Source of the DNA: Escherichia coli
GTDB taxonomy: Bacteria; Pseudomonadota; Gammaproteobacteria; Enterobacterales; Enterobacteriaceae
Strand: one strand, 5' to 3'
Assembly (NCBI RefSeq): GCF_024223415.1
Contig: NZ_CP100500.1
Length of the DNA: 64,000 nucleotides
In this document: positions 1 through 64,000 of the stretch, piece by piece
Position numbering within the stretch: position 1 is the stretch's first letter
Layout of the letters: each line of letters begins with the position of its first letter
Made by a program: the position numbers and the translations under genes
The notes under the pieces: model-generated
Seen by the model: the letters and a program-made list of their open reading frames with translations, nothing else
What the model was told of the DNA's origin: nothing
The model's database searches: none

Positions 1-240
1 AGAGCTGCTTCAGTGCCAAGCTGATATTGCTCCTCGAGGTCGCATTCCTTCCCGGCAATGTTAACCGCTGTTTGAGTCGCCTGTGACGCTTCTTCAAGTA
101 TATGATTGATATTGTTGGCGGCATATCTCGCTCCCGCCAGGTACTCTGCTTTTGCGGAATACCAGAGCTGGATGTTCAAAATAGCGACACCGGTTATAAA
201 CAAGCATATCGCAACGATGATGGGTATGAGAGTATTGCGC
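1..240 (-). CDS. 5' fragment of a membrane-anchored protein, probably the ycgG/pdeG-like c-di-GMP phosphodiesterase; gene runs off the window start
   Basis: Minus-strand ATG at 238-240 opens a frame that continues past position 1 (MRNTLIPIIVAICLFITGVAILNIQLWYSAKAEY..., N-terminal TM helix). Position after ymgC fits K-12 synteny. Confidence 0.4.
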
Positions 241-577
241 ATTTGCTTGTCCCGGCCAAAGGGTTTAATACATGAAAATGACGTTCATTCGCTCGCGCTG
301 GCGTCTACAGAGAGCATGGTAGAGAGCATCACAAATATCCACGCCGAAGATAAAATTTTCTCCATCTTCATCTAACCTATTAATTATTGAGCACAATGTA
401 GGCAGAATTAAACAAATTAGGTGGGATATCAGGCGTCAAGAATGGAAAACGAGCGCTCTCCATTCCTGTTTGCCCCCTGATATTGCGGATATATTAAGAA
501 AGCATAACGCCTGAAATGCTCACTTTGCACCAGCATGATGATACAGCTGATGTTTATTCTATAACCTTACTCAAGTT

Positions 578-826
578 CTAAGAGAGCACGGATTCCCTGT
601 CATTAATAATGATATCCGTTAGTGTAGTCTTATGCATTTCAATGTACTGCAAGATTTGCAGATAGAGATCAGAAAGAATCACACTGGTTTCATCTTTTAA
701 ACGCAAGCGTAAAGCCTGATCAATAATATGACTATCAACATACCCATGCGTCATGAACACCTCCCTCTCGAGATTTTTAAACAAAGCACATTGAAAAATA
801 AATCTCTCTGGGATTGAATTATTCAT
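578..826 (-). CDS. ymgC: YmgC, small protein of the ycgZ-ymgABC biofilm/acid-stress operon
   Basis: 82-aa ORF, length and sequence consistent with E. coli YmgC; last gene of a four-gene minus-strand cluster divergent from bluF. Confidence 0.8.
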   Translation of the reverse strand: MNNSIPERFIFQCALFKNLEREVFMTHGYVDSHIIDQALRLRLKDETSVILSDLYLQILQYIEMHKTTLTDIIINDRESVLS

Positions 827-938
827 GTCAGCCTCGTAGAAATATTAACCCAATAAAATTATGCTGTGTATAGTCTAAAGCGACAGACAAAAATAAGATG
901 AATGAGTTTTCTATAAACTTATACTTAATAATTAAAAG

Positions 939-1205
939 TTACATGTCATCCGCTGTGTATCGCAACACGATTTCCAGTGTTTTTCTGATCACATCAGCTT
1001 TGAGAATATCACTTGTTGTTTCCAGGGAGTGTATCAGACTTAAGATAATATTTTTATTATTAACATTATCGCCTGAAAGCATTAAATTAGTCACAGCCTG
1101 CCCTAACACTGCTGACTCTTCTTCTAACAAATTACCCGAACTGCGAAAGTAACTTGATAACGCTTTATCAGTTATTGCATTATGAATTGTAGTATCTTCA
1201 AGCAT
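939..1205 (-). CDS. ariR: AriR (YmgB), regulator of acid resistance / biofilm
   Basis: 88-aa ORF matching AriR in length and synteny. Confidence 0.8.
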
Positions 1206-1233
1206 GGTAACCTCTCATCTTACTTATGAAATT

Positions 1234-1506
1234 TTAATGTATTCTGTTTATTTTCTTACCATTGAACATACTTTTATTGTCAGCTATCGCTGTTCTTCGG
1301 TTTGGCCCTCCTGTATCACTGTTGCTAAAATCACGAATTATGCTGTCAATTAAATCTCGTCGGAAAGCATTTTCCTCAGCCGATTTCATTACGAGTAATT
1401 GCTTAATAAGAGTCTGCACCGAAAAATTTATCTTCATGCGCAGTATCTGGAGCACCGCCTGGCCAGTAATTTCATATTTTATACTTTCATTATCAGATGT
1501 CTTCAT
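1234..1506 (-). CDS. ymgA: YmgA, RcsB connector protein
   Basis: 90-aa ORF matching YmgA in length and synteny. Confidence 0.75.
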   Translation of the reverse strand: MKTSDNESIKYEITGQAVLQILRMKINFSVQTLIKQLLVMKSAEENAFRRDLIDSIIRDFSNSDTGGPNRRTAIADNKSMFNGKKINRIH

Positions 1507-1548
1507 AACGACTTCATAGCTAACCTGTTAAATAATCAGGCTGTTGCA

Positions 1549-1785
1549 TTATTCAAAAAGCAACCCAATTAGTGCATTATAATGTTTCTGTTCCTCTTCC
1601 CCTGTCGCTTGTTCCAGTCGGCAAAGAAGTTTGGCACAAAGCGACTTTCGACTCAGATTACGTCCATCTTTCAAAATCTCAGTCACAATTTCCCCGAGAG
1701 TTTCCTGCTGAGTAGGCAAGTTAGCTTTTGCAAAGTAACGAGTGATTGCTCCCGCAGAATCTAAAGTCACTGAATTTTGATGCAT
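1549..1785 (-). CDS. ycgZ: YcgZ, small regulatory protein
   Basis: 78-aa ORF, first gene of the cluster divergent from bluF. Confidence 0.75.
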   Translation of the reverse strand: MHQNSVTLDSAGAITRYFAKANLPTQQETLGEIVTEILKDGRNLSRKSLCAKLLCRLEQATGEEEQKHYNALIGLLFE

Positions 1786-2098
1786 GCTACGCCTCTGTTA
1801 AAAATGTTAATCAATGTTAAGTGAGGTAACAATAGTAAACTTGTACGAAATATGTGTACAGAATGATAAATTAATTTTTTGCAATTAGTGCTAATGCATA
1901 TAAAACAATACGTTATGATAAAACATATTGCATCATTTAACTGACAACCTATACAAAAATTTTCGCCAACTCATGTTCAACTTTTTCCATTTTTTATCAA
2001 TGTAAAGAAACAGTTATGTTTTGGTATTAAAAGAAAGACACCGGAAGATATGTCTGTTACCGTCTTACTCTCGCCTCTCCCATTACCCTGGACAGTTA

Positions 2099-3310
2099 AT
2101 GCTTACCACCCTTATTTATCGTAGCCATATACGTGACGACGAACCTGTCAAAAAAATCGAAGAAATGGTTTCGATAGCAAATCGCAGGAACATGCAGTCT
2201 GACGTAACAGGGATCTTACTGTTTAATTGTTCTCATTTTTTCCAGCTTCTGGAAGGTCCGGAAGAACAGGTTAAAATGATATATCGGGCTATATGCCAGG
2301 CTCCACGGCACTATAATATTGTTGAGCTGCTGTGCGATTACGCGCCTGCTCGCCGTTTTGGCAAAGCGGGAATGGAATTATTTGATTTACGCCTGCACGA
2401 GCGAGATGACGTTTTACAGGCCGTATTCGACAAAGGCACATCAAAATTTCAGCTAACTTATGATGACAGAGCGCTACAATTTTTTCGTACTTTTGTCCTT
2501 GCAACCGAACAATCAACCTATTTCGAGATTCCTGCTGAAGACTCCTGGCTTTTTATCGCTGACGGATCTGATAAAGAACTTGATTCCTGTACCCTTTCAC
2601 CAAATATAAACAACCACTTTGCCTTTCATCCTATTGTTGATCCCTTATCGCGGCGGATAATCGCTTTTGAAGCCATTGTGCAAAAAAATGAAGACAGCCC
2701 GTCAGCTATAGCGGTTGGGCAGCGTAAAGACGGGGAAATCTACACAGCGGATCTCAAAAGTAAGGCGCTTGTATTCGCGATGGCACACGCACTTGAGCTC
2801 GGTGATAAAATGATATCAATCAATCTATTACCTATGACCCTGGTTAACGAGCCTGACGCAGTCTCTTTTTTACTTGATGAAATAAAGGCCAATGGTCTGG
2901 TGCCTGAACAAATCATCGTTGAATTTACTGAAAGTGAAGTCATATCTCGGTTTGATGAGTTTGCCGAAGCGGTTAAATCGCTAAAGGCTGCCGGTATCAG
3001 TGTAGCAATTGATCATTTTGGCGCAGGTTTTGCTGGTTTGTTACTCCTGTCACGCTTCCAGCCTGACAGAATTAAAATCAGTCAGGAATTGATTACCAAT
3101 GTTCATAAAAGCGGACCACGGCAGGCAATTATTCAGGCGATCATAAAATGCTGTACATCACTTGAAATTCAAGTCTCTGCTATGGGCGTGGCAACACCAG
3201 AAGAGTGGATGTGGCTTGAATCCGCAGGAATTGAGATGTTTCAGGGGGATCTGTTTGCTAAAGCTAAATTGAATGGTATCCCTTCCATAGCGTGGCCAGA
3301 AAAAAAATAA
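2099..3310 (+). CDS. bluF: BluF (YcgF), blue-light sensor with BLUF and degenerate EAL domains
   Basis: Internal ATG of ORF 2021-3310 gives the canonical 403 aa starting MLTTLIYRSHIRDDEP; BLUF-type N-terminus and EAL-like C-terminus. Confidence 0.9.
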   Translation: MLTTLIYRSHIRDDEPVKKIEEMVSIANRRNMQSDVTGILLFNCSHFFQLLEGPEEQVKMIYRAICQAPRHYNIVELLCDYAPARRFGKAGMELFDLRLHERDDVLQAVFDKGTSKFQLTYDDRALQFFRTFVLATEQSTYFEIPAEDSWLFIADGSDKELDSCTLSPNINNHFAFHPIVDPLSRRIIAFEAIVQKNEDSPSAIAVGQRKDGEIYTADLKSKALVFAMAHALELGDKMISINLLPMTLVNEPDAVSFLLDEIKANGLVPEQIIVEFTESEVISRFDEFAEAVKSLKAAGISVAIDHFGAGFAGLLLLSRFQPDRIKISQELITNVHKSGPRQAIIQAIIKCCTSLEIQVSAMGVATPEEWMWLESAGIEMFQGDLFAKAKLNGIPSIAWPEKK

Positions 3311-3505
3311 TTTTCAGCACATGATTTCATGTAAATCATCGTGAAAATGAATACGTTATGTTTAAATTTAATCCACATTAAAAATAATGTTTCATCCAAA
3401 TTAGCTGAAATCTTATTTATACTTTGTACAATTTTAGCGTATATTGTACAAAGTATTATTGGGTCGTGTACAGGCGACGGAGATTTATGACCGCAAGGAG
3501 GAATT

Positions 3506-4237
3506 GTGGCTTATTACAGCATTGGTGATGTTGCTGAACGTTGCGGGATTAATCCTGTCACTCTCCGGGCCTGGCAACGCCGCTACGGTTTGTTAAAACC
3601 ACAGCGCATTGAAGGCGGACACCGACTCTTTGATGAAGAAGACATACAACGTATCGAAGAGATCAAGCGTTGGATAAGTAATGGCGTCCCTGTAGGCAAA
3701 GTTAAAGCATTACTGGAAACCACCAGCCAGGATACGGAAGATGACTGGAGCCGCCTGCAAGAAGAGATGATGTCAATTCTTCGTATGGCTAATCCTGCCA
3801 AACTACGCGCGAGAATTATTTCACTGGGTCGAGAGTACCCAGTAGATCAATTGATTAATCATGTTTACCTTCCTGTTTGCCAGCGTCTCGTGCTTGATCA
3901 CAACACCTCCCGCATGATGAGCAGTATGTTTGACGGCGCATTAATTGAATATGCAGCAGCCTCGCTTTTCGAAATGCGCCGTAAGCCCGGTAAAGAAGCC
4001 ATTCTGATGGCGTGGAATGTTGAAGAGAGAGCTCGATTGTGGCTGGAAGCATGGCGTTTATCATTGTCAGGATGGCATATTTCTGTTCTTGCTGATCCCA
4101 TTGAATCACCGCGCCCGGAACTGTTCCCGACGCAAACATTGATTGTCTGGACAGGCATGGCACCAACGAGAAGGCAAAACGAACTTTTACAACACTGGGG
4201 TGAGCAAGGTTATAAAGTCATCTTTCATGCCCCCTAA
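3506..4237 (+). CDS. bluR: BluR (YcgE), MerR-family repressor
   Basis: 243 aa with N-terminal MerR-type HTH ([27 protein letters not shown]). Confidence 0.85.
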
Positions 4238-4457
4238 TTTCACCTTTATCCCGCCCCTTAGACAGAATGTTATAATCTGAACCCACAACAGCATTTGTAC
4301 CGGAGCTGGTCCGTTGCAAAATGCTCACCGGGAGAATTCAGGTAATCCCCCTTTCACACTTTGTACATATCACAGCCAAAGGACAGACCAGATTGAAGTG
4401 GTAAAACCGATCGTGCACACTACGCAGTCTCACAACTAACAAGAGGTTATTATCCTG

Positions 4458-4862
4458 ATGGATCAGGTCGTTGTTTTTCAAAAGATGTTTGAGCAAGTGA
4501 GAAAAGAGCAAAACTTCTCCTGGTTTTATTCAGAATTAAAACATCACCGTATTGCACATTACATTTATTATCTGGCTACGGATAACATCAGAATTATTAC
4601 TCACGATGACACGGTTTTGTTATTAAGAGGAACCAGGAACCTGTTAAAAGTTAGTACGACCAAGAACCCTGCTAAAATAAAAGAGGCCGCATTGCTTCAT
4701 ATTTGCGGAAAATCTACATTTCGGGAATACTGTTCAACACTGGCAGACGCGGGCGTTTTCCGTTGGGTTACTGATGTTAATCATAACAAACGCAGTTACT
4801 ACGCCATTGATAATACGCTTTTATATATTGAAGATGTAGAAAATAATAAACCATTAATCTAG
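4458..4862 (+). CDS. ycgX: YcgX, DUF1398-family protein
   Basis: 134-aa ORF in the expected position between bluR and iraM. Confidence 0.6.
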   Translation: MDQVVVFQKMFEQVRKEQNFSWFYSELKHHRIAHYIYYLATDNIRIITHDDTVLLLRGTRNLLKVSTTKNPAKIKEAALLHICGKSTFREYCSTLADAGVFRWVTDVNHNKRSYYAIDNTLLYIEDVENNKPLI

Positions 4863-5073
4863 CTAAAGTTGGATGCTTAAGAAATGCTTCATAATTCAGT
4901 AAGGCATTAGCATAATGGGAATAAAAGTACAGAGACTATCCCTATGGATGATAAATACTGTCCTTTTATTGCTACCCATAAATAATCACCAGGCCAATAC
5001 TATCAAATTGATATTTGAAATGTGATCACTTGACTTTCTATACGTTATTTTATAACGTTTAATATATTTATAA

Positions 5074-5121
5074 AAACAACGGGCGTGCCATACGCCCGTT
5101 TCAATACTTAACGCACATGTG
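5074..5121. repeat. ~46-bp repeat copy A containing hairpin aacgggcgtgccatacgcccgtt; near-duplicate of the icd terminator region
   Basis: Matches 5932-5978 with about 5 mismatches; seen directly. Confidence 0.7.
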
Positions 5122-5423
5122 TTTTGGTTTAGTCATCATCCAGTTATATGTATTTTAGCCAGGAACAGGTTAAACCTTTCCTATATAATTCAAAAATTGA
5201 AACCTTATTCTCATGTCATGCTTATATTCATTATTATCGTTATATAAAAAGGCAACCATAATGTTTAGCAAATTGGCACAAAGTAGCATAAAGGCTATGT
5301 TTTAATTACAGGATGGTCAGTCATTTGAATGTATAACATTATAGCTAAACAAATCTAAAACGAAGTGAATAATTTATTGTTTTCACTAAATCTCATTTTG
5401 TTTAAAATCCATTGAGATTCTTT

Positions 5424-5440
5424 GCTTTAAATTTTGTTTT
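5424..5440 (+). promoter_or_regulatory. Possible PhoP-box-like direct repeat upstream of iraM
   Basis: gcttta-N5-tgtttt resembles the (T/G)GTTTA-N5-(T/G)GTTTA PhoP box; iraM is a known PhoP target. Weak match. Confidence 0.25.
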
Positions 5441-5557
5441 ATATAAGCAATCGTTTTAATTAATTTATTTTTTGAAGGGGTAATATACTCATATGCAAAA
5501 TAAAGAAATGAACATCCAAATGAACTATATTAAATACCGTGGGATAAGACATAACAA

Positions 5558-5881
5558 ATGAAGTGGGTAGTAATTGACACGGTAATTCAACCTACATGCG
5601 GCATATCTTTTTCAGCCATATGGGGTGATATGAAAATGATTATCTGGTATCAATCTACTATATTTCTTCCTCCTGGAAGTATATTTACACTGGTTAAGCC
5701 TGGTATTATCCTTAAGGATAAAGAATATCCTATAACTATTTATAACATTGCACCATTCAACAAGAATTTATGGAGTTTACTCAAAAGCAGTCAAGAGTGT
5801 CCTCCAGGAGAAAGCGAAATAACAAATAAATGTTTGCATAAGAGTTGTATTATAAAAATATGCCCATATGGGCTCAAGTAA
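5558..5881 (+). CDS. iraM: IraM, anti-adaptor protein stabilising RpoS
   Basis: 107 aa, [23 protein letters not shown]...; AT-rich gene with AT-rich upstream region. Confidence 0.8.
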
Positions 5882-5931
5882 TGGGTTTTATATAAATATG
5901 CTCGATATGCTATTAATAATATCCACATAAA

Positions 5932-5978
5932 TAAAACAACGGGCGTGTTATACGCCCGTTTAAATATTTAACACATGT
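5932..5978 (-). terminator. icd intrinsic terminator (hairpin plus T-rich tail on the minus strand); repeat copy B
   Basis: Stem aacgggcg/cgcccgtt immediately 3' of the icd stop, followed on the minus strand by a T-rich run. Confidence 0.6.
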
Positions 5979-5983
5979 AGTGA

Positions 5984-7234
5984 TTACATATTTTTGATGA
6001 TCGCATCACCAAACTCTGAACATTTCAGCAGTTTAGCGCCTTCCATCAGACGTTCGAAGTCATAGGTTACGGTCTTCGCATTGATTGCGCCTTCCATACC
6101 TTTAACAATCAGGTCTGCGGCTTCGGTCCAACCCATGTGGCGTAACATCATCTCAGCAGAGAGAATAATAGAACCTGGGTTAACTTTGTCCTGACCGGCA
6201 TATTTCGGCGCAGTACCGTGGGTGGCTTCAAACAGGGCGCATTCGTCACCGATGTTTGCACCAGGGGCGATACCGATACCGCCAACCTGCGCTGCCAGGG
6301 CGTCAGAAATGTAGTCACCGTTCAGGTTCATACAGGCGATAACATCATATTCAGCCGGACGCAGCAGGATCTGTTGCAGGAATGCATCAGCAATCACGTC
6401 TTTAATGACGATCTCTTTGCCGGTATTCGGGTTTTTAACTTTCAGCCACGGGCCGCCGTCGATCAGTTCACCGCCAAATTCTTCACGCGCCAGCTGGTAG
6501 CCCCAGTCTTTAAACGCGCCTTCGGTGAACTTCATGATGTTGCCTTTGTGCACCAGGGTCACAGAGTCACGATCGTTAGCAATTGCGTATTCGATCGCTG
6601 CACGAACCAGACGTTTGGTGCCTTCTTCAGAACACGGCTTAATACCGATACCGCAATGTTCCGGGAAGCGAATTTTCTTCACGCCCATCTCTTCACGCAG
6701 GAATTTAATCACTTTCTCGGCGTCGGCAGAGTCTGCTTTCCATTCGATACCCGCATAAATGTCTTCCGAGTTTTCACGGAAGATAACCATATCGGTCAGT
6801 TCAGGGTGTTTAACCGGGCTTGGAGTGCCCTGATAGTAACGTACCGGACGCAGGCAGATGTAGAGATCCAGTTCCTGGCGCAGGGCAACGTTCAGAGAGC
6901 GAATACCGCCACCAACAGGAGTGGTCAGCGGACCTTTAATGGCAACGCGATATTCACGAATCAGATCAAGGGTTTCAGCAGGCAGCCAGACATCCTGACC
7001 ATAAACCTGTGTGGATTTTTCACCGGTGTAAATTTCCATCCAGGAGATTTTACGCTCGCCTTTATAGGCTTTCTCGACTGCAGCGTCGACCACTTTCAGC
7101 ATGGCTGGGGTTACATCTACACCGATTCCATCACCTTCAATGTAAGGGATAATCGGATTTTCAGGAACGTTGAGTTTGCCGTTTTGCAGGGTGATCTTCT
7201 TGCCTTGTGCCGGAACAACTACTTTACTTTCCAT
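5984..7234 (-). CDS. icd: Isocitrate dehydrogenase (NADP), intact 3' end
   Basis: 416 aa, full-length, [38 protein letters not shown]... Confidence 0.95.
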
Positions 7235-7405
7235 TCACCTCTCCTTCGAGCGCTACTGGTTTGCTCGTCTGCCACCACGTTGCATATGCGTTTGCGTCCT
7301 GCGATACGGATGCTTTAGAGCAATTTTTTGTTAATGATTTGTAATTGGCTTGTCAATACTACCCTATTGTTTGCCGTCATGAAAGATGCGCGTTATTAGG
7401 CTATA

Positions 7406-8059
7406 ATGCGGCAATTCATAATCTCTGAAAATACCATGCAAAAAACTTCTTTTAGAAATCACCAGGTTAAGCGATTCAGCTCGCAACGTTCTACCAGGCG
7501 TAAACCTGAAAACCAGCCCACGCGTGTGATCCTGTTCAATAAACCCTACGATGTTCTTCCGCAGTTCACCGATGAAGCCGGACGCAAAACATTAAAAGAA
7601 TTCATCCCGGTTCAGGGCGTTTATGCAGCAGGTCGTCTTGACAGAGATAGCGAAGGGTTATTGGTGCTGACCAATAATGGTGCACTACAGGCGCGTTTAA
7701 CCCAGCCAGGCAAACGCACTGGAAAAATCTATTATGTGCAGGTGGAAGGCATTCCCACACAAGACGCACTTGAAGCCTTGCGCAATGGCGTAACCTTAAA
7801 TGATGGCCCTACCCTGCCCGCCGGCGCGGAGCTGGTTGACGAACCCGCGTGGTTATGGCCGCGGAATCCACCAATTCGTGAACGCAAAAGTATTCCCACC
7901 AGCTGGCTGAAAATCACCTTATATGAAGGACGTAATCGCCAGGTGCGCCGCATGACCGCCCATGTTGGTTTCCCCACGCTGCGACTGATTCGTTATGCGA
8001 TGGGTGATTACACTTTGGATAATCTTGCTAATGGCGAATGGCGAGAAGTGACAGATTAA
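7406..8059 (+). CDS. rluE: 23S rRNA pseudouridine synthase RluE
   Basis: 217 aa; RluA/RsuA-type motifs; position between icd and nudJ. Confidence 0.8.
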
Positions 8060-8069
8060 GGATGCAAAA

Positions 8070-9691
<1,622 letters not shown>

Positions 9692-9726
9692 TTATTATCT
9701 TTACTTAAAACAAGGAAGCAGTGAAC

Positions 9727-10368
9727 GTGGCAAAGAATTACTATGACATCACCCTCGCCCTGGCCGGTATTTGTCAGTCGGCACGCCTGGTGCAACAACT
9801 CGCTCACCAGGGGCATTGTGATGCCGATGCGCTACACGTCTCACTCAACAGTATTATTGATATGAACCCCAGCTCGACGCTGGCGGTTTTTGGCGGTAGC
9901 GAAGCCAACCTGCGCGTCGGGCTGGAAACCCTGCTCGGCGTGCTCAATGCCAGCAGTCGCCAGGGCTTAAACGCCGAATTAACCCGCTACACACTCAGCC
10001 TGATGGTGCTTGAGCGCAAACTCTCCTCAGCGAAAGGTGCGCTCGACACTCTGGGCAACCGGATCAACGGCCTGCAACGCCAGCTCGAACACTTCGATTT
10101 ACAGTCCGAAACGCTGATGAGCGCGATGGCTGCTATCTATGTTGATGTGATTAGCCCGCTTGGCCCGCGCATTCAGGTCACCGGCTCCCCTGCTGTACTG
10201 CAAAGCCCACAAGTGCAGGCGAAAGTTCGCGCAACCCTGCTGGCAGGCATTCGCGCCGCCGTGCTCTGGCACCAGGTCGGCGGCGGACGTCTGCAACTGA
10301 TGTTTTCTCGTAATCGCCTGACCACTCAGGCAAAACAAATTCTTGCTCATTTAACCCCGGAGTTGTGA
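9727..10368 (+). CDS. hflD: HflD, lysogenisation regulator
   Basis: GTG start giving 213 aa (M)[28 protein letters not shown]. Confidence 0.8.
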
Positions 10369-11742
<1,374 letters not shown>

Positions 11743-11832
11743 ACTCATATCAGTGCCGGATGGCGATGCTGTCCGGCCTGCTTATTAAGATTATCCGCTT
11801 TTTATTTTTTCACTTTACCTCCCCTCCCCGCT

Positions 11833-11849
11833 GGTTTATTTAATGTTTA
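11833..11849 (+). promoter_or_regulatory. PhoP box of the autoregulated phoPQ promoter
   Basis: ggtttatttaatgttta is a perfect (T/G)GTTTA-N5-(T/G)GTTTA direct repeat about 60 bp upstream of the phoP ATG. Confidence 0.6.
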
Positions 11850-11909
11850 CCCCCATAACCACATAATCGCGTTACACTATTTTAATAATTAAGACAGGGA
11901 GAAATAAAA

Positions 11910-12581
11910 ATGCGCGTACTGGTTGTTGAAGACAATGCGTTGTTACGTCACCACCTTAAAGTTCAGATTCAGGATGCTGGTCATCAGGTCGATGACGCAG
12001 AAGATGCCAAAGAAGCCGATTATTATCTCAATGAACATTTACCGGATATTGCGATTGTCGATCTCGGATTGCCAGACGAGGACGGTCTGTCACTGATTCG
12101 CCGCTGGCGTAGCAATGATGTTTCACTGCCGATTCTGGTATTAACCGCCCGTGAAAGCTGGCAGGACAAAGTCGAAGTATTAAGTGCTGGTGCTGATGAT
12201 TACGTGACTAAACCATTTCATATTGAAGAGGTGATGGCGCGAATGCAGGCATTAATGCGGCGTAATAGCGGTCTGGCTTCACAGGTCATTTCGCTACCAC
12301 CGTTTCAGGTTGATCTCTCTCGCCGTGAATTATCTATTAATGACGAAGTGATCAAACTGACCGCGTTCGAATACACCATTATGGAAACGTTGATACGCAA
12401 TAATGGCAAAGTGGTGAGCAAAGATTCGTTAATGCTCCAACTCTATCCGGATGCGGAGCTGCGGGAAAGCCATACCATTGATGTACTGATGGGACGTCTG
12501 CGCAAAAAAATTCAGGCACAATATCCGCAAGAAGTGATTACTACCGTTCGCGGCCAGGGCTATTTGTTCGAATTGCGCTGA
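11910..12581 (+). CDS. phoP: Response regulator PhoP
   Basis: 223 aa, receiver domain plus winged-helix output domain. Confidence 0.95.
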
Positions 12582-14041
12582 TGAAAAAATTACTGCGTCT
12601 TTTTTTCCCGCTCTCGCTGCGGGTACGTTTTCTGTTGGCAACGGCAGCGGTAGTACTGGTGCTTTCGCTTGCCTACGGAATGGTCGCGCTGATCGGTTAT
12701 AGCGTCAGTTTCGATAAAACTACGTTTCGGCTGTTACGTGGCGAGAGCAATCTGTTCTATACCCTTGCGAAGTGGGAAAACAATAAGTTGCATGTCGAGT
12801 TACCCGAAAATATCGACAAGCAAAGCCCCACCATGACGCTAATTTATGATGAGAACGGGCAGCTTTTATGGGCGCAACGTGACGTGCCCTGGCTGATGAA
12901 GATGATCCAGCCTGACTGGCTGAAATCGAATGGTTTTCATGAAATTGAAGCGGATGTTAACGATACCAGCCTCTTGCTGAGTGGAGATCATTCAATACAG
13001 CAACAGTTGCAGGAAGTGCGGGAAGATGATGACGACGCGGAGATGACCCACTCGGTGGCGGTAAACGTCTACCCGGCAACATCGCGGATGCCAAAGTTAA
13101 CCATTGTGGTGGTGGATACCATTCCGGTGGAGCTAAAAAGTTCCTATATGGTCTGGAGCTGGTTTATCTATGTGCTCTCAGCCAATCTGCTGTTAGTGAT
13201 CCCGCTGCTGTGGGTCGCCGCCTGGTGGAGTTTACGCCCCATCGAAGCCCTGGCAAAAGAAGTCCGCGAACTGGAAGAACATAACCGCGAATTGCTCAAT
13301 CCAGCCACAACGCGAGAACTGACCAGTCTGGTACGAAACCTGAACCGATTGTTAAAAAGCGAACGCGAACGTTACGACAAATACCGTACAACGCTCACCG
13401 ACCTGACCCATAGTCTGAAAACGCCACTGGCGGTGCTGCAAAGTACGCTGCGTTCTCTGCGTAGTGAAAAGATGAGCGTCAGTGATGCTGAACCGGTAAT
13501 GCTGGAGCAAATCAGCCGCATTTCACAGCAAATTGGCTACTACCTGCATCGTGCCAGTATGCGCGGCGGGACATTGCTCAGCCGCGAGCTGCATCCGGTC
13601 GCCCCACTGCTGGACAATCTCACCTCGGCGCTGAACAAAGTGTATCAACGCAAAGGGGTCAATATCTCTCTCGATATTTCGCCAGAGATCAGCTTTGTCG
13701 GTGAGCAGAACGATTTTGTCGAGGTGATGGGCAATGTGCTGGATAATGCCTGTAAATATTGCCTCGAGTTTGTCGAAATTTCTGCAAGGCAAACCGACGA
13801 GCATCTCTATATTGTGGTCGAGGATGATGGACCCGGTATTCCATTAAGCAAGCGAGAGGTCATTTTCGACCGTGGTCAACGGGTTGATACTTTACGCCCT
13901 GGGCAAGGTGTGGGGCTGGCGGTAGCCCGCGAAATCACCGAGCAATATGAGGGTAAAATCGTCGCCGGAGAGAGCATGCTGGGCGGTGCGCGGATGGAGG
14001 TGATTTTTGGTCGCCAGCATTCTGCGCCGAAAGATGAATAA
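12581..14041 (+). CDS. phoQ: Sensor histidine kinase PhoQ
   Basis: 486 aa; start overlaps phoP stop (ATGA); TM-periplasmic-HAMP-HisKA-ATPase layout. Confidence 0.95.
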
Positions 14042-14049
14042 ATATGTCC
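14039..14049. repeat. Left copy of short direct repeat taaatatgtcc overlapping the phoQ stop codon; candidate attL core
   Basis: 10-bp perfect match aaatatgtcc with 29402-29411 (13/15 over tgaataaatatgtcc vs tgataaaatatgtcc). Confidence 0.5.
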
Positions 14050-14121
14050 TTTTATCACCGATATTAGTTAATATATTGATTTAATTAAAAATATACACAA
14101 ACAAAAGTGCCAAAAATCGCA

Positions 14122-14147
14122 AATTAACTACACCATTAACTACACCG
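14122..14147. repeat. Inner 26-bp direct repeat aattaactacaccattaactacaccg, left copy (two tandem 13-mers); alternative att core
   Basis: Exact 26/26 match to 29252-29277; followed on both sides by similar phased repeat arrays. Confidence 0.8.
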
Positions 14148-14163
14148 TTCGGCGCACTGTATG

Positions 14164-14189
14164 AAACAACGTGGAACAAATAGGCACAA
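14164..14189 (+). promoter_or_regulatory. 10-bp-phased NNACAA direct repeats (AAACAA, GAACAA, GCACAA); putative recombinase/RDF or regulator binding array
   Basis: Motifs start at 14164, 14174, 14184; same family as arrays at 21838, 27909 and 29284. Confidence 0.4.
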
Positions 14190-14366
14190 GAAATATAAAG
14201 GCGGGTAATTTTAAGGGGGCGTTGCTGTCGATATGGGGATCCACATAACGGGGCTACCTGGCTTTTTTTCCGGTTAAATGTCAATCAGGCTGGTGGGCTT
14301 TACCTGTTCGGTAGGTGTTATGATTATCGTAATACCTTTCCCCCAATGGGGTAAAAGCATCAACCG

Positions 14367-14911
14367 TAACGAAAGTCGTTATGGTTGCCACCGATACTCC
14401 AAATTTGGGTATCACGAGTAAGCCCCAAAATCTGGGTGTTACTCTTACTACCCAAACTACGGGTAGTTTCCGTAGTTTCATGGTCGAGTTGCAGATCTGC
14501 AACTCCCCCATCAACCACAGGCGAATTTCCGCCTTCGGTCATTCCTTAATCATCTGCGTAATCATAATGATTATTCAGCCAGCTCAATTTTGAGCTTTGC
14601 TTTAAGTTCAGCGAGTTACCGCGCCGACTTCCTCAAATTGAGGTTTCCGAAAATATCAGTGGGTTAGCGATTAAGCAGATGGATAATTAACCTGCGAAAA
14701 TTTCGCAGGTTACATCAGCGACGTAATTCTCGCTGTTCCTGCCCGGAGGTGTCGACGAATTTCGTCGGAACCTAAGCCTGCCGGGAAGTCCGTACGTTAA
14801 ACGTACGGAGTTAATTCGACATCACACACTACGTTGTCAATTTGCAAAGGAGGGGCGGAAATCACCATACCTGCCACCCTGTCATACAGAAAGGGATTAC
14901 GATAATCGTAA
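14367..14911. repeat. Palindrome-dense noncoding block (at least eight perfect or near-perfect inverted repeats of 13-21 bp)
   Basis: Palindromes at 14367-14381, 14454-14478, 14486-14505, 14581-14596, 14631-14643, 14691-14709, 14752-14766, 14789-14809, 14897-14911; no convincing ORF. Confidence 0.6.
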
Positions 14912-14987
14912 CAGGATACAACGCCGCCTGTAATCGTAACCAATTGATTTTTATGATGACGCAAATCTGCGTTATCAGTCCTCAAAG

Positions 14988-15278
14988 TTACCGCCGCAAC
15001 CGTTCCGGCTTCTTCCACTGATAAGTGTTTTTCGCGCTCTCCTGATACATCGCCACGCGTCGACGGTATGCCAGCAACTCTAGTACTCTGATTCGTATGT
15101 CGCGCATATCCACGCCGTTAAGCTCAATACCGTCACGGCGCATCACCTCCGCCACAACACGCACATAATTTTCGGCGGTCACGCTGTCCGGCTGCGTGGC
15201 CTGTTCGTCATGCTGCTGGCTGATTCCGGTAACGCGGCGGATTAATCCCAGTAGTTCGGCTTCGCTCATTCTCGTCAT
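14988..15278 (-). CDS. Hypothetical protein (96 aa) downstream of terL
   Basis: ORF start overlaps the terL stop (translational coupling geometry); no recognisable motif. Confidence 0.4.
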   Translation of the reverse strand: MTRMSEAELLGLIRRVTGISQQHDEQATQPDSVTAENYVRVVAEVMRRDGIELNGVDMRDIRIRVLELLAYRRRVAMYQESAKNTYQWKKPERLRR

Positions 15279-16936
15279 ACCCCATCAAACGCCGCAAGCC
15301 GCTCTTTGTGGCTGTCGCTCATATCGAATGCAAATTCCTCATGCTCTGCCTGGAATGTGCCAAACGCCATCAGCGCCGCAACGCTCGGGTCTATCTTGTT
15401 GGATGATTTTTTCTTGTTCGGCTTGATATTGGCGTTCGCGTCACTCTGCATCACAACATTACTCATTGACCAGGCCAGCACCGGATCACCACGATGCACA
15501 ATCACCTTCCGGTTAACAAAAACTTCGAACGATTTCGCCGCCGGACTGAAACGAAGGTATGTTTGCGGGAACGGCTCCACCTCAAATCCTGCGCCCTGTA
15601 GCTGCGTCATCAGGTGCGTGGCGTTCCATGTATCGAAGCCCACCAGCCGGATATTAAAATTTTCCGCGTCCTTCATGATGTCATCCCTGATACGGTCGTA
15701 ATCAATACAGTCGCCTGGCGTTGTGCGTATCCAGCCCGATTTTGCCCACTGGCGATAGATGGCGCGGTTTTTATTGGCGGGATTCTGTAGCTGCTGCTCC
15801 GGCAGATAATGACGGGAAACCAGCATGATGGTTTTACCAACCGGAAAGGCATAACACACGCTTGAAATATCATTTGTTGATGATAAATCCAGCCCCGCAT
15901 AGCACTCCTGCCCGTGTAAATCTTCCTCCGTGAACGTTCCGGCACACTCAGCCCATGCACCGTTACCCATCCACGGCGTAGCCCCCTGACACCAGATATT
16001 AAAGCGCTTTGTCATCATCTCCACCCACTGCGACGGAATACCCCGCGCTTTCTGGATGGTTGAGGCAAGTTTTTCACGATCGACGGAAACATCGATATTG
16101 GGATTCGCCTTTATCCACATCGCCGGATCGTCAACCTCGCTTTCATCATCCAGCTCGTAAATCATCACGAACATGGATTCATTAACCTCTTCACCATCCA
16201 GTATCTGACAGCAATAATCATAGTGCTGCTTACAGGCAGAAATAACGTTGCTTCCCGATGTGGTAATGGCGAATAACAGCCCGTCAGGACGCGCACCCAT
16301 CCCAAGTTCAAGCGCGGAATATACGCCGTTATCGGGGTGTAAATGGTATTCATCCACAATGGCAAGACTCGGGTTTGTCCCCTCAATGGTCGCCGCCTTT
16401 GCCGCCAGTGGCTTTAACAGGCTGTTGGTTTTCGGGTGTATCACCTTGTGCGCCTGAATATTTACCCGCTTTCGTAACGGTCGGGATAAAAGGCACATCT
16501 GACGCGCATCATCAAACACGATCCGCGCCTGATCACGACTCACGGCGGCGGTGTAAATATCCTGCTGCCCGTTTTCCATAACCAGAAACCAGTTAGCCAG
16601 GATAGCGGCGACCGTGGATTTGGCATTTTTTCGCGGTACTTCAATGAATGCGCTGGTGTATTTGCGCCGTCCGGTGGACTTAACCTTAAAGCCCAGGATG
16701 CACGCAAAGGCGAACTGCTGCCACGGCTCCAGTTCAATGGGGCTACCGCGCATTGCACCTTTTACGTGCGGGCACACCCTGGAAAAGGCAATAAACCGCT
16801 CCACGACCTCCGGATCGAACGTGTAAAGGGGGTTTTCAAGGTCAGAAAAATACCGTTTAACAGCCTGTTTCAGTCGTTTACAGGCCGTAATTTTGCCGTT
16901 TTTTACGCCTTCTGCGTACTCATGCCAGGCGGTCAA
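15275..16936 (-). CDS. terL: Terminase large subunit
   Basis: 553 aa; N-terminal ATPase region with P-loop-like PRKNAKST, C-terminal nuclease-like region; follows terS. Confidence 0.85.
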   Translation of the reverse strand: MTAWHEYAEGVKNGKITACKRLKQAVKRYFSDLENPLYTFDPEVVERFIAFSRVCPHVKGAMRGSPIELEPWQQFAFACILGFKVKSTGRRKYTSAFIEVPRKNAKSTVAAILANWFLVMENGQQDIYTAAVSRDQARIVFDDARQMCLLSRPLRKRVNIQAHKVIHPKTNSLLKPLAAKAATIEGTNPSLAIVDEYHLHPDNGVYSALELGMGARPDGLLFAITTSGSNVISACKQHYDYCCQILDGEEVNESMFVMIYELDDESEVDDPAMWIKANPNIDVSVDREKLASTIQKARGIPSQWVEMMTKRFNIWCQGATPWMGNGAWAECAGTFTEEDLHGQECYAGLDLSSTNDISSVCYAFPVGKTIMLVSRHYLPEQQLQNPANKNRAIYRQWAKSGWIRTTPGDCIDYDRIRDDIMKDAENFNIRLVGFDTWNATHLMTQLQGAGFEVEPFPQTYLRFSPAAKSFEVFVNRKVIVHRGDPVLAWSMSNVVMQSDANANIKPNKKKSSNKIDPSVAALMAFGTFQAEHEEFAFDMSDSHKERLAAFDGV

Positions 16937-17276
16937 GCTCGTCCTCTTCCTCTGTTTCCGGTGGATTTCTGCGTCGGCTTACCGGGTCAAAACCCAGCAA
17001 AGAAGCCATTTTGATCATTATTCTTTCTGCGTCAGCCTTTGCGCTCAGGGCGGGGTTTCTGCTCTCGCTGCCCTGACTGTTAACAATGCTGAACCCGCGC
17101 GTCGCAAGGTCTTCGACGGCTTTGCGGTATAGGGAGTAGTTAACGCAATACAGCTCAAGATTGCTCCAGTCGGCGGGGGTAAGGTCTTCCCGCCCGGAAA
17201 GCTGGCGCGATTTTTCCTTCCATTGCCTGACGGCAATTTCATCCAGGTAAGCGGGGGCTTTTGGTGGTCTTGCCAT
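16920..17276 (-). CDS. terS: Terminase small subunit (P27-family-like)
   Basis: Starts MARPPKAPAYLDEIAVRQWKE...; short basic N-terminus typical of P27-type TerS; overlaps the terL start. Confidence 0.6.
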   Translation of the reverse strand: MARPPKAPAYLDEIAVRQWKEKSRQLSGREDLTPADWSNLELYCVNYSLYRKAVEDLATRGFSIVNSQGSESRNPALSAKADAERIMIKMASLLGFDPVSRRRNPPETEEEDELDRLA

Positions 17277-17321
17277 GTTCTTTTTTCGCCCAATTATTTT
17301 CAAAAAAATTCCCGTGCACAA

Positions 17322-17565
17322 AAATTTGAGCAGGCGGTCGGTTCTGGGCAGGGTCGGGTTCGTCCTGAAAACTCCCCCCCACCCCGTCCGGCTGCCTCAT
17401 CAGCGATTGCGAAAACATTCCATGACCTCGCGGTCACGGTCGGTTAATCGCTTCGCTGTGGTGCGTTTTGTGCGCCCTGTCCTGTTGGCTTTGTGCTCTG
17501 TCTCCTGTGTCTTCCATGTGTCACGCTGCCTTATCAGTCCACGTATCAGCCTGGTTTGCTCCTGT
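17322..17565. other. Candidate cos/packaging site in the HNH-terS intergenic gap
   Basis: 244-bp noncoding gap with G-rich and C-rich tracts (ggcggtcggttctgggcagggtcggg, actcccccccacccc) at the position where HK97-like cos sites lie. Confidence 0.3.
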
Positions 17566-18006
17566 TCAGTCATCATCGCCATACATCCAGTCGTTACGGT
17601 GTGCCGCCCGTTCTTCCTGCTCGCGATACATGCCCGCTTTACGGTTTGCTTTCGTGGCTGGATCTTCCCGTGTGGTCTTACGGTTGTGGCACGTCTGGCA
17701 CAATGCCTGGTGATTCCACTCAGGCCAGAAGAGAACATCATTACCGCCATCGATGGGGATAATGTGATCCACCACCACGGCGGGCGTGTATATTCCTTTT
17801 TCCAGGCAATGCGCACATAACGGGTTTTTACTCAGGTACATAGCGCGGTATTTCTCCCACTGCCTCGTATACCCTCGCTCCCTGCTGCTGCCTCTCCGGC
17901 TGTCCTGCTGCTGGCGTGCGCTGCGTCTGTGCTCCTCACACTTCCCGGACTTCACGCGCCTGTTGCAGCCTGGTTGTGTGCATCGTCTCAATGGTTGCCA
18001 CGGCAT
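17566..18006 (-). CDS. HNH endonuclease (packaging-associated)
   Basis: 146 aa with Cys-His motif (CAHCLEKG...DHIIPIDGGND...ALCQTCHNRKT); sits next to terS as in HK97-like cos phages. Confidence 0.75.
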   Translation of the reverse strand: MPWQPLRRCTQPGCNRRVKSGKCEEHRRSARQQQDSRRGSSRERGYTRQWEKYRAMYLSKNPLCAHCLEKGIYTPAVVVDHIIPIDGGNDVLFWPEWNHQALCQTCHNRKTTREDPATKANRKAGMYREQEERAAHRNDWMYGDDD

Positions 18007-18302
18007 CAGTACACCCCCACATCACGATAAACCGACCAGAGCGCGGAAATCGTCAGGGGAATTTCTTTTGTATCGGTATCGCCAAGCGTTGTCCGGTACT
18101 CGTACAGTTGCGAGATGTACATCAGGCAACCAATTTTTATTGCAGGGGTAAATTCCAGGCCGTCATCAAAACGCCTGCCAATATGCTTCTGGCATACCTC
18201 CAGCGCCGCGCTTATGTATGCCTGAATCAGTGTGTCTTCTGTGTTACCATCTATGCGGCAGTGAAGTTTGGCCTCTTCCAGGGTTATTTTTTCTGCTGTC
18301 AT
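18006..18302 (-). CDS. Head-tail connector protein (gp6-like)
   Basis: 98 aa, MTAEKITLEEAKLHCRIDGNTEDTLIQAYISAALE... typical of phage gp6-like connectors. Confidence 0.55.
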   Translation of the reverse strand: MTAEKITLEEAKLHCRIDGNTEDTLIQAYISAALEVCQKHIGRRFDDGLEFTPAIKIGCLMYISQLYEYRTTLGDTDTKEIPLTISALWSVYRDVGVY

Positions 18303-18637
18303 TTTTCTGTACCCACCTTTGCCAGAATTTCCAGCCGGGTTCTTTTCGCATCAGGTAAGGGGATCCCGATGATATTAAGCGTGCTCCCGGCAAAAGCGCC
18401 GGTAAGCACTTTCAGGCGACTGGCGGCGGATATGTCGCCACGATAGCGAACCCATACCCGAATCGTTGCAGGTGCGGTTTCTGCGCCTGCGGTCAGTAAT
18501 TCCCGTCCGCTGATCCCCTTGACCTCTGCCCAGATGGTTTCCCCTTCCGTCCATATCTGCTGGATCGCACCTGACGGCAGGCGCTGTGTGGTAAATGTCA
18601 TAATCGTCACCCGGTCCCGCATCTTTCCGGCTATCAT
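18299..18637 (-). CDS. Head closure / head-tail adaptor protein
   Basis: 112 aa; size and position (after portal, before HNH) fit the head-tail joining family. Confidence 0.5.
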   Translation of the reverse strand: MIAGKMRDRVTIMTFTTQRLPSGAIQQIWTEGETIWAEVKGISGRELLTAGAETAPATIRVWVRYRGDISAASRLKVLTGAFAGSTLNIIGIPLPDAKRTRLEILAKVGTEK

Positions 18638-19851
18638 TCGTCACCGCCCTTACTGTTCTTGCTGATTGTCACTTCCTGCTTCCATGCCTGGCTGAACTCG
18701 TCGCCACCTTCACGCGGCGGCATTCCCTCACGCTCACGGGCTTCGTTCGGATTGATGATCCCGTTCTTAATCCCTTTCTCATACGTGGCGTAACGTTCGG
18801 TAGGGGTGGCGCGTAATAAATCGGCTGAATCAAACTCAACCAGATAACGGGTACCAGGTACGGGAGAAGCCACCAGCAAAGCAGCCTTGATTTGCTGTTC
18901 GAAGTTCGCCAGCCACGGGCGCATTGTCATGGTCAGAAACGCGCGGCTTGCCTCACTGAAATTGCTGTAGGTGCTGTTGCTGTATTCCTGCAAAAAAATC
19001 GGCGAGACGTTGAACATTCGGGCGATGTCTTCAATGGTAAAGCGACGGGAGGCCAGCCATTCAGCATCCTGATTACTCATGCCCAGCTGCTGATAGCTCA
19101 TACCCCCTTCAAGGATGGGCGTTTTTCCGGCGTTTCTGGCCCCTTTGTAGCGTTCCAGTGCGGCTAATGCCTGTTTGCCCTTCACGCCGTCCAGCCATTC
19201 GCCTGACGTGATAACCCCTGCCGCCATCATGCCATCACGCATCACGCTCGCGCCGTGGCGTTGTTGGGCCAGCCCAAGCCCCAGCGATTCGCGGCAGATG
19301 GTTACAGGTGAGCGCCCCATAAAGCCGTCATCCGTGGAGTAACGAAGGTGGAGAACCTCCCACGGTAAATAGTTGCGGGTGTTTCCGGTGTAGGCGTCAG
19401 TGATGCAGTAGCGCCAGTTATGCTCACCTGTCTGCTCCACGTTCACCGACTGCGGCGGGTAAGGATGTAAAGCCACCGGAAAACCATCACGCCCCCACTG
19501 AATAACCGCATAAGCATTACCGTTTAACAGGCAGTGGCGGATCATCATTCGCTTAAACTGGTAGGGGGTTTGCCATGCGTTCGGGCGCTCGTTGAGGATG
19601 TGATCGACCGGATGAGAATCAAGCCACTCGCGGGCCTCCTTCCCCTTCTCATTGCGTACCAGGTACAGGTAACACGGCATGGTAGCCACCGCCTCAGAGA
19701 TGACCGTCACGGCGTTCATGACGGCGGGCAGTGATTCCGCTGTCCCCGATGATACGTACTCACCCGCCCCCGTGTTCGATGTGCCCGCCAGCGCCATAAA
19801 TTCATCAAGCGTCATGCTGCGCTGCTCTTTTTTTCTTCTGAAAAGCCACAT
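18634..19851 (-). CDS. Portal protein (HK97 family-like)
   Basis: 405 aa; position between protease and connectors; composition typical of HK97-type portal. Confidence 0.8.
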   Translation of the reverse strand: MWLFRRKKEQRSMTLDEFMALAGTSNTGAGEYVSSGTAESLPAVMNAVTVISEAVATMPCYLYLVRNEKGKEAREWLDSHPVDHILNERPNAWQTPYQFKRMMIRHCLLNGNAYAVIQWGRDGFPVALHPYPPQSVNVEQTGEHNWRYCITDAYTGNTRNYLPWEVLHLRYSTDDGFMGRSPVTICRESLGLGLAQQRHGASVMRDGMMAAGVITSGEWLDGVKGKQALAALERYKGARNAGKTPILEGGMSYQQLGMSNQDAEWLASRRFTIEDIARMFNVSPIFLQEYSNSTYSNFSEASRAFLTMTMRPWLANFEQQIKAALLVASPVPGTRYLVEFDSADLLRATPTERYATYEKGIKNGIINPNEAREREGMPPREGGDEFSQAWKQEVTISKNSKGGDE

Positions 19852-19852
19852 A

Positions 19853-20425
19853 TCACACCCCCGCTAAATCCACCCACCAGCGGCGATTATCCGCACGCGG
19901 CATTTTTTCGGGGTGCTGCTCATACAGGGAACGGCGGGCCAGCTCCACGCCGGAATCGGGGTAAGCCGGTACCGATGTAACGGTAATTTCGTACAGTTCC
20001 GCCACCAGCACGGTACGAACGCATGGATCTGTTGTGGTATCCCATACATCCTTACGGGAGCGAAAGCCAAAGCTCATGCCGGATATATCACCGCGTTTAA
20101 CCAGTTCGATAACGTCGCGCCCTGTACTGGTATCCGGTGGGGTCAGTTCAAAGCGTAACCCTGTTTCGTCCTCTTCCAGTTTCAGCGTGCCGGAACGGGT
20201 GCGCCCCAGTAACATGCTGTGGTCATGCTCATACAGGCCGCGAACGTCATTACCCGCCGCAAGCCATTCAGTAAACGCCCCCCGCTGGAATTTTTCGTAA
20301 AACTCACCCCATAACAGTTCTGAAAGCTTATCCCAGCGAACAACGTAGCCCGTCAGCGTACCGGCTCCGCTCGTGGTGATTTCCGATGACCGGATTTCCA
20401 TACTCTTCATAATTTTTTCACCCAT
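19853..20425 (-). CDS. Prohead maturation protease (HK97 gp4-like)
   Basis: 190 aa immediately downstream of the capsid gene. Confidence 0.75.
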   Translation of the reverse strand: MGEKIMKSMEIRSSEITTSGAGTLTGYVVRWDKLSELLWGEFYEKFQRGAFTEWLAAGNDVRGLYEHDHSMLLGRTRSGTLKLEEDETGLRFELTPPDTSTGRDVIELVKRGDISGMSFGFRSRKDVWDTTTDPCVRTVLVAELYEITVTSVPAYPDSGVELARRSLYEQHPEKMPRADNRRWWVDLAGV

Positions 20426-20464
20426 AAAACACTAAAGGGGCTTTTAAGCCCCTTCTGTATGCTG

Positions 20465-21622
20465 TTAATCGTCGTCCTGTGGCAGTTCCAGAATCTTGAT
20501 CGCGTTCGAATCCACCACGCCACCGCCTAAATATTTCTGCGTGAAAATTTTGATGAAGCCCGGCTCTGTGATGTTGTCCGGTCTGGTGCGAACACCTGTT
20601 TCGTGATCAACAATGTAGTAACCGCGTTTGAAGTCACCCAGGGCAATAACGTTATCAGGCATAAACTCCAGATATTCGACCGGAAGGCCCAGCAACGTAT
20701 CAGGATCACCCGCCTGTAAACGGTCGCGCCAGATGTAATCACCGTTCGCGTTCTTCACCTTCTGAAGTTTTGCCGCCGTTGTGGAGTTAACCACCCATAC
20801 CGCGTTCTTGCGGTATTTTTTACGCAATGCAAATTTCAGGTCGATCAGCGGGTCCGCAGATGTCCACGCCAGACCGTGAGCGGGCTTGATAACCTGCAAC
20901 GTTCCGAAGTCGCGTTCTTTGTCGCTCTTCTCTGCACGGGGGACGGATAAAAAGCCTTTTGCTTTTTTGTCACCGTCGCCCACAACCAGATCGCTTTCTT
21001 CGGTTTCCGTGAAGGTGTCGCCAATCTCGGCCGTCAGCCATGAAAGGATGTCCACATCGGAAAAATCCACGATTTCCTGTGTGGTGCGCGGGTACGCATA
21101 GACCGGATACAGCTTAATGCTCACCTCGTTAATCTGCGGGGTGCTGGTCTGTTCGCGTGCCTTACCCTCTTCACCGTGGTTAACGGTCGCACCGCCAGCG
21201 GAAACAAGCTGCTTAAACTCGTTGCTGCTGATTTTCTTCACGGTACAGATGCGGCGCATGGTGGATTCATCCGCCAGCATTCGCATGATTTCGGTGTTCA
21301 GTTCGGGGATAACGGTATAACCACCATCAGCGGGAACGCCTGTACTTAATGCGCGGGTTTCACCTGTCAGAATGTAGTTGCGTAGTTCTGCGGGGTCAGT
21401 GGTCTGACTGCTTTTACCTGGCTTGCTGCGCTCTTCGTCTGCAATGGCTTCAAGGCGGGAAATGTCTTTATCGAGGGATTCAGCTTTAGCGCGTAATTCA
21501 TCAAATTTTGCGCCCTCAGCATCGTTAAGACTGCGGTTTTCTTTTTCCGCGTTCTCCAGCATGTCGCGCATCTGATTTTTAATGGCGGTTTTCTGCTGGC
21601 GTAATTCGATTATTCTCGGCAT
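20465..21622 (-). CDS. Major capsid protein, HK97 fold, with N-terminal coiled-coil scaffold (delta) domain
   Basis: ATG at 21622 gives MPRIIELRQQKTAIKNQMRDMLENAE... (delta domain) then capsid body; the longer ORF to 21667 would read through a terminator hairpin. Confidence 0.85.
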   Translation of the reverse strand: MPRIIELRQQKTAIKNQMRDMLENAEKENRSLNDAEGAKFDELRAKAESLDKDISRLEAIADEERSKPGKSSQTTDPAELRNYILTGETRALSTGVPADGGYTVIPELNTEIMRMLADESTMRRICTVKKISSNEFKQLVSAGGATVNHGEEGKAREQTSTPQINEVSIKLYPVYAYPRTTQEIVDFSDVDILSWLTAEIGDTFTETEESDLVVGDGDKKAKGFLSVPRAEKSDKERDFGTLQVIKPAHGLAWTSADPLIDLKFALRKKYRKNAVWVVNSTTAAKLQKVKNANGDYIWRDRLQAGDPDTLLGLPVEYLEFMPDNVIALGDFKRGYYIVDHETGVRTRPDNITEPGFIKIFTQKYLGGGVVDSNAIKILELPQDDD

Positions 21623-21660
21623 AAAAAAAAGTCCTGGGGTTAAGTAAGGAACTCCAGGAC
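21623..21660 (-). terminator. Intrinsic terminator on the minus strand directly abutting the capsid start codon
   Basis: Minus strand reads gtcctgg-(16 nt)-ccaggac followed by TTTTTTTT, then ATG of the capsid gene. Confidence 0.45.
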
Positions 21661-21837
21661 GCGGCAAAAACTCAACCGTTTTTCATAAGGAAATCAGCAA
21701 TCGCACCGATCGTTTTCCCGCCTGGTAATGAATATTGGCGAGCACATTAACAGGCGGGAAAGTGGCCCCAGCGTCCTGGCACCACGGGCGAGAATAATCA
21801 TGATTCAGTTCGAGTAAAATATGCCGATCCGCTCAGT

Positions 21838-21896
21838 GAACAACCTGGAACAACCACGAACAAATAATTTACAAAACCTGAAAAAATAAATAAACT
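21838..21896 (+). promoter_or_regulatory. Promoter of the 157-aa gene with phased upstream repeats: GAACAA x3 at 10-bp spacing, then -35 TTTACA, 17-bp spacer, -10 TAAACT
   Basis: GAACAA at 21838, 21848, 21858; TTTACA 21868-21873; TAAACT 21891-21896; AGGAGG SD at 21924 and ATG at 21938. Confidence 0.45.
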
Positions 21897-21937
21897 GTTC
21901 CGTACATTTTCTGCTCGTTAATCAGGAGGAACGAACT

Positions 21938-22411
21938 ATGTCAGAAAATGAACTGAAAAAAGCAATGTTCATTCAGCAACGATTGCAGATTCTCCACCTT
22001 GGTAAACACTATGATGAGTTCAGTGATTCTTACGTGTATGCCTGGGAGGCAGATGTTTATCCTTTCTTGCAGGATGGCGACGGAAGTATTCCTGCTCGCC
22101 CACATGAAATTTACGAAGAGTTTTTCGGCACATCTAAAAACAAAGCCAAAAAGATATACGATCGTCTGTGCAAAGCCTGGCACGACCAGGAGGCACTCAC
22201 ATTCTATAAACTAGAAAGTGAATATGGTGTAACAAGTAGCAGCATGCACAGATGGACACGAAGTGATTTACTTCACATCTGCCGCTATCTGTATCTTGAG
22301 GGGTGTTTCGATAAAGATTTCTGGGAAACATTACTGGAAAACGGAAAATGCCCAAGCGAAGCACTTTACCTTAGCGATGAATTTAATCGCGATACAGAGA
22401 TCGACTTCTAA
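21938..22411 (+). CDS. Hypothetical protein (157 aa), stand-alone opposite-strand cargo gene
   Basis: Strong SD and promoter, own bidirectional terminator; only plus-strand gene inside the structural/regulatory part of the island; no recognisable domain. Confidence 0.65.
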   Translation: MSENELKKAMFIQQRLQILHLGKHYDEFSDSYVYAWEADVYPFLQDGDGSIPARPHEIYEEFFGTSKNKAKKIYDRLCKAWHDQEALTFYKLESEYGVTSSSMHRWTRSDLLHICRYLYLEGCFDKDFWETLLENGKCPSEALYLSDEFNRDTEIDF

Positions 22412-22448
22412 AAAAATGGCCTGGAAAATACCAGGCCATTATTATTCT
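22411..22448. terminator. Bidirectional intrinsic terminator between convergent genes
   Basis: atggcctgg-aaaata-ccaggccat flanked by an A-run on one side and T-rich sequence on the other. Confidence 0.55.
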
Positions 22449-22695
22449 ACCGTTTCACGGGATCACGCATTCTGCGCCTTATTTTCCACAGATATTCGAT
22501 CATCGCTTCCACCTGCTCACGGTTGGTTGCGAAAATTTCCCCGGTCAGTGAGCTACGCAGAAAATCATGATGATCCACAAAAAATAACGCATCGGAAGAA
22601 AGCAGCCGGAGATATTTTTTTGCTGTCGTGCTTTCCAGATCATCAAAATCATGAAGCTTTTTATGTTGCTGGACTTCTTCAAATGTCACTGGCAT
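22447..22695 (-). CDS. Hypothetical protein (about 82 aa)
   Basis: Internal ATG (MPVTFEEVQQHKKLHDF...) downstream of the PerC-like gene. Confidence 0.45.
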   Translation of the reverse strand: MPVTFEEVQQHKKLHDFDDLESTTAKKYLRLLSSDALFFVDHHDFLRSSLTGEIFATNREQVEAMIEYLWKIRRRMRDPVKR

Positions 22696-22740
22696 GTTTC
22701 CTCCTGCTACCACGATACCAGAAACAGTTAACAACCGTTA

Positions 22741-23022
22741 TCAATTATCCCCTTTTTTAGGGTAGTTCCTGAACATCTCACCGCCAGGCTTCTGTAAGCC
22801 CATCCCGGTATGTGTGCGGTTTATGGCCTCTTTCAGTATTCCGAAATTATCCGGTATGACTGGTGGGCGTGCTGCCTTACGGATACATTCCGCGCGACGC
22901 TTTGCCACTTGTTCGCGCTCCTTGTCAGTGCTCACCAGCCACATAACATCAGCCCATCGCGCGGCCGCCCTCCGGTAAAATCCTTTCGCCTCCAGTTCCT
23001 CCGCTATCCGGTCATGTACCAT
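22741..23022 (-). CDS. PerC-family-like transcriptional regulator (tentative)
   Basis: About 93 aa from internal ATG: MVHDRIAEELEAKGFYRRAAARWADVMW...; the EAxGxxRRAAxxW motif resembles PerC-type activators. Confidence 0.4.
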   Translation of the reverse strand: MVHDRIAEELEAKGFYRRAAARWADVMWLVSTDKEREQVAKRRAECIRKAARPPVIPDNFGILKEAINRTHTGMGLQKPGGEMFRNYPKKGDN

Positions 23023-23032
23023 CGTCACCCCC

Positions 23033-23443
23033 TCAGAACGGAATATCATCACCGTAAGGGTCATCGCCTCCCGCTGGTGGCTGATTACCCTGTGTGCCTG
23101 TGGTTTTGCGTCTGTTCCCACCAGGACGTGCCGCACGCGCACTGATTACGCTGTCTGCGATAACCTGCCAGCCCTGCCGCGTTTCCCCGTTCTGTCCGGT
23201 CCACTGGCTGACCTGCATCGTGCCGGATACGCTGGCAACGTCGCCTTTTTGATGTTTAGCCAGAAAGTCGGCCTGTTTGCCAAATGCGATGACCGATAAC
23301 CATAACGTCGCCTGTCCGTCCTGTGCCTGGCCGCATGGTAAAGATACCGCCATACGCGCCAGCGTCATCGGTGTACCCTTACTGGTCTGTTTTACCTGCG
23401 GGTCGTCCACCAGCCGCCCGTAAGCTGCAATTTGTGCTGTCAT
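23033..23443 (-). CDS. ssb: Single-stranded DNA-binding protein
   Basis: 136 aa with OB-fold-like core and acidic C-terminal tail ending DDIPF. Confidence 0.85.
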   Translation of the reverse strand: MTAQIAAYGRLVDDPQVKQTSKGTPMTLARMAVSLPCGQAQDGQATLWLSVIAFGKQADFLAKHQKGDVASVSGTMQVSQWTGQNGETRQGWQVIADSVISARAARPGGNRRKTTGTQGNQPPAGGDDPYGDDIPF

Positions 23444-23452
23444 ATTGCCACC

Positions 23453-23758
23453 TCAGTGAAGCGATCCGGCGTTGTTCTTTTTCATCTCTTCCATCATTTT
23501 TTCAGTGAGCATTACGCACTGAAAACCCATGTTTTTGATGTCTACGGGTTTCATGCCTTTGTCAGTGGATATCACAGGCAGAATATCCTGATACACATCG
23601 CCGCCAGGGTAACTAAGCACACAAAGCGCCCATGATGCCACGGGTGAGGATCCTTGGTCTGTTTCAACCCACCAGCCTGGTGTAGCTGCGCTTATTTGCA
23701 GAATCGTGATCCGTCCGTTGTGCTTGTAAAATTTTTCACCACATTTTGGTTCGCTCAT
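23453..23758 (-). CDS. Hypothetical protein (101 aa)
   Basis: ORF in operon context between ssb and the ori region. Confidence 0.4.
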   Translation of the reverse strand: MSEPKCGEKFYKHNGRITILQISAATPGWWVETDQGSSPVASWALCVLSYPGGDVYQDILPVISTDKGMKPVDIKNMGFQCVMLTEKMMEEMKKNNAGSLH

Positions 23759-24006
23759 GCTTCCACCTCTCCGGTTTTAACGTTGATGGTTGTCACCTGT
23801 TCCGCTCCGGCAATCTCCCGTTCTGTCAGCGTGGCAAAATTTGCCGCTACCGTTGTCATGAATGCGCTTATCAGTTCGGGATGTGCTTTCGCGTATCCTT
23901 CTCCCGCGTGGCGGTCTATCGTTCTGATTGCCACCTTTAAGGCGTGCTCTGTCATGTCTAACGCTTTATATTTTGGCGCTGTCTTATCTCTGGTTTTTCT
24001 GTTCAT
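23755..24006 (-). CDS. Hypothetical protein (start uncertain)
   Basis: ORF 23755-24036 trimmed to an internal ATG because its 5' end runs into the iteron array. Confidence 0.3.
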   Translation of the reverse strand: MNRKTRDKTAPKYKALDMTEHALKVAIRTIDRHAGEGYAKAHPELISAFMTTVAANFATLTEREIAGAEQVTTINVKTGEVEA

Positions 24007-24225
24007 TCCCCACCACTCCCCACTTTTGCTCCCCACTTTTTAAATTCCCCACTTGCTCCCCACCTCGTTTTTTGAGTGAATCTAATGCTTTGTTTTTCAT
24101 TGCGTTTTTTGCTCCCCACTTTTTTGGATGTATACAGGTGGGAAAGTGGGGAATTATGTTTCAATTTTGTTAAATTCCCCACTCTCCCCACTTTTACTAC
24201 CCACTTTTTACAGTGGGTAAACATC
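24005..24225. repeat. Iteron array (at least 8 copies of tccccactttt-like units in both orientations around an AT-rich core); putative replication origin
   Basis: Repeats ctccccactttt, gctccccacttttt, attccccact and inverted gtgggaaagtgggg, immediately 3' of the primase/helicase gene. Confidence 0.6.
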
Positions 24226-25614
24226 ATCCCCATCGACACAAATCACGCCGTCTTTTTCCAGCTTGTACAGCCAGCGCCGGAAGTGCTTCATCTCATACCC
24301 CAGCTTTTTCATATCGTCGCGGAGAAGGGCGATAGTGCATGGCTCTTTGTGTGCCGTCCGCGTTCTGATGCACTGCCATAGCGCGGCGTGATTCTCCGAT
24401 TTGTTGCCTGCTTCCTCGATGCGCTCCAGTTCAGCAGGGGCGCGGGGAACGTCAATCACCACCATAGACACAATCTCTTCGCCATCTGTATCGGTGAACA
24501 CCTCCACGCTTTTAAGGTCGTATGCACTCTCTTTTGGCTCCTCTGCGTCCTTCATCTTCGTACACGCCGCCACCAGTGCTGTAACGTCTGAATTTTCCCG
24601 GCTGATTCGGTACTCTGCATCAAGCGCGGCACGGAATGCGCTGGAACCACGCGCCCCCTTTGTTTCATCCTTGCCGGAATGGTGAACCACCAGCACCGTG
24701 GCCCCTGTGGCCTGCTTTATCGCGTCACACCCCTGGATAAATGCGCCCATATCACGGGAATCATTTTCATCATTCCCACCAAAGCAACGGGCCAGTGTGT
24801 CGATCACAATCAGCCGCACATTTTCGCCCGTTCTGCTCTTAACAAGTCCGGCAGTCCTGATAACCTGCTCCACATAGTCAGGCGATGCAGGGAAAACAGG
24901 CGCGTTAATGATGCACAAATCTGTAACCACCTTGTCGTGGGTTATCTCCCACGCCTTAACGCGGCGTTTTACGCCCATGCTGCCTTCACCAGCGATATAG
25001 ATAACCGCCCCCTTACTTACCCTGCGGCCTCCCCATGCCATACCTGTGGCAACATGGCACGACCAGGAAATGGCGAGGAACGATTTATAAGAACCGCTGG
25101 CCCCGTAGGTGCTGCATAATGACTCAGCCGGAATAAGCCCCTTAATTACGTAGCTTTGCTGCGCGTCGAATCCCTCAGAACCCCATGAGATGGGAAGCGT
25201 GATTTTTCGCTTTCCGCCATTCATGACCAGGCTTTCCCCTCTCTCCCATGTTTCCCGTAGTCGTGGTAGCTGGTCGCTCCAGTCCTCCAGCAGTTCGAAA
25301 TTTTCAGAAAGTAGCCGCGCCTCCTGGACTCCGGCGATCGCCAGTTTTGTGGCAATGGTCAGCATCTGCATATCGTCCAGGTTTCCGGCGCGTATGACCT
25401 TTGCCCTGTATCGTCCTTCATCAACAATCTGTAAGTTGTCCAGTTCGCTTAACTGATAACGGCCCAGGTAAACCGGAGGGATGGGATCGCCTGCTTTTTT
25501 GGCCTGTGCAATCATGTAATGTTCTGCAAAGGAGTGAGCATTATCACCCGCAAAAATAACCGCCTCAGTGTGTTTATCTTTCGGTAACAGTTTTACGTTC
25601 GGTGCAAGTTTCAT
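24208..25614 (-). CDS. Replication protein: primase-like N-terminus plus RecA/DnaB-like AAA ATPase (pri-rep)
   Basis: 468 aa; Walker A-like IYIAGEGSMGVKRR and Walker B-like LIVIDTLARCFG, C-terminal winged-helix-like tail. Confidence 0.75.
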   Translation of the reverse strand: MKLAPNVKLLPKDKHTEAVIFAGDNAHSFAEHYMIAQAKKAGDPIPPVYLGRYQLSELDNLQIVDEGRYRAKVIRAGNLDDMQMLTIATKLAIAGVQEARLLSENFELLEDWSDQLPRLRETWERGESLVMNGGKRKITLPISWGSEGFDAQQSYVIKGLIPAESLCSTYGASGSYKSFLAISWSCHVATGMAWGGRRVSKGAVIYIAGEGSMGVKRRVKAWEITHDKVVTDLCIINAPVFPASPDYVEQVIRTAGLVKSRTGENVRLIVIDTLARCFGGNDENDSRDMGAFIQGCDAIKQATGATVLVVHHSGKDETKGARGSSAFRAALDAEYRISRENSDVTALVAACTKMKDAEEPKESAYDLKSVEVFTDTDGEEIVSMVVIDVPRAPAELERIEEAGNKSENHAALWQCIRTRTAHKEPCTIALLRDDMKKLGYEMKHFRRWLYKLEKDGVICVDGDDVYPL

Positions 25615-25898
25615 TTCTTACCCCCTGCGACCAGCATTTCACGGATTTTGCGGATATAACTTGCAGCACGTTTCTGATTAACGGCTTTACGATGGCCCAC
25701 CAGCGTGAAATCACGCCGGAACTGATAAACAGGCATAACGCAGTCATATTCGTAGCCTTCACGGCGGTAAGTTACGCGACGTTCCTCCACGCTTTTAATT
25801 GTTACCGTGCCGCCGTAGTTATCTTTGAAAATATCGCCGGGGCGGATTTCAGGCCGAGCGGGGCCGCTGGCAGTAAAGCCAGAATATTTAAGTTTCAT
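25611..25898 (-). CDS. Hypothetical protein (95 aa)
   Basis: Stop overlaps the pri-rep start; basic protein. Confidence 0.4.
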   Translation of the reverse strand: MKLKYSGFTASGPARPEIRPGDIFKDNYGGTVTIKSVEERRVTYRREGYEYDCVMPVYQFRRDFTLVGHRKAVNQKRAASYIRKIREMLVAGGKK

Positions 25899-25903
25899 TA
25901 TTT

Positions 25904-26137
25904 TTATTCTCCGGTGTGCTGTTCTTTATATCTGTCGTGCAATAGGTCTATTTCCTGCAACTCTGTTATTACAGGTTCAAGGAGAGTTATCAGAGATTTA
26001 ATAATCCGCGCATTCTTTACATCACGCTCATTATCGCCAAATGTATCTGGATACATTTGCAATATTTCGTACATACCTTCAGCGTAAGCAATGGCACTAA
26101 ATGCGCGGTCTATTGTTTCGAGGTAAATATCACGCAT
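25904..26137 (-). CDS. Hypothetical protein (77 aa)
   Basis: Compactly spaced ORF in the same operon. Confidence 0.4.
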   Translation of the reverse strand: MRDIYLETIDRAFSAIAYAEGMYEILQMYPDTFGDNERDVKNARIIKSLITLLEPVITELQEIDLLHDRYKEQHTGE

Positions 26138-26138
26138 A

Positions 26139-26387
26139 TTAATCCCCGTCCGTCGTTTTTCTTAAAATAACCTCTGTCACGAAATCAGCATAATCGGCGG
26201 CGATATTCAGTACATCAAGCCCCGTTGATTTATATTCTCTCGTGGAAAGTAAGAAAAAAGCCGCTCTAATAAGCTCTGGCATTGACGAAAGCGCATCAGC
26301 CGCATCATCAGGAACGCCGGAAAATTCCTGTTTCAGGGAATTAAAACGATCATCACGCATAACCCCCCCCATTTTCACAATCAGCAA
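26139..26387 (-). CDS. Hypothetical protein (82 aa)
   Basis: Compactly spaced ORF in the same operon. Confidence 0.35.
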   Translation of the reverse strand: MLIVKMGGVMRDDRFNSLKQEFSGVPDDAADALSSMPELIRAAFFLLSTREYKSTGLDVLNIAADYADFVTEVILRKTTDGD

Positions 26388-26634
26388 TCAGGATGGCTTT
26401 GGCCTCATTCAGTGCCATATCAGCGGTAAGCTGTGCGTAGGCCAGCAAATGCGGGATTATTGCCCCTGTATATTCCGTCTCTCTGGTAATGTGTTTTTCT
26501 GCGGTTGCTGCCGTGCATGAAATATCAATCAGCGCGTGCATCAGCGTTTTGATGGCTTCGGCGGCTGCGTCCGGACGGGTGTTATTGCACATGGCACACC
26601 TCCTGACGGATACGGGCGGCGAATACAGCGACAC
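26353..26634 (-). CDS. Hypothetical protein (start uncertain)
   Basis: ORF overlapping its neighbours; probable start at an internal ATG. Confidence 0.3.
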   Translation of the reverse strand: MSLYSPPVSVRRCAMCNNTRPDAAAEAIKTLMHALIDISCTAATAEKHITRETEYTGAIIPHLLAYAQLTADMALNEAKAILIADCENGGGYA

Positions 26635-26780
26635 AACCGGACGGGCAACGGTTACGCGCTTCGCGTTCCGTCCAGGCGGTCACGTGGATAATTTGAGATT
26701 CTCCGGCACTCAGTGCCAGAAAACGCCACACAAAGGCGGTTTGTGTGTGCGCTAGTCGTGGGGTATGCTGTGTTCCAGCC
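26582..26780 (-). CDS. Hypothetical small protein (about 66 aa), first gene of the leftward early operon
   Basis: C-terminal part of spurious 267-aa ORF, from ATG near 26780: MAGTQHTPRLAHTQTAFVWRF...; divergent from the RHH gene. Confidence 0.35.
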
Positions 26781-26867
26781 ATAATCGTTACTCCTGTTAA
26801 CGGTTTGGTTAGACGCCCTGCATGTGTTACAGCACTGCGGGGCGTTGTCTTTTTAACGGCTTTCGTG

Positions 26868-26917
26868 ATAGGGTGTACACCTATCAAGCAAAAAAATAAC
26901 GCTATAGGTGTACACAT
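26868..26917. promoter_or_regulatory. Two operator-like palindromes centred on GTGTACAC in the divergent regulatory region
   Basis: atagggtgtacacctat (26868-26884) and tataggtgtacacat (26903-26917); the second overlaps the RHH start codon. Confidence 0.45.
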
Positions 26918-27110
26918 GTCAACAGTTATTAAGCGAGATAAAAAACCAAAGGGAACAGGAAAAGCCCCCCCATTCCATATGCGAATAGCTCCAGAACTGA
27001 AAGAGCAGTTTGATAATGAGGCCAGCAATGATGGGGTAAGCCTAGCCAACTGGCTTAAAGAGTTGGGACGCAGTGAACTGAAGCGGCGCGGTATAGAACC
27101 CAAAGGTTGA
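26916..27110 (+). CDS. Ribbon-helix-helix (Arc/MetJ-like) DNA-binding protein; candidate island repressor
   Basis: About 64 aa from internal ATG: MSTVIKRDKKPKGTGKAPPFHMRIAPELKEQFDNEASNDGVSLANWLKELG; only regulator on the plus strand, divergent from the early operon. Confidence 0.5.
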   Translation: MSTVIKRDKKPKGTGKAPPFHMRIAPELKEQFDNEASNDGVSLANWLKELGRSELKRRGIEPKG

Positions 27111-27143
27111 TAGCCCACCAGCAAGCCAGGACACTGATCACAT

Positions 27144-27171
27144 TGGCCACCGTGACAGGTGGCCTTTTCTT
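27144..27171 (+). terminator. Intrinsic terminator after the RHH gene
   Basis: ggccacc-gtgaca-ggtggcc followed by ttttcttt. Confidence 0.5.
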
Positions 27172-27437
27172 TGCCCGTTATCCGGCAATTGTGGCGCTTC
27201 GCCACACGGTTGATATAATCCCACTGCTCATATTCATTTTTTGCGCAGCAGGTAAATTGTTCAGAAAGGCGGCTCCTTATCGGGGCCGCTTTTTTTATGC
27301 CTGAAAAACCGCGATTTTGTTGTTTTTCAGTTTCACAAGGCCGAACGAAGCCCCGCCCCTGTTCCGGCGTATATCCAGTCTTCATGGTTAAATCTCTGTA
27401 TTAGTGGATGGGTGGCGGCTGTGTGCCGCCAGTCTTT

Positions 27438-27626
27438 TTAGTGAACTGCCTCGCAGCTTTCCTTCCATGCCAGAACTTCGGATAAAGACCAGCCAACGGA
27501 ACGACCGCCCAGCTTACGCCGTGATGGGAATTGTCCGGCCTTTTCCAGGCGGTAGCGGCATGAGCGGCTAAGCCCTGTTAGCTTTTCGCATTCTTTTTCA
27601 CGTATAAAACGATCAGTGCTTAACAC
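27438..27626 (-). CDS. alpA: AlpA-family phage transcriptional regulator / excisionase-like
   Basis: 62 aa, LTGLSRSCRYRLEKAGQFPSRRKLGGRSVGWSLSEVLAW matches the AlpA/Xis HTH pattern; adjacent to int. Confidence 0.75.
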   Translation of the reverse strand: MLSTDRFIREKECEKLTGLSRSCRYRLEKAGQFPSRRKLGGRSVGWSLSEVLAWKESCEAVH

Positions 27627-27908
27627 TATTGCCCCCTTTCGTTTCTTAAAGAGTTATTTCGTGTTCTATTGCGTTGGTATGTGTCTGATTGTGTCAGGGT
27701 GATTCAGAGTTGGCAAATGTTGATGGCGGGTATTTTACAGAAACGGGGTGATTTTAATAAAAAACATTTTAATTCAGTATTATGCAAAGGCATAAAATCT
27801 CGTTTCATGCCTTTTTTCTCACTATTTAAAGCGTTATTCGCTAATGTATAAAAAACCAGTTGAGCATTAAAAATCAGCAACTTATAAATCTGTATATTTT
27901 TTGGCCTC

Positions 27909-27954
27909 TTGTTCGTGGTTGTTTCACGTTGTTGCGTATTGTTGCACGTTGTAT
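27909..27954 (-). promoter_or_regulatory. Five 10-bp-phased direct repeats (TTGTT on plus strand = AACAA on minus) between int and alpA
   Basis: TTGT motifs start at 27909, 27919, 27929, 27939, 27949. Confidence 0.5.
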
Positions 27955-28000
27955 CTGTGCACTTATCCAGTATGCGCATACTGAAAAAACACGAAAAAAA

Positions 28001-29248
28001 TTATTTTCTTCTGGCTACTGGTAGCGTGGTTACGTTTTCATGTGCTCCCGCCAGTATCTCCAACCGCTCCACCCACATATCCAGCGCATTGCGTTTCGCA
28101 TCCAGATAACGGGAATGATTATAAACTCGCTGCATTCCTGGCATCTGGTGGCCTGTAAGCTGCTCCACGACATGCGGATCAACGCCTAAATCGTTCAGCA
28201 TGGTTGTAAAGGTGCGCCGGATGTCATGCAGTGACCAGTGAGGGTGTTTAAGCCTCCTGTGCACTAATCTGCCGTACTGCGACACGCTGGTTTCCTGTTT
28301 CACTTCCCCCAGCAATAAGTCCGTGTGCCTGTTCTGCTCCACCAGCTGCGTGACGAACGGCAGTATCGCTTCCGGTATGGGCCGGAATATGGCTACCTTC
28401 GTTTTGCTGTGCTCCTTCGGAACGGTCCAGAGCATTTCGGTAAAATCCCACTCGCCGATCTCCGATAACCTCAGTTCTACTGTCCTGCATCCGAAGACAA
28501 TCAGGAGGCGGATTAGTGCGACGTAGTAAGGGGAAAATATTTTTTTGTCCAGTGCCTGCAATAATTCGCCAAGTTCTTTGTTACTTAAGACACGCTGACT
28601 TATATCCGGTTTTTTCCCAACGTCAGCCACACTCATATCATCAAGAACGTTGCTGATTGCATAGCGCCGCTTCCGGCAGAACTTAAGCGCCTGTTTGCAT
28701 GTCTGTAGCAGGAACCCGGCGGAAACAGGGGCTTGCTTTGCCACCCGATCAAAACAGGCCAGCCAGTGCCGTAGCTCGCATTTATCCAGCGGCATAGGGC
28801 CAATGTGCTGTATTACGTGATTATTTAGCCGCTTTTTCAGTGGGTCATAATCCACACGGTTTTCCTTTGCGTACGACTCAAGCCAGTAGGTGAGCGCATC
28901 GCCAACCGTTACAGGCTTTAACGCTTCCTGTACGGTGTAATTCATCTCATGACGTGGATTTTTCCCCTCAGCCAGCCATGCGCGACACTGGGCGGCTTTT
29001 TCCCTGGCTGATTTCAGGCTCAGATCAGGATAATTTCCCAGCTTAATGCGTTCCGGTGGTGCGCCCCTTCCCGTTCCGGCCCTGTAAGTGAAATACCAGG
29101 TTAAAAGGCCGCTGGTTGAATGCCTGACGGTCAGGTTTCCACCGTCATTAAGAAAGGCTGTTTTTTGGGCGGGTGTGCCGTTGATTTTCCTTAGCTGTGT
29201 ATCACTCAGTTTGTTAAGTGCTCTGCGCATAATTTTGATTCCGGTCAT
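28001..29248 (-). CDS. int: Tyrosine-type site-specific integrase (P4-like)
   Basis: About 415 aa; N-terminal arm-binding-like region, catalytic HDIRRTF...HQMPGMQRVYNHSRY; start codon (GTG 29251 or ATG 29248/29230) abuts the 26-bp repeat. Confidence 0.9.
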   Translation of the reverse strand: MTGIKIMRRALNKLSDTQLRKINGTPAQKTAFLNDGGNLTVRHSTSGLLTWYFTYRAGTGRGAPPERIKLGNYPDLSLKSAREKAAQCRAWLAEGKNPRHEMNYTVQEALKPVTVGDALTYWLESYAKENRVDYDPLKKRLNNHVIQHIGPMPLDKCELRHWLACFDRVAKQAPVSAGFLLQTCKQALKFCRKRRYAISNVLDDMSVADVGKKPDISQRVLSNKELGELLQALDKKIFSPYYVALIRLLIVFGCRTVELRLSEIGEWDFTEMLWTVPKEHSKTKVAIFRPIPEAILPFVTQLVEQNRHTDLLLGEVKQETSVSQYGRLVHRRLKHPHWSLHDIRRTFTTMLNDLGVDPHVVEQLTGHQMPGMQRVYNHSRYLDAKRNALDMWVERLEILAGAHENVTTLPVARRK

Positions 29249-29251
29249 CAC

Positions 29252-29277
29252 AATTAACTACACCATTAACTACACCG
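29252..29277. repeat. Inner 26-bp direct repeat, right copy
   Basis: Exact match to 14122-14147. Confidence 0.8.
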
Positions 29278-29283
29278 ATCGTT

Positions 29284-29319
29284 GCACAAAGGGCTACAAC
29301 GTGAAACAAGCTGGAACAA
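29284..29319 (+). promoter_or_regulatory. 10-bp-phased NNACAA repeats (GCACAA, CTACAA, AAACAA, GAACAA) upstream of int on the opposite strand
   Basis: Motifs start at 29284, 29294, 29304, 29314; homologous to the array at 14164-14189. Confidence 0.4.
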
Positions 29320-29399
29320 GAAAAATCACAAATTTGTTTATAATCAAAAACATAATGCACAATCTGAAACATTATGAAACGGCAAAAAACACTAATTGA

Positions 29400-29411
29400 T
29401 AAAATATGTCC
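29400..29411. repeat. Right copy of short direct repeat taaaatatgtcc; candidate attR core
   Basis: Matches the sequence at the phoQ stop codon (14039-14049). Confidence 0.5.
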
Positions 29412-29478
29412 ATACTTCACGCATTACGTTAAGCATCCGTTATAATCGGTTGCAGATACCAGCCTGTGGATGCTTAAC

Positions 29479-30600
29479 ATGGAATACCAACTCACTCTTA
29501 ACTGGCCCGATTTTCTTGAACGTCACTGGCAGAAACGCCCGGTGGTGTTAAAACGCGGCTTTAATAATTTTATTGACCCGATCTCTCCAGACGAGTTGGC
29601 GGGTCTGGCGATGGAAAGCGAAGTCGACAGTCGACTGGTCAGTCACCAGGATGGCAAATGGCAGGTCAGCCACGGTCCGTTCGAAAGCTACGATCATCTC
29701 GGTGAAACCAACTGGTCATTACTGGTACAGGCAGTGAACCACTGGCATGAGCCGACCGCCGCGCTGATGCGACCGTTCCGTGAACTACCGGACTGGCGTA
29801 TTGATGATCTGATGATCTCTTTTTCTGTACCTGGCGGCGGCGTCGGCCCGCATCTCGATCAGTACGACGTGTTTATCATTCAGGGTACCGGACGTCGTCG
29901 CTGGCGAGTGGGCGAAAAGCTGCAAATGAAACAGCACTGTCCGCACCCTGATCTGTTACAGGTCGATCCGTTCGAAGCCATCATCGATGAAGAGCTGGAG
30001 CCTGGCGATATTCTTTATATTCCGCCAGGATTCCCGCATGAAGGCTACGCGCTGGAAAATGCGATGAACTATTCCGTGGGTTTTCGCGCGCCAAATACGC
30101 GGGAATTAATTAGCGGATTTGCCGATTATGTGCTGCAACGTGAACTGGGCGGCAACTACTACAGCGATCCGGATGTTCCACCTCGCGCTCATCCTGCGGA
30201 CGTTCTGCCGCAAGAGATGGATAAACTGCGTGAGATGATGCTCGAATTGATCAACCAGCCGGAACACTTTAAGCAATGGTTTGGCGAGTTTATATCCCAG
30301 TCACGTCATGAACTGGATATCGCTCCGCCAGAGCCGCCTTATCAGCCGGATGAAATCTACGATGCGCTGAAACAAGGTGATGTGCTGGTGCGCCTGGGTG
30401 GTCTGCGCGTATTGCGCATTGGCGACGACGTGTATGCCAATGGTGAGAAGATCGATTCCCCGCACCGTCCGGCACTGGATGCACTCGCCAGCAACATTGC
30501 GCTGACTGCGGAGAATTTTGGCGATGCGCTGGAAGATCCGTCATTCCTCGCGATGCTCGCGGCGCTGGTCAATAGCGGGTATTGGTTCTTCGAAGGGTAA
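29479..30600 (+). CDS. roxA: Ribosomal protein uL16 arginine hydroxylase RoxA (YcfD), cupin/JmjC-like
   Basis: 373 aa from internal ATG, MEYQLTLNWPDFLERHWQKRP... Confidence 0.9.
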   Translation: MEYQLTLNWPDFLERHWQKRPVVLKRGFNNFIDPISPDELAGLAMESEVDSRLVSHQDGKWQVSHGPFESYDHLGETNWSLLVQAVNHWHEPTAALMRPFRELPDWRIDDLMISFSVPGGGVGPHLDQYDVFIIQGTGRRRWRVGEKLQMKQHCPHPDLLQVDPFEAIIDEELEPGDILYIPPGFPHEGYALENAMNYSVGFRAPNTRELISGFADYVLQRELGGNYYSDPDVPPRAHPADVLPQEMDKLREMMLELINQPEHFKQWFGEFISQSRHELDIAPPEPPYQPDEIYDALKQGDVLVRLGGLRVLRIGDDVYANGEKIDSPHRPALDALASNIALTAENFGDALEDPSFLAMLAALVNSGYWFFEG

Positions 30601-30611
30601 GTTTGGATTTA

Positions 30612-30680
30612 AGCCGGATGCGGCGCTGATTGCGCCTTATCGTGCCTGCATGCACTGAACGCCTGTAGGCACGATAAGTA
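30612..30680. repeat. REP-like palindromic element between roxA and pepT
   Basis: gccggatgcggcg...cgccttatc and cgtgcctgca...tgtaggcacg imperfect palindromes typical of REP sequences. Confidence 0.4.
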
Positions 30681-30745
30681 TGTGGACCAGTGTCAATATA
30701 ACGGTTTCATCCCGGTAATTGGCAGTCCACATACGCATCGGGCAA

Positions 30746-31975
30746 TCACGACTTCCGTTGCGCCGTTAACTCGGCAATACGGACGATCACCTGCACCGCT
30801 TTTTCCATACCTTCCAGAGTCACAAACTCATGCTTACCATGATAGTTGTAACCGCCAGTGAACAGGTTCGGGCACGGTAATCCCATAAACGACAACTGCG
30901 CGCCGTCGGTACCACCGCGGATCGGTTTCAGTTCCGGTTCAATATCGCAGTCACGCATCGCCTGCTGGGCGATATCGAGAATATGCGGATGCTCAACCAC
31001 TTTCTCGCACATATTGTAGTAACTGTCTTCAATCACCAATTCAATGTAGCAATCAGGATGTAACCCTTTGCCCACTTTTTTGGCGATCTCCATCATTTTA
31101 CGTTTACGCGCTTCAAACTGTTTACGGTCGAAATCACGGATGATGTAGTGCATATCGGCCCGTTCAACGGTGCCTTTCATGCTCGCCAGGTGATAGAAAC
31201 CTTCATAGCCTTCTGTCATTTCCGGGCTTTCATCCGCCGGAACTTCCGCATGAATACGTGCCGCCAGCGACAGCGCATTTACCATCACTCCTTTCGCCGT
31301 GCCCGGATGAACATTGTTACCGACAATTTTGATATTGACCGATGCGGCGTTGAAGTTTTCAAACTCCAGTTCGCCTACGCCACCACCATCAACAGTGTAA
31401 GCCCAGCGGGCATCGAAGGCATCAACATCAAAATGTTTCGCCCCTTTGCCCACTTCTTCATCCGGGGTAAAGGCGACGCGAATATCACCATGCGGAATGT
31501 TTTTCTGTTGCAATACCGCCAGCGCGGTCATGATTTCTGCAATACCTGCTTTGTCATCGGCACCTAACAAGGTTTTACCATCGGTGGTAATCAGCGTCTG
31601 ACCCAGTAGCTGATGCAGCACCGGGAACATAACCGGTGATAAAACTTCATCGCCGATACCCAGCGCAATATCGCCACCGCGATAGTTTTCAACAATTTGC
31701 GGATTCACATTTTTGCCGCTGCAATCCGGTGAGGTATCCACATGAGAAATAAAGCCAATCGCCGGGATATCGCCAGGGACGTTAGCCGGTAACGTCGCCA
31801 TCAAAGTGCCCTTCTCACTTAAGGTCACATTGATAAGCCCCATCTCTTCGAGCTGCTCTTTCAGCAGATGCAATAACTTCCATTGGCCTTCCGTGCTGGG
31901 AACCTGTCTCACCCCTGCTTTTGATTGGGTATCCAGAGACACGTAGTTCAAAAATCGCTCAAGTAGTTTATCCAT
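30746..31975 (-). CDS. pepT: Peptidase T (tripeptide aminopeptidase)
   Basis: 408 aa from internal [24 protein letters not shown]... Confidence 0.9.
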
Positions 31976-32224
31976 GTAGTCACCCTCACTTTTTGTGACA
32001 ACATTATTAAGAAGCAAGAAAAGACAAATATTGCGTCAGGTCACTTTTACCCCTGCAAGCGGGAATATTTATCAGCATTACCTTAATGAATATAAAGCTA
32101 AGCCAGTAATTCACAACAAAGATTGGCGATTCAAGCGGTTTGCCGTAGAATTACCGCCCTCATTAAGAGTCACCAAGGTGGTTAACCACAAACCCCGCAT
32201 CGGTAAGCCATCCGTTGCGTTTAC

Positions 32225-33361
32225 ATGGGACAGAGTAAAAAATTGAATAAACAACCGAGTTCGCTTTCACCGCTGGTGCAATTGGCGGGAATTCGCAAAT
32301 GCTTTGATGGTAAAGAGGTCATTCCCCAGTTGGATCTGACTATCAACAATGGCGAGTTCCTCACGCTGCTTGGCCCTTCTGGCTGCGGTAAAACAACCGT
32401 TCTTCGCCTGATTGCAGGTCTGGAAACTGTTGATTCCGGACGCATCATGTTGGATAACGAGGACATCACCCACGTTCCGGCGGAAAACCGCTATGTGAAC
32501 ACTGTTTTCCAAAGCTACGCACTTTTCCCCCACATGACCGTGTTCGAAAATGTGGCCTTTGGGTTGCGCATGCAAAAAACCCCCGCTGCTGAAATTACGC
32601 CCCGCGTGATGGAAGCCCTGCGGATGGTGCAGCTGGAAACCTTCGCTCAACGTAAACCGCATCAGCTCTCTGGTGGTCAACAGCAACGCGTCGCCATTGC
32701 TCGCGCGGTGGTTAACAAGCCTCGTCTGTTGTTGCTGGATGAGTCGCTCTCAGCGCTGGATTACAAACTGCGTAAGCAAATGCAGAACGAGCTGAAAGCG
32801 TTACAGCGTAAGCTTGGCATTACATTCGTCTTCGTGACTCACGATCAGGAAGAAGCACTCACCATGTCAGATAGGATTGTGGTGATGCGCGATGGTCGCA
32901 TTGAGCAAGACGGCACGCCGCGTGAAATCTACGAAGAGCCGAAAAACCTGTTTGTTGCCGGGTTCATTGGCGAAATCAATATGTTTAACGCCACTGTCAT
33001 CGAACGTCTCGACGAGCAGCGCGTACGCGCCAACGTTGAAGGCCGCGAATGTAATATCTACGTTAACTTCGCCGTTGAACCGGGGCAAAAACTGCATGTT
33101 CTGCTGCGCCCGGAAGACTTACGTGTTGAAGAGATTAACGACGACAACCACGCTGAAGGGCTGATTGGTTACGTTCGCGAGCGTAACTACAAAGGCATGA
33201 CGCTGGAGTCGGTTGTTGAACTGGAAAATGGCAAGATGGTGATGGTCAGCGAATTCTTCAATGAAGACGATCCTGACTTTGACCACTCTCTCGACCAAAA
33301 AATGGCCATTAATTGGGTAGAAAGCTGGGAGGTCGTACTGGCTGATGAAGAACACAAGTAA
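32225..33361 (+). CDS. potA: Spermidine/putrescine ABC transporter ATPase PotA
   Basis: 378 aa with Walker [10 protein letters not shown] and ABC signature LSGGQQQR. Confidence 0.95.
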
Positions 33362-33374
33362 GTTCCAGAATGTA

Positions 33375-34202
33375 GTGATTGTCACTATTGTCGGTTGGCT
33401 TGTGTTGTTTGTCTTTCTGCCCAACCTGATGATCATTGGCACCAGCTTTTTGACCCGCGACGACGCCAGTTTTGTCAAAATGGTCTTTACGCTGGATAAC
33501 TACACGCGTCTGCTCGATCCGCTCTATTTTGAAGTGCTATTGCACTCGCTGAATATGGCGCTGATCGCCACCCTCGCCTGCCTGGTGCTGGGCTACCCGT
33601 TTGCCTGGTTTCTGGCGAAGCTGCCACACAAGGTGCGTCCGCTGCTGCTGTTTCTGCTGATTGTTCCCTTCTGGACCAACTCACTGATTCGCATCTACGG
33701 GCTGAAAATTTTCCTCAGCACCAAAGGCTATCTCAACGAGTTTTTGCTCTGGCTGGGCGTTATCGACACACCAATCCGTATCATGTTCACGCCCAGTGCG
33801 GTGATTATCGGTCTGGTTTACATTCTGCTGCCGTTTATGGTGATGCCACTGTACTCCAGTATCGAAAAACTGGATAAGCCGTTGCTTGAGGCGGCGCGCG
33901 ATCTCGGTGCCAGCAAGTTACAGACTTTTATCCGCATCATTATTCCACTGACGATGCCGGGGATTATTGCCGGATGTCTGCTGGTGATGCTGCCAGCGAT
34001 GGGCCTGTTCTATGTGTCCGACCTGATGGGCGGTGCGAAAAACCTGCTGATCGGTAACGTCATCAAGGTACAGTTCCTCAATATTCGTGACTGGCCGTTT
34101 GGTGCAGCCACCAGCATTACGCTGACTATCGTAATGGGCCTGATGTTGCTGGTTTACTGGCGCGCTTCTCGTCTGCTGAATAAAAAGGTGGAACTCGAAT
34201 GA
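33375..34202 (+). CDS. potB: Spermidine/putrescine ABC transporter permease PotB
   Basis: GTG start giving 275 aa (M)IVTIVGWLVLFVF...; multi-TM permease. Confidence 0.85.
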   Translation: MIVTIVGWLVLFVFLPNLMIIGTSFLTRDDASFVKMVFTLDNYTRLLDPLYFEVLLHSLNMALIATLACLVLGYPFAWFLAKLPHKVRPLLLFLLIVPFWTNSLIRIYGLKIFLSTKGYLNEFLLWLGVIDTPIRIMFTPSAVIIGLVYILLPFMVMPLYSSIEKLDKPLLEAARDLGASKLQTFIRIIIPLTMPGIIAGCLLVMLPAMGLFYVSDLMGGAKNLLIGNVIKVQFLNIRDWPFGAATSITLTIVMGLMLLVYWRASRLLNKKVELE

Positions 34203-34993
34203 TCGGTCGACTGCTTCGCGGCGGTTTTATGACCGCTATCTACGCGTACCTGTATATCCCAATCATTATTTTGATTGTGAACTCCTTTAACAGCTCGCGC
34301 TTTGGCATCAACTGGCAGGGTTTTACCACTAAATGGTATAGCTTGCTGATGAACAACGACAGCCTGTTACAGGCAGCGCAGCATTCACTAACAATGGCGG
34401 TGTTTTCGGCGACGTTTGCTACGCTTATCGGTTCACTGACGGCAGTTGCACTGTACCGTTATCGCTTTCGTGGTAAGCCGTTCGTTAGCGGAATGCTGTT
34501 TGTGGTAATGATGTCACCAGATATCGTGATGGCAATTTCGCTGCTGGTGCTGTTTATGCTGCTGGGTATTCAGCTTGGCTTCTGGTCGCTGCTGTTCTCG
34601 CATATCACCTTCTGCCTGCCATTTGTGGTGGTGACGGTGTATTCGCGCCTGAAAGGTTTTGACGTGCGAATGCTGGAAGCGGCGAAAGATCTCGGTGCCA
34701 GCGAATTTACCATTCTGCGAAAAATCATTCTGCCACTGGCAATGCCAGCGGTGGCGGCGGGCTGGGTGTTAAGCTTTACCCTGTCGATGGACGATGTGGT
34801 GGTTTCTTCGTTCGTCACCGGGCCGAGTTATGAAATTCTGCCGTTAAAAATTTATTCGATGGTCAAAGTCGGCGTATCGCCGGAAGTTAACGCGCTGGCA
34901 ACCATATTACTGGTGCTGTCGCTGGTGATGGTTATTGCCAGCCAGCTTATTGCTCGTGATAAAACGAAAGGTAACACAGGGGACGTTAAATGA
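34199..34993 (+). CDS. potC: Spermidine/putrescine ABC transporter permease PotC
   Basis: 264 aa; start overlaps potB stop. Confidence 0.9.
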   Translation: MIGRLLRGGFMTAIYAYLYIPIIILIVNSFNSSRFGINWQGFTTKWYSLLMNNDSLLQAAQHSLTMAVFSATFATLIGSLTAVALYRYRFRGKPFVSGMLFVVMMSPDIVMAISLLVLFMLLGIQLGFWSLLFSHITFCLPFVVVTVYSRLKGFDVRMLEAAKDLGASEFTILRKIILPLAMPAVAAGWVLSFTLSMDDVVVSSFVTGPSYEILPLKIYSMVKVGVSPEVNALATILLVLSLVMVIASQLIARDKTKGNTGDVK

Positions 34994-36036
34994 AAAAATG
35001 GTCACGCCACCTGCTCGCGGCGGGTGCTCTGGCACTGGGCATGAGCGCCGCTCACGCCGATGACAACAACACGCTGTATTTCTACAACTGGACCGAGTAC
35101 GTGCCGCCAGGACTGCTTGAACAGTTCACCAAAGAAACCGGTATTAAGGTTATCTATTCGACTTACGAGTCGAACGAAACCATGTATGCCAAGCTGAAAA
35201 CGTACAAAGACGGTGCCTATGACCTGGTGGTTCCTTCAACCTATTACGTCGATAAAATGCGTAAAGAAGGGATGATCCAGAAGATCGACAAGTCGAAGTT
35301 AAGCAATTTCAGCAACCTCGATCCAGACATGCTCAACAAGCCGTTTGACCCGAATAACGACTACTCCATTCCGTATATCTGGGGGGCGACGGCGATTGGC
35401 GTTAACGGTGATGCGGTGGATCCGAAATCCGTTACCAGCTGGGCCGATCTGTGGAAGCCTGAGTACAAAGGCAGCCTGCTGCTGACCGACGATGCCCGTG
35501 AAGTGTTCCAGATGGCGCTACGTAAGCTGGGCTACTCCGGTAACACCACCGATCCGAAAGAGATTGAAGCTGCATATAACGAGCTGAAAAAACTGATGCC
35601 AAACGTCGCAGCGTTTAACTCCGATAACCCGGCTAACCCGTACATGGAAGGCGAAGTTAACCTCGGCATGATCTGGAACGGTTCTGCTTTCGTTGCACGC
35701 CAGGCGGGTACGCCTATTGACGTGGTGTGGCCGAAAGAAGGCGGCATATTCTGGATGGACAGCCTGGCGATCCCGGCAAATGCCAAAAACAAAGAAGGCG
35801 CGCTGAAATTGATCAACTTCCTGCTGCGCCCGGATGTGGCAAAACAGGTTGCTGAAACTATCGGTTATCCAACGCCAAACCTTGCGGCGCGTAAGCTGTT
35901 AAGTCCAGAAGTGGCGAACGATAAGACGCTCTACCCGGATGCTGAAACCATTAAAAATGGCGAATGGCAGAATGACGTTGGCGCAGCCAGCAGCATTTAT
36001 GAAGAGTATTATCAGAAGCTGAAAGCAGGACGTTAA
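34990..36036 (+). CDS. potD: Spermidine/putrescine periplasmic binding protein PotD
   Basis: 348 aa with signal peptide. Confidence 0.95.
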   Translation: MKKWSRHLLAAGALALGMSAAHADDNNTLYFYNWTEYVPPGLLEQFTKETGIKVIYSTYESNETMYAKLKTYKDGAYDLVVPSTYYVDKMRKEGMIQKIDKSKLSNFSNLDPDMLNKPFDPNNDYSIPYIWGATAIGVNGDAVDPKSVTSWADLWKPEYKGSLLLTDDAREVFQMALRKLGYSGNTTDPKEIEAAYNELKKLMPNVAAFNSDNPANPYMEGEVNLGMIWNGSAFVARQAGTPIDVVWPKEGGIFWMDSLAIPANAKNKEGALKLINFLLRPDVAKQVAETIGYPTPNLAARKLLSPEVANDKTLYPDAETIKNGEWQNDVGAASSIYEEYYQKLKAGR

Positions 36037-36044
36037 TTCAGCAA

Positions 36045-36073
36045 GCGGGCGGTGGTATTACCGCCCGTTTTTT
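36045..36073 (+). terminator. Intrinsic terminator of the pot operon
   Basis: gcgggcggt...accgcccg hairpin followed by tttttt, 9 bp after the potD stop. Confidence 0.65.
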
Positions 36074-36150
36074 AGTTAGCAAGGATGTGGCTAATGAGTC
36101 AGGACAGTAAAGTTTTATCCCGCTCTTTCGTCGGTATTGTGGTCCGCTTG

Positions 36151-36179
36151 TAGGCCTGATAAGCGTAGCGCATCAGGCA
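36151..36179. repeat. REP element
   Basis: taggcctgataagcgtagcgcatcaggca, classic REP palindrome. Confidence 0.6.
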
Positions 36180-36191
36180 ATGCTTCCTGCT

Positions 36192-37013
36192 TTATAATCC
36201 CTTCAGCAACTTTTCAACAAATTCTGGCACCACCTGGCTTGCCGGGCCGTAATATTTCTCGGCAAATTCATTACCAACCTGACTCGGTTCAAGATTCAGT
36301 TCCACGGTGTGCGCGCCATGCAGTTTCGCTTCGTGAACAAACCCAGCCGCCGGATAAACATGCCCCGAAGTACCAATGGCAATGAAAATATCGGCCATCG
36401 ACAACGCCATATAAATTTCATCCATGCCGAGTGGCATTTCGCCAAACCACACTACGTGCGGGCGCAAGGGTGCCGGGAACTGGCAGCAATGGCATTTATC
36501 TTCTGGGGTAACGTCTACGGTCCAGTCGAGAACCTGACCACTTTGTGAACAACGAACTTTCAGCAGTTCCCCATGCATATGAATCACATTGGTATTACCT
36601 GCGCGTTCATGCAGGTTGTCTATATTCTGCGTCACCAGCAAAAAGCGATCGCCGAGAGCATCTTGCAGTTTAGCCAGCGCAAGATGCGCGGCGTTAGGCT
36701 GAATTTCTGGCTGCTGCAGCTGTCGACGACGGGCGTTATAAAACGCTTGCACCAGTTCAGGATCGCGATCGAAACCTTCCGGCGTTGCCACATCTTCAAC
36801 CCGATGTTCTTCCCACAGGCCATCTGCGGCGCGAAAGGTACGAATACCTGATTCCGCAGAAATTCCTGCCCCTGTCAGTACGAGTACTCTTGGTTTTTCC
36901 ATTGCTTCCGGCACCACTTTATCTCTGAAAAAAATACGCTGACGCAAACGCTCGCGCAGGCGGCGTTTATTTTTACGAAAACGACTTAACCGATGACCCC
37001 GACGCGACAGCAT
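36192..37013 (-). CDS. cobB: NAD-dependent protein deacylase CobB (sirtuin); may end 6 codons early relative to the K-12 form
   Basis: 273 aa, [19 protein letters not shown]...[14 protein letters not shown]; ends ...KLLKGL, with KAGSIA-stop encoded in the next frame. Confidence 0.85.
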
Positions 37014-37028
37014 AGCAACCTCTGTTGT

Positions 37029-37940
37029 TTAATCGGTTAGATGTAGGAAGGCCGCACCACGCATTCCTCCCGCATCACCGTGGCGCGCACGTTCAATGCG
37101 CGGAACACGAGCTACAGGTAAGAGATGACGAGGCAGCCTGTCCGCCAGTTGCGTTGTGATTGCCGGGAAATTCGATAAGCCACCACCAATGACGACCAGG
37201 TCAGGGTCAACAATGGTCAGGATATTTCCCAGACAAACCGCTAATAAATCCAGATAACGCTCAACGTGCGCCCTTGCCTGCTCATCGCCTTGATCATAAA
37301 GCGCAATAATTTCGGGAGCCTGCAACGGTTGATGATAATAGTGTTGATACAGCCACGCAAAACCGCGACCAGACAGATAATTTTCAATGCAGCCATGCTG
37401 ACCACAGCCGCAGCGGCGTAACGGGAAATCCAACCCCATCATGGTTAACGCATCAACCGGCAGACGCATATGGCCAAACTCGCCGGTAATGTAGCTTTTA
37501 CCAGTAATCGGTTTGCCGTTGAAAATCAGCCCGCCGCCAACGCCGGTGCCGAGAATCAACCCCATCACCAACGGATATTGCGTAAATTCGTCATCCCAGG
37601 CTTCTGAAAGGGCAAAACAGTTGGCATCGTTATCAAGGCGTACATCGCGATCAAGACGTGCGCTCAGGTCGGCACGCAGCGGTTTGCCGCTGGCAGCGGG
37701 GACATTAGCGGCATACAGCGTACCATCTTCTGTTTCCGGCATTCCCGGAATACCGATGCCGACAGAACCTTTACAGCCAAAACGTTGGTCAGCTTCAGCT
37801 ACCAGCTCACACACTGCATCTAAAAATGCGTCATAGCTGTCACGCGGTGTCGGCACCCGCTTTTCCCACTGCAACTGCCGACCGCTATCAAACACGCCAA
37901 GCGCAATTTTTGTTCCACCAATATCAAACCCGTAATACAT
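37029..37940 (-). CDS. nagK: N-acetyl-D-glucosamine kinase NagK
   Basis: 303 aa from internal [21 protein letters not shown] (ROK family). Confidence 0.9.
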
Positions 37941-37968
37941 TGCCACTCCTTGTTTTAATGTACTGCCT

Positions 37969-41217
<3,249 letters not shown>

Positions 41218-41367
41218 TCAATCGGCTAAATTGCCATGTTTTATCATCAATCTTGCCGCCTGATCTTAATCTGAAAAATCATCCAATACAGACAGATACC
41301 CATTACACCTCGGGTCATAACCCGCAGGATCAACCGCATGTAAATTAAAAAAGAGCGTGTTGTCCTG

Positions 41368-42441
41368 ATGAAACAAAAAGAGCTATGGATTAACCAGATC
41401 AAAGGGTTATGTATTTGTCTGGTCGTGATTTATCACTCGGTAATTACCTTTTATCCGCATATGACCACTTTTCAGCATCCGTTATCGGAAGTCCTGAGCA
41501 AATGCTGGATCTATTTCAATCTTTACCTTGCACCCTTTCGTATGCCGGTTTTTTTCTTTATTTCCGGCTATTTGATTCGCCGCTATATCGACAGCGTGCC
41601 GTGGGGAAATTGTCTCGATAAACGCATCTGGAGCATCTTCTGGGTGCTGGCGCTTTGGGGCATTGTCCAGTGGCTGGCGTTAAGTGCGCTGAATCAGTGG
41701 CTGGCACCTGAGCGCGATTTAAACAATGCCTCCAATGCTGCTTATGCCGATTCCACCGGTGAGTTCCTGCACGGGATGATCACCGCCAGCACCAGCTTGT
41801 GGTATCTGTATGCGTTAATTGTCTATTTCGTGGTATGTAAAATTTTTAGCCGTCTGGCGCTGCCACTATTCGCCTTGTTTGTACTGCTGAGTGTGGCGGT
41901 TAATTTCGTTCCCACGCCGTGGTGGGGAATGAACAGTGTGATCCGCAATTTGCCTTATTACAGCCTTGGCGCATGGTTTGGCGCAACAATAATGACCTGT
42001 GTTAAAGAGGTGCCGTTGCGCCGCCATCTGCTGATGGCTTCTTTGCTTACCGTTCTGGCGGTCGGTGCCTGGTTGTTTACTATCTCGCTGCTGTTGTCGC
42101 TGGTATCGATTGTGGTGATCATGAAGCTGTTTTATCAATACGAGCAACGATTCGGTATGCGCTCCACCAGCCTGCTGAATGTGATTGGCTCCAACACCAT
42201 TGCTATCTACACCACCCATCGCATTCTGGTTGAAATATTCAGCTTAACTCTGCTTGCGCAAATGAACGCAGCACGCTGGTCGCCGCAAGTCGAACTGACA
42301 CTCCTGCTGGTTTATCCCTTTGTCAGTTTGTTCATCTGTACTGTTGCGGGCTTGCTGGTGAGAAAACTTTCACAGCGTGCATTCAGCGATCTGTTGTTCT
42401 CCCCGCCTTCACTGCCCGCTGCCGTCAGTTACTCCCGCTAA
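41368..42441 (+). CDS. ycfT: Inner membrane protein YcfT (acyltransferase-3-like)
   Basis: 357 aa, multi-TM. Confidence 0.7.
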   Translation: MKQKELWINQIKGLCICLVVIYHSVITFYPHMTTFQHPLSEVLSKCWIYFNLYLAPFRMPVFFFISGYLIRRYIDSVPWGNCLDKRIWSIFWVLALWGIVQWLALSALNQWLAPERDLNNASNAAYADSTGEFLHGMITASTSLWYLYALIVYFVVCKIFSRLALPLFALFVLLSVAVNFVPTPWWGMNSVIRNLPYYSLGAWFGATIMTCVKEVPLRRHLLMASLLTVLAVGAWLFTISLLLSLVSIVVIMKLFYQYEQRFGMRSTSLLNVIGSNTIAIYTTHRILVEIFSLTLLAQMNAARWSPQVELTLLLVYPFVSLFICTVAGLLVRKLSQRAFSDLLFSPPSLPAAVSYSR

Positions 42442-42568
42442 GCCATCGCCCCAGCCGGGGCGATTCAATTTGCTAAACCATGTCGATTACGGATAATGAA
42501 CAGCATTGCTTATCAGAGATATGCCCCCATATGTTGAGGCATATCCTAACGAGAATCTGACAACCGTT

Positions 42569-45500
42569 ATGCCTGAACAATATCGTTATACGCTGCCCGT
42601 CAAAGCGGGTGAGCAGCGTCTGCTGGGCGAGTTAACCGGCGCTGCCTGCGCGACGCTGGTGGCGGAAATTGCCGAACGTCACGCCGGTCCGGTGGTACTC
42701 ATTGCACCAGATATGCAAAATGCCCTGCGTTTGCATGATGAAATCAGCCAGTTCACCGATCAGATGGTGATGAATCTGGCGGACTGGGAAACCCTCCCTT
42801 ACGACAGTTTTTCGCCTCATCAGGACATTATCTCCTCGCGCCTTTCCACCCTTTACCAGCTACCGACGATGCAGCGTGGCGTACTGATTGTTCCGGTGAA
42901 TACGCTTATGCAGCGCGTTTGCCCACACAGTTTTCTCCACGGTCATGCGCTGGTGATGAAAAAAGGTCAGCGCCTGTCACGAGATGCATTACGAACCCAA
43001 TTGGACAGCGCCGGTTATCGCCATGTTAACCAGGTGATGGAACACGGCGAATACGCCACGCGCGGCGCGTTGCTGGATCTCTTCCCGATGGGGAGTGAGC
43101 TACCTTATCGTCTTGATTTCTTTGATGATGAAATCGACAGTCTGCGGGTGTTTGACGTCGACAGCCAGCGCACGCTGGAGGAAGTAGAAGCGATCAATCT
43201 GTTGCCTGCGCACGAATTTCCGACCGATAAAGCGGCGATTGAACTGTTCCGCAGCCAGTGGCGCGATACCTTCGAAGTGAAGCGCGACCCGGAACATATT
43301 TATCAGCAAGTGAGTAAAGGCACATTACCTGCCGGGATCGAGTACTGGCAGCCGCTATTCTTCAGCGAACCACTGCCGCCACTGTTCAGTTATTTTCCTG
43401 CCAATACGCTGCTGGTGAATACTGGCGATCTGGAAAACAGTGCCGAACGTTTTCAGGCAGATACGCTGGCGCGTTTTGAGAATCGCGGCGTCGATCCGAT
43501 GCGCCCACTGTTGCCACCACAATCGCTCTGGCTGCGGGTGGACGAGCTCTTCTCAGAGCTGAAAAACTGGCCGCGGGTGCAGCTAAAAACTGAACATTTA
43601 CCGACAAAAGCCGCGAATGCCAATTTAGGTTTCCAGAAACTGCCAGACCTGGCCGTTCAGGCACAACAAAAAGCGCCGTTGGATGCGCTGCGTAAGTTCC
43701 TCGAGACTTTCGATGGTCCGGTGGTGTTCTCGGTAGAAAGTGAAGGTCGCCGTGAAGCGCTGGGTGAACTGCTCGCGCGAATTAAAATTGCTCCGCAACG
43801 CATTATGCGTCTTGATGAAGCCAGCGACCGTGGGCGTTATCTGATGATTGGCGCTGCCGAACATGGTTTTGTCGATAAGGTGCGTAACCTGGCGCTGATT
43901 TGCGAAAGCGATCTGCTCGGTGAACGCGTTGCCCGCCGTCGTCAGGACTCTCGCCGCACCATCAACCCCGATACACTGATCCGCAACCTCGCGGAGCTGC
44001 ATATTGGTCAGCCGGTAGTCCATCTGGAGCACGGCGTCGGTCGTTATGCCGGAATGACCACGCTGGAAGCTGGCGGCATTACTGGCGAGTACCTGATGCT
44101 CACCTATGCCAACGACGCCAAACTGTATGTTCCGGTGTCGTCACTGCATCTGATTAGCCGTTACGCAGGTGGCGCGGAAGAAAACGCCCCGCTGCATAAA
44201 CTTGGCGGTGATGCGTGGTCACGCGCGCGGCAGAAAGCGGCGGAAAAAGTGCGTGATGTGGCGGCGGAATTGCTGGATATCTACGCGCAACGCGCCGCCA
44301 AAGAGGGCTTCGCGTTTAAACACGATCGTGAGCAGTATCAGTTGTTCTGCGACAGCTTCCCGTTTGAAACCACGCCGGATCAGGCTCAAGCCATTAATGC
44401 GGTGCTTAGCGACATGTGTCAGCCGCTGGCAATGGATCGTCTGGTGTGCGGCGATGTTGGCTTTGGTAAAACAGAAGTGGCGATGCGCGCCGCTTTCCTG
44501 GCAGTAGATAACCATAAGCAGGTGGCGGTGCTGGTGCCTACCACCCTTCTCGCGCAGCAGCATTACGACAACTTCCGCGACCGTTTCGCCAACTGGCCGG
44601 TACGTATCGAAATGATCTCCCGTTTCCGCAGCGCCAAAGAGCAGACGCAAATCCTTGCGGAAGTGGCGGAAGGGAAAATCGATATTCTGATCGGTACGCA
44701 CAAACTGCTGCAAAGTGACGTCAAGTTTAAAGATTTAGGCCTGCTGATTGTCGATGAAGAACACCGCTTCGGGGTGCGTCATAAAGAGCGCATTAAAGCG
44801 ATGCGCGCGAACGTGGATATTCTGACGCTTACTGCAACGCCGATCCCACGTACGCTGAATATGGCAATGAGCGGAATGCGTGACCTGTCGATTATCGCCA
44901 CGCCGCCCGCCCGTCGTCTGGCAGTTAAAACCTTTGTCCGTGAGTACGATAGTCTGGTGGTTCGGGAGGCGATCCTGCGTGAAATTTTGCGCGGGGGGCA
45001 GGTTTATTATCTCTACAATGATGTGGAAAACATCCAGAAAGCCGCCGAACGGCTGGCAGAACTGGTGCCAGAAGCGCGGATCGCCATCGGTCACGGGCAG
45101 ATGCGCGAGCGCGAACTGGAACGGGTGATGAATGATTTCCATCATCAACGTTTCAACGTGCTGGTTTGTACAACCATTATCGAAACCGGGATCGACATCC
45201 CGACAGCCAACACCATTATCATTGAACGCGCGGATCACTTCGGTCTGGCGCAGCTGCACCAGTTACGCGGTCGCGTCGGACGTTCGCATCATCAGGCATA
45301 TGCATGGTTGCTGACACCGCATCCAAAAGCGATGACTACCGATGCACAAAAACGTCTTGAAGCAATTGCCTCGCTGGAAGATCTCGGTGCAGGTTTTGCG
45401 CTGGCAACGCACGATCTGGAGATTCGCGGCGCGGGTGAACTGCTTGGCGAAGAACAAAGCGGCTCAATGGAAACCATCGGTTTCTCGCTGTATATGGAGT

Positions 45501-46015
45501 TGCTGGAAAACGCCGTCGATGCACTGAAAGCCGGACGCGAGCCGTCGCTGGAAGATCTCACCAGCCAGCAAACAGAAGTCGAGCTGCGGATGCCGTCGCT
45601 ATTGCCAGATGATTTCATTCCTGACGTGAATACGCGTTTGTCGTTCTACAAACGTATTACCAGCGCCAAAACGGAAAACGAACTGGAAGAGATCAAAGTC
45701 GAGCTTATCGATCGCTTCGGCCTGCTGCCGGATCCGGCGCGTACCCTGCTGGATATTGCCCGTCTGCGCCAACAAGCGCAGAAACTGGGGATCAGGAAGC
45801 TGGAAGGTAATGAGAAAGGCGGGGTGATCGAATTTGCCGAGAAGAATCACGTTAATCCGGCCTGGTTGATTGGTTTGCTGCAAAAACAGCCGCAGCATTA
45901 CCGCCTTGATGGTCCGACGCGCCTGAAATTTATTCAGGATTTGAGCGAGCGGAAAACGCGTATCGAATGGGTTCGCCAGTTTATGCGTGAACTGGAAGAG
46001 AACGCGATCGCTTAA
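42569..46015 (+). CDS. mfd: Transcription-repair coupling factor Mfd
   Basis: 1148 aa from internal ATG, MPEQYRYTLPVKAGEQRLLGEL...; helicase motifs GDVGFGKTEV and DEEHRFG. Confidence 0.95.
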   Translation: MPEQYRYTLPVKAGEQRLLGELTGAACATLVAEIAERHAGPVVLIAPDMQNALRLHDEISQFTDQMVMNLADWETLPYDSFSPHQDIISSRLSTLYQLPTMQRGVLIVPVNTLMQRVCPHSFLHGHALVMKKGQRLSRDALRTQLDSAGYRHVNQVMEHGEYATRGALLDLFPMGSELPYRLDFFDDEIDSLRVFDVDSQRTLEEVEAINLLPAHEFPTDKAAIELFRSQWRDTFEVKRDPEHIYQQVSKGTLPAGIEYWQPLFFSEPLPPLFSYFPANTLLVNTGDLENSAERFQADTLARFENRGVDPMRPLLPPQSLWLRVDELFSELKNWPRVQLKTEHLPTKAANANLGFQKLPDLAVQAQQKAPLDALRKFLETFDGPVVFSVESEGRREALGELLARIKIAPQRIMRLDEASDRGRYLMIGAAEHGFVDKVRNLALICESDLLGERVARRRQDSRRTINPDTLIRNLAELHIGQPVVHLEHGVGRYAGMTTLEAGGITGEYLMLTYANDAKLYVPVSSLHLISRYAGGAEENAPLHKLGGDAWSRARQKAAEKVRDVAAELLDIYAQRAAKEGFAFKHDREQYQLFCDSFPFETTPDQAQAINAVLSDMCQPLAMDRLVCGDVGFGKTEVAMRAAFLAVDNHKQVAVLVPTTLLAQQHYDNFRDRFANWPVRIEMISRFRSAKEQTQILAEVAEGKIDILIGTHKLLQSDVKFKDLGLLIVDEEHRFGVRHKERIKAMRANVDILTLTATPIPRTLNMAMSGMRDLSIIATPPARRLAVKTFVREYDSLVVREAILREILRGGQVYYLYNDVENIQKAAERLAELVPEARIAIGHGQMRERELERVMNDFHHQRFNVLVCTTIIETGIDIPTANTIIIERADHFGLAQLHQLRGRVGRSHHQAYAWLLTPHPKAMTTDAQKRLEAIASLEDLGAGFALATHDLEIRGAGELLGEEQSGSMETIGFSLYMELLENAVDALKAGREPSLEDLTSQQTEVELRMPSLLPDDFIPDVNTRLSFYKRITSAKTENELEEIKVELIDRFGLLPDPARTLLDIARLRQQAQKLGIRKLEGNEKGGVIEFAEKNHVNPAWLIGLLQKQPQHYRLDGPTRLKFIQDLSERKTRIEWVRQFMRELEENAIA

Positions 46016-46156
46016 GGTAAATCGGGGGCGTTTCTGCGCCCCATCTACAACATTTACAAATTCTTTGCACTTCCCTGCACTATCCGACACTGTCACCATC
46101 CATAATTCAGGCTTATCTGTTTATTACAATAACCTTATATTTATTATGGATTTTTG

Positions 46157-47119
46157 GTGATGATCAAAACGCGTTTTTCTCGCTGGCTAACGTTTTTTAC
46201 GTTCGCCGCTGCCGTGGCGCTGGCGCTACCGGCAAAAGCCAACACCTGGCCGCTGCCGCCAGCGGGCAGTCGTCTGGTTGGCGAAAACAAATTTCATGTG
46301 GTGGAAAATGACGGTGGTTCTCTGGAAGCCATCGCCAAAAAATATAACGTCGGCTTTCTCGCTCTATTACAGGCTAACCCCGGCGTTGATCCTTACGTAC
46401 CGCGCGCGGGCAGCGTGTTAACGATCCCGTTGCAAACCCTACTTCCAGACGCGCCGCGCGAAGGCATTGTGATCAACATTGCGGAGCTTCGTCTCTATTA
46501 CTACCCGCCGGGTAAAAATTCGGTAACCGTGTATCCAATAGGTATTGGTCAGTTAGGTGGTGACACGCTGACACCGACAATGGTGACCACCGTTTCTGAC
46601 AAGCGTGCAAACCCAACCTGGACGCCAACGGCAAACATCCGAGCCCGTTATAAAGCACAGGGAATTGAGTTGCCTGCGGTGGTTCCGGCTGGACCGGATA
46701 ACCCAATGGGCCATCATGCGATTCGTCTGGCGGCCTATGGCGGCGTTTATTTGCTTCATGGTACGAACGCCGATTTCGGCATTGGCATGCGGGTAAGTTC
46801 TGGCTGTATTCGTCTGCGGGATGACGATATCAAAACACTCTTTAGCCAGGTCACCCCAGGCACCAAAGTGAATATCATCAACACTCCGATAAAAGTCTCT
46901 GCCGAACCAAACGGTGCGCGTCTGGTTGAAGTACATCAGCCGCTGTCAGAGAAGATTGATGACGATCCGCAGCTGCTGCCAATTACGCTGAATAGCGCAA
47001 TGCAATCATTTAAAAATGCAGCACAAACTGACGCTGAAGTGATGCAACATGTGATGGATGTCCGTTCCGGGATGCCGGTGGATGTCCGCCGTCATCAAGT
47101 GAGCCCACAAACTCTGTAA
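46157..47119 (+). CDS. ldtC: L,D-transpeptidase LdtC (YcfS)
   Basis: About 320 aa with signal peptide; YkuD-type catalytic motif (HGT...SSGCIRL). Confidence 0.8.
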   Translation: MMIKTRFSRWLTFFTFAAAVALALPAKANTWPLPPAGSRLVGENKFHVVENDGGSLEAIAKKYNVGFLALLQANPGVDPYVPRAGSVLTIPLQTLLPDAPREGIVINIAELRLYYYPPGKNSVTVYPIGIGQLGGDTLTPTMVTTVSDKRANPTWTPTANIRARYKAQGIELPAVVPAGPDNPMGHHAIRLAAYGGVYLLHGTNADFGIGMRVSSGCIRLRDDDIKTLFSQVTPGTKVNIINTPIKVSAEPNGARLVEVHQPLSEKIDDDPQLLPITLNSAMQSFKNAAQTDAEVMQHVMDVRSGMPVDVRRHQVSPQTL

Positions 47120-47201
47120 ATCCTGGATAAAAAAAATCCCCGCGACACGGCATGTCGCGGGGAAAAAATCAGCAGTAGCAGGCATTAATGAGGGTTAATG
47201 C

Positions 47202-47459
47202 TTATTTATAAATTACTGCTGTTCCATGGAGGGTATTCGGACCGGTTACAGAAGTAATACGGAAAGATTTTGCGCCCATCTCATCCGCTTTTTGCGCCAG
47301 CTGCTCTTCCAGCGATCCCAGATTTGTCCCCGCGTTAGCACTGATTGTACCGACTTTTTGTTGGCCTTCTGGCGTTGACTGAACTTCGACAGCCGCAAAG
47401 CTGGCAAATGACATGGAGCTTAAAATCGCCGCAGCGATGAGGGTTTTTACGTTTTTCAT
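47202..47459 (-). CDS. bhsA: Multiple stress resistance protein BhsA (YcfR)
   Basis: 85 aa with signal peptide, YdgH/BhsA family. Confidence 0.8.
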   Translation of the reverse strand: MKNVKTLIAAAILSSMSFASFAAVEVQSTPEGQQKVGTISANAGTNLGSLEEQLAQKADEMGAKSFRITSVTGPNTLHGTAVIYK

Positions 47460-47699
47460 AATAGTGGCCTTATGCAGATGAATGACGTCGCAAGCAATTA
47501 CTTAACGATCGATAACTAAATGATAGATGTGATCTGGATCACATACAAGATATTTTTTATAACAATCATTAATTAATTTAAAAATCTTTAAATTTCAGTT
47601 AAATAGAAAGCAATTATTTTTATGGGATCTGGACTGGTGAACGGAGGTGATTATTTTTATAATAACCTTTCATTCACAGTCACCAGGTACAACGGCATC

Positions 47700-48332
47700 A
47701 TGGCAACTGACTCAACACAATGTGTAAAAAAAAGCCGTGGCCGCCCAAAAGTGTTCGACAGGGATGCCGCGCTTGATAAGGCCATGAAATTGTTCTGGCA
47801 ACACGGTTATGAAGCGACTTCTCTTGCGGACCTCGTCGAAGCGACCGGAGCCAAAGCGCCCACGCTATACGCGGAATTTACCAACAAAGAGGGGTTATTT
47901 CGTGCCGTTCTCGACCGCTATATCGATCGTTTTGCCGCTAAGCATGAAGCACAGCTGTTTTGTGAAGAGAAAAGCGTGGAGTCTGCGCTGGCTGACTATT
48001 TTGCTGCCATCGCCAACTGCTTTACCGGCAAAGACACCCCGGCAGGCTGCTTCATGATCAACAACTGCACCACCCTCTCCCCAGATTCAGGAGATATCGC
48101 CAATACGTTGAAATCACGCCATGCGATGCAAGAGCGCACTTTGCAGCAGTTTTTATGTCAACGACAAGCGCGCGGGGAAATCCCGACCCACTGTGACGTG
48201 ACACATCTGGCAGAATTCCTTAATTGTATTATTCAGGGGATGTCGATCAGCGCACGCGAAGGTGCATCGCTGGAAAAACTGATGCAGATTGCCGGAACGA
48301 CTTTGCGTTTATGGCCCGAACTGGTGAAATAA
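47700..48332 (+). CDS. comR: TetR-family repressor ComR (YcfQ)
   Basis: 210 aa from internal ATG, MATDSTQCVKKSRGRPKVFDRDAALDKAMKLFWQHGYEATSLADL (TetR HTH). Confidence 0.75.
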   Translation: MATDSTQCVKKSRGRPKVFDRDAALDKAMKLFWQHGYEATSLADLVEATGAKAPTLYAEFTNKEGLFRAVLDRYIDRFAAKHEAQLFCEEKSVESALADYFAAIANCFTGKDTPAGCFMINNCTTLSPDSGDIANTLKSRHAMQERTLQQFLCQRQARGEIPTHCDVTHLAEFLNCIIQGMSISAREGASLEKLMQIAGTTLRLWPELVK

Positions 48333-48393
48333 GTCGCAAAAAAAGCCCCTCAGCCTGAGCGAATGAGGGGCCAAATTGCAGAGTACAGCCTTG

Positions 48394-48934
48394 TTATACT
48401 TTGTTATTCAAAATCAGTTGCCCGTTACTATCTAGCGGGATCTGCGTACCCGGATCGCGGTCCATGCGGATTTTGCCCTGCTGATCGCCAATCTTATAGG
48501 TCACATCATAACCGAGCATTTTTTCTGACTTGTCATACACCGTTTTACAACGCTGTTGCGTAGTCGTGTAAGTATCGCTTTCCTGGAGAGAGCCCTGGAT
48601 CTGGTTACCGGCATATCCCCCCCCCCAGCGCCCCCACAACAGTGGCGACATCTTTACCACGACCACCACCAAACTGATGCCCTATCACGCCGCCAGCAAC
48701 AGCGCCGAGCACCGACCCGGTAATGCGATTTTCATCCTGCACCGGTCGACGATGGGTCACTGTGACGTTGCGACACTCCTGACGCGGTGTTTTAACCGTT
48801 TCCTTGATTGGGGTTGCAGAAACAACCTGAGCGTATTGCGGGCCACGTTCAAACACGTTCAGACTGGCCACTGCCGCTACGCCAAGCGCAGCTGCGACAC
48901 CAATCCCGATACCCGCCAACATTGATTTATTCAC
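48394..48934 (-). pseudogene. ycfJ: ycfJ interrupted by a frameshift at a C10 homopolymer (48617-48626)
   Basis: ORFs 48605-48973 and 48394-48672 overlap and together reconstruct one YcfJ-like protein, joining at GALGGG/YAGNQIQ; span is one nucleotide longer than an in-frame gene. Confidence 0.7.
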
Positions 48935-49059
48935 GGGAATACCTCCTTCTTTGCAGTTATGCCAATCATGCAAGCGAAGGAGAAAAGCAGCTATCAGACA
49001 GAAGATGAAAAGCGCGGGAATGGCTGGAAATACTTAAGGATTCGGAGGAGTCTGAAGGA

Positions 49060-49160
49060 ATGCCTGATGCGACGCTTAACGCGTCTTATCAGGCCTACCG
49101 CTCGTACCATTTGTCCAGGGCGGATGAGGCGTTTATGCCACATCCGCCAGTGTACGTCGA
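49060..49160. repeat. REP/BIME cluster between ycfJ and ndh
   Basis: gcctgatgcgacgcttaacgcgtcttatcaggcctac plus a second hairpin ggcggatgaggcgtttatgccacatccgcc. Confidence 0.65.
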
Positions 49161-50465
49161 TTAATGCAACTTCAAACGCGGACGGATAACGCGGTTAATA
49201 CTCCCCACCAGCATCATTAATCCGGTTTTAAAGTAACCATGCAGCGCAATCTGATGCATTCGGTATAGCGAGATATATACAAAGCGCGCAATTCGTCCTT
49301 CAATCATCATTGAGCCGCGCGTCAGGTTACCCATCAGGCTACCAACGGTGGAGAAGTTCGACAGCGATACCAGTGAACCATGATCTTTATACTGATAATT
49401 TTTCAGCGGCTTACCGTTCATCTGCGCCAGAATGTTGTTCATTGCGCAAGTCGCCATCTGGTGTGCAGCCTGAGCACGCGGCGGAACAAAGCCCCCTTCC
49501 GGACGCGGGCATGACGCGCAGTCGCCAATAGCGTAAATATCTGGATCGCGGGTGGTTTGCAGCGTCGGTTCCACCACCAGCTGGTTGATACGGTTAGTTT
49601 CAAGACCACCGATATCTTTCAGGAAGTCTGGCGCTTTGATCCCGGCTGCCCATACCATCAGATCAGCCTCAATATATTCACCATCTTTAGTGTGCAGGCC
49701 GCCTTCATCAGCACTGGTGACCATGGTTTGCGTCAGCACGCGAACGCCAAGTTTCGTTAGCTCGTTGTGGGCCGCAGCAGAGATACGTGGCGGTAATGCA
49801 GGCAAAATACGTTCTCCCGCTTCTACCAGCGTTACGTTCAGGGCTTCGTTGGTCAGGCCTTTGTAACCGTAGCTGTGCAGTTGCTTGACCGCGTTGTGCA
49901 ATTCAGCGGAGAGTTCTACACCCGTCGCGCCGCCGCCGACAATCGCAATGTTCACTTTGCCATTCGCGCCCAGGTTGGCGGAGTATTTCAGGAACAGATT
50001 CAGCATCTCCTGGTGGAAGCGACGCGCCTGGTGCGGGTTATCGAGGAAAATGCAGTTCTCTTTGACACCTGGCGTATTGAAATCGTTAGAGGTGCTACCC
50101 AGCGCCATTACCAGGGTGTCATAGGCGATTTTACGTTCCGGAACCAGCAGTTCACCTTTCTCATCGCGCAGTTCTGCAATAGTGATTGTTTTCGCTTCAC
50201 GATCAATATCAATGACGGAACCCAGCTGGAACTGGAAACCATGATTGCGCGCATGGGCCAGATAGCTCAACGCATCGACGCCTTCATCAAGCGAGCCAGT
50301 CGCCACTTCGTGCAGCAGCGGTTTCCACAGGTGGCTGTGATTACGATCGACCAGCGTAATTTTGGCTTTTTTCTTGCGTCCCAGCTTATGCCCCAGCTGT
50401 GTTGCCATTTCCAGCCCACCAGCACCGCCGCCGACAATCACAATTTTTTTCAATGGCGTAGTCAA
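49161..50465 (-). CDS. ndh: NADH dehydrogenase II (Ndh)
   Basis: 434 aa from TTG start, (M)[18 protein letters not shown]...; two Rossmann GxGxxG motifs. Confidence 0.9.
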
Positions 50466-50734
50466 CGTGACCCCCTTAAATTTATTAACCAATTGTTAAT
50501 TAATGGTTATTAACATAGCTCTTAATTAACAACAGGTTACAGCAATGAAAATGTTCTTCGCTATTGAGAATAACATGAATGGTGCATTGGTCATACCAAA
50601 ATTGATGTTAATCAAGTTTTGTTGCTGAAAAGATAGGCGACTTTACCGGGTGAGATCAAAAAACAGAGTTTATTGTTTATTATTTGAGCGAATTTGTGAG
50701 AGTGATATAGAGTGAGGGGTGTATGTAGGGCGTT

Positions 50735-50860
<126 letters not shown>

Positions 50861-50864
50861 GCAT

Positions 50865-51407
50865 TTACCCGAGGGTTTTGAACGCTTTAATGCGCTGCAA
50901 ATGCGGGGAGATATTCTTGAATTTGTGCGTCTGCTCTTCGTCCCAGACAATCTCGTAATAATGATGCAACTCTTCAGATGTCCGCTGGCTGTTAAGCGCT
51001 TCATCATTACGCGACAAAATCACCAGGCAACGATCGCGATTCTTCTCGCGGAAGTTGGTCACACACTTAGTGGCAATATCGGCATACTCTTCCGGGCGAT
51101 CAATCTTGCCTTCCATGTTCTCATAAGGGAACAAATTAGGGTTGAAGATCACCTGGCGGATATCGCAAAGAAAACCAATCCGTTCCGCCCAGTATCCGCC
51201 CAGACCAACGCCGCAAATCAGGGGACGCTCGTCGACGTTCAGTTGCAACATTTTGTCCACTTCTTTGAGCAGATGCTGCATATCATGTTTCGGATGCCGC
51301 GTACTGTAGCTTATCAAGCGTACATCCGGGTCAATAAACTGCAATTGTAAGACTTTCTCGTGGTTACCCGGACTGTTAGAGTCAAAACCGTGTAAATAGA
51401 TAATCAT
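50865..51407 (-). CDS. ycfP: Esterase-like protein YcfP (alpha/beta hydrolase, UPF0227)
   Basis: 180 aa from internal [21 protein letters not shown]... Confidence 0.8.
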
Positions 51408-51429
51408 CGCTTCCTCACATAAGCCAGGG

Positions 51430-53270
<1,841 letters not shown>

Positions 53271-53290
<20 letters not shown>

Positions 53291-53912
53291 CTTTACCTGA
53301 CCAGATAATTTCGCCCGTCTGCACCAGCATCAGCTGCATTTGTAGGGTCGGAGCGTTAACGTTGCCAGAGGCGCTGGAGTACAGCACGTAATGAGCGCCG
53401 ACATTGCGGGCAATGCCTATGGCTTTACTACGGGTGCCTAAACTATCCTGCGGCGACAAACCTAACTGTTGCTTAGCCATCGACAGCTGCTGGGCGGAAA
53501 CCAGGGTAAATTTCCCGTTATTAGCCAGCGCATTTCGCAGCGTTTCGGTCGCTTCTGCGGCATTCAGCGAACCGTTAGTACGGTTGTTAACGCTATCAAC
53601 CAGCAGGACGCTACCCGCAGTCACCCCGTCAGCCCCAAGCATCTTACTGACCATCGGCTGCATTGCGCCATTCCAGTCATAATGGCGAATATGCGGCGCA
53701 GGCGGTGCAGTTTGATCTTCGTGCTCAATTGGGCCTGGCTGCTGCGGGATCGTCGGCACCGAGGGCACTGTGGGGACAGGCTGTTGTGGCTCGGCTGGTT
53801 GTTCCGGCGCTGGTTTCACTTCTTCTACCGGTGCAGGTTCACGTTGCCCCACACACCCGGCGAGAAACATCGCCAGCGCGGTAATCAAGGCGTAGCGACT
53901 CATTTTTGTCAT
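53271..53912 (-). CDS. lpoB: Outer membrane lipoprotein LpoB (PBP1B activator)
   Basis: 213 aa, lipobox LAGC, proline-rich linker. Confidence 0.85.
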
Positions 53913-53925
53913 CAAGATTCACCCC

Positions 53926-54303
53926 TTACAAATATAGATAAAGTCTGACTTTGTGCGCCCCCAGAAAATTGGCGCTGCCATACAGCGTTACCGCCGAATG
54001 TGCGGGAATGGTAACGCTGCGTGGCCTTTCCAGAGGATGCATTTCCAGCCCTCTGGCGTCATACCAGTAAAAACGATAATGAACGGTAACGGGTTCTTGC
54101 CTTTCGTTATAAAGCGTTGAGGATGCTGAAGGTTGAATATCAGACGTCGAAAGGACGGGCTTTTCTGCACTGATGCCCGCAGCCAATAAAGATGACTCCA
54201 TCACCAGCGATTGCTCATCATTCACCGGAATTTCCGGATGTGAACGACAGCCCACCAGCAGTAACAACGCCAGAGACACCAACCCAAAGCATCCTTTTCT
54301 CAT
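53926..54303 (-). CDS. ycfL: Lipoprotein YcfL
   Basis: 125 aa with lipobox LVGC. Confidence 0.75.
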   Translation of the reverse strand: MRKGCFGLVSLALLLLVGCRSHPEIPVNDEQSLVMESSLLAAGISAEKPVLSTSDIQPSASSTLYNERQEPVTVHYRFYWYDARGLEMHPLERPRSVTIPAHSAVTLYGSANFLGAHKVRLYLYL

Positions 54304-54305
54304 CG

Positions 54306-54665
54306 TTACAGACCTTTATGCGCCAGCATTGGTCCCAGCGGACGGCCACCCAACAAGTGCATATGGATGTGGTAAACCTCTTGTCCGCCATGGCGGTTGG
54401 TGTTCATGATCAGACGATAGCCATCTTCGGCAATACCTTCTTGCTCAGCAATTTTTGCCGCTACGGTGATCATGCGTCCCAGCGCCTGCTCATGCTCAGC
54501 TGACACGTCGTTCACAGTCGGAATGAGGATATTCGGAATGATCAGAATATGCGTTGGCGCTTGCGGCGAAATATCGCGAAACGCCGTTACCAGATCATCC
54601 TGGTAGACGATATCGGAGGGGATCTCACGACGAATAATTTTGCTGAATATAGTTTCTTCTGCCAC
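54306..54665 (-). CDS. hinT: Purine nucleoside phosphoramidase HinT (HIT family)
   Basis: 119 aa from GTG start; HIT motif HIHMHLL. Confidence 0.85.
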
Positions 54666-54998
54666 GACATTTTCCTTTTTCAAATAGCCATGCGTTGCGC
54701 CATGCTACGCCGCGCCACACTGCGAGTATAGAGTATGGTCGAGTTAAACCTGCTCTTTCAACCTTAACTCACGATTTCTTAAGCAAAAAATCGTTTTGCT
54801 GCCGTATATATCTCCATTATTCCCATTTCTGCCTGCGAATGCGCTGAAAAGACATTCTCTGTTTGGTTTACACGACAAATATGAATGCGTATATTTCTCA
54901 TTTGCATTTACAAACAAAATTATTCGCACACTAAATATAACCGCTCATCACCCTCCTCCGGCATGAGCCTGACGACAACATAAACCAAGAGATTTCAA

Positions 54999-57191
54999 AT
55001 GCTTTCAACACAATTTAACAGGGATAATCAATATCAAGCCATCACCAAACCGTCACTACTTGCCGGTTGCATAGCATTGGCACTATTACCTTCTGCCGCT
55101 TTTGCTGCACCAGCCACTGAAGAAACGGTGATTGTTGAGGGTTCAGCCACAGCTCCAGATGATGGCGAAAATGATTACAGCGTAACGTCTACCTCTGCGG
55201 GTACCAAAATGCAGATGACTCAACGTGATATTCCTCAGTCGGTCACTATTGTTAGCCAGCAGCGGATGGAAGATCAGCAGTTACAAACGCTGGGCGAAGT
55301 GATGGAAAACACGCTGGGGATCAGCAAAAGTCAGGCGGATTCCGATCGTGCTCTTTATTATTCCCGCGGATTCCAGATCGATAACTATATGGTTGATGGT
55401 ATCCCCACCTATTTTGAATCGCGCTGGAATCTGGGCGACGCACTTTCTGATATGGCACTGTTTGAACGCGTAGAAGTAGTGCGTGGCGCGACAGGACTCA
55501 TGACCGGGACGGGTAATCCATCTGCGGCAATTAATATGGTTCGAAAACACGCGACCAGTCGTGAATTTAAAGGCGATGTCTCGGCGGAATACGGTAGCTG
55601 GAACAAAGAACGGTATGTGGCGGATTTACAAAGCCCACTCACCGAAGACGGTAAAATCCGCGCGCGAATTGTCGGCGGCTACCAGAATAACGACTCATGG
55701 CTGGACCGCTACAATAGTGAAAAGACCTTCTTCTCCGGCATTGTCGATGCTGATTTAGGCGATCTTACGACGCTTTCAGCCGGTTACGAATATCAGCGCA
55801 TTGATGTTAATAGCCCAACCTGGGGCGGTTTACCGCGCTGGAATACTGATGGCAGCAGCAACAGTTACGATCGCGCACGCAGTACCGCACCTGACTGGGC
55901 GTACAACGATAAAGAGATCAACAAGGTCTTTATGACCCTGAAGCAGCGGTTTGCTGATACCTGGCAAGCGACACTGAATGCCACCCACTCTGAAGTCGAA
56001 TTTGACAGCAAAATGATGTATGTCGATGCCTATGTAAACAAAGCGGATGGTATGCTGGTTGGGCCATACAGTAATTATGGACCTGGCTTTGATTATGTCG
56101 GCGGCACCGGTTGGAACAGTGGCAAACGTAAAGTTGATGCGCTGGATTTGTTCGCTGACGGTAGTTATGAATTGTTTGGTCGTCAGCACAATCTAATGTT
56201 TGGTGGCAGTTACAGCAAACAAAACAATCGTTACTTCAGTTCATGGGCCAACATCTTCCCGGATGAAATTGGCAATTTCTACAACTTTAATGGCAATTTC
56301 CCACAAACCGACTGGTCACCACAGAGCCTGGCGCAGGACGATACCACACATATGAAATCGTTATATGCTGCCACTCGTGTCACCCTTGCCGATCCGCTGC
56401 ATCTGATCCTCGGCGCACGTTATACCAACTGGCGGGTTGATACGCTGACTTACAGCATGGAGAAAAACCACACCACGCCTTACGCTGGTCTGGTGTTTGA
56501 CATCAATGACAACTGGTCGACCTACGCCAGCTATACCTCTATTTTCCAGCCGCAAAATGATCGTGACAGTTCAGGCAAATATCTGGCTCCAATCACCGGT
56601 AACAACTACGAGCTGGGTCTGAAATCGGACTGGATGAATAGCCGTCTGACCACCACGTTAGCCATCTTCCGTATTGAGCAGGATAATGTCGCTCAGTCCA
56701 CCGGTACACCTATCCCCGGCAGCAACGGCGAAACCGCCTATAAAGCGGTGGATGGGACAGTCAGTAAAGGTGTGGAATTTGAACTCAACGGCGCAATTAC
56801 CGACAACTGGCAGCTGACATTTGGCGCAACGCGCTATATTGCAGAGGATAACGAAGGAAACGCCGTTAATCCTAATCTGCCTCGCACCACGGTTAAAATG
56901 TTCACCAGCTACCGGTTGCCTGTCATGCCAGAGTTGACGGTCGGCGGTGGTGTTAACTGGCAAAATCGCGTGTATACCGACACCGTGACACCGTATGGCA
57001 CCTTCCGCGCCGAGCAAGGTAGCTACGCGCTGGTGGATCTCTTCACCCGCTACCAGGTGACGAAAAACTTCTCGTTACAGGGAACGTCAATAACCTGTTC
57101 GACAAAACCTACGATACCAACGTGGAAGGTTCTATCGTCTACGGCGCACCGCGTAATTTCAGCATTACCGGCACGTATCAATTCTGAATAA
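54999..57191 (+). CDS. fhuE: TonB-dependent ferric coprogen/rhodotorulic acid receptor FhuE, with a -1 frameshift about 35 codons before the normal end
   Basis: 730-aa ORF; after ...VTKNFSLQG the frame changes near 57081, while the adjacent frame encodes NVNNLFDKTYDTNVEGSIVYGAPRNFSITGTYQF-stop. Confidence 0.85.
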   Translation: MLSTQFNRDNQYQAITKPSLLAGCIALALLPSAAFAAPATEETVIVEGSATAPDDGENDYSVTSTSAGTKMQMTQRDIPQSVTIVSQQRMEDQQLQTLGEVMENTLGISKSQADSDRALYYSRGFQIDNYMVDGIPTYFESRWNLGDALSDMALFERVEVVRGATGLMTGTGNPSAAINMVRKHATSREFKGDVSAEYGSWNKERYVADLQSPLTEDGKIRARIVGGYQNNDSWLDRYNSEKTFFSGIVDADLGDLTTLSAGYEYQRIDVNSPTWGGLPRWNTDGSSNSYDRARSTAPDWAYNDKEINKVFMTLKQRFADTWQATLNATHSEVEFDSKMMYVDAYVNKADGMLVGPYSNYGPGFDYVGGTGWNSGKRKVDALDLFADGSYELFGRQHNLMFGGSYSKQNNRYFSSWANIFPDEIGNFYNFNGNFPQTDWSPQSLAQDDTTHMKSLYAATRVTLADPLHLILGARYTNWRVDTLTYSMEKNHTTPYAGLVFDINDNWSTYASYTSIFQPQNDRDSSGKYLAPITGNNYELGLKSDWMNSRLTTTLAIFRIEQDNVAQSTGTPIPGSNGETAYKAVDGTVSKGVEFELNGAITDNWQLTFGATRYIAEDNEGNAVNPNLPRTTVKMFTSYRLPVMPELTVGGGVNWQNRVYTDTVTPYGTFRAEQGSYALVDLFTRYQVTKNFSLQGTSITCSTKPTIPTWKVLSSTAHRVISALPARINSE

Positions 57192-57246
57192 CACCTGTAA
57201 AAAAGGCAGCCATCTGGCTGCCTTAGTCTCCCCAACGTCTTACGGA

Positions 57247-58680
57247 TTAGTGGTTACGGATGTACTCATCCATCTCGGTTTTCAGGTTATCGGATTTAGT
57301 ACCGAAAATCGCCTGAACACCAGAACCAGCAACCACTACGCCCGCTGCGCCCAGTTTCTTCAGGCCGGCCTGATCCACTTTAGACACATCAGCAACGCTG
57401 ACGCGCAGACGGGTAATACATGCGTCGAGGTTAGTAATGTTTTCTTTACCACCAAATGCAGCAACCAGAGCCGGTGCCATTTCGCTGGTACCTGTCGCTT
57501 TTGCATCTTCAGTCGCGTCTTCACGACCCGGCGTTTTCAGATCCAGTGCTTTAATCAGCACGCGGAAGATGGTGTAGTAAACAATCGCATAACCGATACC
57601 GACGATCGGGAACAGCCACAGTTTGCTGCTGTTACCAGACAGAACGATGAAGTCGATCAGACCGTGCGAGAACGACGTACCGTCACGCATCCCCAGAAGA
57701 ATACAGATTGGGAATGCCAGGCCTGCCAGAATCGCGTGGATGATGTACAGGATCGGCGCAACGAACATGAAGGAGAACTCGATCGGCTCGGTGATACCGG
57801 TCAGGAACGAGGTCAGCGCCGCGGAGATCATAATACCGCCCACTTTCGCGCGGTTTTCTGGTTTAGCAGAGTGCCAGATAGCAATTGCGGCAGCTGGCAG
57901 ACCGTACATTTTGAACAGGAAGCCACCAGACAGTTTACCCGCAGTCGGGTCACCCGCCATATAACGCGGAATGTCGCCGTGGAAAACCTGACCTGCTGCG
58001 TTGGTGTATTCACCAATCTGCATCTGGAAAGGTACGTTCCAGATGTGGTGCAGACCAAACGGTACCAGGCAACGTTCGATGAAACCGTAAATGCCAAACG
58101 CAACTACCGGGTTCTGGTAAGCAGCCCACTGAGAGAAGGTCTGGATTGCAGAACCAATCGGCGGCCAAATGAAGGACAGCACAACGCCAGTAAAGATGGC
58201 AGCCAGGCCAGAAATGATCGGCACAAAGCGTTTACCGGCAAAGAAGCCAAGATACTCAGGCAGCTTAATACGGTAGAAACGGTTAAACATGTACGCTGCG
58301 ATCGCACCGGAGATAATCCCTCCGAGTACGCCAGTATCCGCCAGGTGTTTAGAGGCGATTTCTTCAGCAGGTAAATGCAGTACCAGTGGCGCAACCACGG
58401 CCATGGTTTTAACCATGATGCCATAGGCAACAACTGCGGCCAGCGCGGATACGCCATCGTTATTGGTAAAGCCGAGGGCGACACCGATCGCAAAAATCAG
58501 TGGCATGTTTGCAAAGACGGAACCGCCTGCTTCTGCCATAACATGCGATACAACGGCGGGCAGCCAGCTGAAATTCGCGGAACCGACGCCCAGCAGAATA
58601 CCTGCGATAGGCAGTACGGATACCGGCAGCATCAGCGATTTACCGACCTTTTGCAGGTTAGCAAATGCATTCTTAAACAT
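57247..58680 (-). CDS. ptsG: Glucose-specific PTS enzyme IICB (PtsG)
   Basis: 477 aa, multi-TM EIIC domain plus C-terminal EIIB (CITRLR). Confidence 0.95.
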
Positions 58681-58974
58681 AATTGAGAGTGCTCCTGAGT
58701 ATGGGTGCTTTTTTTACGTTCTCACGCGTGGCAAGGGGGGAGAGCCTCGCCGTGTACAGGGCATCTAAGCGCCCTTTATTTATTACACAGAGTAAAATAA
58801 TTCAGTGCCAATTTGTTTGACGGCTATCACGTTTCAACTTCAGATCATTGGAGAAGTTGCACATTTTGACAAAACATATGTCACAATATTTCAAACGTGG
58901 TTATTCACCGCCCAATTTTCGGCGGTGAACTTTACTCGTTTTAGCCATTAATTACGAGCTTTAAAAAAACTCAT

Positions 58975-59772
58975 TCAACGGATGGATTGAAGGCGGGAAG
59001 CGTCGATGTGAAACAGACGGGCGAAGTTATCGGTGGTTACCTGCGCCAGTTCTTCAACGGCAACACCTTTCAACACAGCCATGTATTCTGCAACGTCACG
59101 AACCATCGCAGGTTGATTCTCTTTTCCTCGATGCGGTACCGGCGCAAGGTAAGGTGAGTCAGTTTCCACCAGTAACCGATCCAGGGGGACATAACGCGCA
59201 GCATCGCGCAGTTGCTCCGCATTACGGAAGGTCACAATGCCGGAAAAGGAGATGTAAAATCCGAGATCCAGTAATTTGCCCGCCGTTTCTCTGTCCTCTG
59301 TAAAACAGTGTAGTACGCCACCGCAATCCGTCACTTTTTCTTCGCGCAGAATTGCCAGCGTATCGGCGCGGGCGTCACGGGTATGGACGATAACCGGCTT
59401 GTTCAGTTCACGACCAATTTGGATATGATGGATGAAGGACTCTTGCTGACGTACTTTAGTTTCCGGTGTGTAATAATAATCCAGCCCGGTTTCACCCAGC
59501 GCTACAACACCCTCTTCTGCCGCCAGACGGCGTAAATCTTCTACATCGTAGGGATCATTCTGGTTGAGTGGATGCACGCCACAAGAAAATACGACGTTGT
59601 CACGTTCGCCTACCAGATCCCGCATGTGTAAATAACCCGGTAATGTTGTGGCGACTGCCAGACAAAATTTCACATCGCGTGCGGCGGCTTTCGCCAGAAC
59701 GTCATCCACGTCCTTATGCAAAGATTCATAATCCAGACCATCGAGATGGCAGTGTGAGTCGACTAAAAACAT
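58975..59772 (-). CDS. ycfH: TatD-family metal-dependent DNase YcfH
   Basis: 265 aa from internal [14 protein letters not shown]... Confidence 0.85.
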
Positions 59773-59782
59773 GATGTCTCTC

Positions 59783-60787
59783 TTAAAGATGAGGAACCGG
59801 TAGCACAACGCCCGGTTGCAGGTAATGCTCAATACGCAGTAAAAGATCGGTGATGAGAAGCTCGCGGTTGATGCCTGTGACAGATATTAACTGTTCACGA
59901 ATGTGGCAAACATCCCCCAGTATAGCCTGCAGGCGCGAGGGAGAAAGATGGTTTGCTAGTTCGACGACCAGGCCCGGCACATCAACATTGGTCACCTGCG
60001 CAGCGCCATGATGGCGTTTTAGCGCATCCATCAGCAACGTTGCCAGCCAGTGTAAACGCGCCGGAGCTTGTTCATGATTAAGGGCCGCCAGCAGCGAATA
60101 CCAGTCGCCCGATGGCACGCTATATGCCAACGCCTGACACAATGTTTCACGAGCCTGCCAGTTATCTCCCTGAAACAACGCCAGTGCCGCGCCAGGCGAA
60201 CCGGCGCTTAAGCGCAATGCGGCAAGTAATGCATCCTGTGACATTGTCACTTCGCGTGAAAGCCAGGTCACGGCGTACTGTTCCGGCGGCGGCGCAAGGT
60301 AATGTAACCGACAACGACTACGTAATGTTGCCAGTAAACGTTCAGGCTCGTGGGTAGCCAGGAAAAACCAGGTTTCTGCTGGTGGCTCTTCAAGCGTTTT
60401 CAGCAATGCGTTAGCCGCGGCGTCGGTTAGTAAGGCAGCATCGGTTACCCAGACAACTTTCGCACCACCTAAGCGTGCGTGCTCATTCAGCTTTTCGGTG
60501 ACCTCACGTACCGCATCAATGCCCAGCGCATTTTTCCCTTTTTCGGGAGCCAGGGTGTAGTAATCGGGATGCGTGCCAGCCTGCATCAACTGACATCCAC
60601 GACAGTGACCGCAACTTTTGTGGCCCTGCGGTTGTTGGCAGAGTAAATAACGGCTCAGGGCGTAGATTAAAGCATCATCGCCCATGCCCGGTAACGCCTG
60701 AATGAGTAGCGCATGGTGACCTCTTCCGGCCTGATAGCTGGCTACCAGTTTTTCGAAATCAGGTCGTAACCATGGATACCATCTCAT
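59783..60787 (-). CDS. holB: DNA polymerase III delta-prime subunit HolB
   Basis: 334 aa, [28 protein letters not shown]... Confidence 0.9.
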
Positions 60788-61425
60788 GCGTCCAACTCCT
60801 TCACCCAGTGGGTCACGGTAGTGCGGATTGCATCCATCACGGCCTCCAGCGGCTGGGTGGCATCAATGGTATGAATACTTTTATCTTGTGCAGCCAGTTC
60901 CAGATAGCGGGCGCGGGTGCGATTAAAGAAATCGAAAGACTCTTGCTCAATACGATCCAGCTCGCCGCGCGCACGCGCGCGTTTTAAGCCAACTTCCGGG
61001 GTAACATCGAGATAGAGCGTTAAGTCGGGGCGAAAATCCCCGAGAACAGCATCACGCAGTGTTGCCAGCATATGTTGGTCAATACCACGTCCTCCGCCCT
61101 GATACGCCTGAGTGGAGAGATCGTGACGATCGCCAATCACCCAGGTGCCGTTAGCCAGCGCAGGTTTGATGACCGTTTCTACCAGTTGAACGCGCGCGGC
61201 ATAAAACATCAGAACTTCGGCTTTATCGGTAATGACTTCATCGCCTACCGATTTGATATCCAGCACCAGGCTTCTTAACTTTTCGGCAAGTTGCGTACCG
61301 CCAGGTTCCCGAGTGAAAACCATGTCGCGGATACCCAGTTGCTCGAGCGTCTCAACCACCACATTACGCGCGGTAGTTTTGCCTGCGCCTTCCAGCCCCT
61401 CAATGACGATATACTTACTGCGCAT
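60784..61425 (-). CDS. tmk: Thymidylate kinase
   Basis: 213 aa, P-loop [10 protein letters not shown]. Confidence 0.9.
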
Positions 61426-62437
61426 TTTTTTCCTTAAGCACTTTCAGATAATCCTGCACAGACTTGTTATGACTGGCAAGATTGGTATTAAACGTGTGAC
61501 CACCTTTACCATCGGCCACAAAATAGAGATACGGCGTTTTTGCCGGATGCGCAGCAGCCTTCAGCGAATCCGCCCCCGGCGTAGCTATCGCACCTGGCGG
61601 CAAACCGGTAATGGTATAGGTGTTATACGCTGTCGGCGTTTCCAGGTCTGCACGAGAAAGTTTGCCATTATAACGCTCTCCCATCCCGTAAATCACGGTT
61701 GGGTCGGTCTGCAGGCGCATACCAATGCGTAAACGGTTGATAAATACCGAGGCAACCTGATCGCGTTCACTGGCAACGGCGGTTTCTTTTTCGATAATTG
61801 ATGCCATCGTCACCAGCTGATTTTTATCTTTATAAGGCAGACCGTCCGCACGCCCTTCCCAGGCGCTATCGACCGCTTTCACCATTTTCTTGTGCGCTCG
61901 CTTGAGTAACGCGACATCGGTGGTATTGGCGGTATACATCCAGGTGTCTGGCCAGAACCAACCTTCAATCCACTCCGGGTTTTCCAGTTCAAGTGCCTGC
62001 GCTACGGTGATGTACTTATCATCGCTCAGCGTGTGCTTGATATACGGGGCCTCACGCAATTGCTTGAGGTAGTCGCTCAGACGCATCCCTTCTACCAGTC
62101 GCAGCGGGAACTGTGCTTCTTTACCGCTTTCCAACAATTTCAGCATCTCGCGCACGGTCATCTGCGGTGTAAAGCGGTAAGTCCCGGCTTTAAAGTGAGA
62201 AAGATCCGGTTCGATACGCAGCAACCATTGAAAAACCCGTGGGCGATTGATGATCTTATCGGCATAAAGCTGTTCACCAAGCGCCAGACGTCCGGTCCCT
62301 GGCTTCAGGGTAAATATCGTCTCTTCTTTGATAAGCAATTTGCTGTCGGCAAGATAGCGAACCTTCCAGACGCCCACACCAGCGGCGATACCCAGTACCA
62401 CCAGCAATAACAAGATTATCAATAACACTTTTTTCAT
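61415..62437 (-). CDS. mltG: Endolytic murein transglycosylase MltG (YceG)
   Basis: 340 aa, N-terminal TM anchor, YceG-like domain. Confidence 0.85.
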
Positions 62438-62439
62438 GA

Positions 62440-63249
62440 CTAATTCGGGCGCTCACAAAGTGGGGCTAAGTATTCATATAACGTTGCTGACGAAAAGGAG
62501 ACATCGCCACAGGCACGTACGGGCATCACTGGCATTAACGCATTACAAATAACCATCTCATCTGCCTGCAACGCCTCTTCCAGAGAAGCTTGCACTTCGA
62601 CAAGCTGATAAGAGGATTGTGCCAGTAAACGGATACAGAATTGTCGCATAATGCCGTTAACACCTGCCTGATCCAGTCGCGGCGTATAAACTACATTGCC
62701 CTTCCGCCAGAACAAATTAGCCGCACAGCATTCCGTAACCCACCCTTCGCTGTCAAGGACCAGCGCCTCATCAGCGTTTGTCTGCTCAAGATGAGAGCGA
62801 ATCAATACTTGCTCAAGCCGATTAAGATGTTTAATACCTGCAAGATGAGGATTGCGCCCCAGCCGCACCGGGCTTAGCGCCAACGTCATCCCCTCGTTAC
62901 GCAAACGGTAGTAATGTGCAGGATAAGCCGTAACGGAGAGAATCCGCGTTGCCGGTCCACTGTTCAATGTGCTGTACCCTCGCCCGCCACTACCGCGACT
63001 GATCACGACTTTCAGTACACCATTTTGCTGTTCTGCTGCCAGCGTTTTCATCTCTTGTTCAAGCTGAGGCCAGAAGTCACAGGAAATCATCAACCGCTGA
63101 CAAGCATCCTGTAGTCGCTGGATATGCGCCGATAACAAACTGACTTTACCGTCGATAACTCTGGCGGTGGTAAAACAACCATCACCAAACTGCGTTGCCC
63201 GATCGCTTACTGCCAGCGATTCCTGCTTATGACCGTTAATTAAGAACAT
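62440..63249 (-). CDS. pabC: Aminodeoxychorismate lyase PabC
   Basis: 269 aa, class IV aminotransferase fold. Confidence 0.85.
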
Positions 63250-63321
63250 ACCGGCTCCTTATCAGAGAATTGTTAGTGTGGCAGCATGTTCACTACGGAA
63301 CAAGTCGGAATAAAAGCTAAG

Positions 63322-63350
63322 AAAAAAGGCCCGCAAGCGGACCTTTTATA
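63322..63350 (-). terminator. Intrinsic terminator downstream of fabF
   Basis: ggtccgc-ttg-cgggcc hairpin followed by ttttttc on the minus strand. Confidence 0.5.
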
Positions 63351-63368
63351 AGGGTGGAAAATGACAAT

Positions 63369-64000
<632 letters not shown>

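Follow-up and report, generated by a model that had tools for sequence, protein, structure and literature searches.

ORF157, a plus-strand gene of an Escherichia coli capsid-forming PICI (cf-PICI), is a long-standing occupant of the junction between the early and late operons in a broad cf-PICI lineage rather than a sporadic insertion. As satellite hotspot cargo it falls into a known category, yet it belongs to no known protein family; our analysis showed it to be the stand-alone member of a large family without annotation, an acidic, all-helical domain of about 150 aa. The reading of its function that we tentatively favour, and rate as possible rather than probable, is that of a non-enzymatic binding protein providing phage interference.

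The window, that is, the whole 64-kb stretch of DNA that was analysed, was 100% identical around ORF157 to the chromosome of E. coli GF60, and the RefSeq annotation identified the host element as a cf-PICI with tqsA as the insertion site. The minus strand of this island carries in its early part integrase, AlpA, Icd-like proteins, a RepA-family helicase, SSB, a PerC-family regulator and ORF82, followed after ORF82 by the major capsid, protease, portal, head closure, connector, HNH, TerS and TerL genes. The original prediction had described ORF157 as the sole plus-strand gene from the replication genes to the packaging genes, wedged between the early and late operons, and the gene order and strands bore this out, with ORF82 on one side and the capsid gene on the other. 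The intergenic region between ORF157 and the capsid operon measures 315 bp. The stretch from PerC/ORF82 to the capsid gene is a variable region directly flanking the packaging module, as in cf-PICI hotspots. An Rfam scan of the island returned nothing credible, the symR-like (E=0.59) and manA-like (E=0.058) matches both lying far under the gathering scores. The features of the region are collected in Table 1.

Table 1. Features in and around the ORF157 slot (positions in the window).
Feature	Position	Strand	Description
Major capsid gene	20465-21622	-	Opens the packaging (late) operon; transcribed divergently from ORF157
GAACAA repeats (three)	21838-21863		10-bp phasing; read as three TTGTTC on the late-operon strand; upstream of the capsid operon
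cf-PICI backbone box ACGAACAAATAATTTACAAAA	21856-21876		Left edge of the variable slot; not cargo
Sigma-70-like promoter	21868-21896	+	-35 TTTACA 21868-21873, 17-bp spacer, -10 TAAACT 21891-21896
Cargo-specific DNA	~21887-22446		Own -10, 5' UTR, ORF157 and hairpin; from alignment of empty and occupied islands, and low GC
Shine-Dalgarno AGGAGG	21924-21929	+	8 nt 5' of the ATG
ORF157	21938-22411	+	157 aa; hypothetical protein in RefSeq (GF60)
GC-rich hairpin GGCCTGG...CCAGGCC	22415-22440	both	10-bp stem, terminator-like score on either strand
ORF82	22447-22695	-	82 aa, phrog_1957 (function unknown); last early-operon gene, convergent with ORF157

We then assessed how widely this arrangement is kept. 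ORF157 homologs were found at 35 loci in IMG/VR, and in 27 of them the same slot was occupied by the homolog, at 48-99% identity. In these 27 loci the homolog lay on the plus strand, usually with 260-300 bp separating it from where the minus-strand capsid gene starts, and the elements were 12-17 kb long with capsids 63-75% identical to that of the window; two further loci of the 35 were truncated cf-PICIs. The layout was also present in a Salmonella island (ORF157 homolog 56% identical) and in a 14.2-kb metagenomic cf-PICI (62%). It is this sharing of one slot by most of the viral-contig homologs that speaks against a sporadic insertion. Typical hotspot cargo is sporadic, whereas ORF157 has been kept at one position across islands whose capsids have diverged to this extent.

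Among close relatives the occupancy of the slot varied. We scanned 5,426 complete E. coli genomes. Some part of the region was matched in 481 genomes; in most of these, about 470 genomes, the capsid leader and box alone were matched, and 8 genomes carried ORF157. Besides the occupied state, three others were found, giving four slot states in related islands. The slot was empty in FORC_069, ETEC4085 and FDAARGOS_1249. In other islands it held an alternative cargo, a plus-strand gene of 168 aa (phrog_5789) with a hydrophobic C-terminal tail; this gene was considered as a divergent ORF157 homolog and rejected, as hhalign gave a probability of 0.2% against the ORF157 family. The last state was an internal-deletion stub (MSENELKKAMFIQQHF*) with promoter, Shine-Dalgarno sequence and terminator intact, found in the finished genome TUM1886 and as a duplicated copy in an IMG/VR contig. 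The GC content was about 0.42-0.44 across positions 21600-22800 and 0.50-0.61 in the flanks. ORF157 is therefore optional for its island, and its earlier description as cargo is well supported by the alternative slot states and the low GC.

A variable region beside the cf-PICI packaging module is expected to hold immune systems (10.1101/2025.02.11.637232), and accessory ('immune') hotspots of PICIs and cf-PICIs are attributed to Fillol-Salom et al. 2022 in the accounts given by 10.1101/2025.02.11.637232 and PMC11364771. ORF157 resembles such hotspots in the variable region by the packaging module, the unrelated alternative cargos, the lower GC and the independent transcription. It differs in that defence-finding models miss it (PADLOC was negative); its anti-phage role is a candidate one.

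To define the boundary between backbone and cargo, we aligned the window with KFu019, an occupied island with a different capsid leader, and with the empty island FORC_069. The GAACAA repeats and TTTACAAAA were common to all three. The empty islands L002, L015 and L017 carried the repeats. The repeats start at 21838, 21848 and 21858, a pattern that was unique in the 64-kb window and arose in none of 100 shuffles. The phased repeats reported in the original prediction are therefore real, but they are not ORF157's own operator, as had been proposed, since they belong to the backbone and occur in empty islands too. Most likely, they are part of the region that controls the late operon. The box ACGAACAAATAATTTACAAAA was conserved in 8 cf-PICIs, among them the Salmonella and metagenomic islands, islands with different cargo and 3 empty islands, and coincided exactly with the left boundary of the variable slot in these; its exact 17-mer core was found in 28 fetched cf-PICI loci, including empty and alternative-cargo ones. 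In empty islands the early-operon terminator followed directly after the box and no -10 was present there, indicating that the cargo borrows the -35 of the backbone and brings its own -10.

The expression signals of ORF157 agreed with this arrangement, with the -35 inside the backbone box and the -10 in cargo-specific DNA. The promoter had been called near-consensus, a wording that did not hold: TTTACA-17-TAAACT matches at 9 of 12 positions, and chance alone would give about 2.2 such matches in the 1.5 kb scanned, so that the match is not significant alone. The promoter itself was upheld by 26 distinct diverged copies of ORF157. TTTACA was kept in 24 of these, and in 22 of the 24 box-carrying copies TAnnnT followed at exactly 17 bp (the remaining two had a spacing of 16 or 18 bp), the end of this hexamer lying 31-41 nt upstream of the ATG. 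The promoter geometry, a -35 lent by the backbone and an own -10, is thus conserved. The strong Shine-Dalgarno sequence claimed earlier was confirmed, and purine-rich counterparts were seen in the diverged copies. An equivalent hairpin of the GGCCTGG...CCAGGCC type followed the stop codon in nearly all 26 copies. In the window the clear T-run of this hairpin is on the minus strand, indicating that it ends the convergent early operon; it is terminator-like on both strands, as expected of the bidirectional terminator that had been predicted for ORF157 and the early operon together, and it insulates ORF157 from that operon. Because promoter geometry, Shine-Dalgarno sequence and hairpin are conserved across diverged islands, ORF157 appears to be an independent transcription unit, for which the comparative evidence is good.

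The ORF157 protein has a mass of 18.7 kDa and is acidic, with a pI of 4.93 (family median about 5). Searches against PHROGs, NCBIfam, PADLOC and Pfam gave no significant match, PDB sequence searches with both profiles gave chance-level matches only, and a search by protein accession found none of these proteins mentioned in the papers covered. The earlier statements that the protein has no recognisable motif, no transmembrane segment and no obvious catalytic signature all stood: the four databases were negative, the maximum Kyte-Doolittle value over 19-aa windows was 0.23, and no catalytic family was matched. Close homologs formed 20 clusters in Enterobacterales, all of 156-158 aa, with 34 invariant columns, and ORF157 is a real gene under selection. 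Across the whole family the near-invariant residues were mostly aromatic or aliphatic (A35, W36, P42, F63, F89, L111, Y117, L120, W129 and P139, with the charged E93, R108, R116 and E141), a set that, judged from the alignment, suggests something other than a catalytic site. Structure prediction, which had been recommended, gave a confident all-helical AlphaFold model (pLDDT 89.6, pTM 0.85) with no close structural neighbour; a Foldseek search of the model against AFDB50 returned only about 30 proteins, every one of them a family member.

A profile search of 1.84 billion representatives placed 350 clusters in the ORF157 family at E<=1e-3 and 236 at E<=1e-10, and Pfam analysis of 106 members revealed no shared family. 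A scan of genomes for related loci reached close relatives only, the broad alignments A4 and A5 being too divergent for it. Stand-alone members were found at the int-proximal end of P2/186-like prophages, in a Mu-like prophage, on Vibrio conjugative plasmids, in an ICE and occasionally among housekeeping genes. Stand-alone members also adjoined a short pAgo accompanied by Aga-REase, its partner, and a TIR-like gene. In a P2-like prophage a stand-alone member lay between the tail-fibre gene G and the sheath gene FI, which, from the P2 gene order, we take to be the position of the non-essential Z/fun gene. The gpA-gpQ hotspot is covered in PMC9122126.

Under the interference reading, ORF157 would be a moron-like accessory gene in the exchange slot of the cf-PICI, at the junction of the early and late operons, and would be expressed from the quiescent island. 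Its protein would bind a target stoichiometrically, without catalysis, and the most likely target would be a phage or helper protein, leading to interference or immunity that would benefit both the host and the island. Activation of the late operon on induction could switch ORF157 off, in the manner of the Tai 'noncontiguous operon', since the box that precedes this operon contains the ORF157 -35; such a switch by promoter occlusion is something we infer purely from this layout. The occurrence of the family on mobile elements and beside pAgo, CBASS, AbiD-like and TIR-like genes supports interference, and the aromatic and aliphatic near-invariant residues, together with the lack of a catalytic-family match, support a non-enzymatic mode. 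Several observations count against it. ORF157 has no homology to any known defence protein in PADLOC, PHROGs, NCBIfam or Pfam; guilt by association is a weak argument, as anti-defence genes and unrelated genes are found in hotspots too; helper interference is absent from the prototype cf-PICI; some family members stand alone among housekeeping genes; and the fusions to Phd/YefM, RHH and MazE domains described below are more naturally antitoxin-like.

The closest precedent in layout is Tai (tail assembly inhibition) of phage phi80, an opposite-strand immunity gene that is expressed in the lysogen from a 'noncontiguous operon' architecture, Tai being encoded mostly by phages (PMC11364771). Like Tai, ORF157 is a small opposite-strand gene among unidirectional lytic operons, a resemblance of layout only, and encodes a single protein without an enzymatic motif; by analogy, it would be expected to be on while the element is quiescent and to be turned down once the flanking operon becomes active. 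TaiEcA is larger (26 kDa versus 18.7 kDa), and no sequence relationship was found: a tblastn search with ORF157 returned no match among 50,697 phage records, a set from which phi80 may be absent. Since a cf-PICI depends on the tails of its helper, an island that inhibited tails would harm itself unless the gene were off.

The main rival, which we consider somewhat unlikely, holds that ORF157 is an orphan antitoxin-like neutraliser with an anti-addiction or anti-defence role. It would be a folded toxin-binding module directed against a host or phage toxin or an abortive-infection effector, which would allow island and helper to complete their cycle or to become established in new hosts. This alternative has to be weighed because the family is often fused to antitoxin-type DNA-binding domains. 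An N-terminal extension was present in 28 of the top 150 family representatives, mostly of about 45-60 aa with a DNA-binding domain alone, and Pfam and NCBIfam identified the domains as Phd/YefM (scoring above the NCBIfam cutoff), CopG-type RHH, MazE/AbrB and wHTH (HTH_43). The ORF157 domain therefore lies where the neutralising region of a type II antitoxin normally sits. A MazE fusion was followed, 17 bp downstream, by a co-directional gene for a 283-aa protein with a PemK/MazF match (i-Evalue 0.012), and a Microvirga RHH fusion by a co-directional AbiD/PD-T4-5-like gene, with DISARM drmC in the same locus. The acidity of ORF157 and its family is in line with such a role, as is the label 'SocA-like Panacea domain' on one family member in AFDB.

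Other results argue against a neutraliser. ORF157 itself has no N-terminal DNA-binding domain of the type II antitoxin kind and no co-directional neighbour in the window, the PemK match is weak, and no partner gene recurred across the contexts compared. Three fused members were clearly solo genes, one between yacG and an acyltransferase gene, one between a radical-SAM gene and an SBP gene, and one divergent from a CBASS operon in a Tn7-like element. Small upstream ORFs at three loci (L069, L070 and L071) were considered as split DNA-binding partners and were rejected by sequence reading, one resembling a truncated PIN C-terminus and the others a two-TM peptide.

We also followed the Panacea lead given by the UniProt label mentioned above. 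Proteins with the Panacea/DUF4065 domain (PanA) resemble the ORF157 family in being compact and helical, of about 150 aa, and carried by phages and mobile elements, and in having N-terminal DNA-binding fusions in some cases and diverse neighbours (PMC8832971). However, neither ORF157 nor any of the 106 family members matched Pfam PF13274 (Panacea) at E<=0.1, which counts against the neutraliser as well, and no fold similarity between ORF157 and Panacea-domain proteins was found. The bicistronic pairing with a toxin that is typical of Panacea was likewise not seen, either next to ORF157 in the window or as a recurrent partner in the family. The lead was rejected on both sequence and fold.

It is unlikely that ORF157 serves an accessory function outside phage conflict or is a selfish passenger without a measurable phenotype. 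The absence of functional homology of any kind, the housekeeping neighbourhoods of some members and the existence of a natural loss allele would fit such a gene, but its full-length conservation, with the invariant positions shared across Enterobacterales, the roughly 350 clusters of the family, the conserved expression signals and the strong bias to mobile-element hotspots and defence neighbours would not. We regard as very unlikely a role as a regulator of the island life cycle, in which a winged-helix-type ORF157 would repress or time the late operon or modulate induction. The gene does share its intergenic region, with the box and phased repeats, with the capsid operon, and it persists at the junction in many cf-PICIs. 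However, box and repeats are equally conserved in the far more numerous islands without ORF157 (about 470 versus 8 genomes), so that ORF157 is not their cognate regulator. A partial winged-helix-like match was the sole structural likeness outside the family, but the model has no beta-wing, the helix at the 'recognition' position carries a net charge of 0, and the protein is acidic; moreover, a deletion allele exists, and homologs occur on plasmids, in prophages and in chromosomes where an operon of this kind is lacking. Finally, a two-gene toxin-antitoxin-like pair of ORF157 with the convergent ORF82 is extremely improbable: the convergent pair recurs in diverged cf-PICIs, with the ORF82 homologs of Salmonella and L027 34-44% identical, but ORF82 DNA is far commoner than ORF157 (134 versus 8 E. 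coli genomes), an ORF82 homolog was detectable in only 13 of the 27 slot-conserved loci, and no relative of it stands beside the ORF157 family outside cf-PICIs, so that ORF82, rejected as a partner on co-occurrence, is simply the terminal gene of the early operon.

Interference by a non-enzymatic binding protein thus remains the reading that we tentatively favour, and the fusions in the family can be set beside another known arrangement. Acr-Aca anti-CRISPR fusions are self-regulating inhibitor fusions, and the ORF157 family is similar to them in that an inhibitor-type domain would occur alone or with a small DNA-binding module, which would allow autoregulation. In contrast to these, ORF157 has no anti-CRISPR or anti-defence homology; one family member gave a weak Aca2/YdiL match, but ORF157 itself has no CRISPR link. 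A wider proposal, which we regard as doubtful, is that the family is a protein-binding domain of immune or antitoxin type that has so far gone unrecognised and has a fold of its own. As a functional analogue of Panacea, it would work as a self-contained single-gene module, on its own or with autoregulation by interchangeable heads of the RHH, Phd, MazE or wHTH kind. The cf-PICI lineage would then have fixed this module at the junction, under the backbone -35, where it would be on when the island is dormant and off in packaging.

cf-PICIs are widespread, recently recognised phage satellites, and the contents of their accessory slots are largely untested. A candidate immunity gene at the position of ORF157 would not surprise a specialist. 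The combination of about 350 clusters, no structural neighbour, four kinds of antitoxin-type heads and pAgo, CBASS, Abi and TIR neighbours consists of features that preceded the recognition of new defence and antitoxin modules. The knockout allele of TUM1886 and the empty and alternative-cargo comparators make a test of the ORF157 phenotype simple, and the size of the family, its orphan fold, its interchangeable heads and these natural controls make ORF157 a worthwhile and cheap experimental target. For the satellites themselves, a backbone box that supplies the -35 points to a general route for expressing whatever cargo enters the slot.

The AI-2 transporter gene tqsA is interrupted by the capsid-forming phage-inducible chromosomal island (cf-PICI); a few kb beyond the left end of the island there is an IS200C transposase. 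Within the island, the slot between the early and capsid operons holds ORF157, the 157-aa gene that is the stand-alone form of an unannotated protein family. The early operon ends with ORF82, for which neither Pfam nor NCBIfam gave an assignment. Among complete E. coli genomes, 134 carried ORF82 DNA; cf-PICIs from Salmonella and from metagenomes encode homologs at 34-44% identity. In some related islands, the PerC gene just upstream of ORF82 is replaced at the same position by a ProQ/FinO-family gene.

Coordinates of features in the window and in comparison loci (L-numbers)
Feature	Location	Coordinates	Strand	Details
tqsA fragments flanking the island	window	~14439-14582 and 30149-31054		pseudogenes in RefSeq annotation
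Inverted repeat TTTCCCGCCTGGTAATG / CATTAACAGGCGGGAAA	window	21714-21761		17 nt, 94% complementary, 14-nt gap
cf-PICI backbone element	window	21838-21876		three GAACAA repeats, 10-bp phasing, plus box ACGAACAAATAATTTACAAAA
ORF82	window	22447-22695	-	phrog_1957; last early-operon gene
PerC-family transcriptional regulator gene	window	22741-23022	-	early operon
Alternative cargo gene	L016, E. coli CU568-3	2966-3472		in ORF157 slot, same orientation
Alternative cargo gene	L018, E. coli LS45	2965-3471		in ORF157 slot, same orientation
ORF157 internal-deletion stub	L073, E. coli TUM1886	~1740-1790
ORF157 internal-deletion stub	L035	~1190-1260
Four-gene run with 61%-identical ORF157 homolog	L020, Enterobacter sp. 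BIGb0383	5835-8474		co-directional, closely spaced
Short pAgo and Aga-REase/APAZ partner	L022, Citrobacter youngae ATCC 29220	8914-11716

We examined the neighborhoods of ORF157 homologs elsewhere. The Enterobacter run consists of a ParA-like ATPase (278 aa), a 164-aa protein, a 238-aa protein and, last, the ORF157 homolog, and may represent a four-gene module; PADLOC returned no match for any of the four genes. In C. youngae, the genes directly downstream of the family member, and convergent with it, encode a short pAgo (PADLOC pAgo_I, E=5e-183) and an Aga-REase/APAZ partner (E=4e-166) that carries an SMEK domain at its N-terminus.

The slot itself is variable. The alternative cargo encodes a 168-aa product (WP_001053662.1, phrog_5789) with a hydrophobic C-terminal tail; this protein was considered as a relative of ORF157 and rejected as unrelated. 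A natural internal deletion reduces ORF157 to a 16-codon stub, while the promoter, SD and terminator all remain intact. On the IMG/VR contig L035, the stub lies in the second copy of a tandemly duplicated ORF157-ORF82-PerC segment, a duplication that may be real or an assembly artefact.

The stretch from the box to the start codon of the capsid gene is an untranslated leader that contains the TTTCCCGCCTGGTAATG / CATTAACAGGCGGGAAA inverted repeat, which could form an RNA structure or serve as a late-operon operator. The GAACAA repeats and the box form a backbone element that is conserved upstream of the capsid operon in cf-PICIs, and the 17-mer core of the box ACGAACAAATAATTTACAAAA was exact in 28 cf-PICI loci, irrespective of cargo. 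The element is probably the control site of the late operon, and it also supplies the -35 for any plus-strand cargo in the slot.

What the first reader, a model, noticed from the sequence alone, without database searches (positions are those of the whole stretch)
24005..24225. Iteron-type replication origin immediately 3' of the primase-helicase gene
At least eight copies of an 11-bp unit (consensus tccccactttt) occur in both orientations on either side of an AT-rich 40-bp core, overlapping the last codons of the replication gene. Iterons flanking an AT-rich spacer next to the initiator gene is the standard arrangement for satellite and plasmid origins. The ORFs predicted inside this stretch are repeat artefacts.
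Basis: partly seen in the sequence, partly recalled or inferred. Interest (0 to 1): 0.45.

Follow-up and report, generated by a model that had tools for sequence, protein, structure and literature searches.

The report
Replication origin of a phage satellite
The 200-base gap after the replication helicase gene of an E. coli phage satellite holds eleven short repeats. They are almost certainly the docking sites where that helicase starts copying the satellite, which is an ordinary layout for such elements, but relatives reveal which amino acid reads which base.

Summary
The core CCCAC occurs 12 times in 24005-24225, against 0.34 expected (P about 3e-15).

The repeats fill the 201-bp gap (24007-24207) between a RepA-family helicase gene (24208-25614, minus strand) and the next gene (start codon at 24006). 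The host element is a roughly 15-kb capsid-forming PICI-like satellite between phoQ and roxA.

Comparison with 80 or so related loci supports a Rep-bound origin:
- The site layout is conserved across genera.
- The core sequence changes at all sites together, and it tracks one residue at the start of the recognition helix of Rep's predicted C-terminal winged-helix domain: His444 with GTGGG, Asn with GTGAG, Lys with TGGGGG, Ser with GTGCGG. The expected pairing holds in 67 of 75 loci.
- A recombination breakpoint at about residue 396 keeps the C-terminal domain and the repeats together.

- Rep has no primase domain.
- The copy overlapping the last codons does not co-vary and is probably just coding sequence.
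- Only four copies match the full 11-mer.

Iterons around an AT-rich spacer 3' of rep were described for SaPIs, and for E. coli PICIs in 2018, with this Rep type listed. So this is a new member of a known kind. No replication test exists for this Rep type.

The parts
24007..24208 (-). Origin of replication (inferred). It is the whole intergenic gap and holds 11 co-varying iterons plus two AT-rich spacers. On the rep-sense strand the layout is: stop codon, F F F, AT1, R R, F, AT2, F F F F F, then the ATG of the next gene (F = AAAAGTGGGGA, R = its complement).
   Evidence: enrichment; conserved layout and concerted change; co-variation with Rep residue 444.
24007..24067 (+). Rep-distal iteron cluster. 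Five copies have TCCCCAC on the + strand, starting at 24007, 24017, 24030, 24046 and 24057 (spacing 10, 13, 16, 11 bp). The last copy abuts the ATG (24006) of the next gene.
   Evidence: The same positions hold GTGAG-type or other cores in relatives.
24064..24112 (.). AT-rich spacer AT2 (49 bp, 33% GC). It is the spacer whose AT-richness is kept across genera and iteron classes, so it is the most likely site of strand opening.
24113..24123 (+). Solitary iteron (TCCCCACTTTT), present in nearly all relatives about 25 bp from the inverted pair.
24129..24136 (.). Palindrome TGTATACA between the solitary iteron and the inverted pair. TGTATA is invariant in the six aligned sequences (window plus five E. 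coli relatives). Role unknown.
24134..24152 (-). Two overlapping-register inverted iterons (TTCCCACCTGT and TCCCCACTTTC, read on the - strand).
   Evidence: both switch C to T in the relatives whose Rep has Asn.
24153..24175 (.). AT-rich spacer AT1 (23 bp, 13% GC). It contains the least stable 25-mer of the locus (top 0.5% of the 64-kb window). Its AT-richness is not conserved in all relatives.
24176..24208 (+). Rep-proximal iteron cluster with three copies (24176, 24185, 24198). The last is TACCCACTTTT and its final base is the first base of the rep stop codon.
24209..24219 (-). Iteron look-alike (TACCCACTGTA) inside the last rep codons (Y-P-L-stop). It does not co-vary with the other sites, so it is probably not a functional iteron.
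   Evidence: L003 keeps CCCAC here although its iterons are CTCAC, and L002 has CCCGC although its iterons are CCCAC.
24208..25614 (-). rep: a 468-aa RepA-family helicase-initiator. Residues 1-125 form an N-terminal alpha/beta domain of unknown function. Residues about 146-390 form a RecA-like SF4-type helicase core (AAA_25). Residues about 396-468 form a winged-helix domain. No primase domain is present.
24211..24429 (-). Codons for the C-terminal winged-helix domain (residues 396-468). The predicted recognition helix is residues 445-454. His444 (codon 24283-24285) is the residue that co-varies with iteron base 4.
   Evidence: fold; co-variation; recombination breakpoint at about 24410-24440.
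23755..24006 (-). First gene after the origin (83 aa from the ATG at 24006; phrog_1231, function unknown). Homology to elements with other rep-ori cassettes ends at its start codon.
23033..23443 (-). Single-stranded DNA-binding protein gene, part of the satellite's replication module.

Best explanation
The gap 24007-24208 is the vegetative replication origin of a capsid-forming PICI-type phage satellite integrated between phoQ and roxA.

Proposed mechanism (all steps here are inferred, none is shown):
1. After induction, the satellite's Rep protein recognises the eleven AAAAGTGGGGA sites. Rep is a RecA-fold, RSF1010-RepA-like hexameric helicase that carries its own C-terminal winged-helix domain. 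The recognition helix of that domain reads the sites, with His444 reading the fourth core base (GTG-G-GG).
2. Binding of many winged helices on both sides of the AT-rich spacer concentrates Rep there. The conserved 49-bp spacer at 24064-24112 is the more likely candidate. The 23-bp spacer at 24153-24175 is the alternative.
3. The spacer opens and the helicase loads itself, without DnaA or a separate loader.
4. The satellite's SSB and host primase and polymerase do the rest.

What is shown here: the repeats and their enrichment; the conserved layout; the concerted change of all sites together with one Rep residue; the co-inheritance of Rep's C-terminal domain and the array; and the predicted fold.

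What is inferred: actual binding, the melting site, self-loading, and replication itself.
For: Enrichment. There are 12 core copies against 0.34 expected, and at most 3 in any other 221-bp stretch of the window.

Context. The array sits exactly between the rep stop codon and the next start codon, inside a PICI gene set: int, alpA, icd-like, DUF4222, rep, ssb, perC, HK97-type capsid, protease, portal, HNH, TerS, TerL.

Spread. Related sequence is present in 1050 of 5426 complete E. coli genomes. It is absent from phage records and nearly absent from plasmid records.

Conserved layout. The order FF(F), R(R), F, AT-rich 45-55 bp, FF..F is kept in Escherichia, Xenorhabdus, Kluyvera, Kosakonia, Morganella, Serratia, Pectobacterium, Erwinia and Photorhabdus, although the core sequence differs.

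Concerted change. 11 of 12 window sites switch G to A together between relatives.

Co-variation with the K-X-F-x-R-W-L motif of Rep:
- His with GTGGG: 7 of 9 loci.
- Asn with GTGAG: 24 of 27 loci.
- Lys with TGGGGG: 31 of 34 loci.
- Ser with GTGCGG: 5 of 5 loci.
- No locus has a strong array of the wrong type.

Near-isogenic pair. L002 and L003 differ in the winged helix only by H444N and N454G, yet differ at every iteron.

Recombination. The breakpoint at residue about 396 makes the C-terminal domain plus array one inherited block.

Helicase core. It matches RSF1010 RepA and T7 gp4.

Published precedent. [quoted passage not shown] The EcCICFT073 rep-ori fragment replicates autonomously (PMC6092414, PMC9371898). 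A neighbouring cassette type has its own iterons in the same place (TGTCTACC in CFT073, TGCGGGTTAT with the DUF927 Rep).
Against: - No replication or binding experiment exists for this Rep type. The published functional test used the unrelated D5-type Rep of EcCICFT073.
- EcCIO42, which carries this Rep type, gave no transfer in the 2018 assays.
- The conserved spacer is only moderately AT-rich (33% GC).
- The sites flanking that spacer point the same way, unlike the opposed orientation described for SaPIs.
- No primase is encoded in this Rep, so priming is unexplained.
- Eight of 75 relatives show no clear array of the expected type (L016, L027, L044, L052, L068-L071).
- The His/Asn/Lys/Ser association rests on few independent switches, because many loci are closely related.
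Confidence: 0.85

Rival explanations
1. The repeats are Rep (or other protein) operator sites. They would regulate transcription of the downstream ssb-perC-packaging operon, or autoregulate rep. The true origin would lie elsewhere in the element.
For: The array lies within a unidirectional operon and ends 1 bp before the next start codon, so bound protein would block read-through. Co-variation with Rep shows binding, not replication.
Against: No sigma-70-like promoter or terminator is detected in 23700-24500. No other cluster of the core exists in the 64-kb window. The layout, with its AT-rich spacers, matches origins shown to work in SaPIs and EcCICFT073. Regulation and origin function are not mutually exclusive.
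Confidence: 0.07
2. The array is an incompatibility or copy-control iteron set (handcuffing sites), separate from the site where DNA synthesis actually starts.
For: Some iteron plasmids carry extra iteron clusters used only for control. E. coli genomes hold up to four related copies, so cross-talk control is plausible.
Against: There is only one cluster, it includes AT-rich spacers, and its position is the canonical PICI origin position.
Confidence: 0.04
3. The repeats are a packaging signal (cos or pac recognition sites for the satellite's TerS/TerL/HNH machinery).
For: The element encodes its own terminase and HNH nuclease. Terminase small subunits often bind repeated sites.
Against: The repeats track Rep's C-terminal residue, not the packaging genes. 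L002 has the same iterons as the window but a different downstream and packaging module. The array is 7 kb from terS.
Confidence: 0.02
4. The repeats are a chance low-complexity stretch or the remains of a decayed gene.
For: Three mechanical ORFs cross the stretch.
Against: P is about 3e-15 for the enrichment. The positions are conserved while the core changes in concert. The ORFs match no family and are not conserved. Rfam finds nothing above threshold.
Confidence: 0.01

Closest known systems
E. coli PICI rep-ori modules of the RepA-helicase type (for example EcCIO42, listed as one of four 'Pri-Rep' alleles in Fillol-Salom et al. 2018, PMC6092414)
   Same: Same Rep family (466-468 aa, AAA_25 only), same gene neighbours (DUF4222 upstream; phrog_1231, ssb and perC downstream), and a 200-bp gap after rep in the same place. 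The same layout of sites was shown for other E. coli relatives carrying this Rep type.
   Different: I did not inspect the EcCIO42 gap itself. Its iterons are probably GTGAG-type, because it shares its downstream gene product (WP_000192401.1) with L007, whose Rep has Asn444 and whose iterons are GTGAG-type. The window has His444 and GTGGGGA. The window's element also carries a full capsid and terminase module, whereas EcCIO42 is an 11-kb classical PICI. The window's rep is a mosaic: its body resembles strain 504239, and its C-terminal domain plus origin resemble O26 strain 11368.
EcCICFT073 pri-rep-ori (experimentally shown to replicate; PMC6092414)
   Same: Same chromosomal site (next to roxA), same gene order, and origin in the gap 3' of rep with short iterons in both orientations around AT-rich DNA. 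The first 125 or so residues of the two Reps are 46% identical.
   Different: The rest of the CFT073 Rep is unrelated (D5_N, DUF5906 SF3-type helicase, Pox_D5). Its iteron is TGTCTACC, and its gap is 288 bp.
SaPI Rep and ori of Staphylococcus aureus (Ubeda et al.; Qiao et al. 2022, PMC9371898)
   Same: Self-contained initiator-helicase with a C-terminal winged helix that reads 5-6-nt iterons. There are 6-12 iterons immediately downstream of rep, with an AT-rich centre. No DnaA is involved.
   Different: SaPI Reps are AAA+/SF3-type 3'-5' helicases, whereas this one has a RecA-fold SF4-type core. The SaPI iterons on the two sides are described as opposed. Here the sites on both sides of the conserved spacer point the same way, and the inverted pair sits inside the rep-proximal half.
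Satellite phage P4 alpha protein with ori and crr
   Same: A satellite replicon in which one protein combines a helicase with a C-terminal winged-helix origin-binding domain that reads short repeated octamers (my own knowledge; also mentioned in PMC6092414).
   Different: P4 alpha has a Zn-ribbon/Toprim primase and an SF3 helicase, and it needs a second cis element (crr). Here there is no primase domain, the helicase is SF4-type, and there is no second repeat cluster in the window.
RSF1010 (IncQ) RepA helicase
   Same: It is the only solved structure found by sequence (1g8y, E 4e-5) and among the best fold matches to the helicase core.
   Different: RSF1010 RepA has no DNA-binding domain of its own. 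A separate RepC binds 20-bp iterons and RepB' primes. Here the winged helix is fused to the helicase.

Membership tests
PICI/SaPI-type replication origin | Lies immediately 3' of the replication initiator gene, in the same transcription direction | tested here: met
   The array fills 24007-24207, between the rep stop codon (24208-24210) and the next ATG (24006).
PICI/SaPI-type replication origin | Six to twelve short (5-8 nt) iterons in two sets flanking an AT-rich region | tested here: met
   There are 11 co-varying sites: 6 on the rep side and 5 on the far side of a 49-bp spacer of 33% GC. The layout is conserved in relatives.
PICI/SaPI-type replication origin | Iterons on the two sides of the AT-rich region point in opposite directions (stated for SaPIs in PMC9371898) | tested here: inconclusive
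   Both orientations occur. Across the conserved spacer (24064-24112) the flanking sites share one orientation. Opposed sites flank the smaller spacer 24153-24175.
PICI/SaPI-type replication origin | The cognate Rep is a helicase whose C-terminal winged helix reads the iterons | tested here: met
PICI/SaPI-type replication origin | The rep-ori fragment drives autonomous replication, and deleting ori abolishes it | not testable with these tools
   Shown only for the unrelated EcCICFT073 Rep type (PMC6092414).
Capsid-forming PICI (host element) | About 15 kb; int, alpA and rep plus its own HK97-type capsid, protease, portal, connector, HNH, TerS and TerL; no tail or lysis genes | tested here: met
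   Gene content comes from ORFs, Pfam, PHROGs and NCBIfam, and from RefSeq annotation of a 99.8% identical copy. It has the same site and layout as Sakai Sp7, the EcCIEDL933 type.
Classical iteron-plasmid oriV (pPS10, RK2, F, R6K type) | Tandem 17-22-bp iterons in regular helical phase | tested here: not met
   The conserved unit is 7-11 nt, the spacing is 9-16 bp and irregular, and both orientations occur.
Classical iteron-plasmid oriV (pPS10, RK2, F, R6K type) | DnaA box(es) beside the iterons, and a dedicated WH1-WH2 Rep initiator separate from the helicase | tested here: not met
   There is no TTWTNCACA, GATC or IHF consensus in 23991-24240. Rep is itself a helicase.
Primase-helicase (T7 gp4 / P4 alpha-like bifunctional protein) | Zn-ribbon and Toprim (or AEP) primase domain N-terminal to the helicase | tested here: not met
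   Pfam finds nothing in residues 1-141 even at E = 10. Homologues L035 and L011 do have Zn_Ribbon_Prim and Toprim_3. A profile comparison of the N-domain with their Toprim region gave probability 1.5%.
P4-type ori/crr replicon | A second cis-acting repeat cluster (crr) some kilobases from ori | tested here: not met
   No other 221-bp stretch of the 64-kb window holds more than 3 core copies.

The most novel reading that the evidence does not exclude
A single residue at the N-terminal cap of the Rep recognition helix would set which iteron is read: position 444, with His for G, Asn for A, Lys for an extra G, and Ser for C. Recombination would move the 73-residue winged helix together with its 200-bp array as a cassette. 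This would create orthogonal replicon specificities that let several satellites coexist in one E. coli cell without cross-initiation. In addition, this would be a RecA-fold (SF4, DnaB-like) helicase that recognises its own origin and loads itself. That combination is known so far mainly for SF3/AAA+ initiators.
Probability: 0.45. Interest if true: 0.5.

Novelty: new member of a known kind. Interest (0 to 1): 0.3.

Why it matters
The region is unannotated in RefSeq, although related sequence occurs in about one in five complete E. coli genomes. Marking it as an origin helps define satellite replicons and their compatibility.

The natural series of matched Rep residue and iteron variants gives a ready-made, directly testable recognition code for a helicase-linked winged helix. 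The near-isogenic His/Asn pair that differs at every site is the clearest case. The variants could also serve as orthogonal origin-initiator pairs.

The finding does not change the general picture of how phage satellites replicate.

Tried and rejected
- Phage records: no match to 23400-25700.
- Plasmid records: two hits in atypical records only. The module is therefore satellite-specific and not a plasmid origin.
- Rfam: only sub-threshold eukaryotic families, so the non-coding RNA reading is rejected.
- Promoter and terminator scan: nothing found.
- DnaA box, GATC and IHF consensus: none found.
- Pfam on the isolated N- and C-terminal pieces of Rep, even at E = 10: nothing meaningful.
- Profile comparison of the N-terminal domain with the Toprim region of primase-bearing homologues: probability 1.5%. 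This is so despite a suggestive 'VIFAGDNA' / 'IILAGDND' resemblance. I therefore do not call the N-domain a degenerate Toprim.
- The EDL933 and ED1a genome accessions were not in the collection. Sakai Sp7 was used instead and turned out to carry a different (DUF927) Rep.
- Figure 2a of PMC6092414, which lists iteron sequences, is not held as text. I therefore could not check whether this exact iteron has been printed before.

Full report
**1. What is in the sequence**

The stretch 24005-24225 lies on the minus-strand operon of a mobile element. The 468-codon replication gene ends with its stop codon at 24208-24210. The next gene starts at the ATG at 24006: RefSeq annotation of a 99.8% identical copy and the PHROG alignment both start at Met11 of the mechanical ORF. 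The 201-bp gap between them is packed with the motif TCCCCAC(TTTT), which reads AAAAGTGGGGA on the rep-sense strand.

- TCCCCAC occurs 9 times here and 6 times in the other 63.8 kb.
- The 5-mer core occurs 12 times against 0.34 expected (P = 3e-15).
- No other 221-bp stretch of the window has more than 3 copies.
- Nine copies lie on the + strand and three on the - strand.
- Two spacers are AT-rich: 24064-24112 (49 bp, 33% GC) and 24153-24175 (23 bp, 13% GC). The second contains the least stable 25-mer of the locus.

Only four copies match the whole 11-mer.

**2. The surroundings**

The element runs from about 14.9 kb to 29.3 kb, between phoQ (12581-14041) and roxA (29470-30600). Reading along the minus strand it encodes:
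- a tyrosine integrase, AlpA and Icd-like proteins;
- a DUF4222 protein, then Rep, two small proteins, SSB and PerC;
- an HK97-type major capsid protein, prohead protease, portal and head-closure/connector proteins;
- HNH, TerS and TerL.

It has no tail or lysis genes. This is the gene set of a capsid-forming PICI. It sits at the same chromosomal site and has the same layout as Sakai Sp7, the EcCIEDL933 type (bioRxiv 10.1101/2022.09.08.507074). Sequence related to the origin region is found in 1050 of 5426 complete E. coli genomes. It is absent from 50,697 phage records and appears in only two odd 'plasmid' records.

**3. The replication protein**

Pfam finds only AAA_25 (residues 146-317). 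The only solved relative by sequence is the RSF1010 RepA helicase, and the fold of the core matches RepA, T7 gp4 helicase and RadA/Rad51. There is no primase domain. Homologues in Serratia and Xenorhabdus carry Zn_Ribbon_Prim and Toprim_3 in front of the same helicase, and others have no N-terminal extension at all.

The window's N-terminal 125 residues are instead 46% identical to the N-terminus of the otherwise unrelated D5-type Rep of EcCICFT073. A profile comparison with the Toprim region was not significant.

**4. Comparative evidence that the repeats are Rep binding sites**

I fetched five distinct E. coli relatives plus a duplicate of one (75-91% identical in this region). One scan of species-representative genomes added 80 more loci.

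- *Conserved layout.* On the rep-sense strand the order is stop codon; two or three forward sites; one or two reversed sites; about 25 bp; one forward site; an AT-rich spacer of 45-55 bp; then three to five forward sites. This order holds in Escherichia, Xenorhabdus, Kluyvera, Kosakonia, Morganella, Serratia, Pectobacterium, Erwinia and Photorhabdus.
- *Concerted change.* The core differs between lineages and changes at all sites together. In the E. coli alignment, 11 of the 12 window sites read GTGGG in three sequences and GTGAG in the other three.
- *Link to one residue.* The core type follows residue X of the motif K-X-F-x-R-W-L at the start of the predicted recognition helix, which is His444 in the window. 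The counts are in the table below. No locus carries a strong array of the wrong type.

| Residue X | Core type | Loci matching |
|---|---|---|
| His | GTGGG | 7 of 9 |
| Asn | GTGAG | 24 of 27 |
| Lys | TGGGGG | 31 of 34 |
| Ser | GTGCGG | 5 of 5 |

- *A near-isogenic pair.* The O26 strain 11368 and strain SCU-111 alleles differ within the winged helix only by H444N and N454G, yet differ at every iteron.
- *Co-inheritance.* The window's rep is a mosaic. From 24410 to 25700 it is 80-100% identical to strain 504239. From 24000 to 24410 it follows O26 strain 11368. The breakpoint falls at about residue 396, so the winged helix and its array are inherited as one block.
- *Cassette boundary.* In elements with other Rep types, homology to the window stops at the start codon of the downstream gene. 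The gap then holds different iterons: TGTCTACC with the D5-type Rep of CFT073, and TGCGGGTTAT with the DUF927 Rep.
- *Distant relatives.* Proteobacterial homologues also have their own 7-mers repeated 7-11 times after rep.

**5. A correction from the same data**

The copy at 24209-24219, inside the codons Tyr-Pro-Leu-stop, does not follow the rule. SCU-111 keeps CCCAC there although its iterons are CTCAC. O26 has CCCGC there although its iterons are CCCAC. It is best read as coding sequence that resembles an iteron. The functional array is then 11 sites, and it touches rep only through one base of the stop codon.

**6. The ORFs inside the stretch**

The three mechanical ORFs (23928-24173 +, 24003-24239 -, 24076-24381 +) match no Pfam or PHROG family. 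They are open in only some relatives, and RefSeq does not annotate them in any copy examined.

**7. How it most likely works**

The model follows the SaPI Rep system. There, a helicase with a C-terminal winged helix binds 6-12 iterons just downstream of its gene, melts the AT-rich centre without ATP, and loads itself (PMC9371898). It also follows the E. coli PICI origins described in 2018, where the EcCICFT073 rep-ori fragment maintained a plasmid and the deletion of rep or ori did not (PMC6092414).

Here I infer the following sequence:
1. Rep docks on the eleven sites through its winged helices.
2. It opens one of the two AT-rich spacers. The 49-bp one is the spacer conserved across genera. 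The 23-bp one is the easier to melt in this copy.
3. It assembles as a ring on the exposed strand, helped by the satellite's own SSB.

The absence of DnaA boxes, GATC clusters and IHF sites fits independence from the host initiator. Priming is unexplained, because this allele has no primase domain. Binding, melting, loading and replication are all inferred, and none is shown.

**8. Rival readings**

- *Operator array for the downstream operon.* This cannot be excluded and may coexist with origin function. However, no promoter or terminator is detected, and there is no other candidate origin cluster.
- *Packaging site.* This is unlikely. The repeats follow Rep, not the packaging genes, which differ between the window and O26 while the iterons stay the same.
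- *Non-coding RNA or chance repeat.* Both are rejected.

**9. Comparison with what is known**

The arrangement belongs to the PICI/SaPI origin type, not to classical iteron plasmids. The cores are short, the spacing is irregular (9-16 bp), both orientations occur, there is no DnaA box, and the initiator is itself the helicase.

The RepA-family Rep type is already listed as one of four 'Pri-Rep' alleles of E. coli PICIs (EcCIO42). The 2018 paper also shows iteron maps for 'several E. coli PICIs', in a figure I could not read.

Differences from SaPIs are the helicase superfamily (RecA-fold SF4-type against AAA+/SF3-type) and the orientation pattern around the conserved spacer.

I found no description in the searched literature of two things: the residue-to-base co-variation, and the co-inheritance of the winged helix and array as a recombination cassette.

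**10. Verdict**

The gene label should be corrected to helicase-initiator, not primase-helicase, and the number of functional sites refined to eleven. This is a new member of a known kind of origin. It is of modest interest in itself, with a useful, testable specificity code as a by-product.

Noticed in passing
window 25240-25614 (Rep residues 1-125); L010 8242-8640: The N-terminal domain of this RepA-type helicase is 46% identical to the N-terminus of the otherwise unrelated D5/SF3-type Rep of EcCICFT073. It is a portable alpha/beta domain shared by different PICI initiators. It has no Pfam match and no significant similarity to Toprim. Its function is unknown; it may recruit host primase or replisome, or sense the helper phage.
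   Followed up: partly
L035 2002-4038, L011 1918-4023, L028 2659-4026, L066 419-1465: The same helicase plus winged-helix module occurs with at least four different N-termini: Zn-ribbon plus Toprim primase (about 680-700 aa), an unrelated 130-aa domain (about 455 aa), the E. coli PICI domain (about 468 aa), or none (about 350 aa). The downstream iteron layout is kept in all of them.
   Followed up: partly
window 14900-29300; L092 (Sakai Sp7); L010 (CFT073): The roxA-phoQ site holds different satellites in different strains: a classical PICI in CFT073, and capsid-forming PICIs in Sakai and in this window. These carry three different rep-ori cassettes (D5-type, DUF927-type, RepA-type) on otherwise similar backbones.
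   Followed up: partly
L042 (Trabulsiella guamensis), 3' of rep: A Rep with a hybrid helix start (T-S-K-H-F: the extra Ser of the Lys class, but with His) sits next to an array that mixes GTGGGGA (6 copies) and GTGGGGG (4 copies). This may be an intermediate specificity.
   Followed up: no
L068, L069, L070, L071, L052: These divergent homologues (Klebsiella sp., Tatumella, Sodalis, an Enterobacterales MAG, Gilliamella) show no clear array of the expected core within 300 bp after rep. Their origin may use a different core or lie elsewhere.
   Followed up: no
L084, L086, L088, L090 (Nitrospinia, Alpha-, Beta- and other proteobacterial MAGs): Distant AAA_25 helicase homologues (28-38% identity) each have their own 7-mer repeated 7-11 times just after the gene (AGCGACA, CCGGACA, CGGGACA, CCCTGAC). 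The helicase-then-iterons arrangement therefore seems old and widespread.
   Followed up: no
window 21938-22411 (+): This is the only plus-strand gene inside the satellite (157 aa, annotated as hypothetical in the GF60 copy). It lies between the capsid gene and perC, a typical position for an accessory or anti-phage cargo gene.
   Followed up: no
window 24129-24136: The palindrome TGTATACA lies between the solitary iteron and the inverted pair. TGTATA is invariant in the six aligned sequences (window plus five E. coli relatives), although it is not part of an iteron. Its role is unknown.
   Followed up: no

Follow-up and report, generated by a model that had tools for sequence, protein, structure and literature searches.

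In a capsid-forming phage satellite of Escherichia coli, the early operon begins with five conserved genes that include a homologue of P1 Icd and a variable poly-G junction

Introduction

The closest described relatives of the element reported here are the E. coli PICIs and capsid-forming PICIs (cf-PICIs), such as EcCICFT073 and EcCIEDL933, in which int, alpA, a group of small ORFs and a replication gene are followed by PerC, SSB and a packaging module. AlpA is a helper-induced activator that is required for induction of these elements, and their uncontrolled induction leads to loss of growth and viability (PMC6092414; bioRxiv 10.1101/2022.09.08.507074). Neither of these papers gives a function to the small ORFs located between alpA and rep, and neither describes a poly-G junction or an antisense RNA.

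Comparable arrangements have been described in other systems. In the immI region of phage P1, C4 RNA sites lie over the icd ribosome-binding site (RBS), icd overlaps ant1, and kilA-repL follow (GenBank AF234172, where a note records cell-division inhibition for P1 Icd). Silas et al. (bioRxiv 10.1101/2023.04.06.535777) described loci in ECOR61 and ECOR15 that trigger programmed cell death and contain an Icd-like gene, overlapping small hypothetical genes and a primase near AlpA and an integrase. In the contingency loci of Helicobacter, Neisseria and Campylobacter, homopolymers drive C-terminal switching and gene fusion, whereas in the SymR/symE type I toxin-antitoxin pair a short antisense RNA originates within a coding region and covers the Shine-Dalgarno sequence (SD) and AUG. 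Here we analyse five small ORFs found in a stretch of 64,000 nucleotides of E. coli DNA (contig NZ_CP100500.1; hereafter, the window) and compare them with these systems.

Results

The five ORFs belong to an element of 15.2 kb (positions 14122-29277) located between phoQ and roxA and delimited by 26-bp direct att repeats at 14122 and 29252; the att site between roxA and phoQ is also used by a related O157:H7 island. A size of around 15 kb and flanking att repeats are typical of cf-PICIs, as is the gene content, which includes int, alpA, RepA, HK97 capsid, protease, portal, connectors, HNH, TerS and TerL. One end is occupied by the integrase ORF (28001-29251), recognised because a 93%-identical ORF is annotated as a tyrosine recombinase/integrase in the CM2 island, and by alpA, of the PICI activator family (27438-27626, minus strand; PF05930, E 5e-18), which are accompanied by a replication module. 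The capsid and packaging set spans 14988-21667 (Phage_capsid, Peptidase_S78, Phage_portal, head completion protein, connector, HNH, Terminase_4 and TerL), and no ORF of sufficient size for tail genes was found within 14122-29277; the element thus has its own capsid and packaging genes, without tail or lysis genes. Judged by this gene set, the host element is a cf-PICI, a phage satellite of E. coli, with a gene order like that of EcCICFT073 and EcCIEDL933.

The five ORFs run in a row on the minus strand, cover positions 25611-26782 and lead into the replication gene that ends the chain, which encodes a RepA-family helicase (AAA_25; 24208-25614, minus strand; PF13481, E 6e-43; phrog_2850; 'helicase RepA family protein' in RefSeq). 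Their starts were set from the sequence, the PHROG alignments and the RefSeq annotation. A purine-rich SD precedes every start (in gene order from icd to ORF1: AGGAG, AGGAGG, G8, GGGGA and GGAGAA), and each gene overlaps or abuts the next one: icd and ORF4 share 11 nt (ATGTGCAATAA), ORF4 and ORF3 share 8 nt that contain the ORF4 stop (ATGCGTGA), ORF3 and ORF2 meet at TAAnATG, 5 nt separate ORF2 from ORF1, and an ATGA overlap places the stop of ORF1, the DUF4222 gene, on the repA start. A 267-aa ORF at 26582-27385, which extends icd upstream in frame, lies antisense to the neighbouring regulator gene and showed no family match, was taken as spurious.

The five families were found 5' of the same helicase in 80 IMG/VR loci, and the five ORFs are kept upstream of a RepA-type helicase in more than 100 related islands. 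Database searches retrieved 491 relatives of ORF4-ORF3 and 393 of the DUF4222 protein, and the PHROG matches of the small ORFs are strong (E 1e-26 to 1e-39). Some relatives have a truncated ORF3 or a pseudogenised ORF2, and in about a third of them there are four genes instead of five, with ORF4 and ORF3 forming a single ORF. All five ORFs are under purifying selection, with pairwise dN/dS values of 0.34 (icd), 0.41 (ORF4), 0.29 (ORF3), 0.26 (ORF2) and 0.40 (ORF1), compared with 0.19 for repA, and the same genes have already been called by RefSeq/PGAP in a 95%-identical island. Because of these dN/dS values, the SDs and overlaps, the recurrence in at least 80 loci and the RefSeq annotation, we conclude that the five ORFs are genuine, conserved protein-coding genes that head the early (replication) operon of the cf-PICI.

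A preliminary description of the window had proposed five small, tightly packed and partly overlapping ORFs in a phage satellite, with a regulatory region on one side and the replication gene on the other. All of them are present and conserved, the packing is that of the 11- and 8-nt overlaps and the ATGA junction, a regulatory region with a divergent regulator gene, palindromic putative operators and a sigma-70-like promoter adjoins them, and the cf-PICI gene set without tail genes agrees with the satellite context. The same description saw no recognisable motif in any of the products; this holds for ORF4, ORF3 and ORF2, which belong to PHROG families of unknown function, but is wrong for ORF5 and ORF1, which match NF033153 and DUF4222, respectively. 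Searches of Pfam, NCBIfam, PADLOC and PDB sequences gave no informative homologue for ORF4, ORF3 and ORF2; none of the PADLOC defence models was matched by any of the five proteins, and PDB sequence searches with four of them gave no usable match. Paralogy among ORF4, ORF3 and ORF2 was rejected, with probabilities below 1% in profile-profile comparisons. The preliminary description also suggested that such small proteins may redirect functions of the helper phage or sense it, a possible role to which related Icd-like loci, where phage proteins set off growth arrest, lend indirect support.

The first gene of the operon, ORF5 (26582-26782, minus strand), encodes an Icd-like protein of 66 aa; its ATG is at 26782, 2 nt beyond the right edge assigned earlier (26780), with AGGAG 8 nt 5' of it. 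The product matches the NCBIfam model NF033153 with 64.9 bits (cut-off 25), a model that P1 Icd matches with 52.6 bits, and it shows 39% identity with P1 Icd over 46 aa (E 6e-7). These matches identify ORF5 as a homologue of the cell-division inhibitor Icd of phage P1. A tblastn search against phage genomes retrieved a single match, a record of 16.5 kb that was submitted as a phage but resembles a cf-PICI. As in P1 immI, the Icd homologue comes first and overlaps the next gene, an RNA masking its RBS is predicted, and a replication gene lies further along in the same orientation; unlike in P1, the genes downstream of icd are unrelated to Ant. The operon is also similar in gene composition to the loci of Silas et al., where overlapping small hypothetical genes come after the Icd-like one. 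It differs from them in that the Icd-like proteins of those loci reach 122 and 184 aa, in some cases with an Ash domain, as opposed to the bare 66-aa module found here, and in that their small ORFs have 62 and 64 aa.

At the other end of the group, ORF2 (25904-26137, minus strand; 77 aa, predicted helical) matches phrog_2196 (E 3e-30) and its alignment has a mean column identity of 88%; relatives of ORF2 are found directly before a primase or helicase in vB_KppS-Ant (32% identity, E 3e-9) and L171 (42% identity). ORF1 (25611-25898, minus strand; 95 aa) belongs to the Pfam family DUF4222 (PF13973), with 90.6 bits (cut-off 27) and coverage of profile positions 1-52 of 53, and is predicted to fold as a small barrel of the Tudor/KOW type, followed by a basic tail. 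The DUF4222 gene always overlaps the start of repA and is always paired with a satellite replication helicase; a tblastn search for it in phage genomes gave no match. One distant DUF4222 representative, P0274, lies on a contig too short to inform on its gene neighbourhood.

ORF4 and ORF3 make up a single gene, whose two halves are joined or split by a G run of variable length. ORF4 (26353-26592, minus strand; 79 aa from its ATG, with an AGGAGG SD, or 93 aa from an upstream GTG) matches phrog_5146 and positions 1-76 of phrog_2512, and its alignment is conserved at the ends and variable in the middle. ORF3 (26139-26360, minus strand; 73 aa from its own ATG, or 82 aa from a TTG) matches phrog_24341 and positions 72-145 of phrog_2512. 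The two ORFs likewise match the two halves of proteins of 150-155 aa that are common in E. coli. The run, G8 in the window (26363-26370, minus strand), is located within the invariant junction GATTGTGAAAATG(n)TTATGCGTGATGAT, codes for the Gly-Gly tail of ORF4 and serves as the SD of ORF3, while its length decides whether both ORFs are fused: G7, as in O157:H7, or G10 result in a single ORF of ca. 154 aa (150-155 aa), and G8 or G9 in two ORFs. AlphaFold (AF2) models the natural fused protein as all-helical with a disordered linker, at a poor pLDDT of 56. ORF4 and ORF3 alleles are mosaic and shuffle fast.

Among unique contexts, we found G7 (20), G8 (33), G9 (19), G10 (4), G11 (2) and interrupted runs (9), with a pure run of at least seven G in 79 of the 88 unique alleles. 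Fused forms account for 28% and split forms for 72%, and all three frames occur, in a roughly symmetric spread around G8; in the first 80 loci, ORF3 was in frame with ORF4 in 16. Exact matches in RefSeq complete genomes numbered 371 for G7, 164 for G8 and 94 for G9, and the junction occurs in around 14% of finished E. coli genomes. A search for the junction motif in one genome per species gave no match, which suggests that it is confined to E. coli lineages.

Run length is uncoupled from haplotype and polymorphic in 12 of 15 flanking-haplotype groups. For instance, islands L058 and L063, with only 7 substitutions in 4.7 kb, contain G10 and G9, respectively, and the G8 of O55:H7 (7/7 of the genomes listed) and the G7 of O157:H7 are embedded in identical flanks of 91 nt. 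Other homopolymers of the same loci are almost invariant, with A7, A8 and T7 runs being stable in the same assemblies; these controls, together with the counts in finished genomes, led us to reject sequencing error as the sole cause of the variation. The O157-type allele appears as an exact G7 in 340 records, as seen in consensus assemblies, which hide minority variants, and none of the exact G8 matches (n=14) is named O157:H7; of the G8 search, just these 14 rows at 100.0% identity were considered, since a tally of 131 records at 99% or more disagreed with the rows listed. The stability of G7 over those 340 records argues against very fast switching. RNA structure at the junction was rejected as a frameshift stimulator (z -0.41).

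The preliminary description had also considered that the ORFs could turn out to be fragments of a single disrupted gene. For ORF4 and ORF3 this is partly right, as they correspond to the two halves of phrog_2512, but the split is not simple decay, because ORF3 has its own ATG and SD and occurs behind other genes: its ATG is kept in every run-length state, and it also exists on its own after another gene, where its SD is once more a G6/G7 run. As in the contingency loci of Helicobacter, Neisseria and Campylobacter, the coding poly-G run varies among near-identical sequences and, by its length, changes the reading frame and the product. Unlike those loci, this one lacks an OFF state, since ORF3, as the downstream half, keeps its own start, and its run remains stable in the O157:H7 clone; here, moreover, the locus resides in E. 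coli and is borne by a phage satellite.

Upstream of icd, a consensus scan identified a putative sigma-70-like promoter (TTGACA, 18 nt, TATTTT; 10/12 matches; 26893-26922, minus strand), from which the early operon would be transcribed. Around its -10, a repeat search identified a perfect 12-nt inverted repeat, GTGTACACCTAT / ATAGGTGTACAC (26873-26915), as putative operators, with the core GGTGTACAC in each arm. The divergent gene (26916-27110, plus strand) encodes a ribbon-helix-helix (RHH) regulator of 64 aa, Arc-like and with a HicB-family annotation, as deduced from a weak HicB match, its similarity to the Arc-like repressors of phrog_228 and the RefSeq annotation. This divergent module occurs in only some relatives and, unlike the element in the window, many lack it.

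The same region contains, on the plus strand, a candidate cis-antisense RNA of ca. 80 nt (26764-26855), which probably masks the icd RBS and start codon. Its candidate elements comprise a -10-like TATGCT (26764-26769) within icd codons 5-7, an anti-start CAT (26780-26782), an anti-SD CTCCT (26791-26795), a hairpin (26813-26822/26836-26845) and a T-run that ends near 26855, and they are conserved in 67 unique contexts. The -10 is weak in the window (TATGCT, without an extended TG), with TGGTATGAT or TGGTATAAT in other icd allele classes. In a covariation analysis, 98.5% of the cells were paired versus 92.6% in shuffles (0/500), slid controls showed 34-54%, and pairing was 98% on the plus strand versus 85% on the sense strand. 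The SymR model (Rfam RF01809) aligned over its full length, with a weak score (24.7 bits, E 0.57) far below the gathering value of 61, and the Rfam C4 model gave no match at E <=1 on either strand of 14000-30000; the candidate is thus assigned to neither family. It resembles SymR in its predicted origin within a coding region and its position over SD and AUG, but the Icd-like protein is unrelated to SymE and the gene targeted here heads an operon of six genes. Unlike the processed, trans-acting C4 RNA of P1, it is predicted to be a cis-antisense RNA with its own promoter and terminator.

Discussion

We favour, if only by a little, a model in which the five genes form the promoter-proximal half of the cf-PICI early operon and work in steps, as a chain of coupled translation with the RepA helicase as its last member. 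While the element is resident, the operon would be silenced at two levels: the promoter, flanked by palindromic operators, would be bound by the divergent RHH protein, and a constitutive cis-antisense RNA of ca. 80 nt would mask the first gene at its SD and AUG. A helper phage would turn on AlpA and this would activate the early genes of the island, as published for E. coli PICIs and cf-PICIs. The Icd homologue, made first, may then arrest cell division or growth, as its homology suggests, and its translation would open the way for the overlapping downstream genes, as in P1 immI. ORF4 and ORF3 represent two domains of a single, predicted helical protein, encoded as one chain of 150-155 aa (G7, G10) or as two (G8, G9) as the poly-G slips between lengths, with both layouts persisting in nature; their mosaic alleles suggest a varying partner, for example a helper-phage or host-defence protein. 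Lastly, the linkage and predicted fold of the DUF4222 protein are consistent with a role alongside RepA when replication of the island begins.

The icd-like gene and the small ORFs might instead be an abortive-infection or superinfection-exclusion module, which would arrest or kill the cell on sensing a phage protein and so protect the population rather than serve the replication and transfer of the island itself. The arrest of ECOR61 by phage orf24 is suppressed by insertions in the Icd-like gene and two overlapping small genes, and the Abc1-triggered arrest of ECOR15 needs the integrase, AlpA, the Icd-like protein, a hypothetical protein and the primase of a P4-like element (bioRxiv 10.1101/2023.04.06.535777); besides, a toxin with an antisense RNA resembles type I toxin-antitoxin pairs. 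However, the PADLOC searches were negative, the cf-PICI EcCIEDL933 does not reduce helper plating (bioRxiv 10.1101/2022.09.08.507074), and runaway replication of the island would equally be expected to make induction toxic (PMC6092414), so that we regard this explanation as rather unlikely. We are more doubtful still that the genes behind icd are antirepressors like P1 Ant or P4 epsilon, which would derepress or otherwise manipulate the helper prophage, in line with the redirection of helper functions suggested in the preliminary description. Their position is that of the antirepressor gene ant1, which overlaps icd in P1 immI, and fast-shuffling alleles would be expected of proteins that track variable phage partners; yet ORF4-ORF3 shows no similarity to P1 Ant1 (hhalign probability 0.3), neither a DNA-binding domain nor any known antirepressor domain came to light, and the induction signal lies upstream, at the helper-dependent expression of alpA (PMC6092414).

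Regarding the poly-G junction, an ordinary frameshift in a slippery run, subject to neutral drift or in part an assembly artefact and devoid of regulatory meaning, deserves some weight as a tentative possibility. It agrees with the proportions of fused and split forms, which are those that a symmetric spread around G8 would give, with the fixation of the run within clones such as O157:H7 and O55:H7, with the lack of a frameshift-stimulating RNA structure and with the decay of ORF3 or ORF2 in some relatives. Against it stand the polymorphism within most haplotype groups, the near-identical G10 and G9 islands and the stability of the control homopolymers, as well as the presence of G7, G8 and G9 in 94-371 finished genomes each, too many for error, and the retention of both the pure run and the ORF3 ATG. 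The lack of Pfam or NCBIfam matches for three of the ORFs hardly makes it credible that they are all chance open frames in a long untranslated repA leader, an idea contradicted by their conservation, including purifying selection on the five, the strong PHROG matches, the SD at every start and the hundreds of protein relatives. A bolder proposal goes beyond the stepwise chain that we favour: a two-layer switch would head PICI and cf-PICI early operons, with the antisense RNA gating Icd and the coupled operon, and the poly-G reversibly fusing or separating the two domains and altering the response to the helper or trigger. We consider it speculative and improbable as it stands.

These results bear on what happens to the early genes of Gram-negative PICIs after AlpA is expressed, a matter in which the cited papers stop at AlpA being required. 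An Icd homologue could explain the growth arrest seen upon PICI induction, and DUF4222, as a helicase-linked Tudor-like protein by prediction, is now a concrete part of the system. One extra G separates the single ORF of O157:H7 from the two ORFs of O55:H7 and the window, and the junction is inconsistently annotated as one or two hypothetical proteins, which affects annotation and pangenome counts. If true, the antisense RNA would be a new layer of control, and the two-layer switch would be a previously undescribed one, in which a phage satellite carries a contingency locus of its own.

A compact operon of five small genes in a capsid-forming satellite

Five ORFs on the minus strand are tiled gap-free across positions 25611-26782 and lead into a 468-aa gene (repA, 25614-24208). 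The preliminary description of five small ORFs in this interval was borne out, its edges being correct to within 2 nt, and the interpretation given with it held in part. Start codons were set from our reading of the sequence, PHROG alignments and the RefSeq annotation of an island with 95% identity. The first gene, Icd-like (icd, 26782-26582), encodes 66 aa and is followed by ORF4 (26592-26353, 79 aa; the 93-aa ORF of a mechanical list uses an upstream GTG start), ORF3 (26360-26139, 73 aa, or 82 aa from a TTG start), ORF2 (26137-25904, 77 aa) and ORF1 (25898-25611, 95 aa, DUF4222). A purine-rich Shine-Dalgarno sequence precedes each of the five starts. Overlaps of 11 nt (icd/ORF4) and 8 nt (ORF4/ORF3, ATGCGTGA), a TAAnATG junction (ORF3/ORF2), a 5-nt spacing (ORF2 to ORF1) and an ATGA overlap (ORF1/repA) are of the type found in translationally coupled operons, and the genes and their coupling are directly supported. 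A 267-aa ORF (26582-27385, minus strand) is in frame with icd and runs antisense across a neighbouring ribbon-helix-helix (RHH) gene; it matched no family, and we take it as a fortuitous extension of icd in the upstream direction.

Among phage satellites, the element belongs to the capsid-forming PICIs (cf-PICIs). It contains an integrase gene (28001-29251, from the ORF and RefSeq annotation), alpA (27438-27626, minus strand) and a RepA/AAA_25 helicase as replication gene, and also encodes SSB, an HK97-type capsid protein, prohead protease, portal, head-completion and connector proteins, HNH, TerS and TerL; there are no tail genes in the element. A 26-bp direct repeat (AATTAACTACACCATTAACTACACCG; 14122-14147 and 29252-29277), presumably attL/attR, bounds this 15.2-kb island between phoQ and roxA. 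A related island occupies the same phoQ/roxA site in O157:H7 (L175, strain PV15-279, NZ_AP018488.1 1479987-1490423), and has the same early operon with a fused ORF4-ORF3, an additional 70-aa gene and an Icd-like pseudogene. The RefSeq annotation there is limited to three products (major capsid protein, head decoration protein, small terminase subunit), indicating that one att site receives two packaging designs. At the packaging end of the window island, the manA RNA motif (RF01745) was matched weakly at 14427-14596 on the minus strand (21.6 bits, gathering score 55.2, E 0.057).

In E. coli PICIs and cf-PICIs, alpA is needed for induction and is turned on by helper phages (PMC6092414; bioRxiv 10.1101/2022.09.08.507074), and in these studies the small ORFs that separate alpA from the replication gene have no assigned function. 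The ribosome-binding region of alpA itself contains a G-run just upstream of the start (27632-27636, minus strand; gaaaG(n)caatagtg), whose length varies among relatives (G5, G6 and G7 in 15, 3 and 1 unique contexts).

Conservation of the small genes

We fetched 80 IMG/VR loci with RepA as anchor and found all five families again upstream of the helicase. Their identities (40-100%) vary independently of one another and of RepA, indicating a mosaic cassette. Nei-Gojobori dN/dS values were 0.34 for icd, 0.41 for ORF4, 0.29 for ORF3, 0.26 for ORF2 and 0.40 for DUF4222, all above that of repA (0.19); the small genes are under purifying selection, though less tightly than the helicase gene. In large databases, ORF4-ORF3 had 491 relatives and DUF4222 had 393, nearly all from Escherichia. 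Together, these comparisons show that the five ORFs are real genes. They are unremarkable for the known satellite family to which they belong, and existing annotation calls them hypothetical, DUF4222 or Icd-like proteins. In the island of strain CM2, ORF2 is a pseudogene, and ORF3 is truncated in three loci, and this decay fits accessory, not essential, roles. In some related islands (L004, L018, L055, L056, L072, L032), families of ca. 70-76-aa genes, among them F2, F3 and F6, substitute for or separate ORF4, ORF3 and ORF2, and the stretch from icd to DUF4222 therefore behaves as an interchangeable small-gene cassette.

Icd-like, DUF4222 and ORF2 proteins

Although the preliminary description recognised no motif in any of the ORFs, two belong to defined families, and both memberships are directly supported. 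The first product scored 64.9 bits against NCBIfam NF033153 (cut-off 25), a model also matched by Icd of phage P1, with which it shares 39% identity over 46 aa (E 6e-7). In relatives, the 48-residue Icd module can form the C-terminal end of longer proteins (up to 426 aa), in some cases behind an Ash domain (PF10554), and some islands contain two or three tandem Icd-like genes (L015, L025, L087, L136, L082, L169, L173 and L174 for these arrangements); the gene in the window is the bare 66-aa module only. The last product matched PF13973 (DUF4222) with 90.6 bits. An AlphaFold model built with 62 diverse relatives was usable (pLDDT 78 overall, ca. 90 in the core), and predicts a small barrel of five strands with a basic helix after it. 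More telling than the model is synteny: in all loci DUF4222 directly precedes repA and overlaps its start, and in classical PICI-like islands a relative with 32% identity shows the same adjacency and overlap. This directly supports the DUF4222-RepA linkage; the predicted fold and the strict helicase linkage go beyond what we found described in the literature.

ORF2 is a member of phrog_2196, with relatives that in more distant islands, the 16.5-kb 'phage' vB_KppS-Ant among them, directly precede a primase or helicase. ORF4, ORF3 and ORF2 are all predicted to be helical, and comparison ruled out that they are paralogues of each other. None of the five ORFs matched PADLOC defence models, and PDB sequence searches with DUF4222, Icd-like, fused ORF4-ORF3 and ORF2 yielded no usable match.

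ORF4 and ORF3 as one gene with a poly-G junction

A single 154-position PHROG profile is matched by both ORF4 (positions 1-76) and ORF3 (72-145). In 16 of the first 80 loci the two are one continuous ORF, and more than 120 database clusters consist of 150-155-aa proteins spanning both, which directly supports a gene that is fused in some islands and split in others; the split is due to a run of Gs. The junction is a near-invariant nucleotide motif, GATTGTGAAAATG(n)TTATGCGTGATGAT, kept even between ORF4 alleles only 50% identical. We found G7 in 20 unique contexts, G8 in 33, G9 in 19, G10 in four, G11 in two and an interrupted run in nine. The halves are in frame under G7 and G10; the G8 of the window (26363-26370) results in the 8-nt overlap, and G9 in one of 28 nt.

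The variation in length is real and uncoupled from the flanks, judging from several comparisons. Control homopolymers (A7, A8 and T7) in the same assemblies show almost no variation, the run is polymorphic in 12 of 15 flanking-haplotype groups with at least two members, and two islands only seven substitutions apart across 4.7 kb carry G10 and G9. The junction is present in 768 of 5426 finished RefSeq genomes, where exact-version records (G7 371, G8 164, G9 94) exclude sequencing error as the main cause; PGAP annotates one protein with G7, and two with G8 and G9. Rapid switching is argued against by stability within clones, where no instability of the run was visible. For instance, the O157-type allele has 340 records with exact G7, and exact G8 with the same 91-nt flanks has 14 matches, including all seven O55:H7 genomes listed and no O157:H7-named record, pointing to a change between sister lineages that was then retained.

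The possibility, raised in the preliminary description, that the ORFs are fragments of a single disrupted gene holds for this pair in that one profile covers both, but the split does not appear to be simple decay: the ATG of ORF3 is retained in every run-length state, and elsewhere ORF3 follows an unrelated gene, where a G6/G7 run is once more its ribosome-binding site. In our reading, the G run is the Shine-Dalgarno sequence of ORF3 inside the Gly-Gly tail of ORF4, and slippage would be tolerated since it leaves production of both domains possible. No frameshift-stimulating RNA structure was evident at the junction. We did not find such a poly-G-controlled fusion or split described in the literature.

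Control region and candidate antisense RNA over icd

The control region lies upstream of icd, just outside the interval initially described. A sigma-70-like promoter (26922-26893, minus strand; TTGACA-18-TATTTT) is bracketed by a perfect 12-nt inverted repeat (GTGTACACCTAT / ATAGGTGTACAC; 26873-26915) with GGTGTACAC cores, and is divergent from the 64-aa RHH gene (HicB/Arc-like; 26916-27110). In many relatives, this RHH/operator module is exchanged for unrelated sequences and the icd leader remains conserved.

Between promoter and icd there is a GC hairpin (26813-26822 / 26836-26845), followed by a T-run on the plus strand only. The hairpin and its adjoining TGGTTAGA box are kept in 67 unique contexts with differing upstream regulatory DNA. 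Compensatory changes among 22 diverse sequences (AU to CG, 12 vs 9; GC to CG, 15 vs 5) and the proportion of paired cells (98.5% vs 92.6% in shuffles, 0 of 500 reaching the observed value, and 34-54% in slid controls) support the element by conservation and covariation. G-U pairs raise pairing to 98% on the plus strand, against 85% on the mRNA strand. A plus-strand -10-like element (TATGCT, 26764-26769) lies upstream at a fixed distance, within icd codons 5-7; in other icd allele classes it is TGGTATGAT or TGGTATAAT, extended -10 matches, and it could account for the conserved Q/N-H-T codons of icd.

These features probably specify a cis-antisense RNA of ca. 80 nt (ca. 26776-26855, plus strand) that would be complementary to the start codon and Shine-Dalgarno sequence of icd; we have not found such an RNA described previously. 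The only match in an Rfam search of positions 14000-30000 was a full-length, sub-threshold one to SymR over this stretch (E 0.57); its 24.7 bits are far short of the gathering score of 61, and the candidate shares the layout of SymR without belonging to the family.

Comparison with other systems and possible roles

In phage P1 (GenBank AF234172), C4 RNA masks the ribosome-binding site of icd, which overlaps the next gene, ant1, and is 'apparently required for expression of ant'; kilA-repL then follow. The arrangement here looks parallel: an Icd gene under a predicted RNA lock stands first in a coupled operon whose last gene serves replication, although the candidate RNA is of another type, cis-antisense instead of C4, and the genes downstream of icd are unrelated to Ant.

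The nearest experiments are those of Silas et al. (bioRxiv 10.1101/2023.04.06.535777), whose loci we liken to this operon by their published description. In ECOR61, phage orf24 triggers a growth arrest that was suppressed when insertions hit an Icd-like gene and two small hypothetical genes that overlap, and rebuilding the effect took six linked genes including a primase; a P4-like element of ECOR15 needed int, AlpA, Icd-like, a hypothetical protein and primase. In EcCICFT073, AlpA over-expression leads to runaway replication and loss of viability (PMC6092414), so toxicity need not stem from Icd alone.

We infer that the Icd-like protein would arrest division or growth upon induction, the operon being otherwise held off by the antisense RNA and the RHH/operators. 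DUF4222 would aid RepA, and ORF4-ORF3 and ORF2 may contact variable phage or host partners.

Follow-up and report, generated by a model that had tools for sequence, protein, structure and literature searches.

A candidate Arc-like repressor with paired operators and a predicted cis-antisense RNA at the replication operon of a capsid-forming PICI satellite

Introduction

The immI region of phage P22, known from the work of Sauer and Susskind, contains the Arc and Mnt repressors, the promoters Pant and Pmnt and the sar antisense RNA. A strong promoter there has one operator between its -35 and -10 hexamers and another at its start site; the repressor gene is served by a weak opposing promoter, and a short cis-antisense RNA lies over a ribosome-binding site in the regulated operon. 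In Arc, Gln9 and Asn11 are the base-reading residues. The satellite P4 has CI RNA immunity, in which a small RNA acts on the leftward early operon through its leader. This RNA and its target lie on one and the same strand, from which the RNA is processed, and its action leads to termination.

Induction of E. coli PICIs and capsid-forming PICIs (cf-PICIs) needs AlpA, and the helper phage activates alpA transcription (PMC6092414; 10.1101/2022.09.08.507074). The alpA gene is necessary for the induction of both EcCICFT073 and EcCIEDL933, and its over-expression is sufficient, without a helper, in EcCICFT073 (PMC6092414; 10.1101/2022.09.08.507074). Neither a repressor nor an operator nor an antisense RNA figures in the published model for these islands. 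The founding paper on Gram-negative PICIs held a global repressor's existence to be unclear and the different induction strategy to be a mystery (PMC6092414). No description of a ribbon-helix-helix (RHH) protein, an operator or an antisense RNA in Gram-negative PICIs was found in the full texts searched, which take in a minority of subscription journals. Herein, we describe a locus in such an island that resembles P22 immI in its predicted layout.

Results

The island and its genes

The window, meaning the whole 64-kb stretch of DNA that was analysed, holds a cf-PICI satellite between phoQ and roxA. Following published criteria (10.1101/2022.09.08.507074), we found an att-flanked element of about 15 kb with int, alpA and a replication gene (RepA). 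Capsid, protease, portal, connector, HNH, TerS and TerL genes are present and tail genes are absent. The island is of the same kind as EcCICFT073 and EcCIEDL933 and occupies the same attB between roxA and phoQ; in it, alpA adjoins the cassette described below. The 64-kb window contains no tRNA or tmRNA gene, and no Rfam family reached its gathering threshold anywhere in it. The features that frame the locus are as follows:

14122-29277, cf-PICI satellite, 15.2 kb, att repeats at both ends
14122-14147, left attachment repeat, 26 bp, AATTAACTACACCATTAACTACACCG, partner at 29252-29277
29252-29277, right attachment repeat, right-hand boundary of the 15.2-kb island
28001-29251, minus strand, tyrosine integrase gene
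27438-27626, minus strand, alpA (PICI activator/excisionase family; Pfam Phage_AlpA, E = 5e-18), convergent with the RHH gene
27145-27172, plus strand, intrinsic terminator of the RHH transcript
26916-27110, plus strand, Arc-like RHH gene, 64 aa, from the ORF and family/structure matches
26797-26793, minus strand, SD AGGAG of the icd-like gene
26582-26782, minus strand, first leftward gene, Icd-like, 66 aa (NCBIfam NF033153, E = 5e-18; PHROGs)
23033-26592, minus strand, rest of the leftward early operon, small ORFs, from the annotation of a near-identical island in strain CM2
25611-25898, minus strand, DUF4222 gene of this operon
24208-25614, minus strand, RepA-type helicase AAA_25 gene of this operon
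23033-23443, minus strand, SSB gene of this operon

A 64-aa protein of the Arc type

Judged from profile matches and a structure model, the 64-aa product is an RHH protein resembling Arc. It matches PHROG 228, ‘Arc-like repressor’ (E = 8e-6). When the family profile was compared with the PDB, P22 Arc was the best match (E = 0.013, residues 11-58, full length), the other matches being MazE7 (E = 0.64) and Mnt (E = 0.85); the match is weak but specific, with no competing fold. The predicted elements are a beta-strand (residues 18-25) and two helices (26-38 and 43-57). An AlphaFold model (pLDDT 79) placed the same helices after an extended segment; the strand was not called in this monomer model, as expected of an obligate dimer. 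All top Foldseek matches of the model were RHH proteins, with Arc first (TM 0.74-0.87), followed by NikA, CopA, CopG, ParG and AmrZ. The protein consists of the RHH part only, and a sensor domain of the Stl kind is absent.

In the window the gene is monocistronic, running from the second of two operators to the clean downstream terminator that an earlier, sequence-only reading had pointed out, and which was recovered here (stem 27145-27164, then TTTTCTTT; -15.7 kcal/mol, z = -3.2). Homologues in the same context occur in many Enterobacterales, and the comparisons below draw on about 55 related satellite loci from Enterobacterales and Pasteurella. The genes downstream of the RHH gene differ by locus: none, small ORFs, a SWIM protein or PD-T7-1.

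PGAP names homologues of this protein ‘toxin-antitoxin system HicB family antitoxin’, Pfam gives a weak match to HicB (E = 0.0045), and Icd-like proteins are annotated as cell-division inhibitors. The gene could accordingly be read as a HicB-type antitoxin that autoregulates a toxin-antitoxin pair, in which the toxin might be the Icd-like protein. However, the Pfam match (PF05534) reached 17.3 bits against a cut-off of 21 and covers the RHH part only, NCBIfam gave no HicB match, and the monocistronic RHH gene of the window shares its operon with neither HicA nor any other toxin gene. Its downstream neighbours vary among loci, and at most loci the first leftward gene is not Icd-like, while the cassette is still kept. 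We consider an antitoxin role highly improbable, and the RefSeq name ‘HicB antitoxin’ is probably wrong for this gene.

The opposite strand raises another question. A minus-strand frame (26582-27385) is open for 267 codons in the window, and RefSeq lists a ‘hypothetical protein’ of 198-247 aa in O157:H7 and other strains; were this 267-aa frame the real gene, the plus-strand ORF would be spurious. However, only 19 of the 55 distinct loci keep this frame open from end to end of the RHH gene, and the median length of the open stretch is 58 codons, whereas the plus frame encodes a conserved Arc-homologous protein in all 55. The two frames share third codon positions, an arrangement in which long antisense frames stay open by chance, and the minus-strand product, rich in Ser, Leu, Arg and Cys, matched no family. 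Since it is open across the RHH gene at so few loci, the 267-aa ORF was rejected as a real gene, and we give that reading next to no credence. The wrong-strand ‘hypothetical protein’, present in more than 100 genomes, is flagged here as an annotation artefact. In O157:H7 genomes the RHH gene is unannotated, hidden beneath the spurious antisense ORF; O157:H7 strain 3384 carries it, as do 101 genomes in which the identity is at least 99%.

Two putative operators at predicted facing promoters

The intergenic region contains the following sites, all promoters being consensus predictions:

26868-26884, operator O1, ATAGGGTGTACACCTAT, 12-bp core 26871-26882
26903-26917, operator O2, TATAGGTGTACACAT, core 26906-26917, contains an SD-like AGG and abuts the ATG
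26893-26922, minus strand, leftward promoter P_L, -35 TTGACA 26922-26917, 18-nt spacer, -10 TATTTT 26898-26893
26845-26874, plus strand, candidate rightward promoter P_R for the RHH gene, TTGTCT 26845-26850, 18 nt, extended -10 TGaTAGGGT 26866-26874

Both palindromes had been placed correctly in the sequence-only reading (ATAGGGTGTACACCTAT at 26868-26884 and TATAGGTGTACACAT at 26903-26917), and the second does overlap the RHH start, as claimed there (ATG at 26916-26918). Their shared motif, GTGTACAC, occurs exactly twice in the 64 kb, at 26873-26880 and 26908-26915, 35 bp apart, while shuffled sequences gave an expectation of 0.57 copies per 64 kb; by a rough estimate, the chance of both copies falling within 35 bp is 1e-3 to 1e-4. 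The copies sit in a perfect 12-nt inverted repeat, GTGTACACCTAT at 26873-26884 and ATAGGTGTACAC at 26904-26915. Because 35 bp corresponds to 3.3 helical turns, cooperative binding on the same face is not obvious.

P_L was found by a promoter scan with 10 of 12 consensus matches, and its predicted +1 lies at about 26885-26887. Its -35 hexamer TTGACA coincides with RHH codons 1-3, a feature that the sequence-only reading did not pick up. TTGACA occupies this position in 49/55 loci, TAnnnT follows at 17-18 nt in 34/55, and the geometry recurs in E. coli 042. P_R, which scored below the threshold of the scan, was read from the sequence; its predicted +1 at about 26881-26883 would give a leader of about 34 nt. 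An extended -10 (TGnTAnnnT) is present in 40/55 loci, in 26 of them at -50 from the start codon, and this conserved element probably drives the RHH gene. O2 lies within the 18-nt spacer of the predicted P_L; O1 spans the -10 and +1 of the predicted P_R and roughly +2 to +19 of P_L.

The overlap between operator and start codon had also suggested a transcript without a leader, by analogy with lambda cI. Non-AUG starts are poorly tolerated in leaderless translation, and the RHH start is TTG or CTG in 13/55 loci. In the window the ATG has an SD-like AGG 7 nt ahead of it, and an SD-like purine triplet occurs at -14 to -5 in 48/55 loci. Given these features and the conserved extended -10 about 50 nt upstream, a leaderless RHH mRNA was rejected as the likely reading.

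Operator sequence follows two beta-strand residues

Across the loci, the operator core co-varies almost perfectly with residues 19 and 21 of the RHH beta-strand. Positions 19, 21 and 23 align to Gln9, Asn11 and Arg13 of Arc. At least eight classes of reader and operator were distinguished, with no cross-assignment among the eight (readers given as residues 19-21):

Pro-His, operator GTGTACAC, 4/4 loci
Gln-Lys, operator GTGGCCAC, 4/4 loci
Gln-Arg, operator GTGACCAC, 8/8 loci
His-Lys, operator GGGGCCCC, 3/3 loci
Thr-Gln, operator GTACGTAC, 17/24 loci, plus near variants
Ala-Gln, operator GTAC(G/A)(C/T)AC, 5/7 loci
Leu/Met-Asn, operator GTCTATAC
Ile-Ser, operator GTCCATAC

Mutual information with the operator was highest at RHH positions 19, 21 and 22, where it reached 97-98% of their entropy, versus 60-70% at other variable positions. 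The operators are kept within specificity classes and altered between them: within a class and across genera, operator columns are 95-100% identical and the spacer 75-79%. The two sites of a locus also agree with each other. A 10/10 match was found 29-35 bp upstream in 31/54 loci, against a null best of 6.1/10; a recognisable second site is missing at a few loci (L038, L055 and L062). By the covariation alone, the protein would read a symmetric, repeated operator near a promoter through its beta-strand, as an RHH protein does. The operator lies about 70 bp from the beta-strand codons, so that the two are co-inherited and covariation is in itself no proof of contact; the argument for contact comes from which residues co-vary and from the concerted evolution of O1 and O2.

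Another protein might read the palindromes, with the RHH gene merely a neighbour. One such protein could be AlpA, which binds DNA and activates PICI genes (PMC6092414) and whose gene lies 330 bp away. However, AlpA sequence does not track operator class: AlpAs at 95-100% identity pair with two operator classes, and one class pairs with AlpAs that are 35-97% identical. AlpA was rejected as the reader for this lack of covariation. A host factor would leave eight operator cores in one host family unexplained, and the operator tracks exactly the predicted DNA-reading positions of the RHH protein. Reading by AlpA or a host protein is thus very unlikely.

The divergent switch proposed in the sequence-only reading, in which the RHH protein binds both sites and regulates itself, finds backing in this covariation and in the predicted promoter geometry. 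The RHH protein is very probably an autoregulated repressor of the operon that runs from the icd-like gene to the replication genes. The table further suggests that two beta-strand residues set RHH specificity, and it would provide a compact recognition data set.

A predicted antisense RNA over the icd-like start

A plus-strand hairpin followed by a T-run does exist upstream of the operators, as had been reported, but not at 26826-26862: it occupies 26812-26846, with its U-run extending to 26854. It is predicted to be the terminator of a conserved antisense RNA of about 78 nt, a point that the first reading had missed:

26777-26854, plus strand, predicted cis-antisense RNA of about 78 nt: SL1 26777-26810, SL2/terminator 26812-26846, U-run 26847-26854
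26764-26769, plus strand, -10-like hexamer TATGCT of its promoter

The predicted RNA is the complement of the icd-like leader, SD and start codon, and its SL1 loop presents the anti-SD sequence CUCC. In 53/53 loci, TAnnnT lies upstream of the complement of the first leftward ATG, at a distance of no more than 24 nt, which is exactly 10 nt in 41. At this locus, the plus strand of the RNA region folds at -35.9 kcal/mol (z = -5.9), versus -22.5 kcal/mol (z = -2.3) for the other strand. The plus-strand fold was the more stable in 50/50 loci (G-U pairs 4.9 vs 0.6; p = 7.6e-10), with a median z over loci of -4.5 vs -2.4. RNAalifold on a MAFFT alignment recovered SL1, in which compensatory pairs were found, but missed SL2 because its stem lengths differ; per-sequence folding, strand comparison and shuffles were then used. 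Five or more T in the 9 nt after the hairpin were found in only 25/49 loci, and termination would be weak in about half of them.

A relaxed Rfam scan returned a full-length match to SymR (RF01809), and otherwise terminator-like noise. At 24.7 bits against a gathering threshold of 61, membership in SymR was rejected. The likeness to SymR/SymE lies in the arrangement, an RNA of about 77-78 nt opposite the ribosome-binding site of a gene for a small, possibly toxic protein. A minus-strand terminator-like hairpin within the icd-like ORF (26747-26727) was considered as an attenuator and dropped, as it occurs in only 3/53 related loci.

The cassette in other islands

Flanks were inspected in E. coli, Enterobacter, metagenome contigs and the Pasteurella ‘phage’ Pmp8. 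At every such locus the RHH gene adjoins the start of a leftward operon that reaches a primase or helicase, and in most an integrase or alpA lies on its opposite side. In 49 further Enterobacterales loci, a divergent leftward ORF was present in all.

A YlcI/YnfO-family protein occupies the RHH slot of E. coli 042 and of the prototype EcCICFT073, with repeated sites of its own and a matching predicted layout of promoter and antisense RNA. Profile comparison with the RHH family gave an hhalign probability of about 1% (E = 0.055), and we treat YlcI/YnfO as a functional analogue only.

Discussion

A model for the switch

We propose that RHH dimers bind the two 12-bp symmetric operators, (A/G)GGTG-TA-CACCT, whose centres lie 35 bp apart. 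The two-fold beta-ribbon would read the operator centre via residues 19 and 21, while the invariant Arg23 would read the conserved outer GGT/ACC. With O2 between the -35 and -10 of the strong P_L, O1 at about +2 to +19, and O1 also overlapping the extended -10 of the weak P_R that faces P_L, all as predicted from consensus, binding would silence the early/replication operon (icd-like, DUF4222, RepA helicase and SSB) and would also keep synthesis of the repressor low and self-limited. As a second layer, the predicted antisense RNA, made constitutively, would engage the leader, SD and start codon by loop-loop pairing and block expression from transcripts that escape repression. More speculatively, induction would most likely come about by override of the repressor, not by its destruction: the helper activates alpA, and leftward transcription from P_alpA may cross the alpA-RHH gap, run antisense through the RHH gene and P_R, and enter the early operon. 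The gap holds three plus-strand terminators, two without a minus-strand T-run and a third (27269-27296) with a weak one. Taken as a whole, this proposal of an Arc/Mnt-like repressor that silences the early operon and limits itself, with an antisense layer and an AlpA override, has in our estimate a probability of about 0.75.

The sequence-only reading had gone further and put the RHH protein forward as the likeliest master repressor of the island, to be inactivated by a helper phage; in full, it would act like Stl, and a helper-phage protein would have to bind and inactivate it for excision and replication to be induced. The RHH gene is indeed divergent from the replication operon, with its operators on the predicted promoter of that operon, which is the Stl/Rpr layout (PMC6092414), and its many specificity classes resemble phage immunity groups. 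However, the 64-aa RHH protein has no extra domain for a helper protein, and no helper partner emerges from the sequence. Neither EcCICFT073 nor EcCIEDL933 is induced unless alpA is present, and over-expressing alpA is by itself enough to induce EcCICFT073 (PMC6092414; 10.1101/2022.09.08.507074). Both prototypes have a regulator in the slot (of the YlcI type in CFT073, RHH in EDL933-type O157:H7). Since alpA is both needed and, in EcCICFT073, enough, the RHH protein cannot be the sole control. We find a helper-inactivated master repressor unlikely, and prefer a repressor that is overridden.

A broader reading of the proposed switch is more tentative. The cassette may supply the quiescence (‘immunity’) system that Gram-negative PICIs and cf-PICIs have seemed to lack, in which the Arc-like repressor and cis-antisense RNA silence the replication operon, the eight or more reader/operator pairs form immunity groups that let several satellites coexist in one cell, transcription across the switch, set off by helper-induced AlpA, flips it, and YlcI/YnfO does the same job in EcCICFT073. 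We regard this as conceivable and somewhat short of an even chance.

Comparison with described systems

Among described systems, P22 immI shares with the cassette small RHH repressors, Arc being the best match here in both sequence and structure; the predicted operator positions, weak opposing promoter and short cis-antisense RNA of the cassette would also resemble those of P22. Unlike P22, the cassette would use one protein for both sites instead of two, its operon opens with small genes, Icd-like or other, ahead of the replication genes, the opposing -35 hexamer takes in its repressor start codon, and it is carried by a satellite and not by a phage. P22 immI also has ant, whereas no Ant-like antirepressor was found among the leftward genes by Pfam, NCBIfam or PHROGs.

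Stl and Rpr share with the RHH gene its position and orientation in the island, divergent from a xis/replication operon (PMC6092414), and the presumed job of keeping the island quiescent. They differ in that Stl proteins are larger HTH repressors bound by helper proteins, and in that Gram-negative islands are induced through AlpA (PMC6092414). Compared with EcCICFT073, the difference is a YlcI/YnfO-type protein in the slot in place of RHH. Like lambda cI, the RHH gene would code for a repressor under autoregulation; it diverges from an early operon and would have an operator over its own expression signals. It differs in not being HTH, in having two operators and not three, in an mRNA that is probably not leaderless and in showing no sign of positive autoregulation. 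As in P4, a small RNA would act on the leader of the leftward early operon of a satellite, but here it is predicted to be a true antisense transcript.

The candidate parts of the switch are also present in EcCIEDL933-type islands of O157:H7, at the same roxA site, and EcCICFT073 has an analogous cassette. With a candidate repressor, its exact putative sites, natural specificity variants and a candidate antisense RNA, the question of a repressor becomes testable.

In some relatives, the repressor gene is the first of an operon that includes the anti-phage defence gene PD-T7-1. With PD-T7-1 in the repressor operon, the switch may also set the expression of a defence gene in the quiescent state.

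The RHH gene is genuine and Arc-like

The ribbon-helix-helix (RHH) ORF encodes 64 amino acids, with its ATG at 26916 and a stop ending at 27110. It is a genuine, Arc-like gene. Its product matched PHROG 228, 'Arc-like repressor' (E = 8e-6). When a profile built from 41 homologues was compared with PDB sequences, P22 Arc came first (E = 0.013, with residues 11-58 aligned to Arc 2-49), and Mnt and an RHH antitoxin came after it. Both helices of the RHH fold were present in the AlphaFold model (pLDDT 79), with which Foldseek retrieved RHH proteins throughout, Arc on top. The clean terminator that the sequence-only reading had placed just downstream of the gene is present at 27145-27172 (plus strand).

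Close homologues are named 'HicB family antitoxin' in RefSeq. This identity was dropped, since the Pfam HicB score of the RHH protein fell below threshold and no partner toxin was found at the locus. A minus-strand ORF of 267 aa (26582-27385) lies antisense to the RHH gene and is carried in many RefSeq genomes, O157:H7 included, as a 198-247-aa 'hypothetical protein'. It was judged an artefact, because its frame and the RHH frame have common third codon positions and, among 55 distinct loci, just 19 leave it uninterrupted across the RHH gene; nor is it conserved across genera. In EDL933-type islands of O157:H7 the RHH ORF begins with TTG and is entirely unannotated, and 101 genomes hold this version at 99% identity or more. 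In the related locus L002, the annotated antisense ORF (2719-3462, minus strand) stands against an unannotated RHH ORF (2828-3019, plus strand).

Operators change in step with the RHH beta-strand

Two GTGTACAC-centred palindromes, the second at the RHH start codon, had been proposed from the sequence; both are present. GTGTACAC occurs only twice in the 64 kb (26873-26880 and 26908-26915; shuffle expectation 0.57). Both copies are part of a perfect 12-nt inverted repeat, GTGTACACCTAT / ATAGGTGTACAC, and the second directly abuts the ATG.

The RHH homologues whose flanks were inspected always adjoin the start of a leftward operon ending in primase or helicase, with integrase or alpA on the other flank in most. 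A species-level scan yielded 53 additional loci, 49 of these in Enterobacterales. In nearly all loci the 10-mer abutting the start codon has a second copy, in either orientation, 29-35 bp upstream; this copy is perfect (10/10) in 31 of 54 loci (null best 6.1/10). The operators take the form TA(A/G)GGT-NNNN-ACCTA; the outer bases are common to most classes, and the centre varies between locus groups, in step with the RHH beta-strand.

Operator core by RHH residues 19/21
Pro-His: GTGTACAC, 4/4 loci
Gln-Lys: GTGGCCAC, 4/4 loci
Gln-Arg: GTGACCAC, 8/8 loci
His-Lys: GGGGCCCC, 3/3 loci
Thr-Gln: GTACGTAC, 17/24 loci, plus near variants
Ala-Gln: GTAC(G/A)(C/T)AC, 5/7 loci
Leu/Met-Asn: GTCTATAC, 2/3 loci
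Ile-Ser: GTCCATAC, 1/1 locus

When all 64 positions were compared, residues 19, 21 and 22 gave the most information on the operator (97-98% of the entropy of each position), and Pro18, Phe20 and Arg23 are invariant. Residues 19, 21 and 23 align to Gln9, Asn11 and Arg13 of Arc, the base-contacting residues in the Arc-operator structure 1PAR. Within a class, across genera, both operators are 95-100% conserved and the intervening spacer 75-79%.

These comparisons argue strongly that the RHH protein reads such sites: the two separate sites of a locus stay alike, the spacer that divides them drifts freely, the covariation signal sits in the predicted reading residues, and the neighbouring regulator AlpA is indifferent, its sequence having no correspondence with operator class. 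As operator and RHH gene are linked, covariation is not equivalent to proof of contact. Genomes with two cassettes (loci L026/L027 in Erwinia psidii, L031/L043 in Enterobacteriaceae RIT693, L041/L050 in Enterobacter Cy-643) mostly hold different operator/reader classes, an anecdotal observation from only four genomes, which would be consistent with heteroimmune satellites coexisting.

The operators lie on predicted facing promoters

A sigma-70 scan returned a single promoter, on the minus strand; a candidate rightward promoter was read from the sequence.

26922-26917 (minus): predicted leftward -35, TTGACA, followed by an 18-nt spacer
26898-26893 (minus): predicted leftward -10, TATTTT
26866-26874 (plus): candidate rightward extended -10, TGaTAGGGT, with TTGTCT 18 nt upstream
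From 26782 (minus): leftward operon, with an Icd-like gene first, then small ORFs, DUF4222, a RepA-type helicase and SSB

The leftward -35 hexamer is the complement of RHH codons 1-3 (xTG TCA AC). TTGACA is found there in 49/55 loci, and TAnnnT follows 17-18 nt away in 34/55. Given the position of this predicted promoter, the downstream operator (O2, 26903-26917) occupies its spacer and the other (O1, 26868-26884) spans about +2 to +19. In 40 of 55 loci an extended -10 (TGnTAnnnT) lies over the left half of O1 on the plus strand, and in 26 it precedes the start codon by 50 nt. The RHH leader is thus predicted at ~34 nt, with an SD-like AGG inside O2. This leader, the conserved upstream -10 and the TTG or CTG starts of 13/55 loci argue against the leaderless RHH mRNA suggested by the sequence-only reading. 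The predicted start sites of the two promoters are ~4 bp apart, so that RNA polymerase would presumably occupy only one at a time.

Sequence and comparison establish an Arc-like protein, two predicted cognate sites and their places relative to the predicted promoters. The covariation and the operators' location on these promoters support the earlier proposal of an autoregulating repressor; the further proposal, a master repressor that the helper phage inactivates, is hypothetical.

A predicted antisense RNA covers the first leftward gene

An upstream hairpin with a T-run had also been noted. Such a hairpin does exist on the plus strand, GC-rich and ending in a U-run, but slightly further left, at 26812-26854, and is predicted to be the terminator of a cis-antisense RNA.

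26764-26854 (plus): -10 TATGCT, two stem-loops and U-run, covering the first leftward gene's leader, SD and start codon
26777-26854 (plus): predicted antisense RNA, ~78 nt (fold -35.9 kcal/mol, z = -5.9)

All 53 loci have a TAnnnT hexamer shortly before the complement of the first leftward ATG, at a distance of exactly 10 nt in 41. Between this hexamer and the U-run, the plus strand forms two stem-loops, SL1, whose loop holds the anti-SD, and SL2. The plus strand was stabler than its complement in all 50 distinct loci (-31.9 vs -20.2 kcal/mol), with more G-U pairs (4.9 vs 0.6, p = 7.6e-10) and a lower median z against shuffles (-4.5 vs -2.4). Compensatory changes were seen in SL1 in 10-17 of 47 sequences. 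For SL2, the 49 loci analysed gave 46 distinct sequences; its GC-rich hairpin was kept in 48 of the 50 distinct loci folded, and a good T-run followed in only 25/49. The feature is kept in about 50 loci, though the first leftward gene is Icd-like only in some. Its sole Rfam echo was a full-length match to SymR; membership of that family was rejected, as the match was below threshold. Inside the Icd-like ORF, a terminator-like minus-strand hairpin with T-run (26727-26747, CACACAAACCGCCTTTGTGTG GCGTTTTCT) is confined to the E. coli Icd-like type (3/53 loci).

The antisense-RNA layout is alike in E. coli 042 and EcCICFT073, where a YlcI/YnfO-family protein takes the position of RHH.

L003 3161-3340: YlcI/YnfO-family gene of E. 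coli 042
L071 12473-12652 (NC_004431.1 1380473-1380652): YlcI/YnfO-family gene of EcCICFT073

These cassettes have 2-3 copies of their own site (GGTGTCAGCCAC in 042, AGGTGTGGCCCAC in CFT073), of which one falls within the spacer of a TTGAC(G/A) promoter directed leftward and another at the start of that promoter. Both the repeat and the N-terminal strand of the protein differ between the two. Homology between this regulator type and RHH was not demonstrable.

Proposed working in a capsid-forming island

The island (15.2 kb) lies between phoQ and roxA, flanked by 26-bp direct repeats.

14122-14147 and 29252-29277: att-type repeat AATTAACTACACCATTAACTACACCG, island ends

It carries int, alpA and PerC, and packaging genes for major capsid, prohead protease, portal, two connector proteins, HNH and both small and large terminase subunits; there are no tail genes among its genes. 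By gene content it is a capsid-forming PICI as defined on EcCIEDL933 (bioRxiv 10.1101/2022.09.08.507074). The same chromosomal site is used by the prototype PICI EcCICFT073 and by an EDL933-type island in O157:H7. Where the packaging module gives way to the replication module, a 157-aa ORF runs on the opposite strand (21938-22411, plus); it had no Pfam match and could be accessory.

We infer that RHH would repress the early/replication operon and limit its own synthesis, and that the antisense RNA would stop translation of the first leftward gene from leaky transcripts. The helper phage switches on alpA (PMC6092414). Induction could, speculatively, be an override, in which helper-activated transcription from P_alpA reads leftward across the RHH gene and the operators and enters the early operon. 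If true, the presence of a repressor would be compatible with the published findings that AlpA is both needed and sufficient (PMC6092414; 10.1101/2022.09.08.507074).

No description of the RHH cassette was found in the searchable literature; the founding Gram-negative PICI paper left a global repressor in these islands as an open question (PMC6092414). Stl of Gram-positive PICIs is like RHH in position and presumed role, but its fold is different and its relief probably so too. The closest known system is P22 immI, which combines RHH repressors and an antisense RNA with operators that lie inside a strong promoter and directly behind it. P22 immI uses two proteins, whereas the RHH cassette has one, lacks an antirepressor gene and has its own start codon embedded in the opposing -35.

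A possible cargo slot and a Pasteurellaceae relative

Between RHH and alpA lie 327 gene-free bp (27111-27437) with three plus-strand terminator-like hairpins.

27145-27172 (plus): terminator of the RHH gene
27269-27296 (plus): second hairpin
27413-27440 (plus): third hairpin

As read from the sequence, a minus-strand T-run is lacking in two of the three; in the second (27269-27296) it is weak, with T at 4 of 8 nt, and this hairpin may be partly bidirectional. About 50 nt before the second hairpin stands TGATATAAT (27210-27218), a perfect extended -10 that could drive another small plus-strand RNA of ~70 nt (z = -3.5, fold -24.8 kcal/mol); the related loci L001 and L005 share the promoter part, and L002 does not. 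In the metagenomic E. coli-type locus L013, the gene directly 3' of RHH and co-oriented with it encodes a 449-aa PD-T7-1 anti-phage defence protein (2719-4068, plus; PADLOC E = 1e-153). A SWIM-domain protein or small ORFs take this place in other relatives, whereas it is empty in the window. The interval between RHH and alpA thus resembles a slot for cargo genes that are expressed together with the repressor.

In Pasteurellaceae the same cassette was found at 4840-5170 of Pasteurella phage Pmp8 (L069, OR544139.1). It has an antisense-RNA promoter with a perfect TATAAT, then a hairpin and T-run, operators GGTAATTACC and GGTATATACC, the start ATGTCAAC and the RHH strand PQYQMRL. The record (15.3 kb) was deposited as a phage but has the look of a satellite that was packaged.

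Follow-up and report, generated by a model that had tools for sequence, protein, structure and literature searches.

Phased 10-bp repeat arrays in a capsid-forming PICI of Escherichia coli as candidate sites for the excisionase-like protein AlpA

Which protein reads a short motif that recurs in exact helical phase at four places of a single mobile element? The question is raised by a 64-kb stretch of Escherichia coli DNA (the window, by which we mean the whole stretch analysed) that carries a phage satellite resembling the capsid-forming PICIs (cf-PICIs) between phoQ and roxA, with AAATATGTCC as its core. A first-pass annotation had described four arrays of NNACAA repeats at the island ends and at two internal promoters, and had proposed that one island-encoded protein, AlpA or the arm-binding domain of the integrase, couples recombination directionality with transcription control. 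Gram-negative PICIs and cf-PICIs are widespread phage satellites whose induction hinges on AlpA, and in the literature searched we found no binding sites of AlpA or Int in these elements. In the Vibrio PICMI satellites alpA alone suffices for excision, with satellite transcription unchanged, and AlpA overexpression also triggers excision of PICMI115; the authors propose that AlpA is an excisionase, and the PICMI literature treats the way in which AlpA and Int cooperate in excision as an open question.

The satellite, its attachment site and four phased arrays

The gene set of the island, its length of about 15 kb and its own attachment site, together with the annotation of close relatives, identify it as a capsid-forming PICI. 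The genes given by ORF map and family searches, all on the minus strand, are int, alpA, an Icd-like gene, a RepA-type helicase gene, a PerC-like gene and a packaging set (HK97 capsid, protease, portal, connectors, HNH, TerS and TerL), while neither tail nor lysis genes were found in the island by ORF map and family matches, nor any known RNA by Rfam. The layout of int, alpA and the replication genes is that of EcCICFT073 and EcCIEDL933; with its cf-PICI packaging set the island measures 15,362 bp (about 15.36 kb, taken from the two core copies), as against 15.4 kb in the prototype EcCIEDL933. Close relatives sit between phoQ and roxA in other E. coli, and no genome of the E. coli collection is identical to the island along its full length, the best matches having 96.5% identity at 80% coverage and 90.5% identity at 86% coverage. 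The features that frame the island are the following:

14040..14049, no strand: attL core AAATATGTCC, overlapping the phoQ stop codon; true left island end, with the same 10-mer at both junctions
14069..14081, minus strand: IHF-consensus-like site AATCAATATATTA between the core and the left doubled motif, read from the sequence
14123..14146, plus strand: left doubled 12-mer (ATTAACTACACC twice), candidate Int arm-type sites of the P' arm
24208-25614, minus strand: RepA-type helicase gene (ORF map and family searches)
27438..27626, minus strand: alpA, encoding a 62-aa winged-helix protein (PF05930; PHROG 'excisionase and transcriptional regulator')
28001..29230, minus strand: int, tyrosine integrase (Pfam Arm-DNA-bind_3 at residues 8-95, E 4e-17; Phage_integrase at 214-375; PHROG 1)
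29253..29276, plus strand: right doubled 12-mer (ATTAACTACACC twice), 22 bp upstream of the int start codon, candidate Int arm-type sites of the P arm
29402..29411, no strand: attR core AAATATGTCC; true right island end, as located by the K-12 empty site

The empty site of K-12 reads gaataaATATGCCCatacttcac, with AAATATG(T/C)CC as the junction repeat, and thereby fixes the true island ends at 14040-14049 and 29402-29411. With the core at these positions, the two "inner repeats" (ATTAACTACACC twice on each side) and the arrays next to them, C and D, fall inside the two attP arms rather than at the ends of the island. The alternative that array D is host DNA flanking the island was ruled out by the same comparison, which places the core 125 bp further out. 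Read across the joined attachment site, the order is int ATG, doubled 12-mer, array D (four units), a weak phased block (five units), core, IHF-like site, doubled 12-mer and array C (four units). The two arms share an imperfect direct repeat of 75 nt (79% identical) in which the doubled 12-mer and its array stand in the same register. In the left arms of related islands a block attgatttaattaa is kept; the assignment of 14069..14081 to IHF is putative and follows from its match to the consensus.

The arrays themselves are as follows:

14150..14189, plus strand: array C, units CGGCGCACTG, TATGAAACAA, CGTGGAACAA and ATAGGCACAA, beginning 3 bp past the left doubled motif
21834..21874, plus strand: array B, units CAGTGAACAA, CCTGGAACAA and CCACGAACAA, then ATAATTTACAA
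27909..27958, minus strand: array A, five units ACAGATACAA, CGTGCAACAA, TACGCAACAA, CGTGAAACAA and CCACGAACAA, read on the minus strand
29280..29319, plus strand: array D, units CGTTGCACAA, AGGGCTACAA, CGTGAAACAA and GCTGGAACAA, between the right doubled motif and the core
29347..29392, plus strand: weak phased block AAAACA, GCACAA, AAACAT, AAACGG, AAACAC, five units at 10-bp spacing between array D and the core

Most of what had first been read at these places stands, with some corrections to the letters. Array A, which follows the int stop at a distance of 43-92 bp and precedes the alpA start by about 283 bp, does have units at all five positions between int and alpA, but on the plus strand only the four at 27909, 27919, 27929 and 27939 read TTGTT, the one at 27949 being TTGTA. 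So far from alpA, it can be called a promoter element only tentatively. Array B has its three GAACAA units at 21838, 21848 and 21858 (21834-21863) and TTACAA at 21869 as described, but the latter is offset by 11 bp, not 10. Beside the left repeat AAACAA, GAACAA and GCACAA were confirmed at 14164, 14174 and 14184, joined by a degenerate GCACTG in register at 14154, and array C thereby has the same register relative to its doubled motif as array D has on the other side. The four units of array D (GCACAA, CTACAA, AAACAA and GAACAA at 29284, 29294, 29304 and 29314) were likewise found at exact 10-bp spacing and read TTGTTCC/TTGTTTC toward int.

The phasing is far from what base composition would produce. 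On both strands of the 64-kb window only four runs of at least three ACAA at exact 10-bp spacing occur, all of them inside the island, as compared with a mean of 0.02 runs (maximum 1) in 200 dinucleotide-preserving shuffles; when all non-homopolymer 4-mers were scanned at periods of 9-12, at least four units were reached in arrays A and D only. The objection that the motif might occur at similar density and phase in unrelated AT-rich E. coli DNA is answered by 320 kb of non-island E. coli DNA, in which no run of at least three ACAA at 10-bp spacing was found, and by the GC content of the island, which at 50.3% is not AT-rich and has no raised overall density of ACAA. The same scan of ten islands gave 3-4 runs in nine and a single one in L009. 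From 73 units in 19 distinct arrays we derive the unit consensus c-n-n-(G/C)-(G/A)-A-ACAA, or TTGTT(C/T)(C/G) on the other strand, so that the ACAA phase first noticed is borne out but the repeat is a 10-mer with information beyond those four bases. Variable columns number 28 of 105 in unit positions 1-5 as against 1 of 105 in positions 6-10, where the constancy of the ACAA columns is in part fixed by the way in which the arrays were detected, and L007 and L037 have one unit disrupted. All arrays consist of co-oriented direct repeats, 3-6 units each at exact 10-bp spacing, about one helical turn, as would suit an RDF bound head to tail.

Conservation of the arrays and of the doubled 12-mer

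Related islands at eight insertion sites were compared with one another and with the empty K-12 site:

phoQ/roxA: the window, L001, L003, L006 and EcCICFT073 (L036)
allC/allE: L004
tqsA: L005
composite island near tRNA-Asp: L007
yifB: L008
clpS/cspD: L009
thiM/rcnR: L010, L038
smrA/abgR: L037

The search for the same phased arrays in related islands, which had been suggested as a check, was positive at all eight sites and in several genera. Both arm arrays, each beside a doubled 12-mer, are present in all islands at the eight sites. Array D is identical or nearly so at phoQ/roxA, allC/allE, tqsA, yifB, smrA/abgR and in the composite island near tRNA-Asp, and diverged yet recognisable at clpS/cspD (L009) and thiM/rcnR (L010). 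Array A has five or six units in every island with the first AlpA allele, EcCICFT073 included. In the islands with the second allele (L009 and L010; about 60% identical) the arm arrays are kept, as is array B in L010, while array A is absent and GATAT(C/T) repeats stand upstream of alpA instead.

Array B lies between the end of the replication module and the HK97 capsid gene, which starts at 21667 on the minus strand. In all cf-PICI relatives examined it forms a conserved block of about 45 bp with diverged flanks upstream of the capsid operon, just past the intrinsic terminator that closes the replication module, and it was found only in islands with an HK97-type packaging module. The plus-strand ORF of 157 aa to which it had been tied is annotated in no relative examined, with L004 sharing the sequence through the start codon. 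We assign array B to the entrance of the packaging operon, with no specific tie to that ORF. A plus-strand promoter-like sequence, TTTACA-17-TAAACT, abuts the array.

A wider search for AlpA homologues returned 19 close relatives, and a genome scan 23 loci, of which the 11 with a recognisable int upstream were examined. Of these loci, which come from other genera and mostly from Enterobacterales, ten share the arm plan, the exception being Pseudoalteromonas (L024). Toward int they show a phased GTT block near the core, two to four TTGTTC(A/G) units at 10 bp, a doubled 12-mer of the GGTGTAGTCAG type and int; the phased GTT block near the core, second to the TTGTTC(A/G) units, is the counterpart of the weak block of the window. 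Arm arrays were thus also seen in Kosakonia, Raoultella, Enterobacter, Yersinia, Erwinia, Hafnia and Serratia, whereas CP4-57, which holds the intA and alpA of K-12, lacks comparable arrays.

The doubled 12-mer behaves differently from the arrays. ATTAACTACACC occurs four times in the window (0.17 copies expected), and its sequence changes in both arms, 15 kb apart, in concert with the N-terminal beta-strand of Int (L005, L008 and L010):

12-mer ATTAACTACACC, Int N-terminal strand NLSVRHSTSGLL: the window and most relatives
12-mer (A/G)TGACTACACC, Int N-terminal strand NLSVKYLTSGKL: L005, L008
12-mer CTGACCACACA, Int N-terminal strand GLEIKHSKGGKL: L010

In short, ATTAAC goes with VRHSTSGLL, GTGAC with VKYLTSGKL and CTGACCACACA with IKHSKGGKL. 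The 12-mer is independent of AlpA, as L009 combines the second AlpA allele with the first 12-mer type, and the 10-bp arrays stay constant while the Int N-terminus varies, following neither the Int nor the AlpA variant. Since the 12-mer changes with the Int N-terminus, we consider it the likely arm-type site of Int, so that the role of partner to the arm domain would not be left to the arrays; the four copies match the four arm domains of an Int tetramer. A related arrangement is described in helper-embedded PICIs (HE-PICIs), where a doubled motif, tgTGTATTGCa twice in tandem, with one pair per attP arm and both pairs co-oriented as in the window, was proposed to represent Int arm sites (PMC10111431). 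It differs in sequence from ATTAACTACACC, but its distances from the core, 81 and 132 bp, resemble those in the window (about 90 and 142 bp between centres), with an asymmetry of 51-52 bp in both. The TGTATTGC motif was reported to be absent from other PICIs, and adjacent 10-bp arrays are not described there (PMC10111431). A natural swap of the same AlpA with a different Int family, for which H62/L037 had been considered, was ruled out: the Int family is the same, and an IS interrupts int.

The region upstream of alpA contains two further conserved elements:

27679..27695, minus strand: proximal unit pair GACACAA and GACACAT, 10 bp apart, overlapping the -10-like hexamer of a TTGCCA-17-CACAAT promoter-like site
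27786..27814, minus strand: conserved alpA-leader hairpin AAAGGCAT/ATGCCTTT, with compensatory changes in L008 (GGCGTAAA/TTTACGCC)

The promoter-like site lies about 60 bp upstream of alpA, and the proximal pair is kept in islands with AlpA allele 1 even where the flanks differ, with three units in L001 and L003. With the G-T changes that L006 and L007 carry, the hairpin can pair only in RNA of the alpA sense, from the minus strand. The best promoter-like site near alpA is about 200 bp away from array A. A TTGC-N6-TTGC sequence of the lambda CII type within array A (27932-27945) is not kept in the arrays of the L006-L008 type and was treated as chance, and the antiterminator AlpA of P. aeruginosa was rejected as a model for array A and the leader hairpin: it is a larger, unrelated Q-like protein acting on a single GGGACG element, and the shared name is a coincidence. 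In promoter scans no convincing Pint was seen, and the candidates near arrays A and B were weak. Co-oriented -10-like hexamers follow the last unit by about 19-24 bp at array A (TATAAG), array B (TAAATA/TAAACT) and array D (TATAAT, 29339-29344); such a placing would suit activator-dependent promoters, which at arrays B and D would fire away from the island genes, these two arrays pointing away from the genes that they precede.

AlpA and other candidate readers of the arrays

The AF2 model of AlpA (pLDDT 87) has a beta-alpha-alpha-wing-alpha fold and comes closest to the GIsul2 excisionase (TM 0.83-0.90, 38% identity), followed by RdfS, Pukovnik Xis, TorI and BldC; the best fold matches are the excisionases 8c3t, 8dgl, 4j2n and 1z4h, with a TM of about 0.6 for 1z4h. 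Proteins of related fold occupy DNA head to tail, one protomer to each turn, and several of them form filaments and act both at attP and at promoters. Lambda Xis, with its X1-X1.5-X2 micro-filament, and P2 Cox are winged-helix RDFs of this kind, whose protomers each take up about one turn of DNA, both at attP and at promoters. AlpA is thus a small winged-helix protein of the RDF type encoded by the element itself, and neither ORF map nor family searches found any other excisionase-like gene in the island. Array D and the weak block (29280-29392) are flanked by the right doubled motif on one side and by the core on the other, a place where RDF sites are to be expected. Array C, in contrast, is separated from the core by the left doubled motif, the putative Int sites of that arm, and RDF sites are usually restricted to one att arm.

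A precedent for such an arrangement exists in KplE1 (CPS-53), whose attL carries the TorI sites I1-I5, IntS arm-type sites and an overlapping intS promoter (Panis et al., 2010, PMC2951348), with TorI sites that read GTTCG, GATCG or GTCCG (PMC2951348). Reading the K-12 attL directly (acaGTTCGtcatgGTTCGcttcaGATCG) we found three TorI sites exactly 10 bp apart, after which come the intS -35, the IntS arm sites and the intS ATG, a second TorI block being located nearer the core. As in the window island, int stands at the end of KplE1 and its upstream region lies inside the att arm, and the int-side arms of both follow the order core, RDF sites in two blocks, Int arm-type sites (both kinds of site putative in the PICI) and int ATG. 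TorI is, like AlpA, a small winged-helix protein and also regulates transcription, while sequence similarity between the two is not detectable. The units, GTTCG-like in KplE1 and TTGTTC(C/G) in the PICI, resemble each other in motif and are both in 10-bp phase. Differences exist in that the TorI sites are found on one arm, whereas the PICI has a four-unit array by the Int sites of both arms and two distant arrays, and in that TorI represses intS whereas AlpA is without effect on Pint in EcCICFT073. RdfS of ICEMlSym R7A, Xis and Cox resemble the role proposed here for AlpA in coupling excision to transcription; RdfS and Xis have a weak consensus or none and the others recognise other motifs, as opposed to the sharp 6-7 bp consensus of the PICI with 3-6 units per site at four sites of a 15-kb satellite.

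Experiments on EcCICFT073 bear on the assignment, as this island (L036) occupies the same phoQ/roxA site, encodes an AlpA with 58 of 62 residues identical to that of the window and carries array A (six units) as well as arrays C and D. AlpA has been reported to be required and sufficient for induction and excision and to autoactivate: its overexpression led to excision and runaway replication and activated PalpA-lacZ, while Pint-lacZ was unresponsive. We mapped the published reporter primers onto L036. The PalpA fragment (L036 11128-11583) includes array A and the whole 365-bp spacer between int and alpA, which is consistent with, though not specific for, an action of AlpA on DNA including array A. 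To the Pint fragment (about 9623-10469) we could assign the core together with the weak block, array D, the 12-mers and a 5' portion of int; the indifference of this fragment to AlpA argues against array D as an AlpA-controlled int operator. The helper phage, too, induces alpA of EcCICFT073, through a factor that acts on the fragment containing array A.

Because AlpA belongs to PF05930, has an excisionase fold, finds a precedent in KplE1 and has no rival gene in the island, we consider it the probable reader of the arrays, if by no wide measure: arrays A-D would be head-to-tail sites taking one protomer per helical turn, and AlpA would be both RDF and transcription regulator. This assignment is inferred from analogy and position, with TorI/KplE1, P2 Cox, RdfS and lambda Xis as the precedents that make a single island protein, bound cooperatively along one face of the helix and coupling directionality with transcription, the best-supported reading. 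The broader proposal, in which the TTGTTC(C/G) array is the operator of a satellite-wide AlpA regulon that takes in both attP arms, the alpA leader and the point of entry into the capsid/packaging operon, is tentative and in our judgement less likely than not to be correct. The AlpA assignment is weakened by the second-allele islands, the presence of arrays on both arms, the negative Pint reporter and the distance of array A from alpA, all of which keep rival explanations alive.

The maintenance of the arm arrays alongside the second AlpA allele implies either that both alleles read the same unit or that the arrays belong to another factor. Such a factor could be a host nucleoid protein or response regulator, another island protein or the helper-phage inducer of alpA, whose action through the array-A fragment, like the invariance of the unit across AlpA alleles and Int variants, would be accounted for. 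OmpR/PhoB-type regulators, too, typically have direct repeats spaced by one helical turn, while the boxes of PhoP and ArcA have an 11-bp period. The period of 10 does not agree with the latter, the 320 kb of host DNA without a single run makes a host regulon not evident, the arm arrays occupy exactly the positions at which RDFs bind, and the islands that retain the arrays vary in, or lack, Rep, PerC and the packaging proteins; we regard another trans factor as unlikely. Boxes of the PhoP, ArcA, CpxR and OmpR types were set aside for differences in period or motif and for want of host copies in the 320 kb. A place for Int at the arrays themselves, as arm-type sites of its N-terminal domain in the manner of the contiguous lambda P'1-P'3 with some other protein on the 12-mer, is a proposition we doubt even slightly more. 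It would agree with the Arm-DNA-bind_3 domain of Int, with the co-oriented four-unit arrays C and D in both arms, which would suit a tetramer, and with the retention of arm arrays in every island with a homologous Int regardless of the AlpA allele. Against this, changes of the Int N-terminal strand are accompanied by changes of the 12-mer in the two arms, 15 kb apart, and the arrays stay as they are. Arrays A and B, at 1.45 kb and about 7.5 kb from the core, are outside attP, a location in which no role of Int arm sites is known, and the unit resembles a characterised RDF site rather than a known arm site; the HE-PICI study likewise proposed the doubled motif as the arm site (PMC10111431). Of the two binders first put forward, AlpA is hence favoured for the arrays, while the integrase arm domain would fit the doubled 12-mer with which its N-terminus covaries.

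Two further explanations dispense with a recombination protein. The arrays could be intrinsically curved DNA that aids the folding of the att arms and promoter activity without any sequence-specific protein, and indeed the units are A-rich and exactly phased and the weak block at 29347-29392 consists of phased A-tracts (AAAAC, GAAAC). Yet among the most conserved positions are the C within ACAA and, two to three bases ahead of it, the G/C, the A/T content of the spacers being free to vary, and curvature alone would not fix those bases across genera, for which reason we hold this to be very improbable. Origin iterons and packaging sites (cos/pac, TerS) typically consist of phased direct repeats as well, and array B is restricted to islands with an HK97-type packaging module, both of which would speak for such a reading. 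The origin iterons of the island are different repeats:

23997-24210: iterons TTTTGCTCCCCACTTTTT (CCCCAC-type), beside the RepA helicase gene and following it

Moreover, arrays A, C and D persist whether the islands have RepA-helicase, primase or DUF927 modules and whether packaging is classical or capsid-forming, and by these comparative data iterons and packaging sites are essentially excluded, which leaves this the least credible of the readings.

A possible role in satellite induction

If AlpA is the protein that reads the arrays, the following course of events may be envisaged. The arm-binding domains of an Int tetramer would occupy the four 12-mers. Once a helper phage turned alpA on, AlpA would polymerise head to tail on arrays D and C beside the Int sites, bending the arms and shifting Int toward an excisive complex. 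In the manner of TorI and Xis, it would bend the int-side arm at array D and the weak block, in the segment that separates the Int arm sites from the core, whereas at array C, beside the other pair of Int sites, it may stabilise or reposition Int. Binding to array A and the proximal pair (27679-27695) would raise alpA transcription, matching the published autoactivation, and at array B AlpA would act at the boundary between replication and packaging, at the start of the packaging operon.

That an excisionase regulates promoters through phased direct repeats is already known from Xis, Cox, TorI and RdfS, and the gain lies in the biology and annotation of satellites, for which the arrays would be the first candidate AlpA operator in this family. 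Together with the doubled 12-mer they chart the intasome and the candidate AlpA operators in concrete, testable form, and the map extends to the model island EcCICFT073 with its existing reporters and mutants. If the proposal is true, it would be the first defined cis-regulatory code for Gram-negative PICIs and would offer a handle on the action of helper phages at the alpA leader, and a single helper-induced protein of 62 aa would switch a cf-PICI from a silent to an excised, self-amplifying and particle-producing state.

The region upstream of alpA

Two elements were noted upstream of the gene for AlpA, the island's 62-aa winged-helix protein, in addition to array A, a 10-bp-phased set of ACAA-type repeats:

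27679-27695, two further repeat units (GACACAA, GACACAT) placed 10 bp apart
27786-27814, hairpin in the alpA leader

The two units are kept in relatives with different flanks. A promoter-like sequence (TTGCCA-17-CACAAT) lies about 60 bp upstream of alpA, and the units overlap its -10-like hexamer. The hairpin is conserved, with compensatory changes in relatives, and since its G-T variants can pair solely in alpA-sense RNA, the sequence comparison suggests that it could act as a leader terminator or stability element. Viewed on the plus strand, it has the look of an intrinsic terminator followed by T6.

Islands encoding the second AlpA allele (L009 and L010) are devoid of array A; in its place upstream of alpA, we find four copies of AATATC at 10-bp spacing in L009 (16850-16875) and two copies of GTGATATCAC in L010 (~16120-16160). 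TTGC-N6-TTGC, the pattern recognized by lambda CII, lies within array A (27932-27945, plus strand). It occurs in arrays of the L001 type and is missing from those of the L006-L008 type of related islands, so that the resemblance to a CII site is probably coincidental.

A lone plus-strand ORF and other repeats

Beyond the alpA region, the following features were located, the last of them in related islands:

21938-22411, plus strand, 157-aa ORF; every other island gene lies on the minus strand
23997-24210, replication-origin-like iterons directly downstream of the RepA-type helicase gene
L007 8152-8186, L008 4095-4140, L010 3680-3714 and L037 8826-8860, a separate 10-bp phased array of four to five GTCAC units

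The ORF begins 75 bp downstream of array B, another of the phased ACAA-type arrays, and has a strong AGGAGG ribosome-binding site; no match to it was found in NCBIfam, PHROGs or PADLOC. The sequence of the related island L004 matches the window up to and including the start codon, and the ORF is in the annotation of none of the relatives examined, L004 included. The iterons comprise three copies of TTTTGCTCCCCACTTTTT at 83-85 bp spacing together with CCCCAC repeats. The GTCAC array, which the window island does not have, sits at the far end of the related islands immediately beyond the final small gene and may be a site for packaging or for TerS. The Rfam family manA RNA gave a hit below threshold at 14427-14596 on the minus strand (21.6 bits; gathering score 55.2; E 0.055), which is probably due to chance.

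attP arms and insertion sites

The attP arms contain the following elements:

14123-14146 and 29253-29276, doubled 12-bp motif (ATTAACTACACC x2), one per arm
29347-29392, weaker second block at 10-bp spacing, made up of five units rich in A (AAAACA, GCACAA, AAACAT, AAACGG, AAACAC)

Both arms vary in concert in the doubled motif (window, L005, L008, L010 and the equivalents in L013-L025, loci from other genera), and an N-terminal beta-strand of the tyrosine integrase Int varies along with it (RHSTSGLL, KYLTSGKL or KHSKGGKL). The motif lies at unequal distances from the core (~90 and ~142 bp), mirroring the published 81 and 132 bp of helper-embedded PICIs, whose doubled motif is a different one (PMC10111431).

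The weaker block, located between array D (the phased ACAA-type array of that arm) and the att core, is offset in phase from array D by about 3 bp; its equivalent in PICIs of other genera is a phased GTT block near the core. A perfect TATAAT without a -35 (29339-29344, plus strand) follows the final unit of array D by 19 bp and is oriented outward, to the att core and roxA. Arrays A and B are similarly trailed by co-oriented -10-like hexamers.

In phoQ/roxA insertions the att core (14040-14049 in the window) overlaps the phoQ stop codon. With a common arm architecture, one integrase lineage (window, L004, L005, L007-L010, L037) uses at least eight insertion sites: phoQ/roxA, allC/allE, tqsA, yifB, clpS/cspD, thiM/rcnR, smrA/abgR and one within another island.
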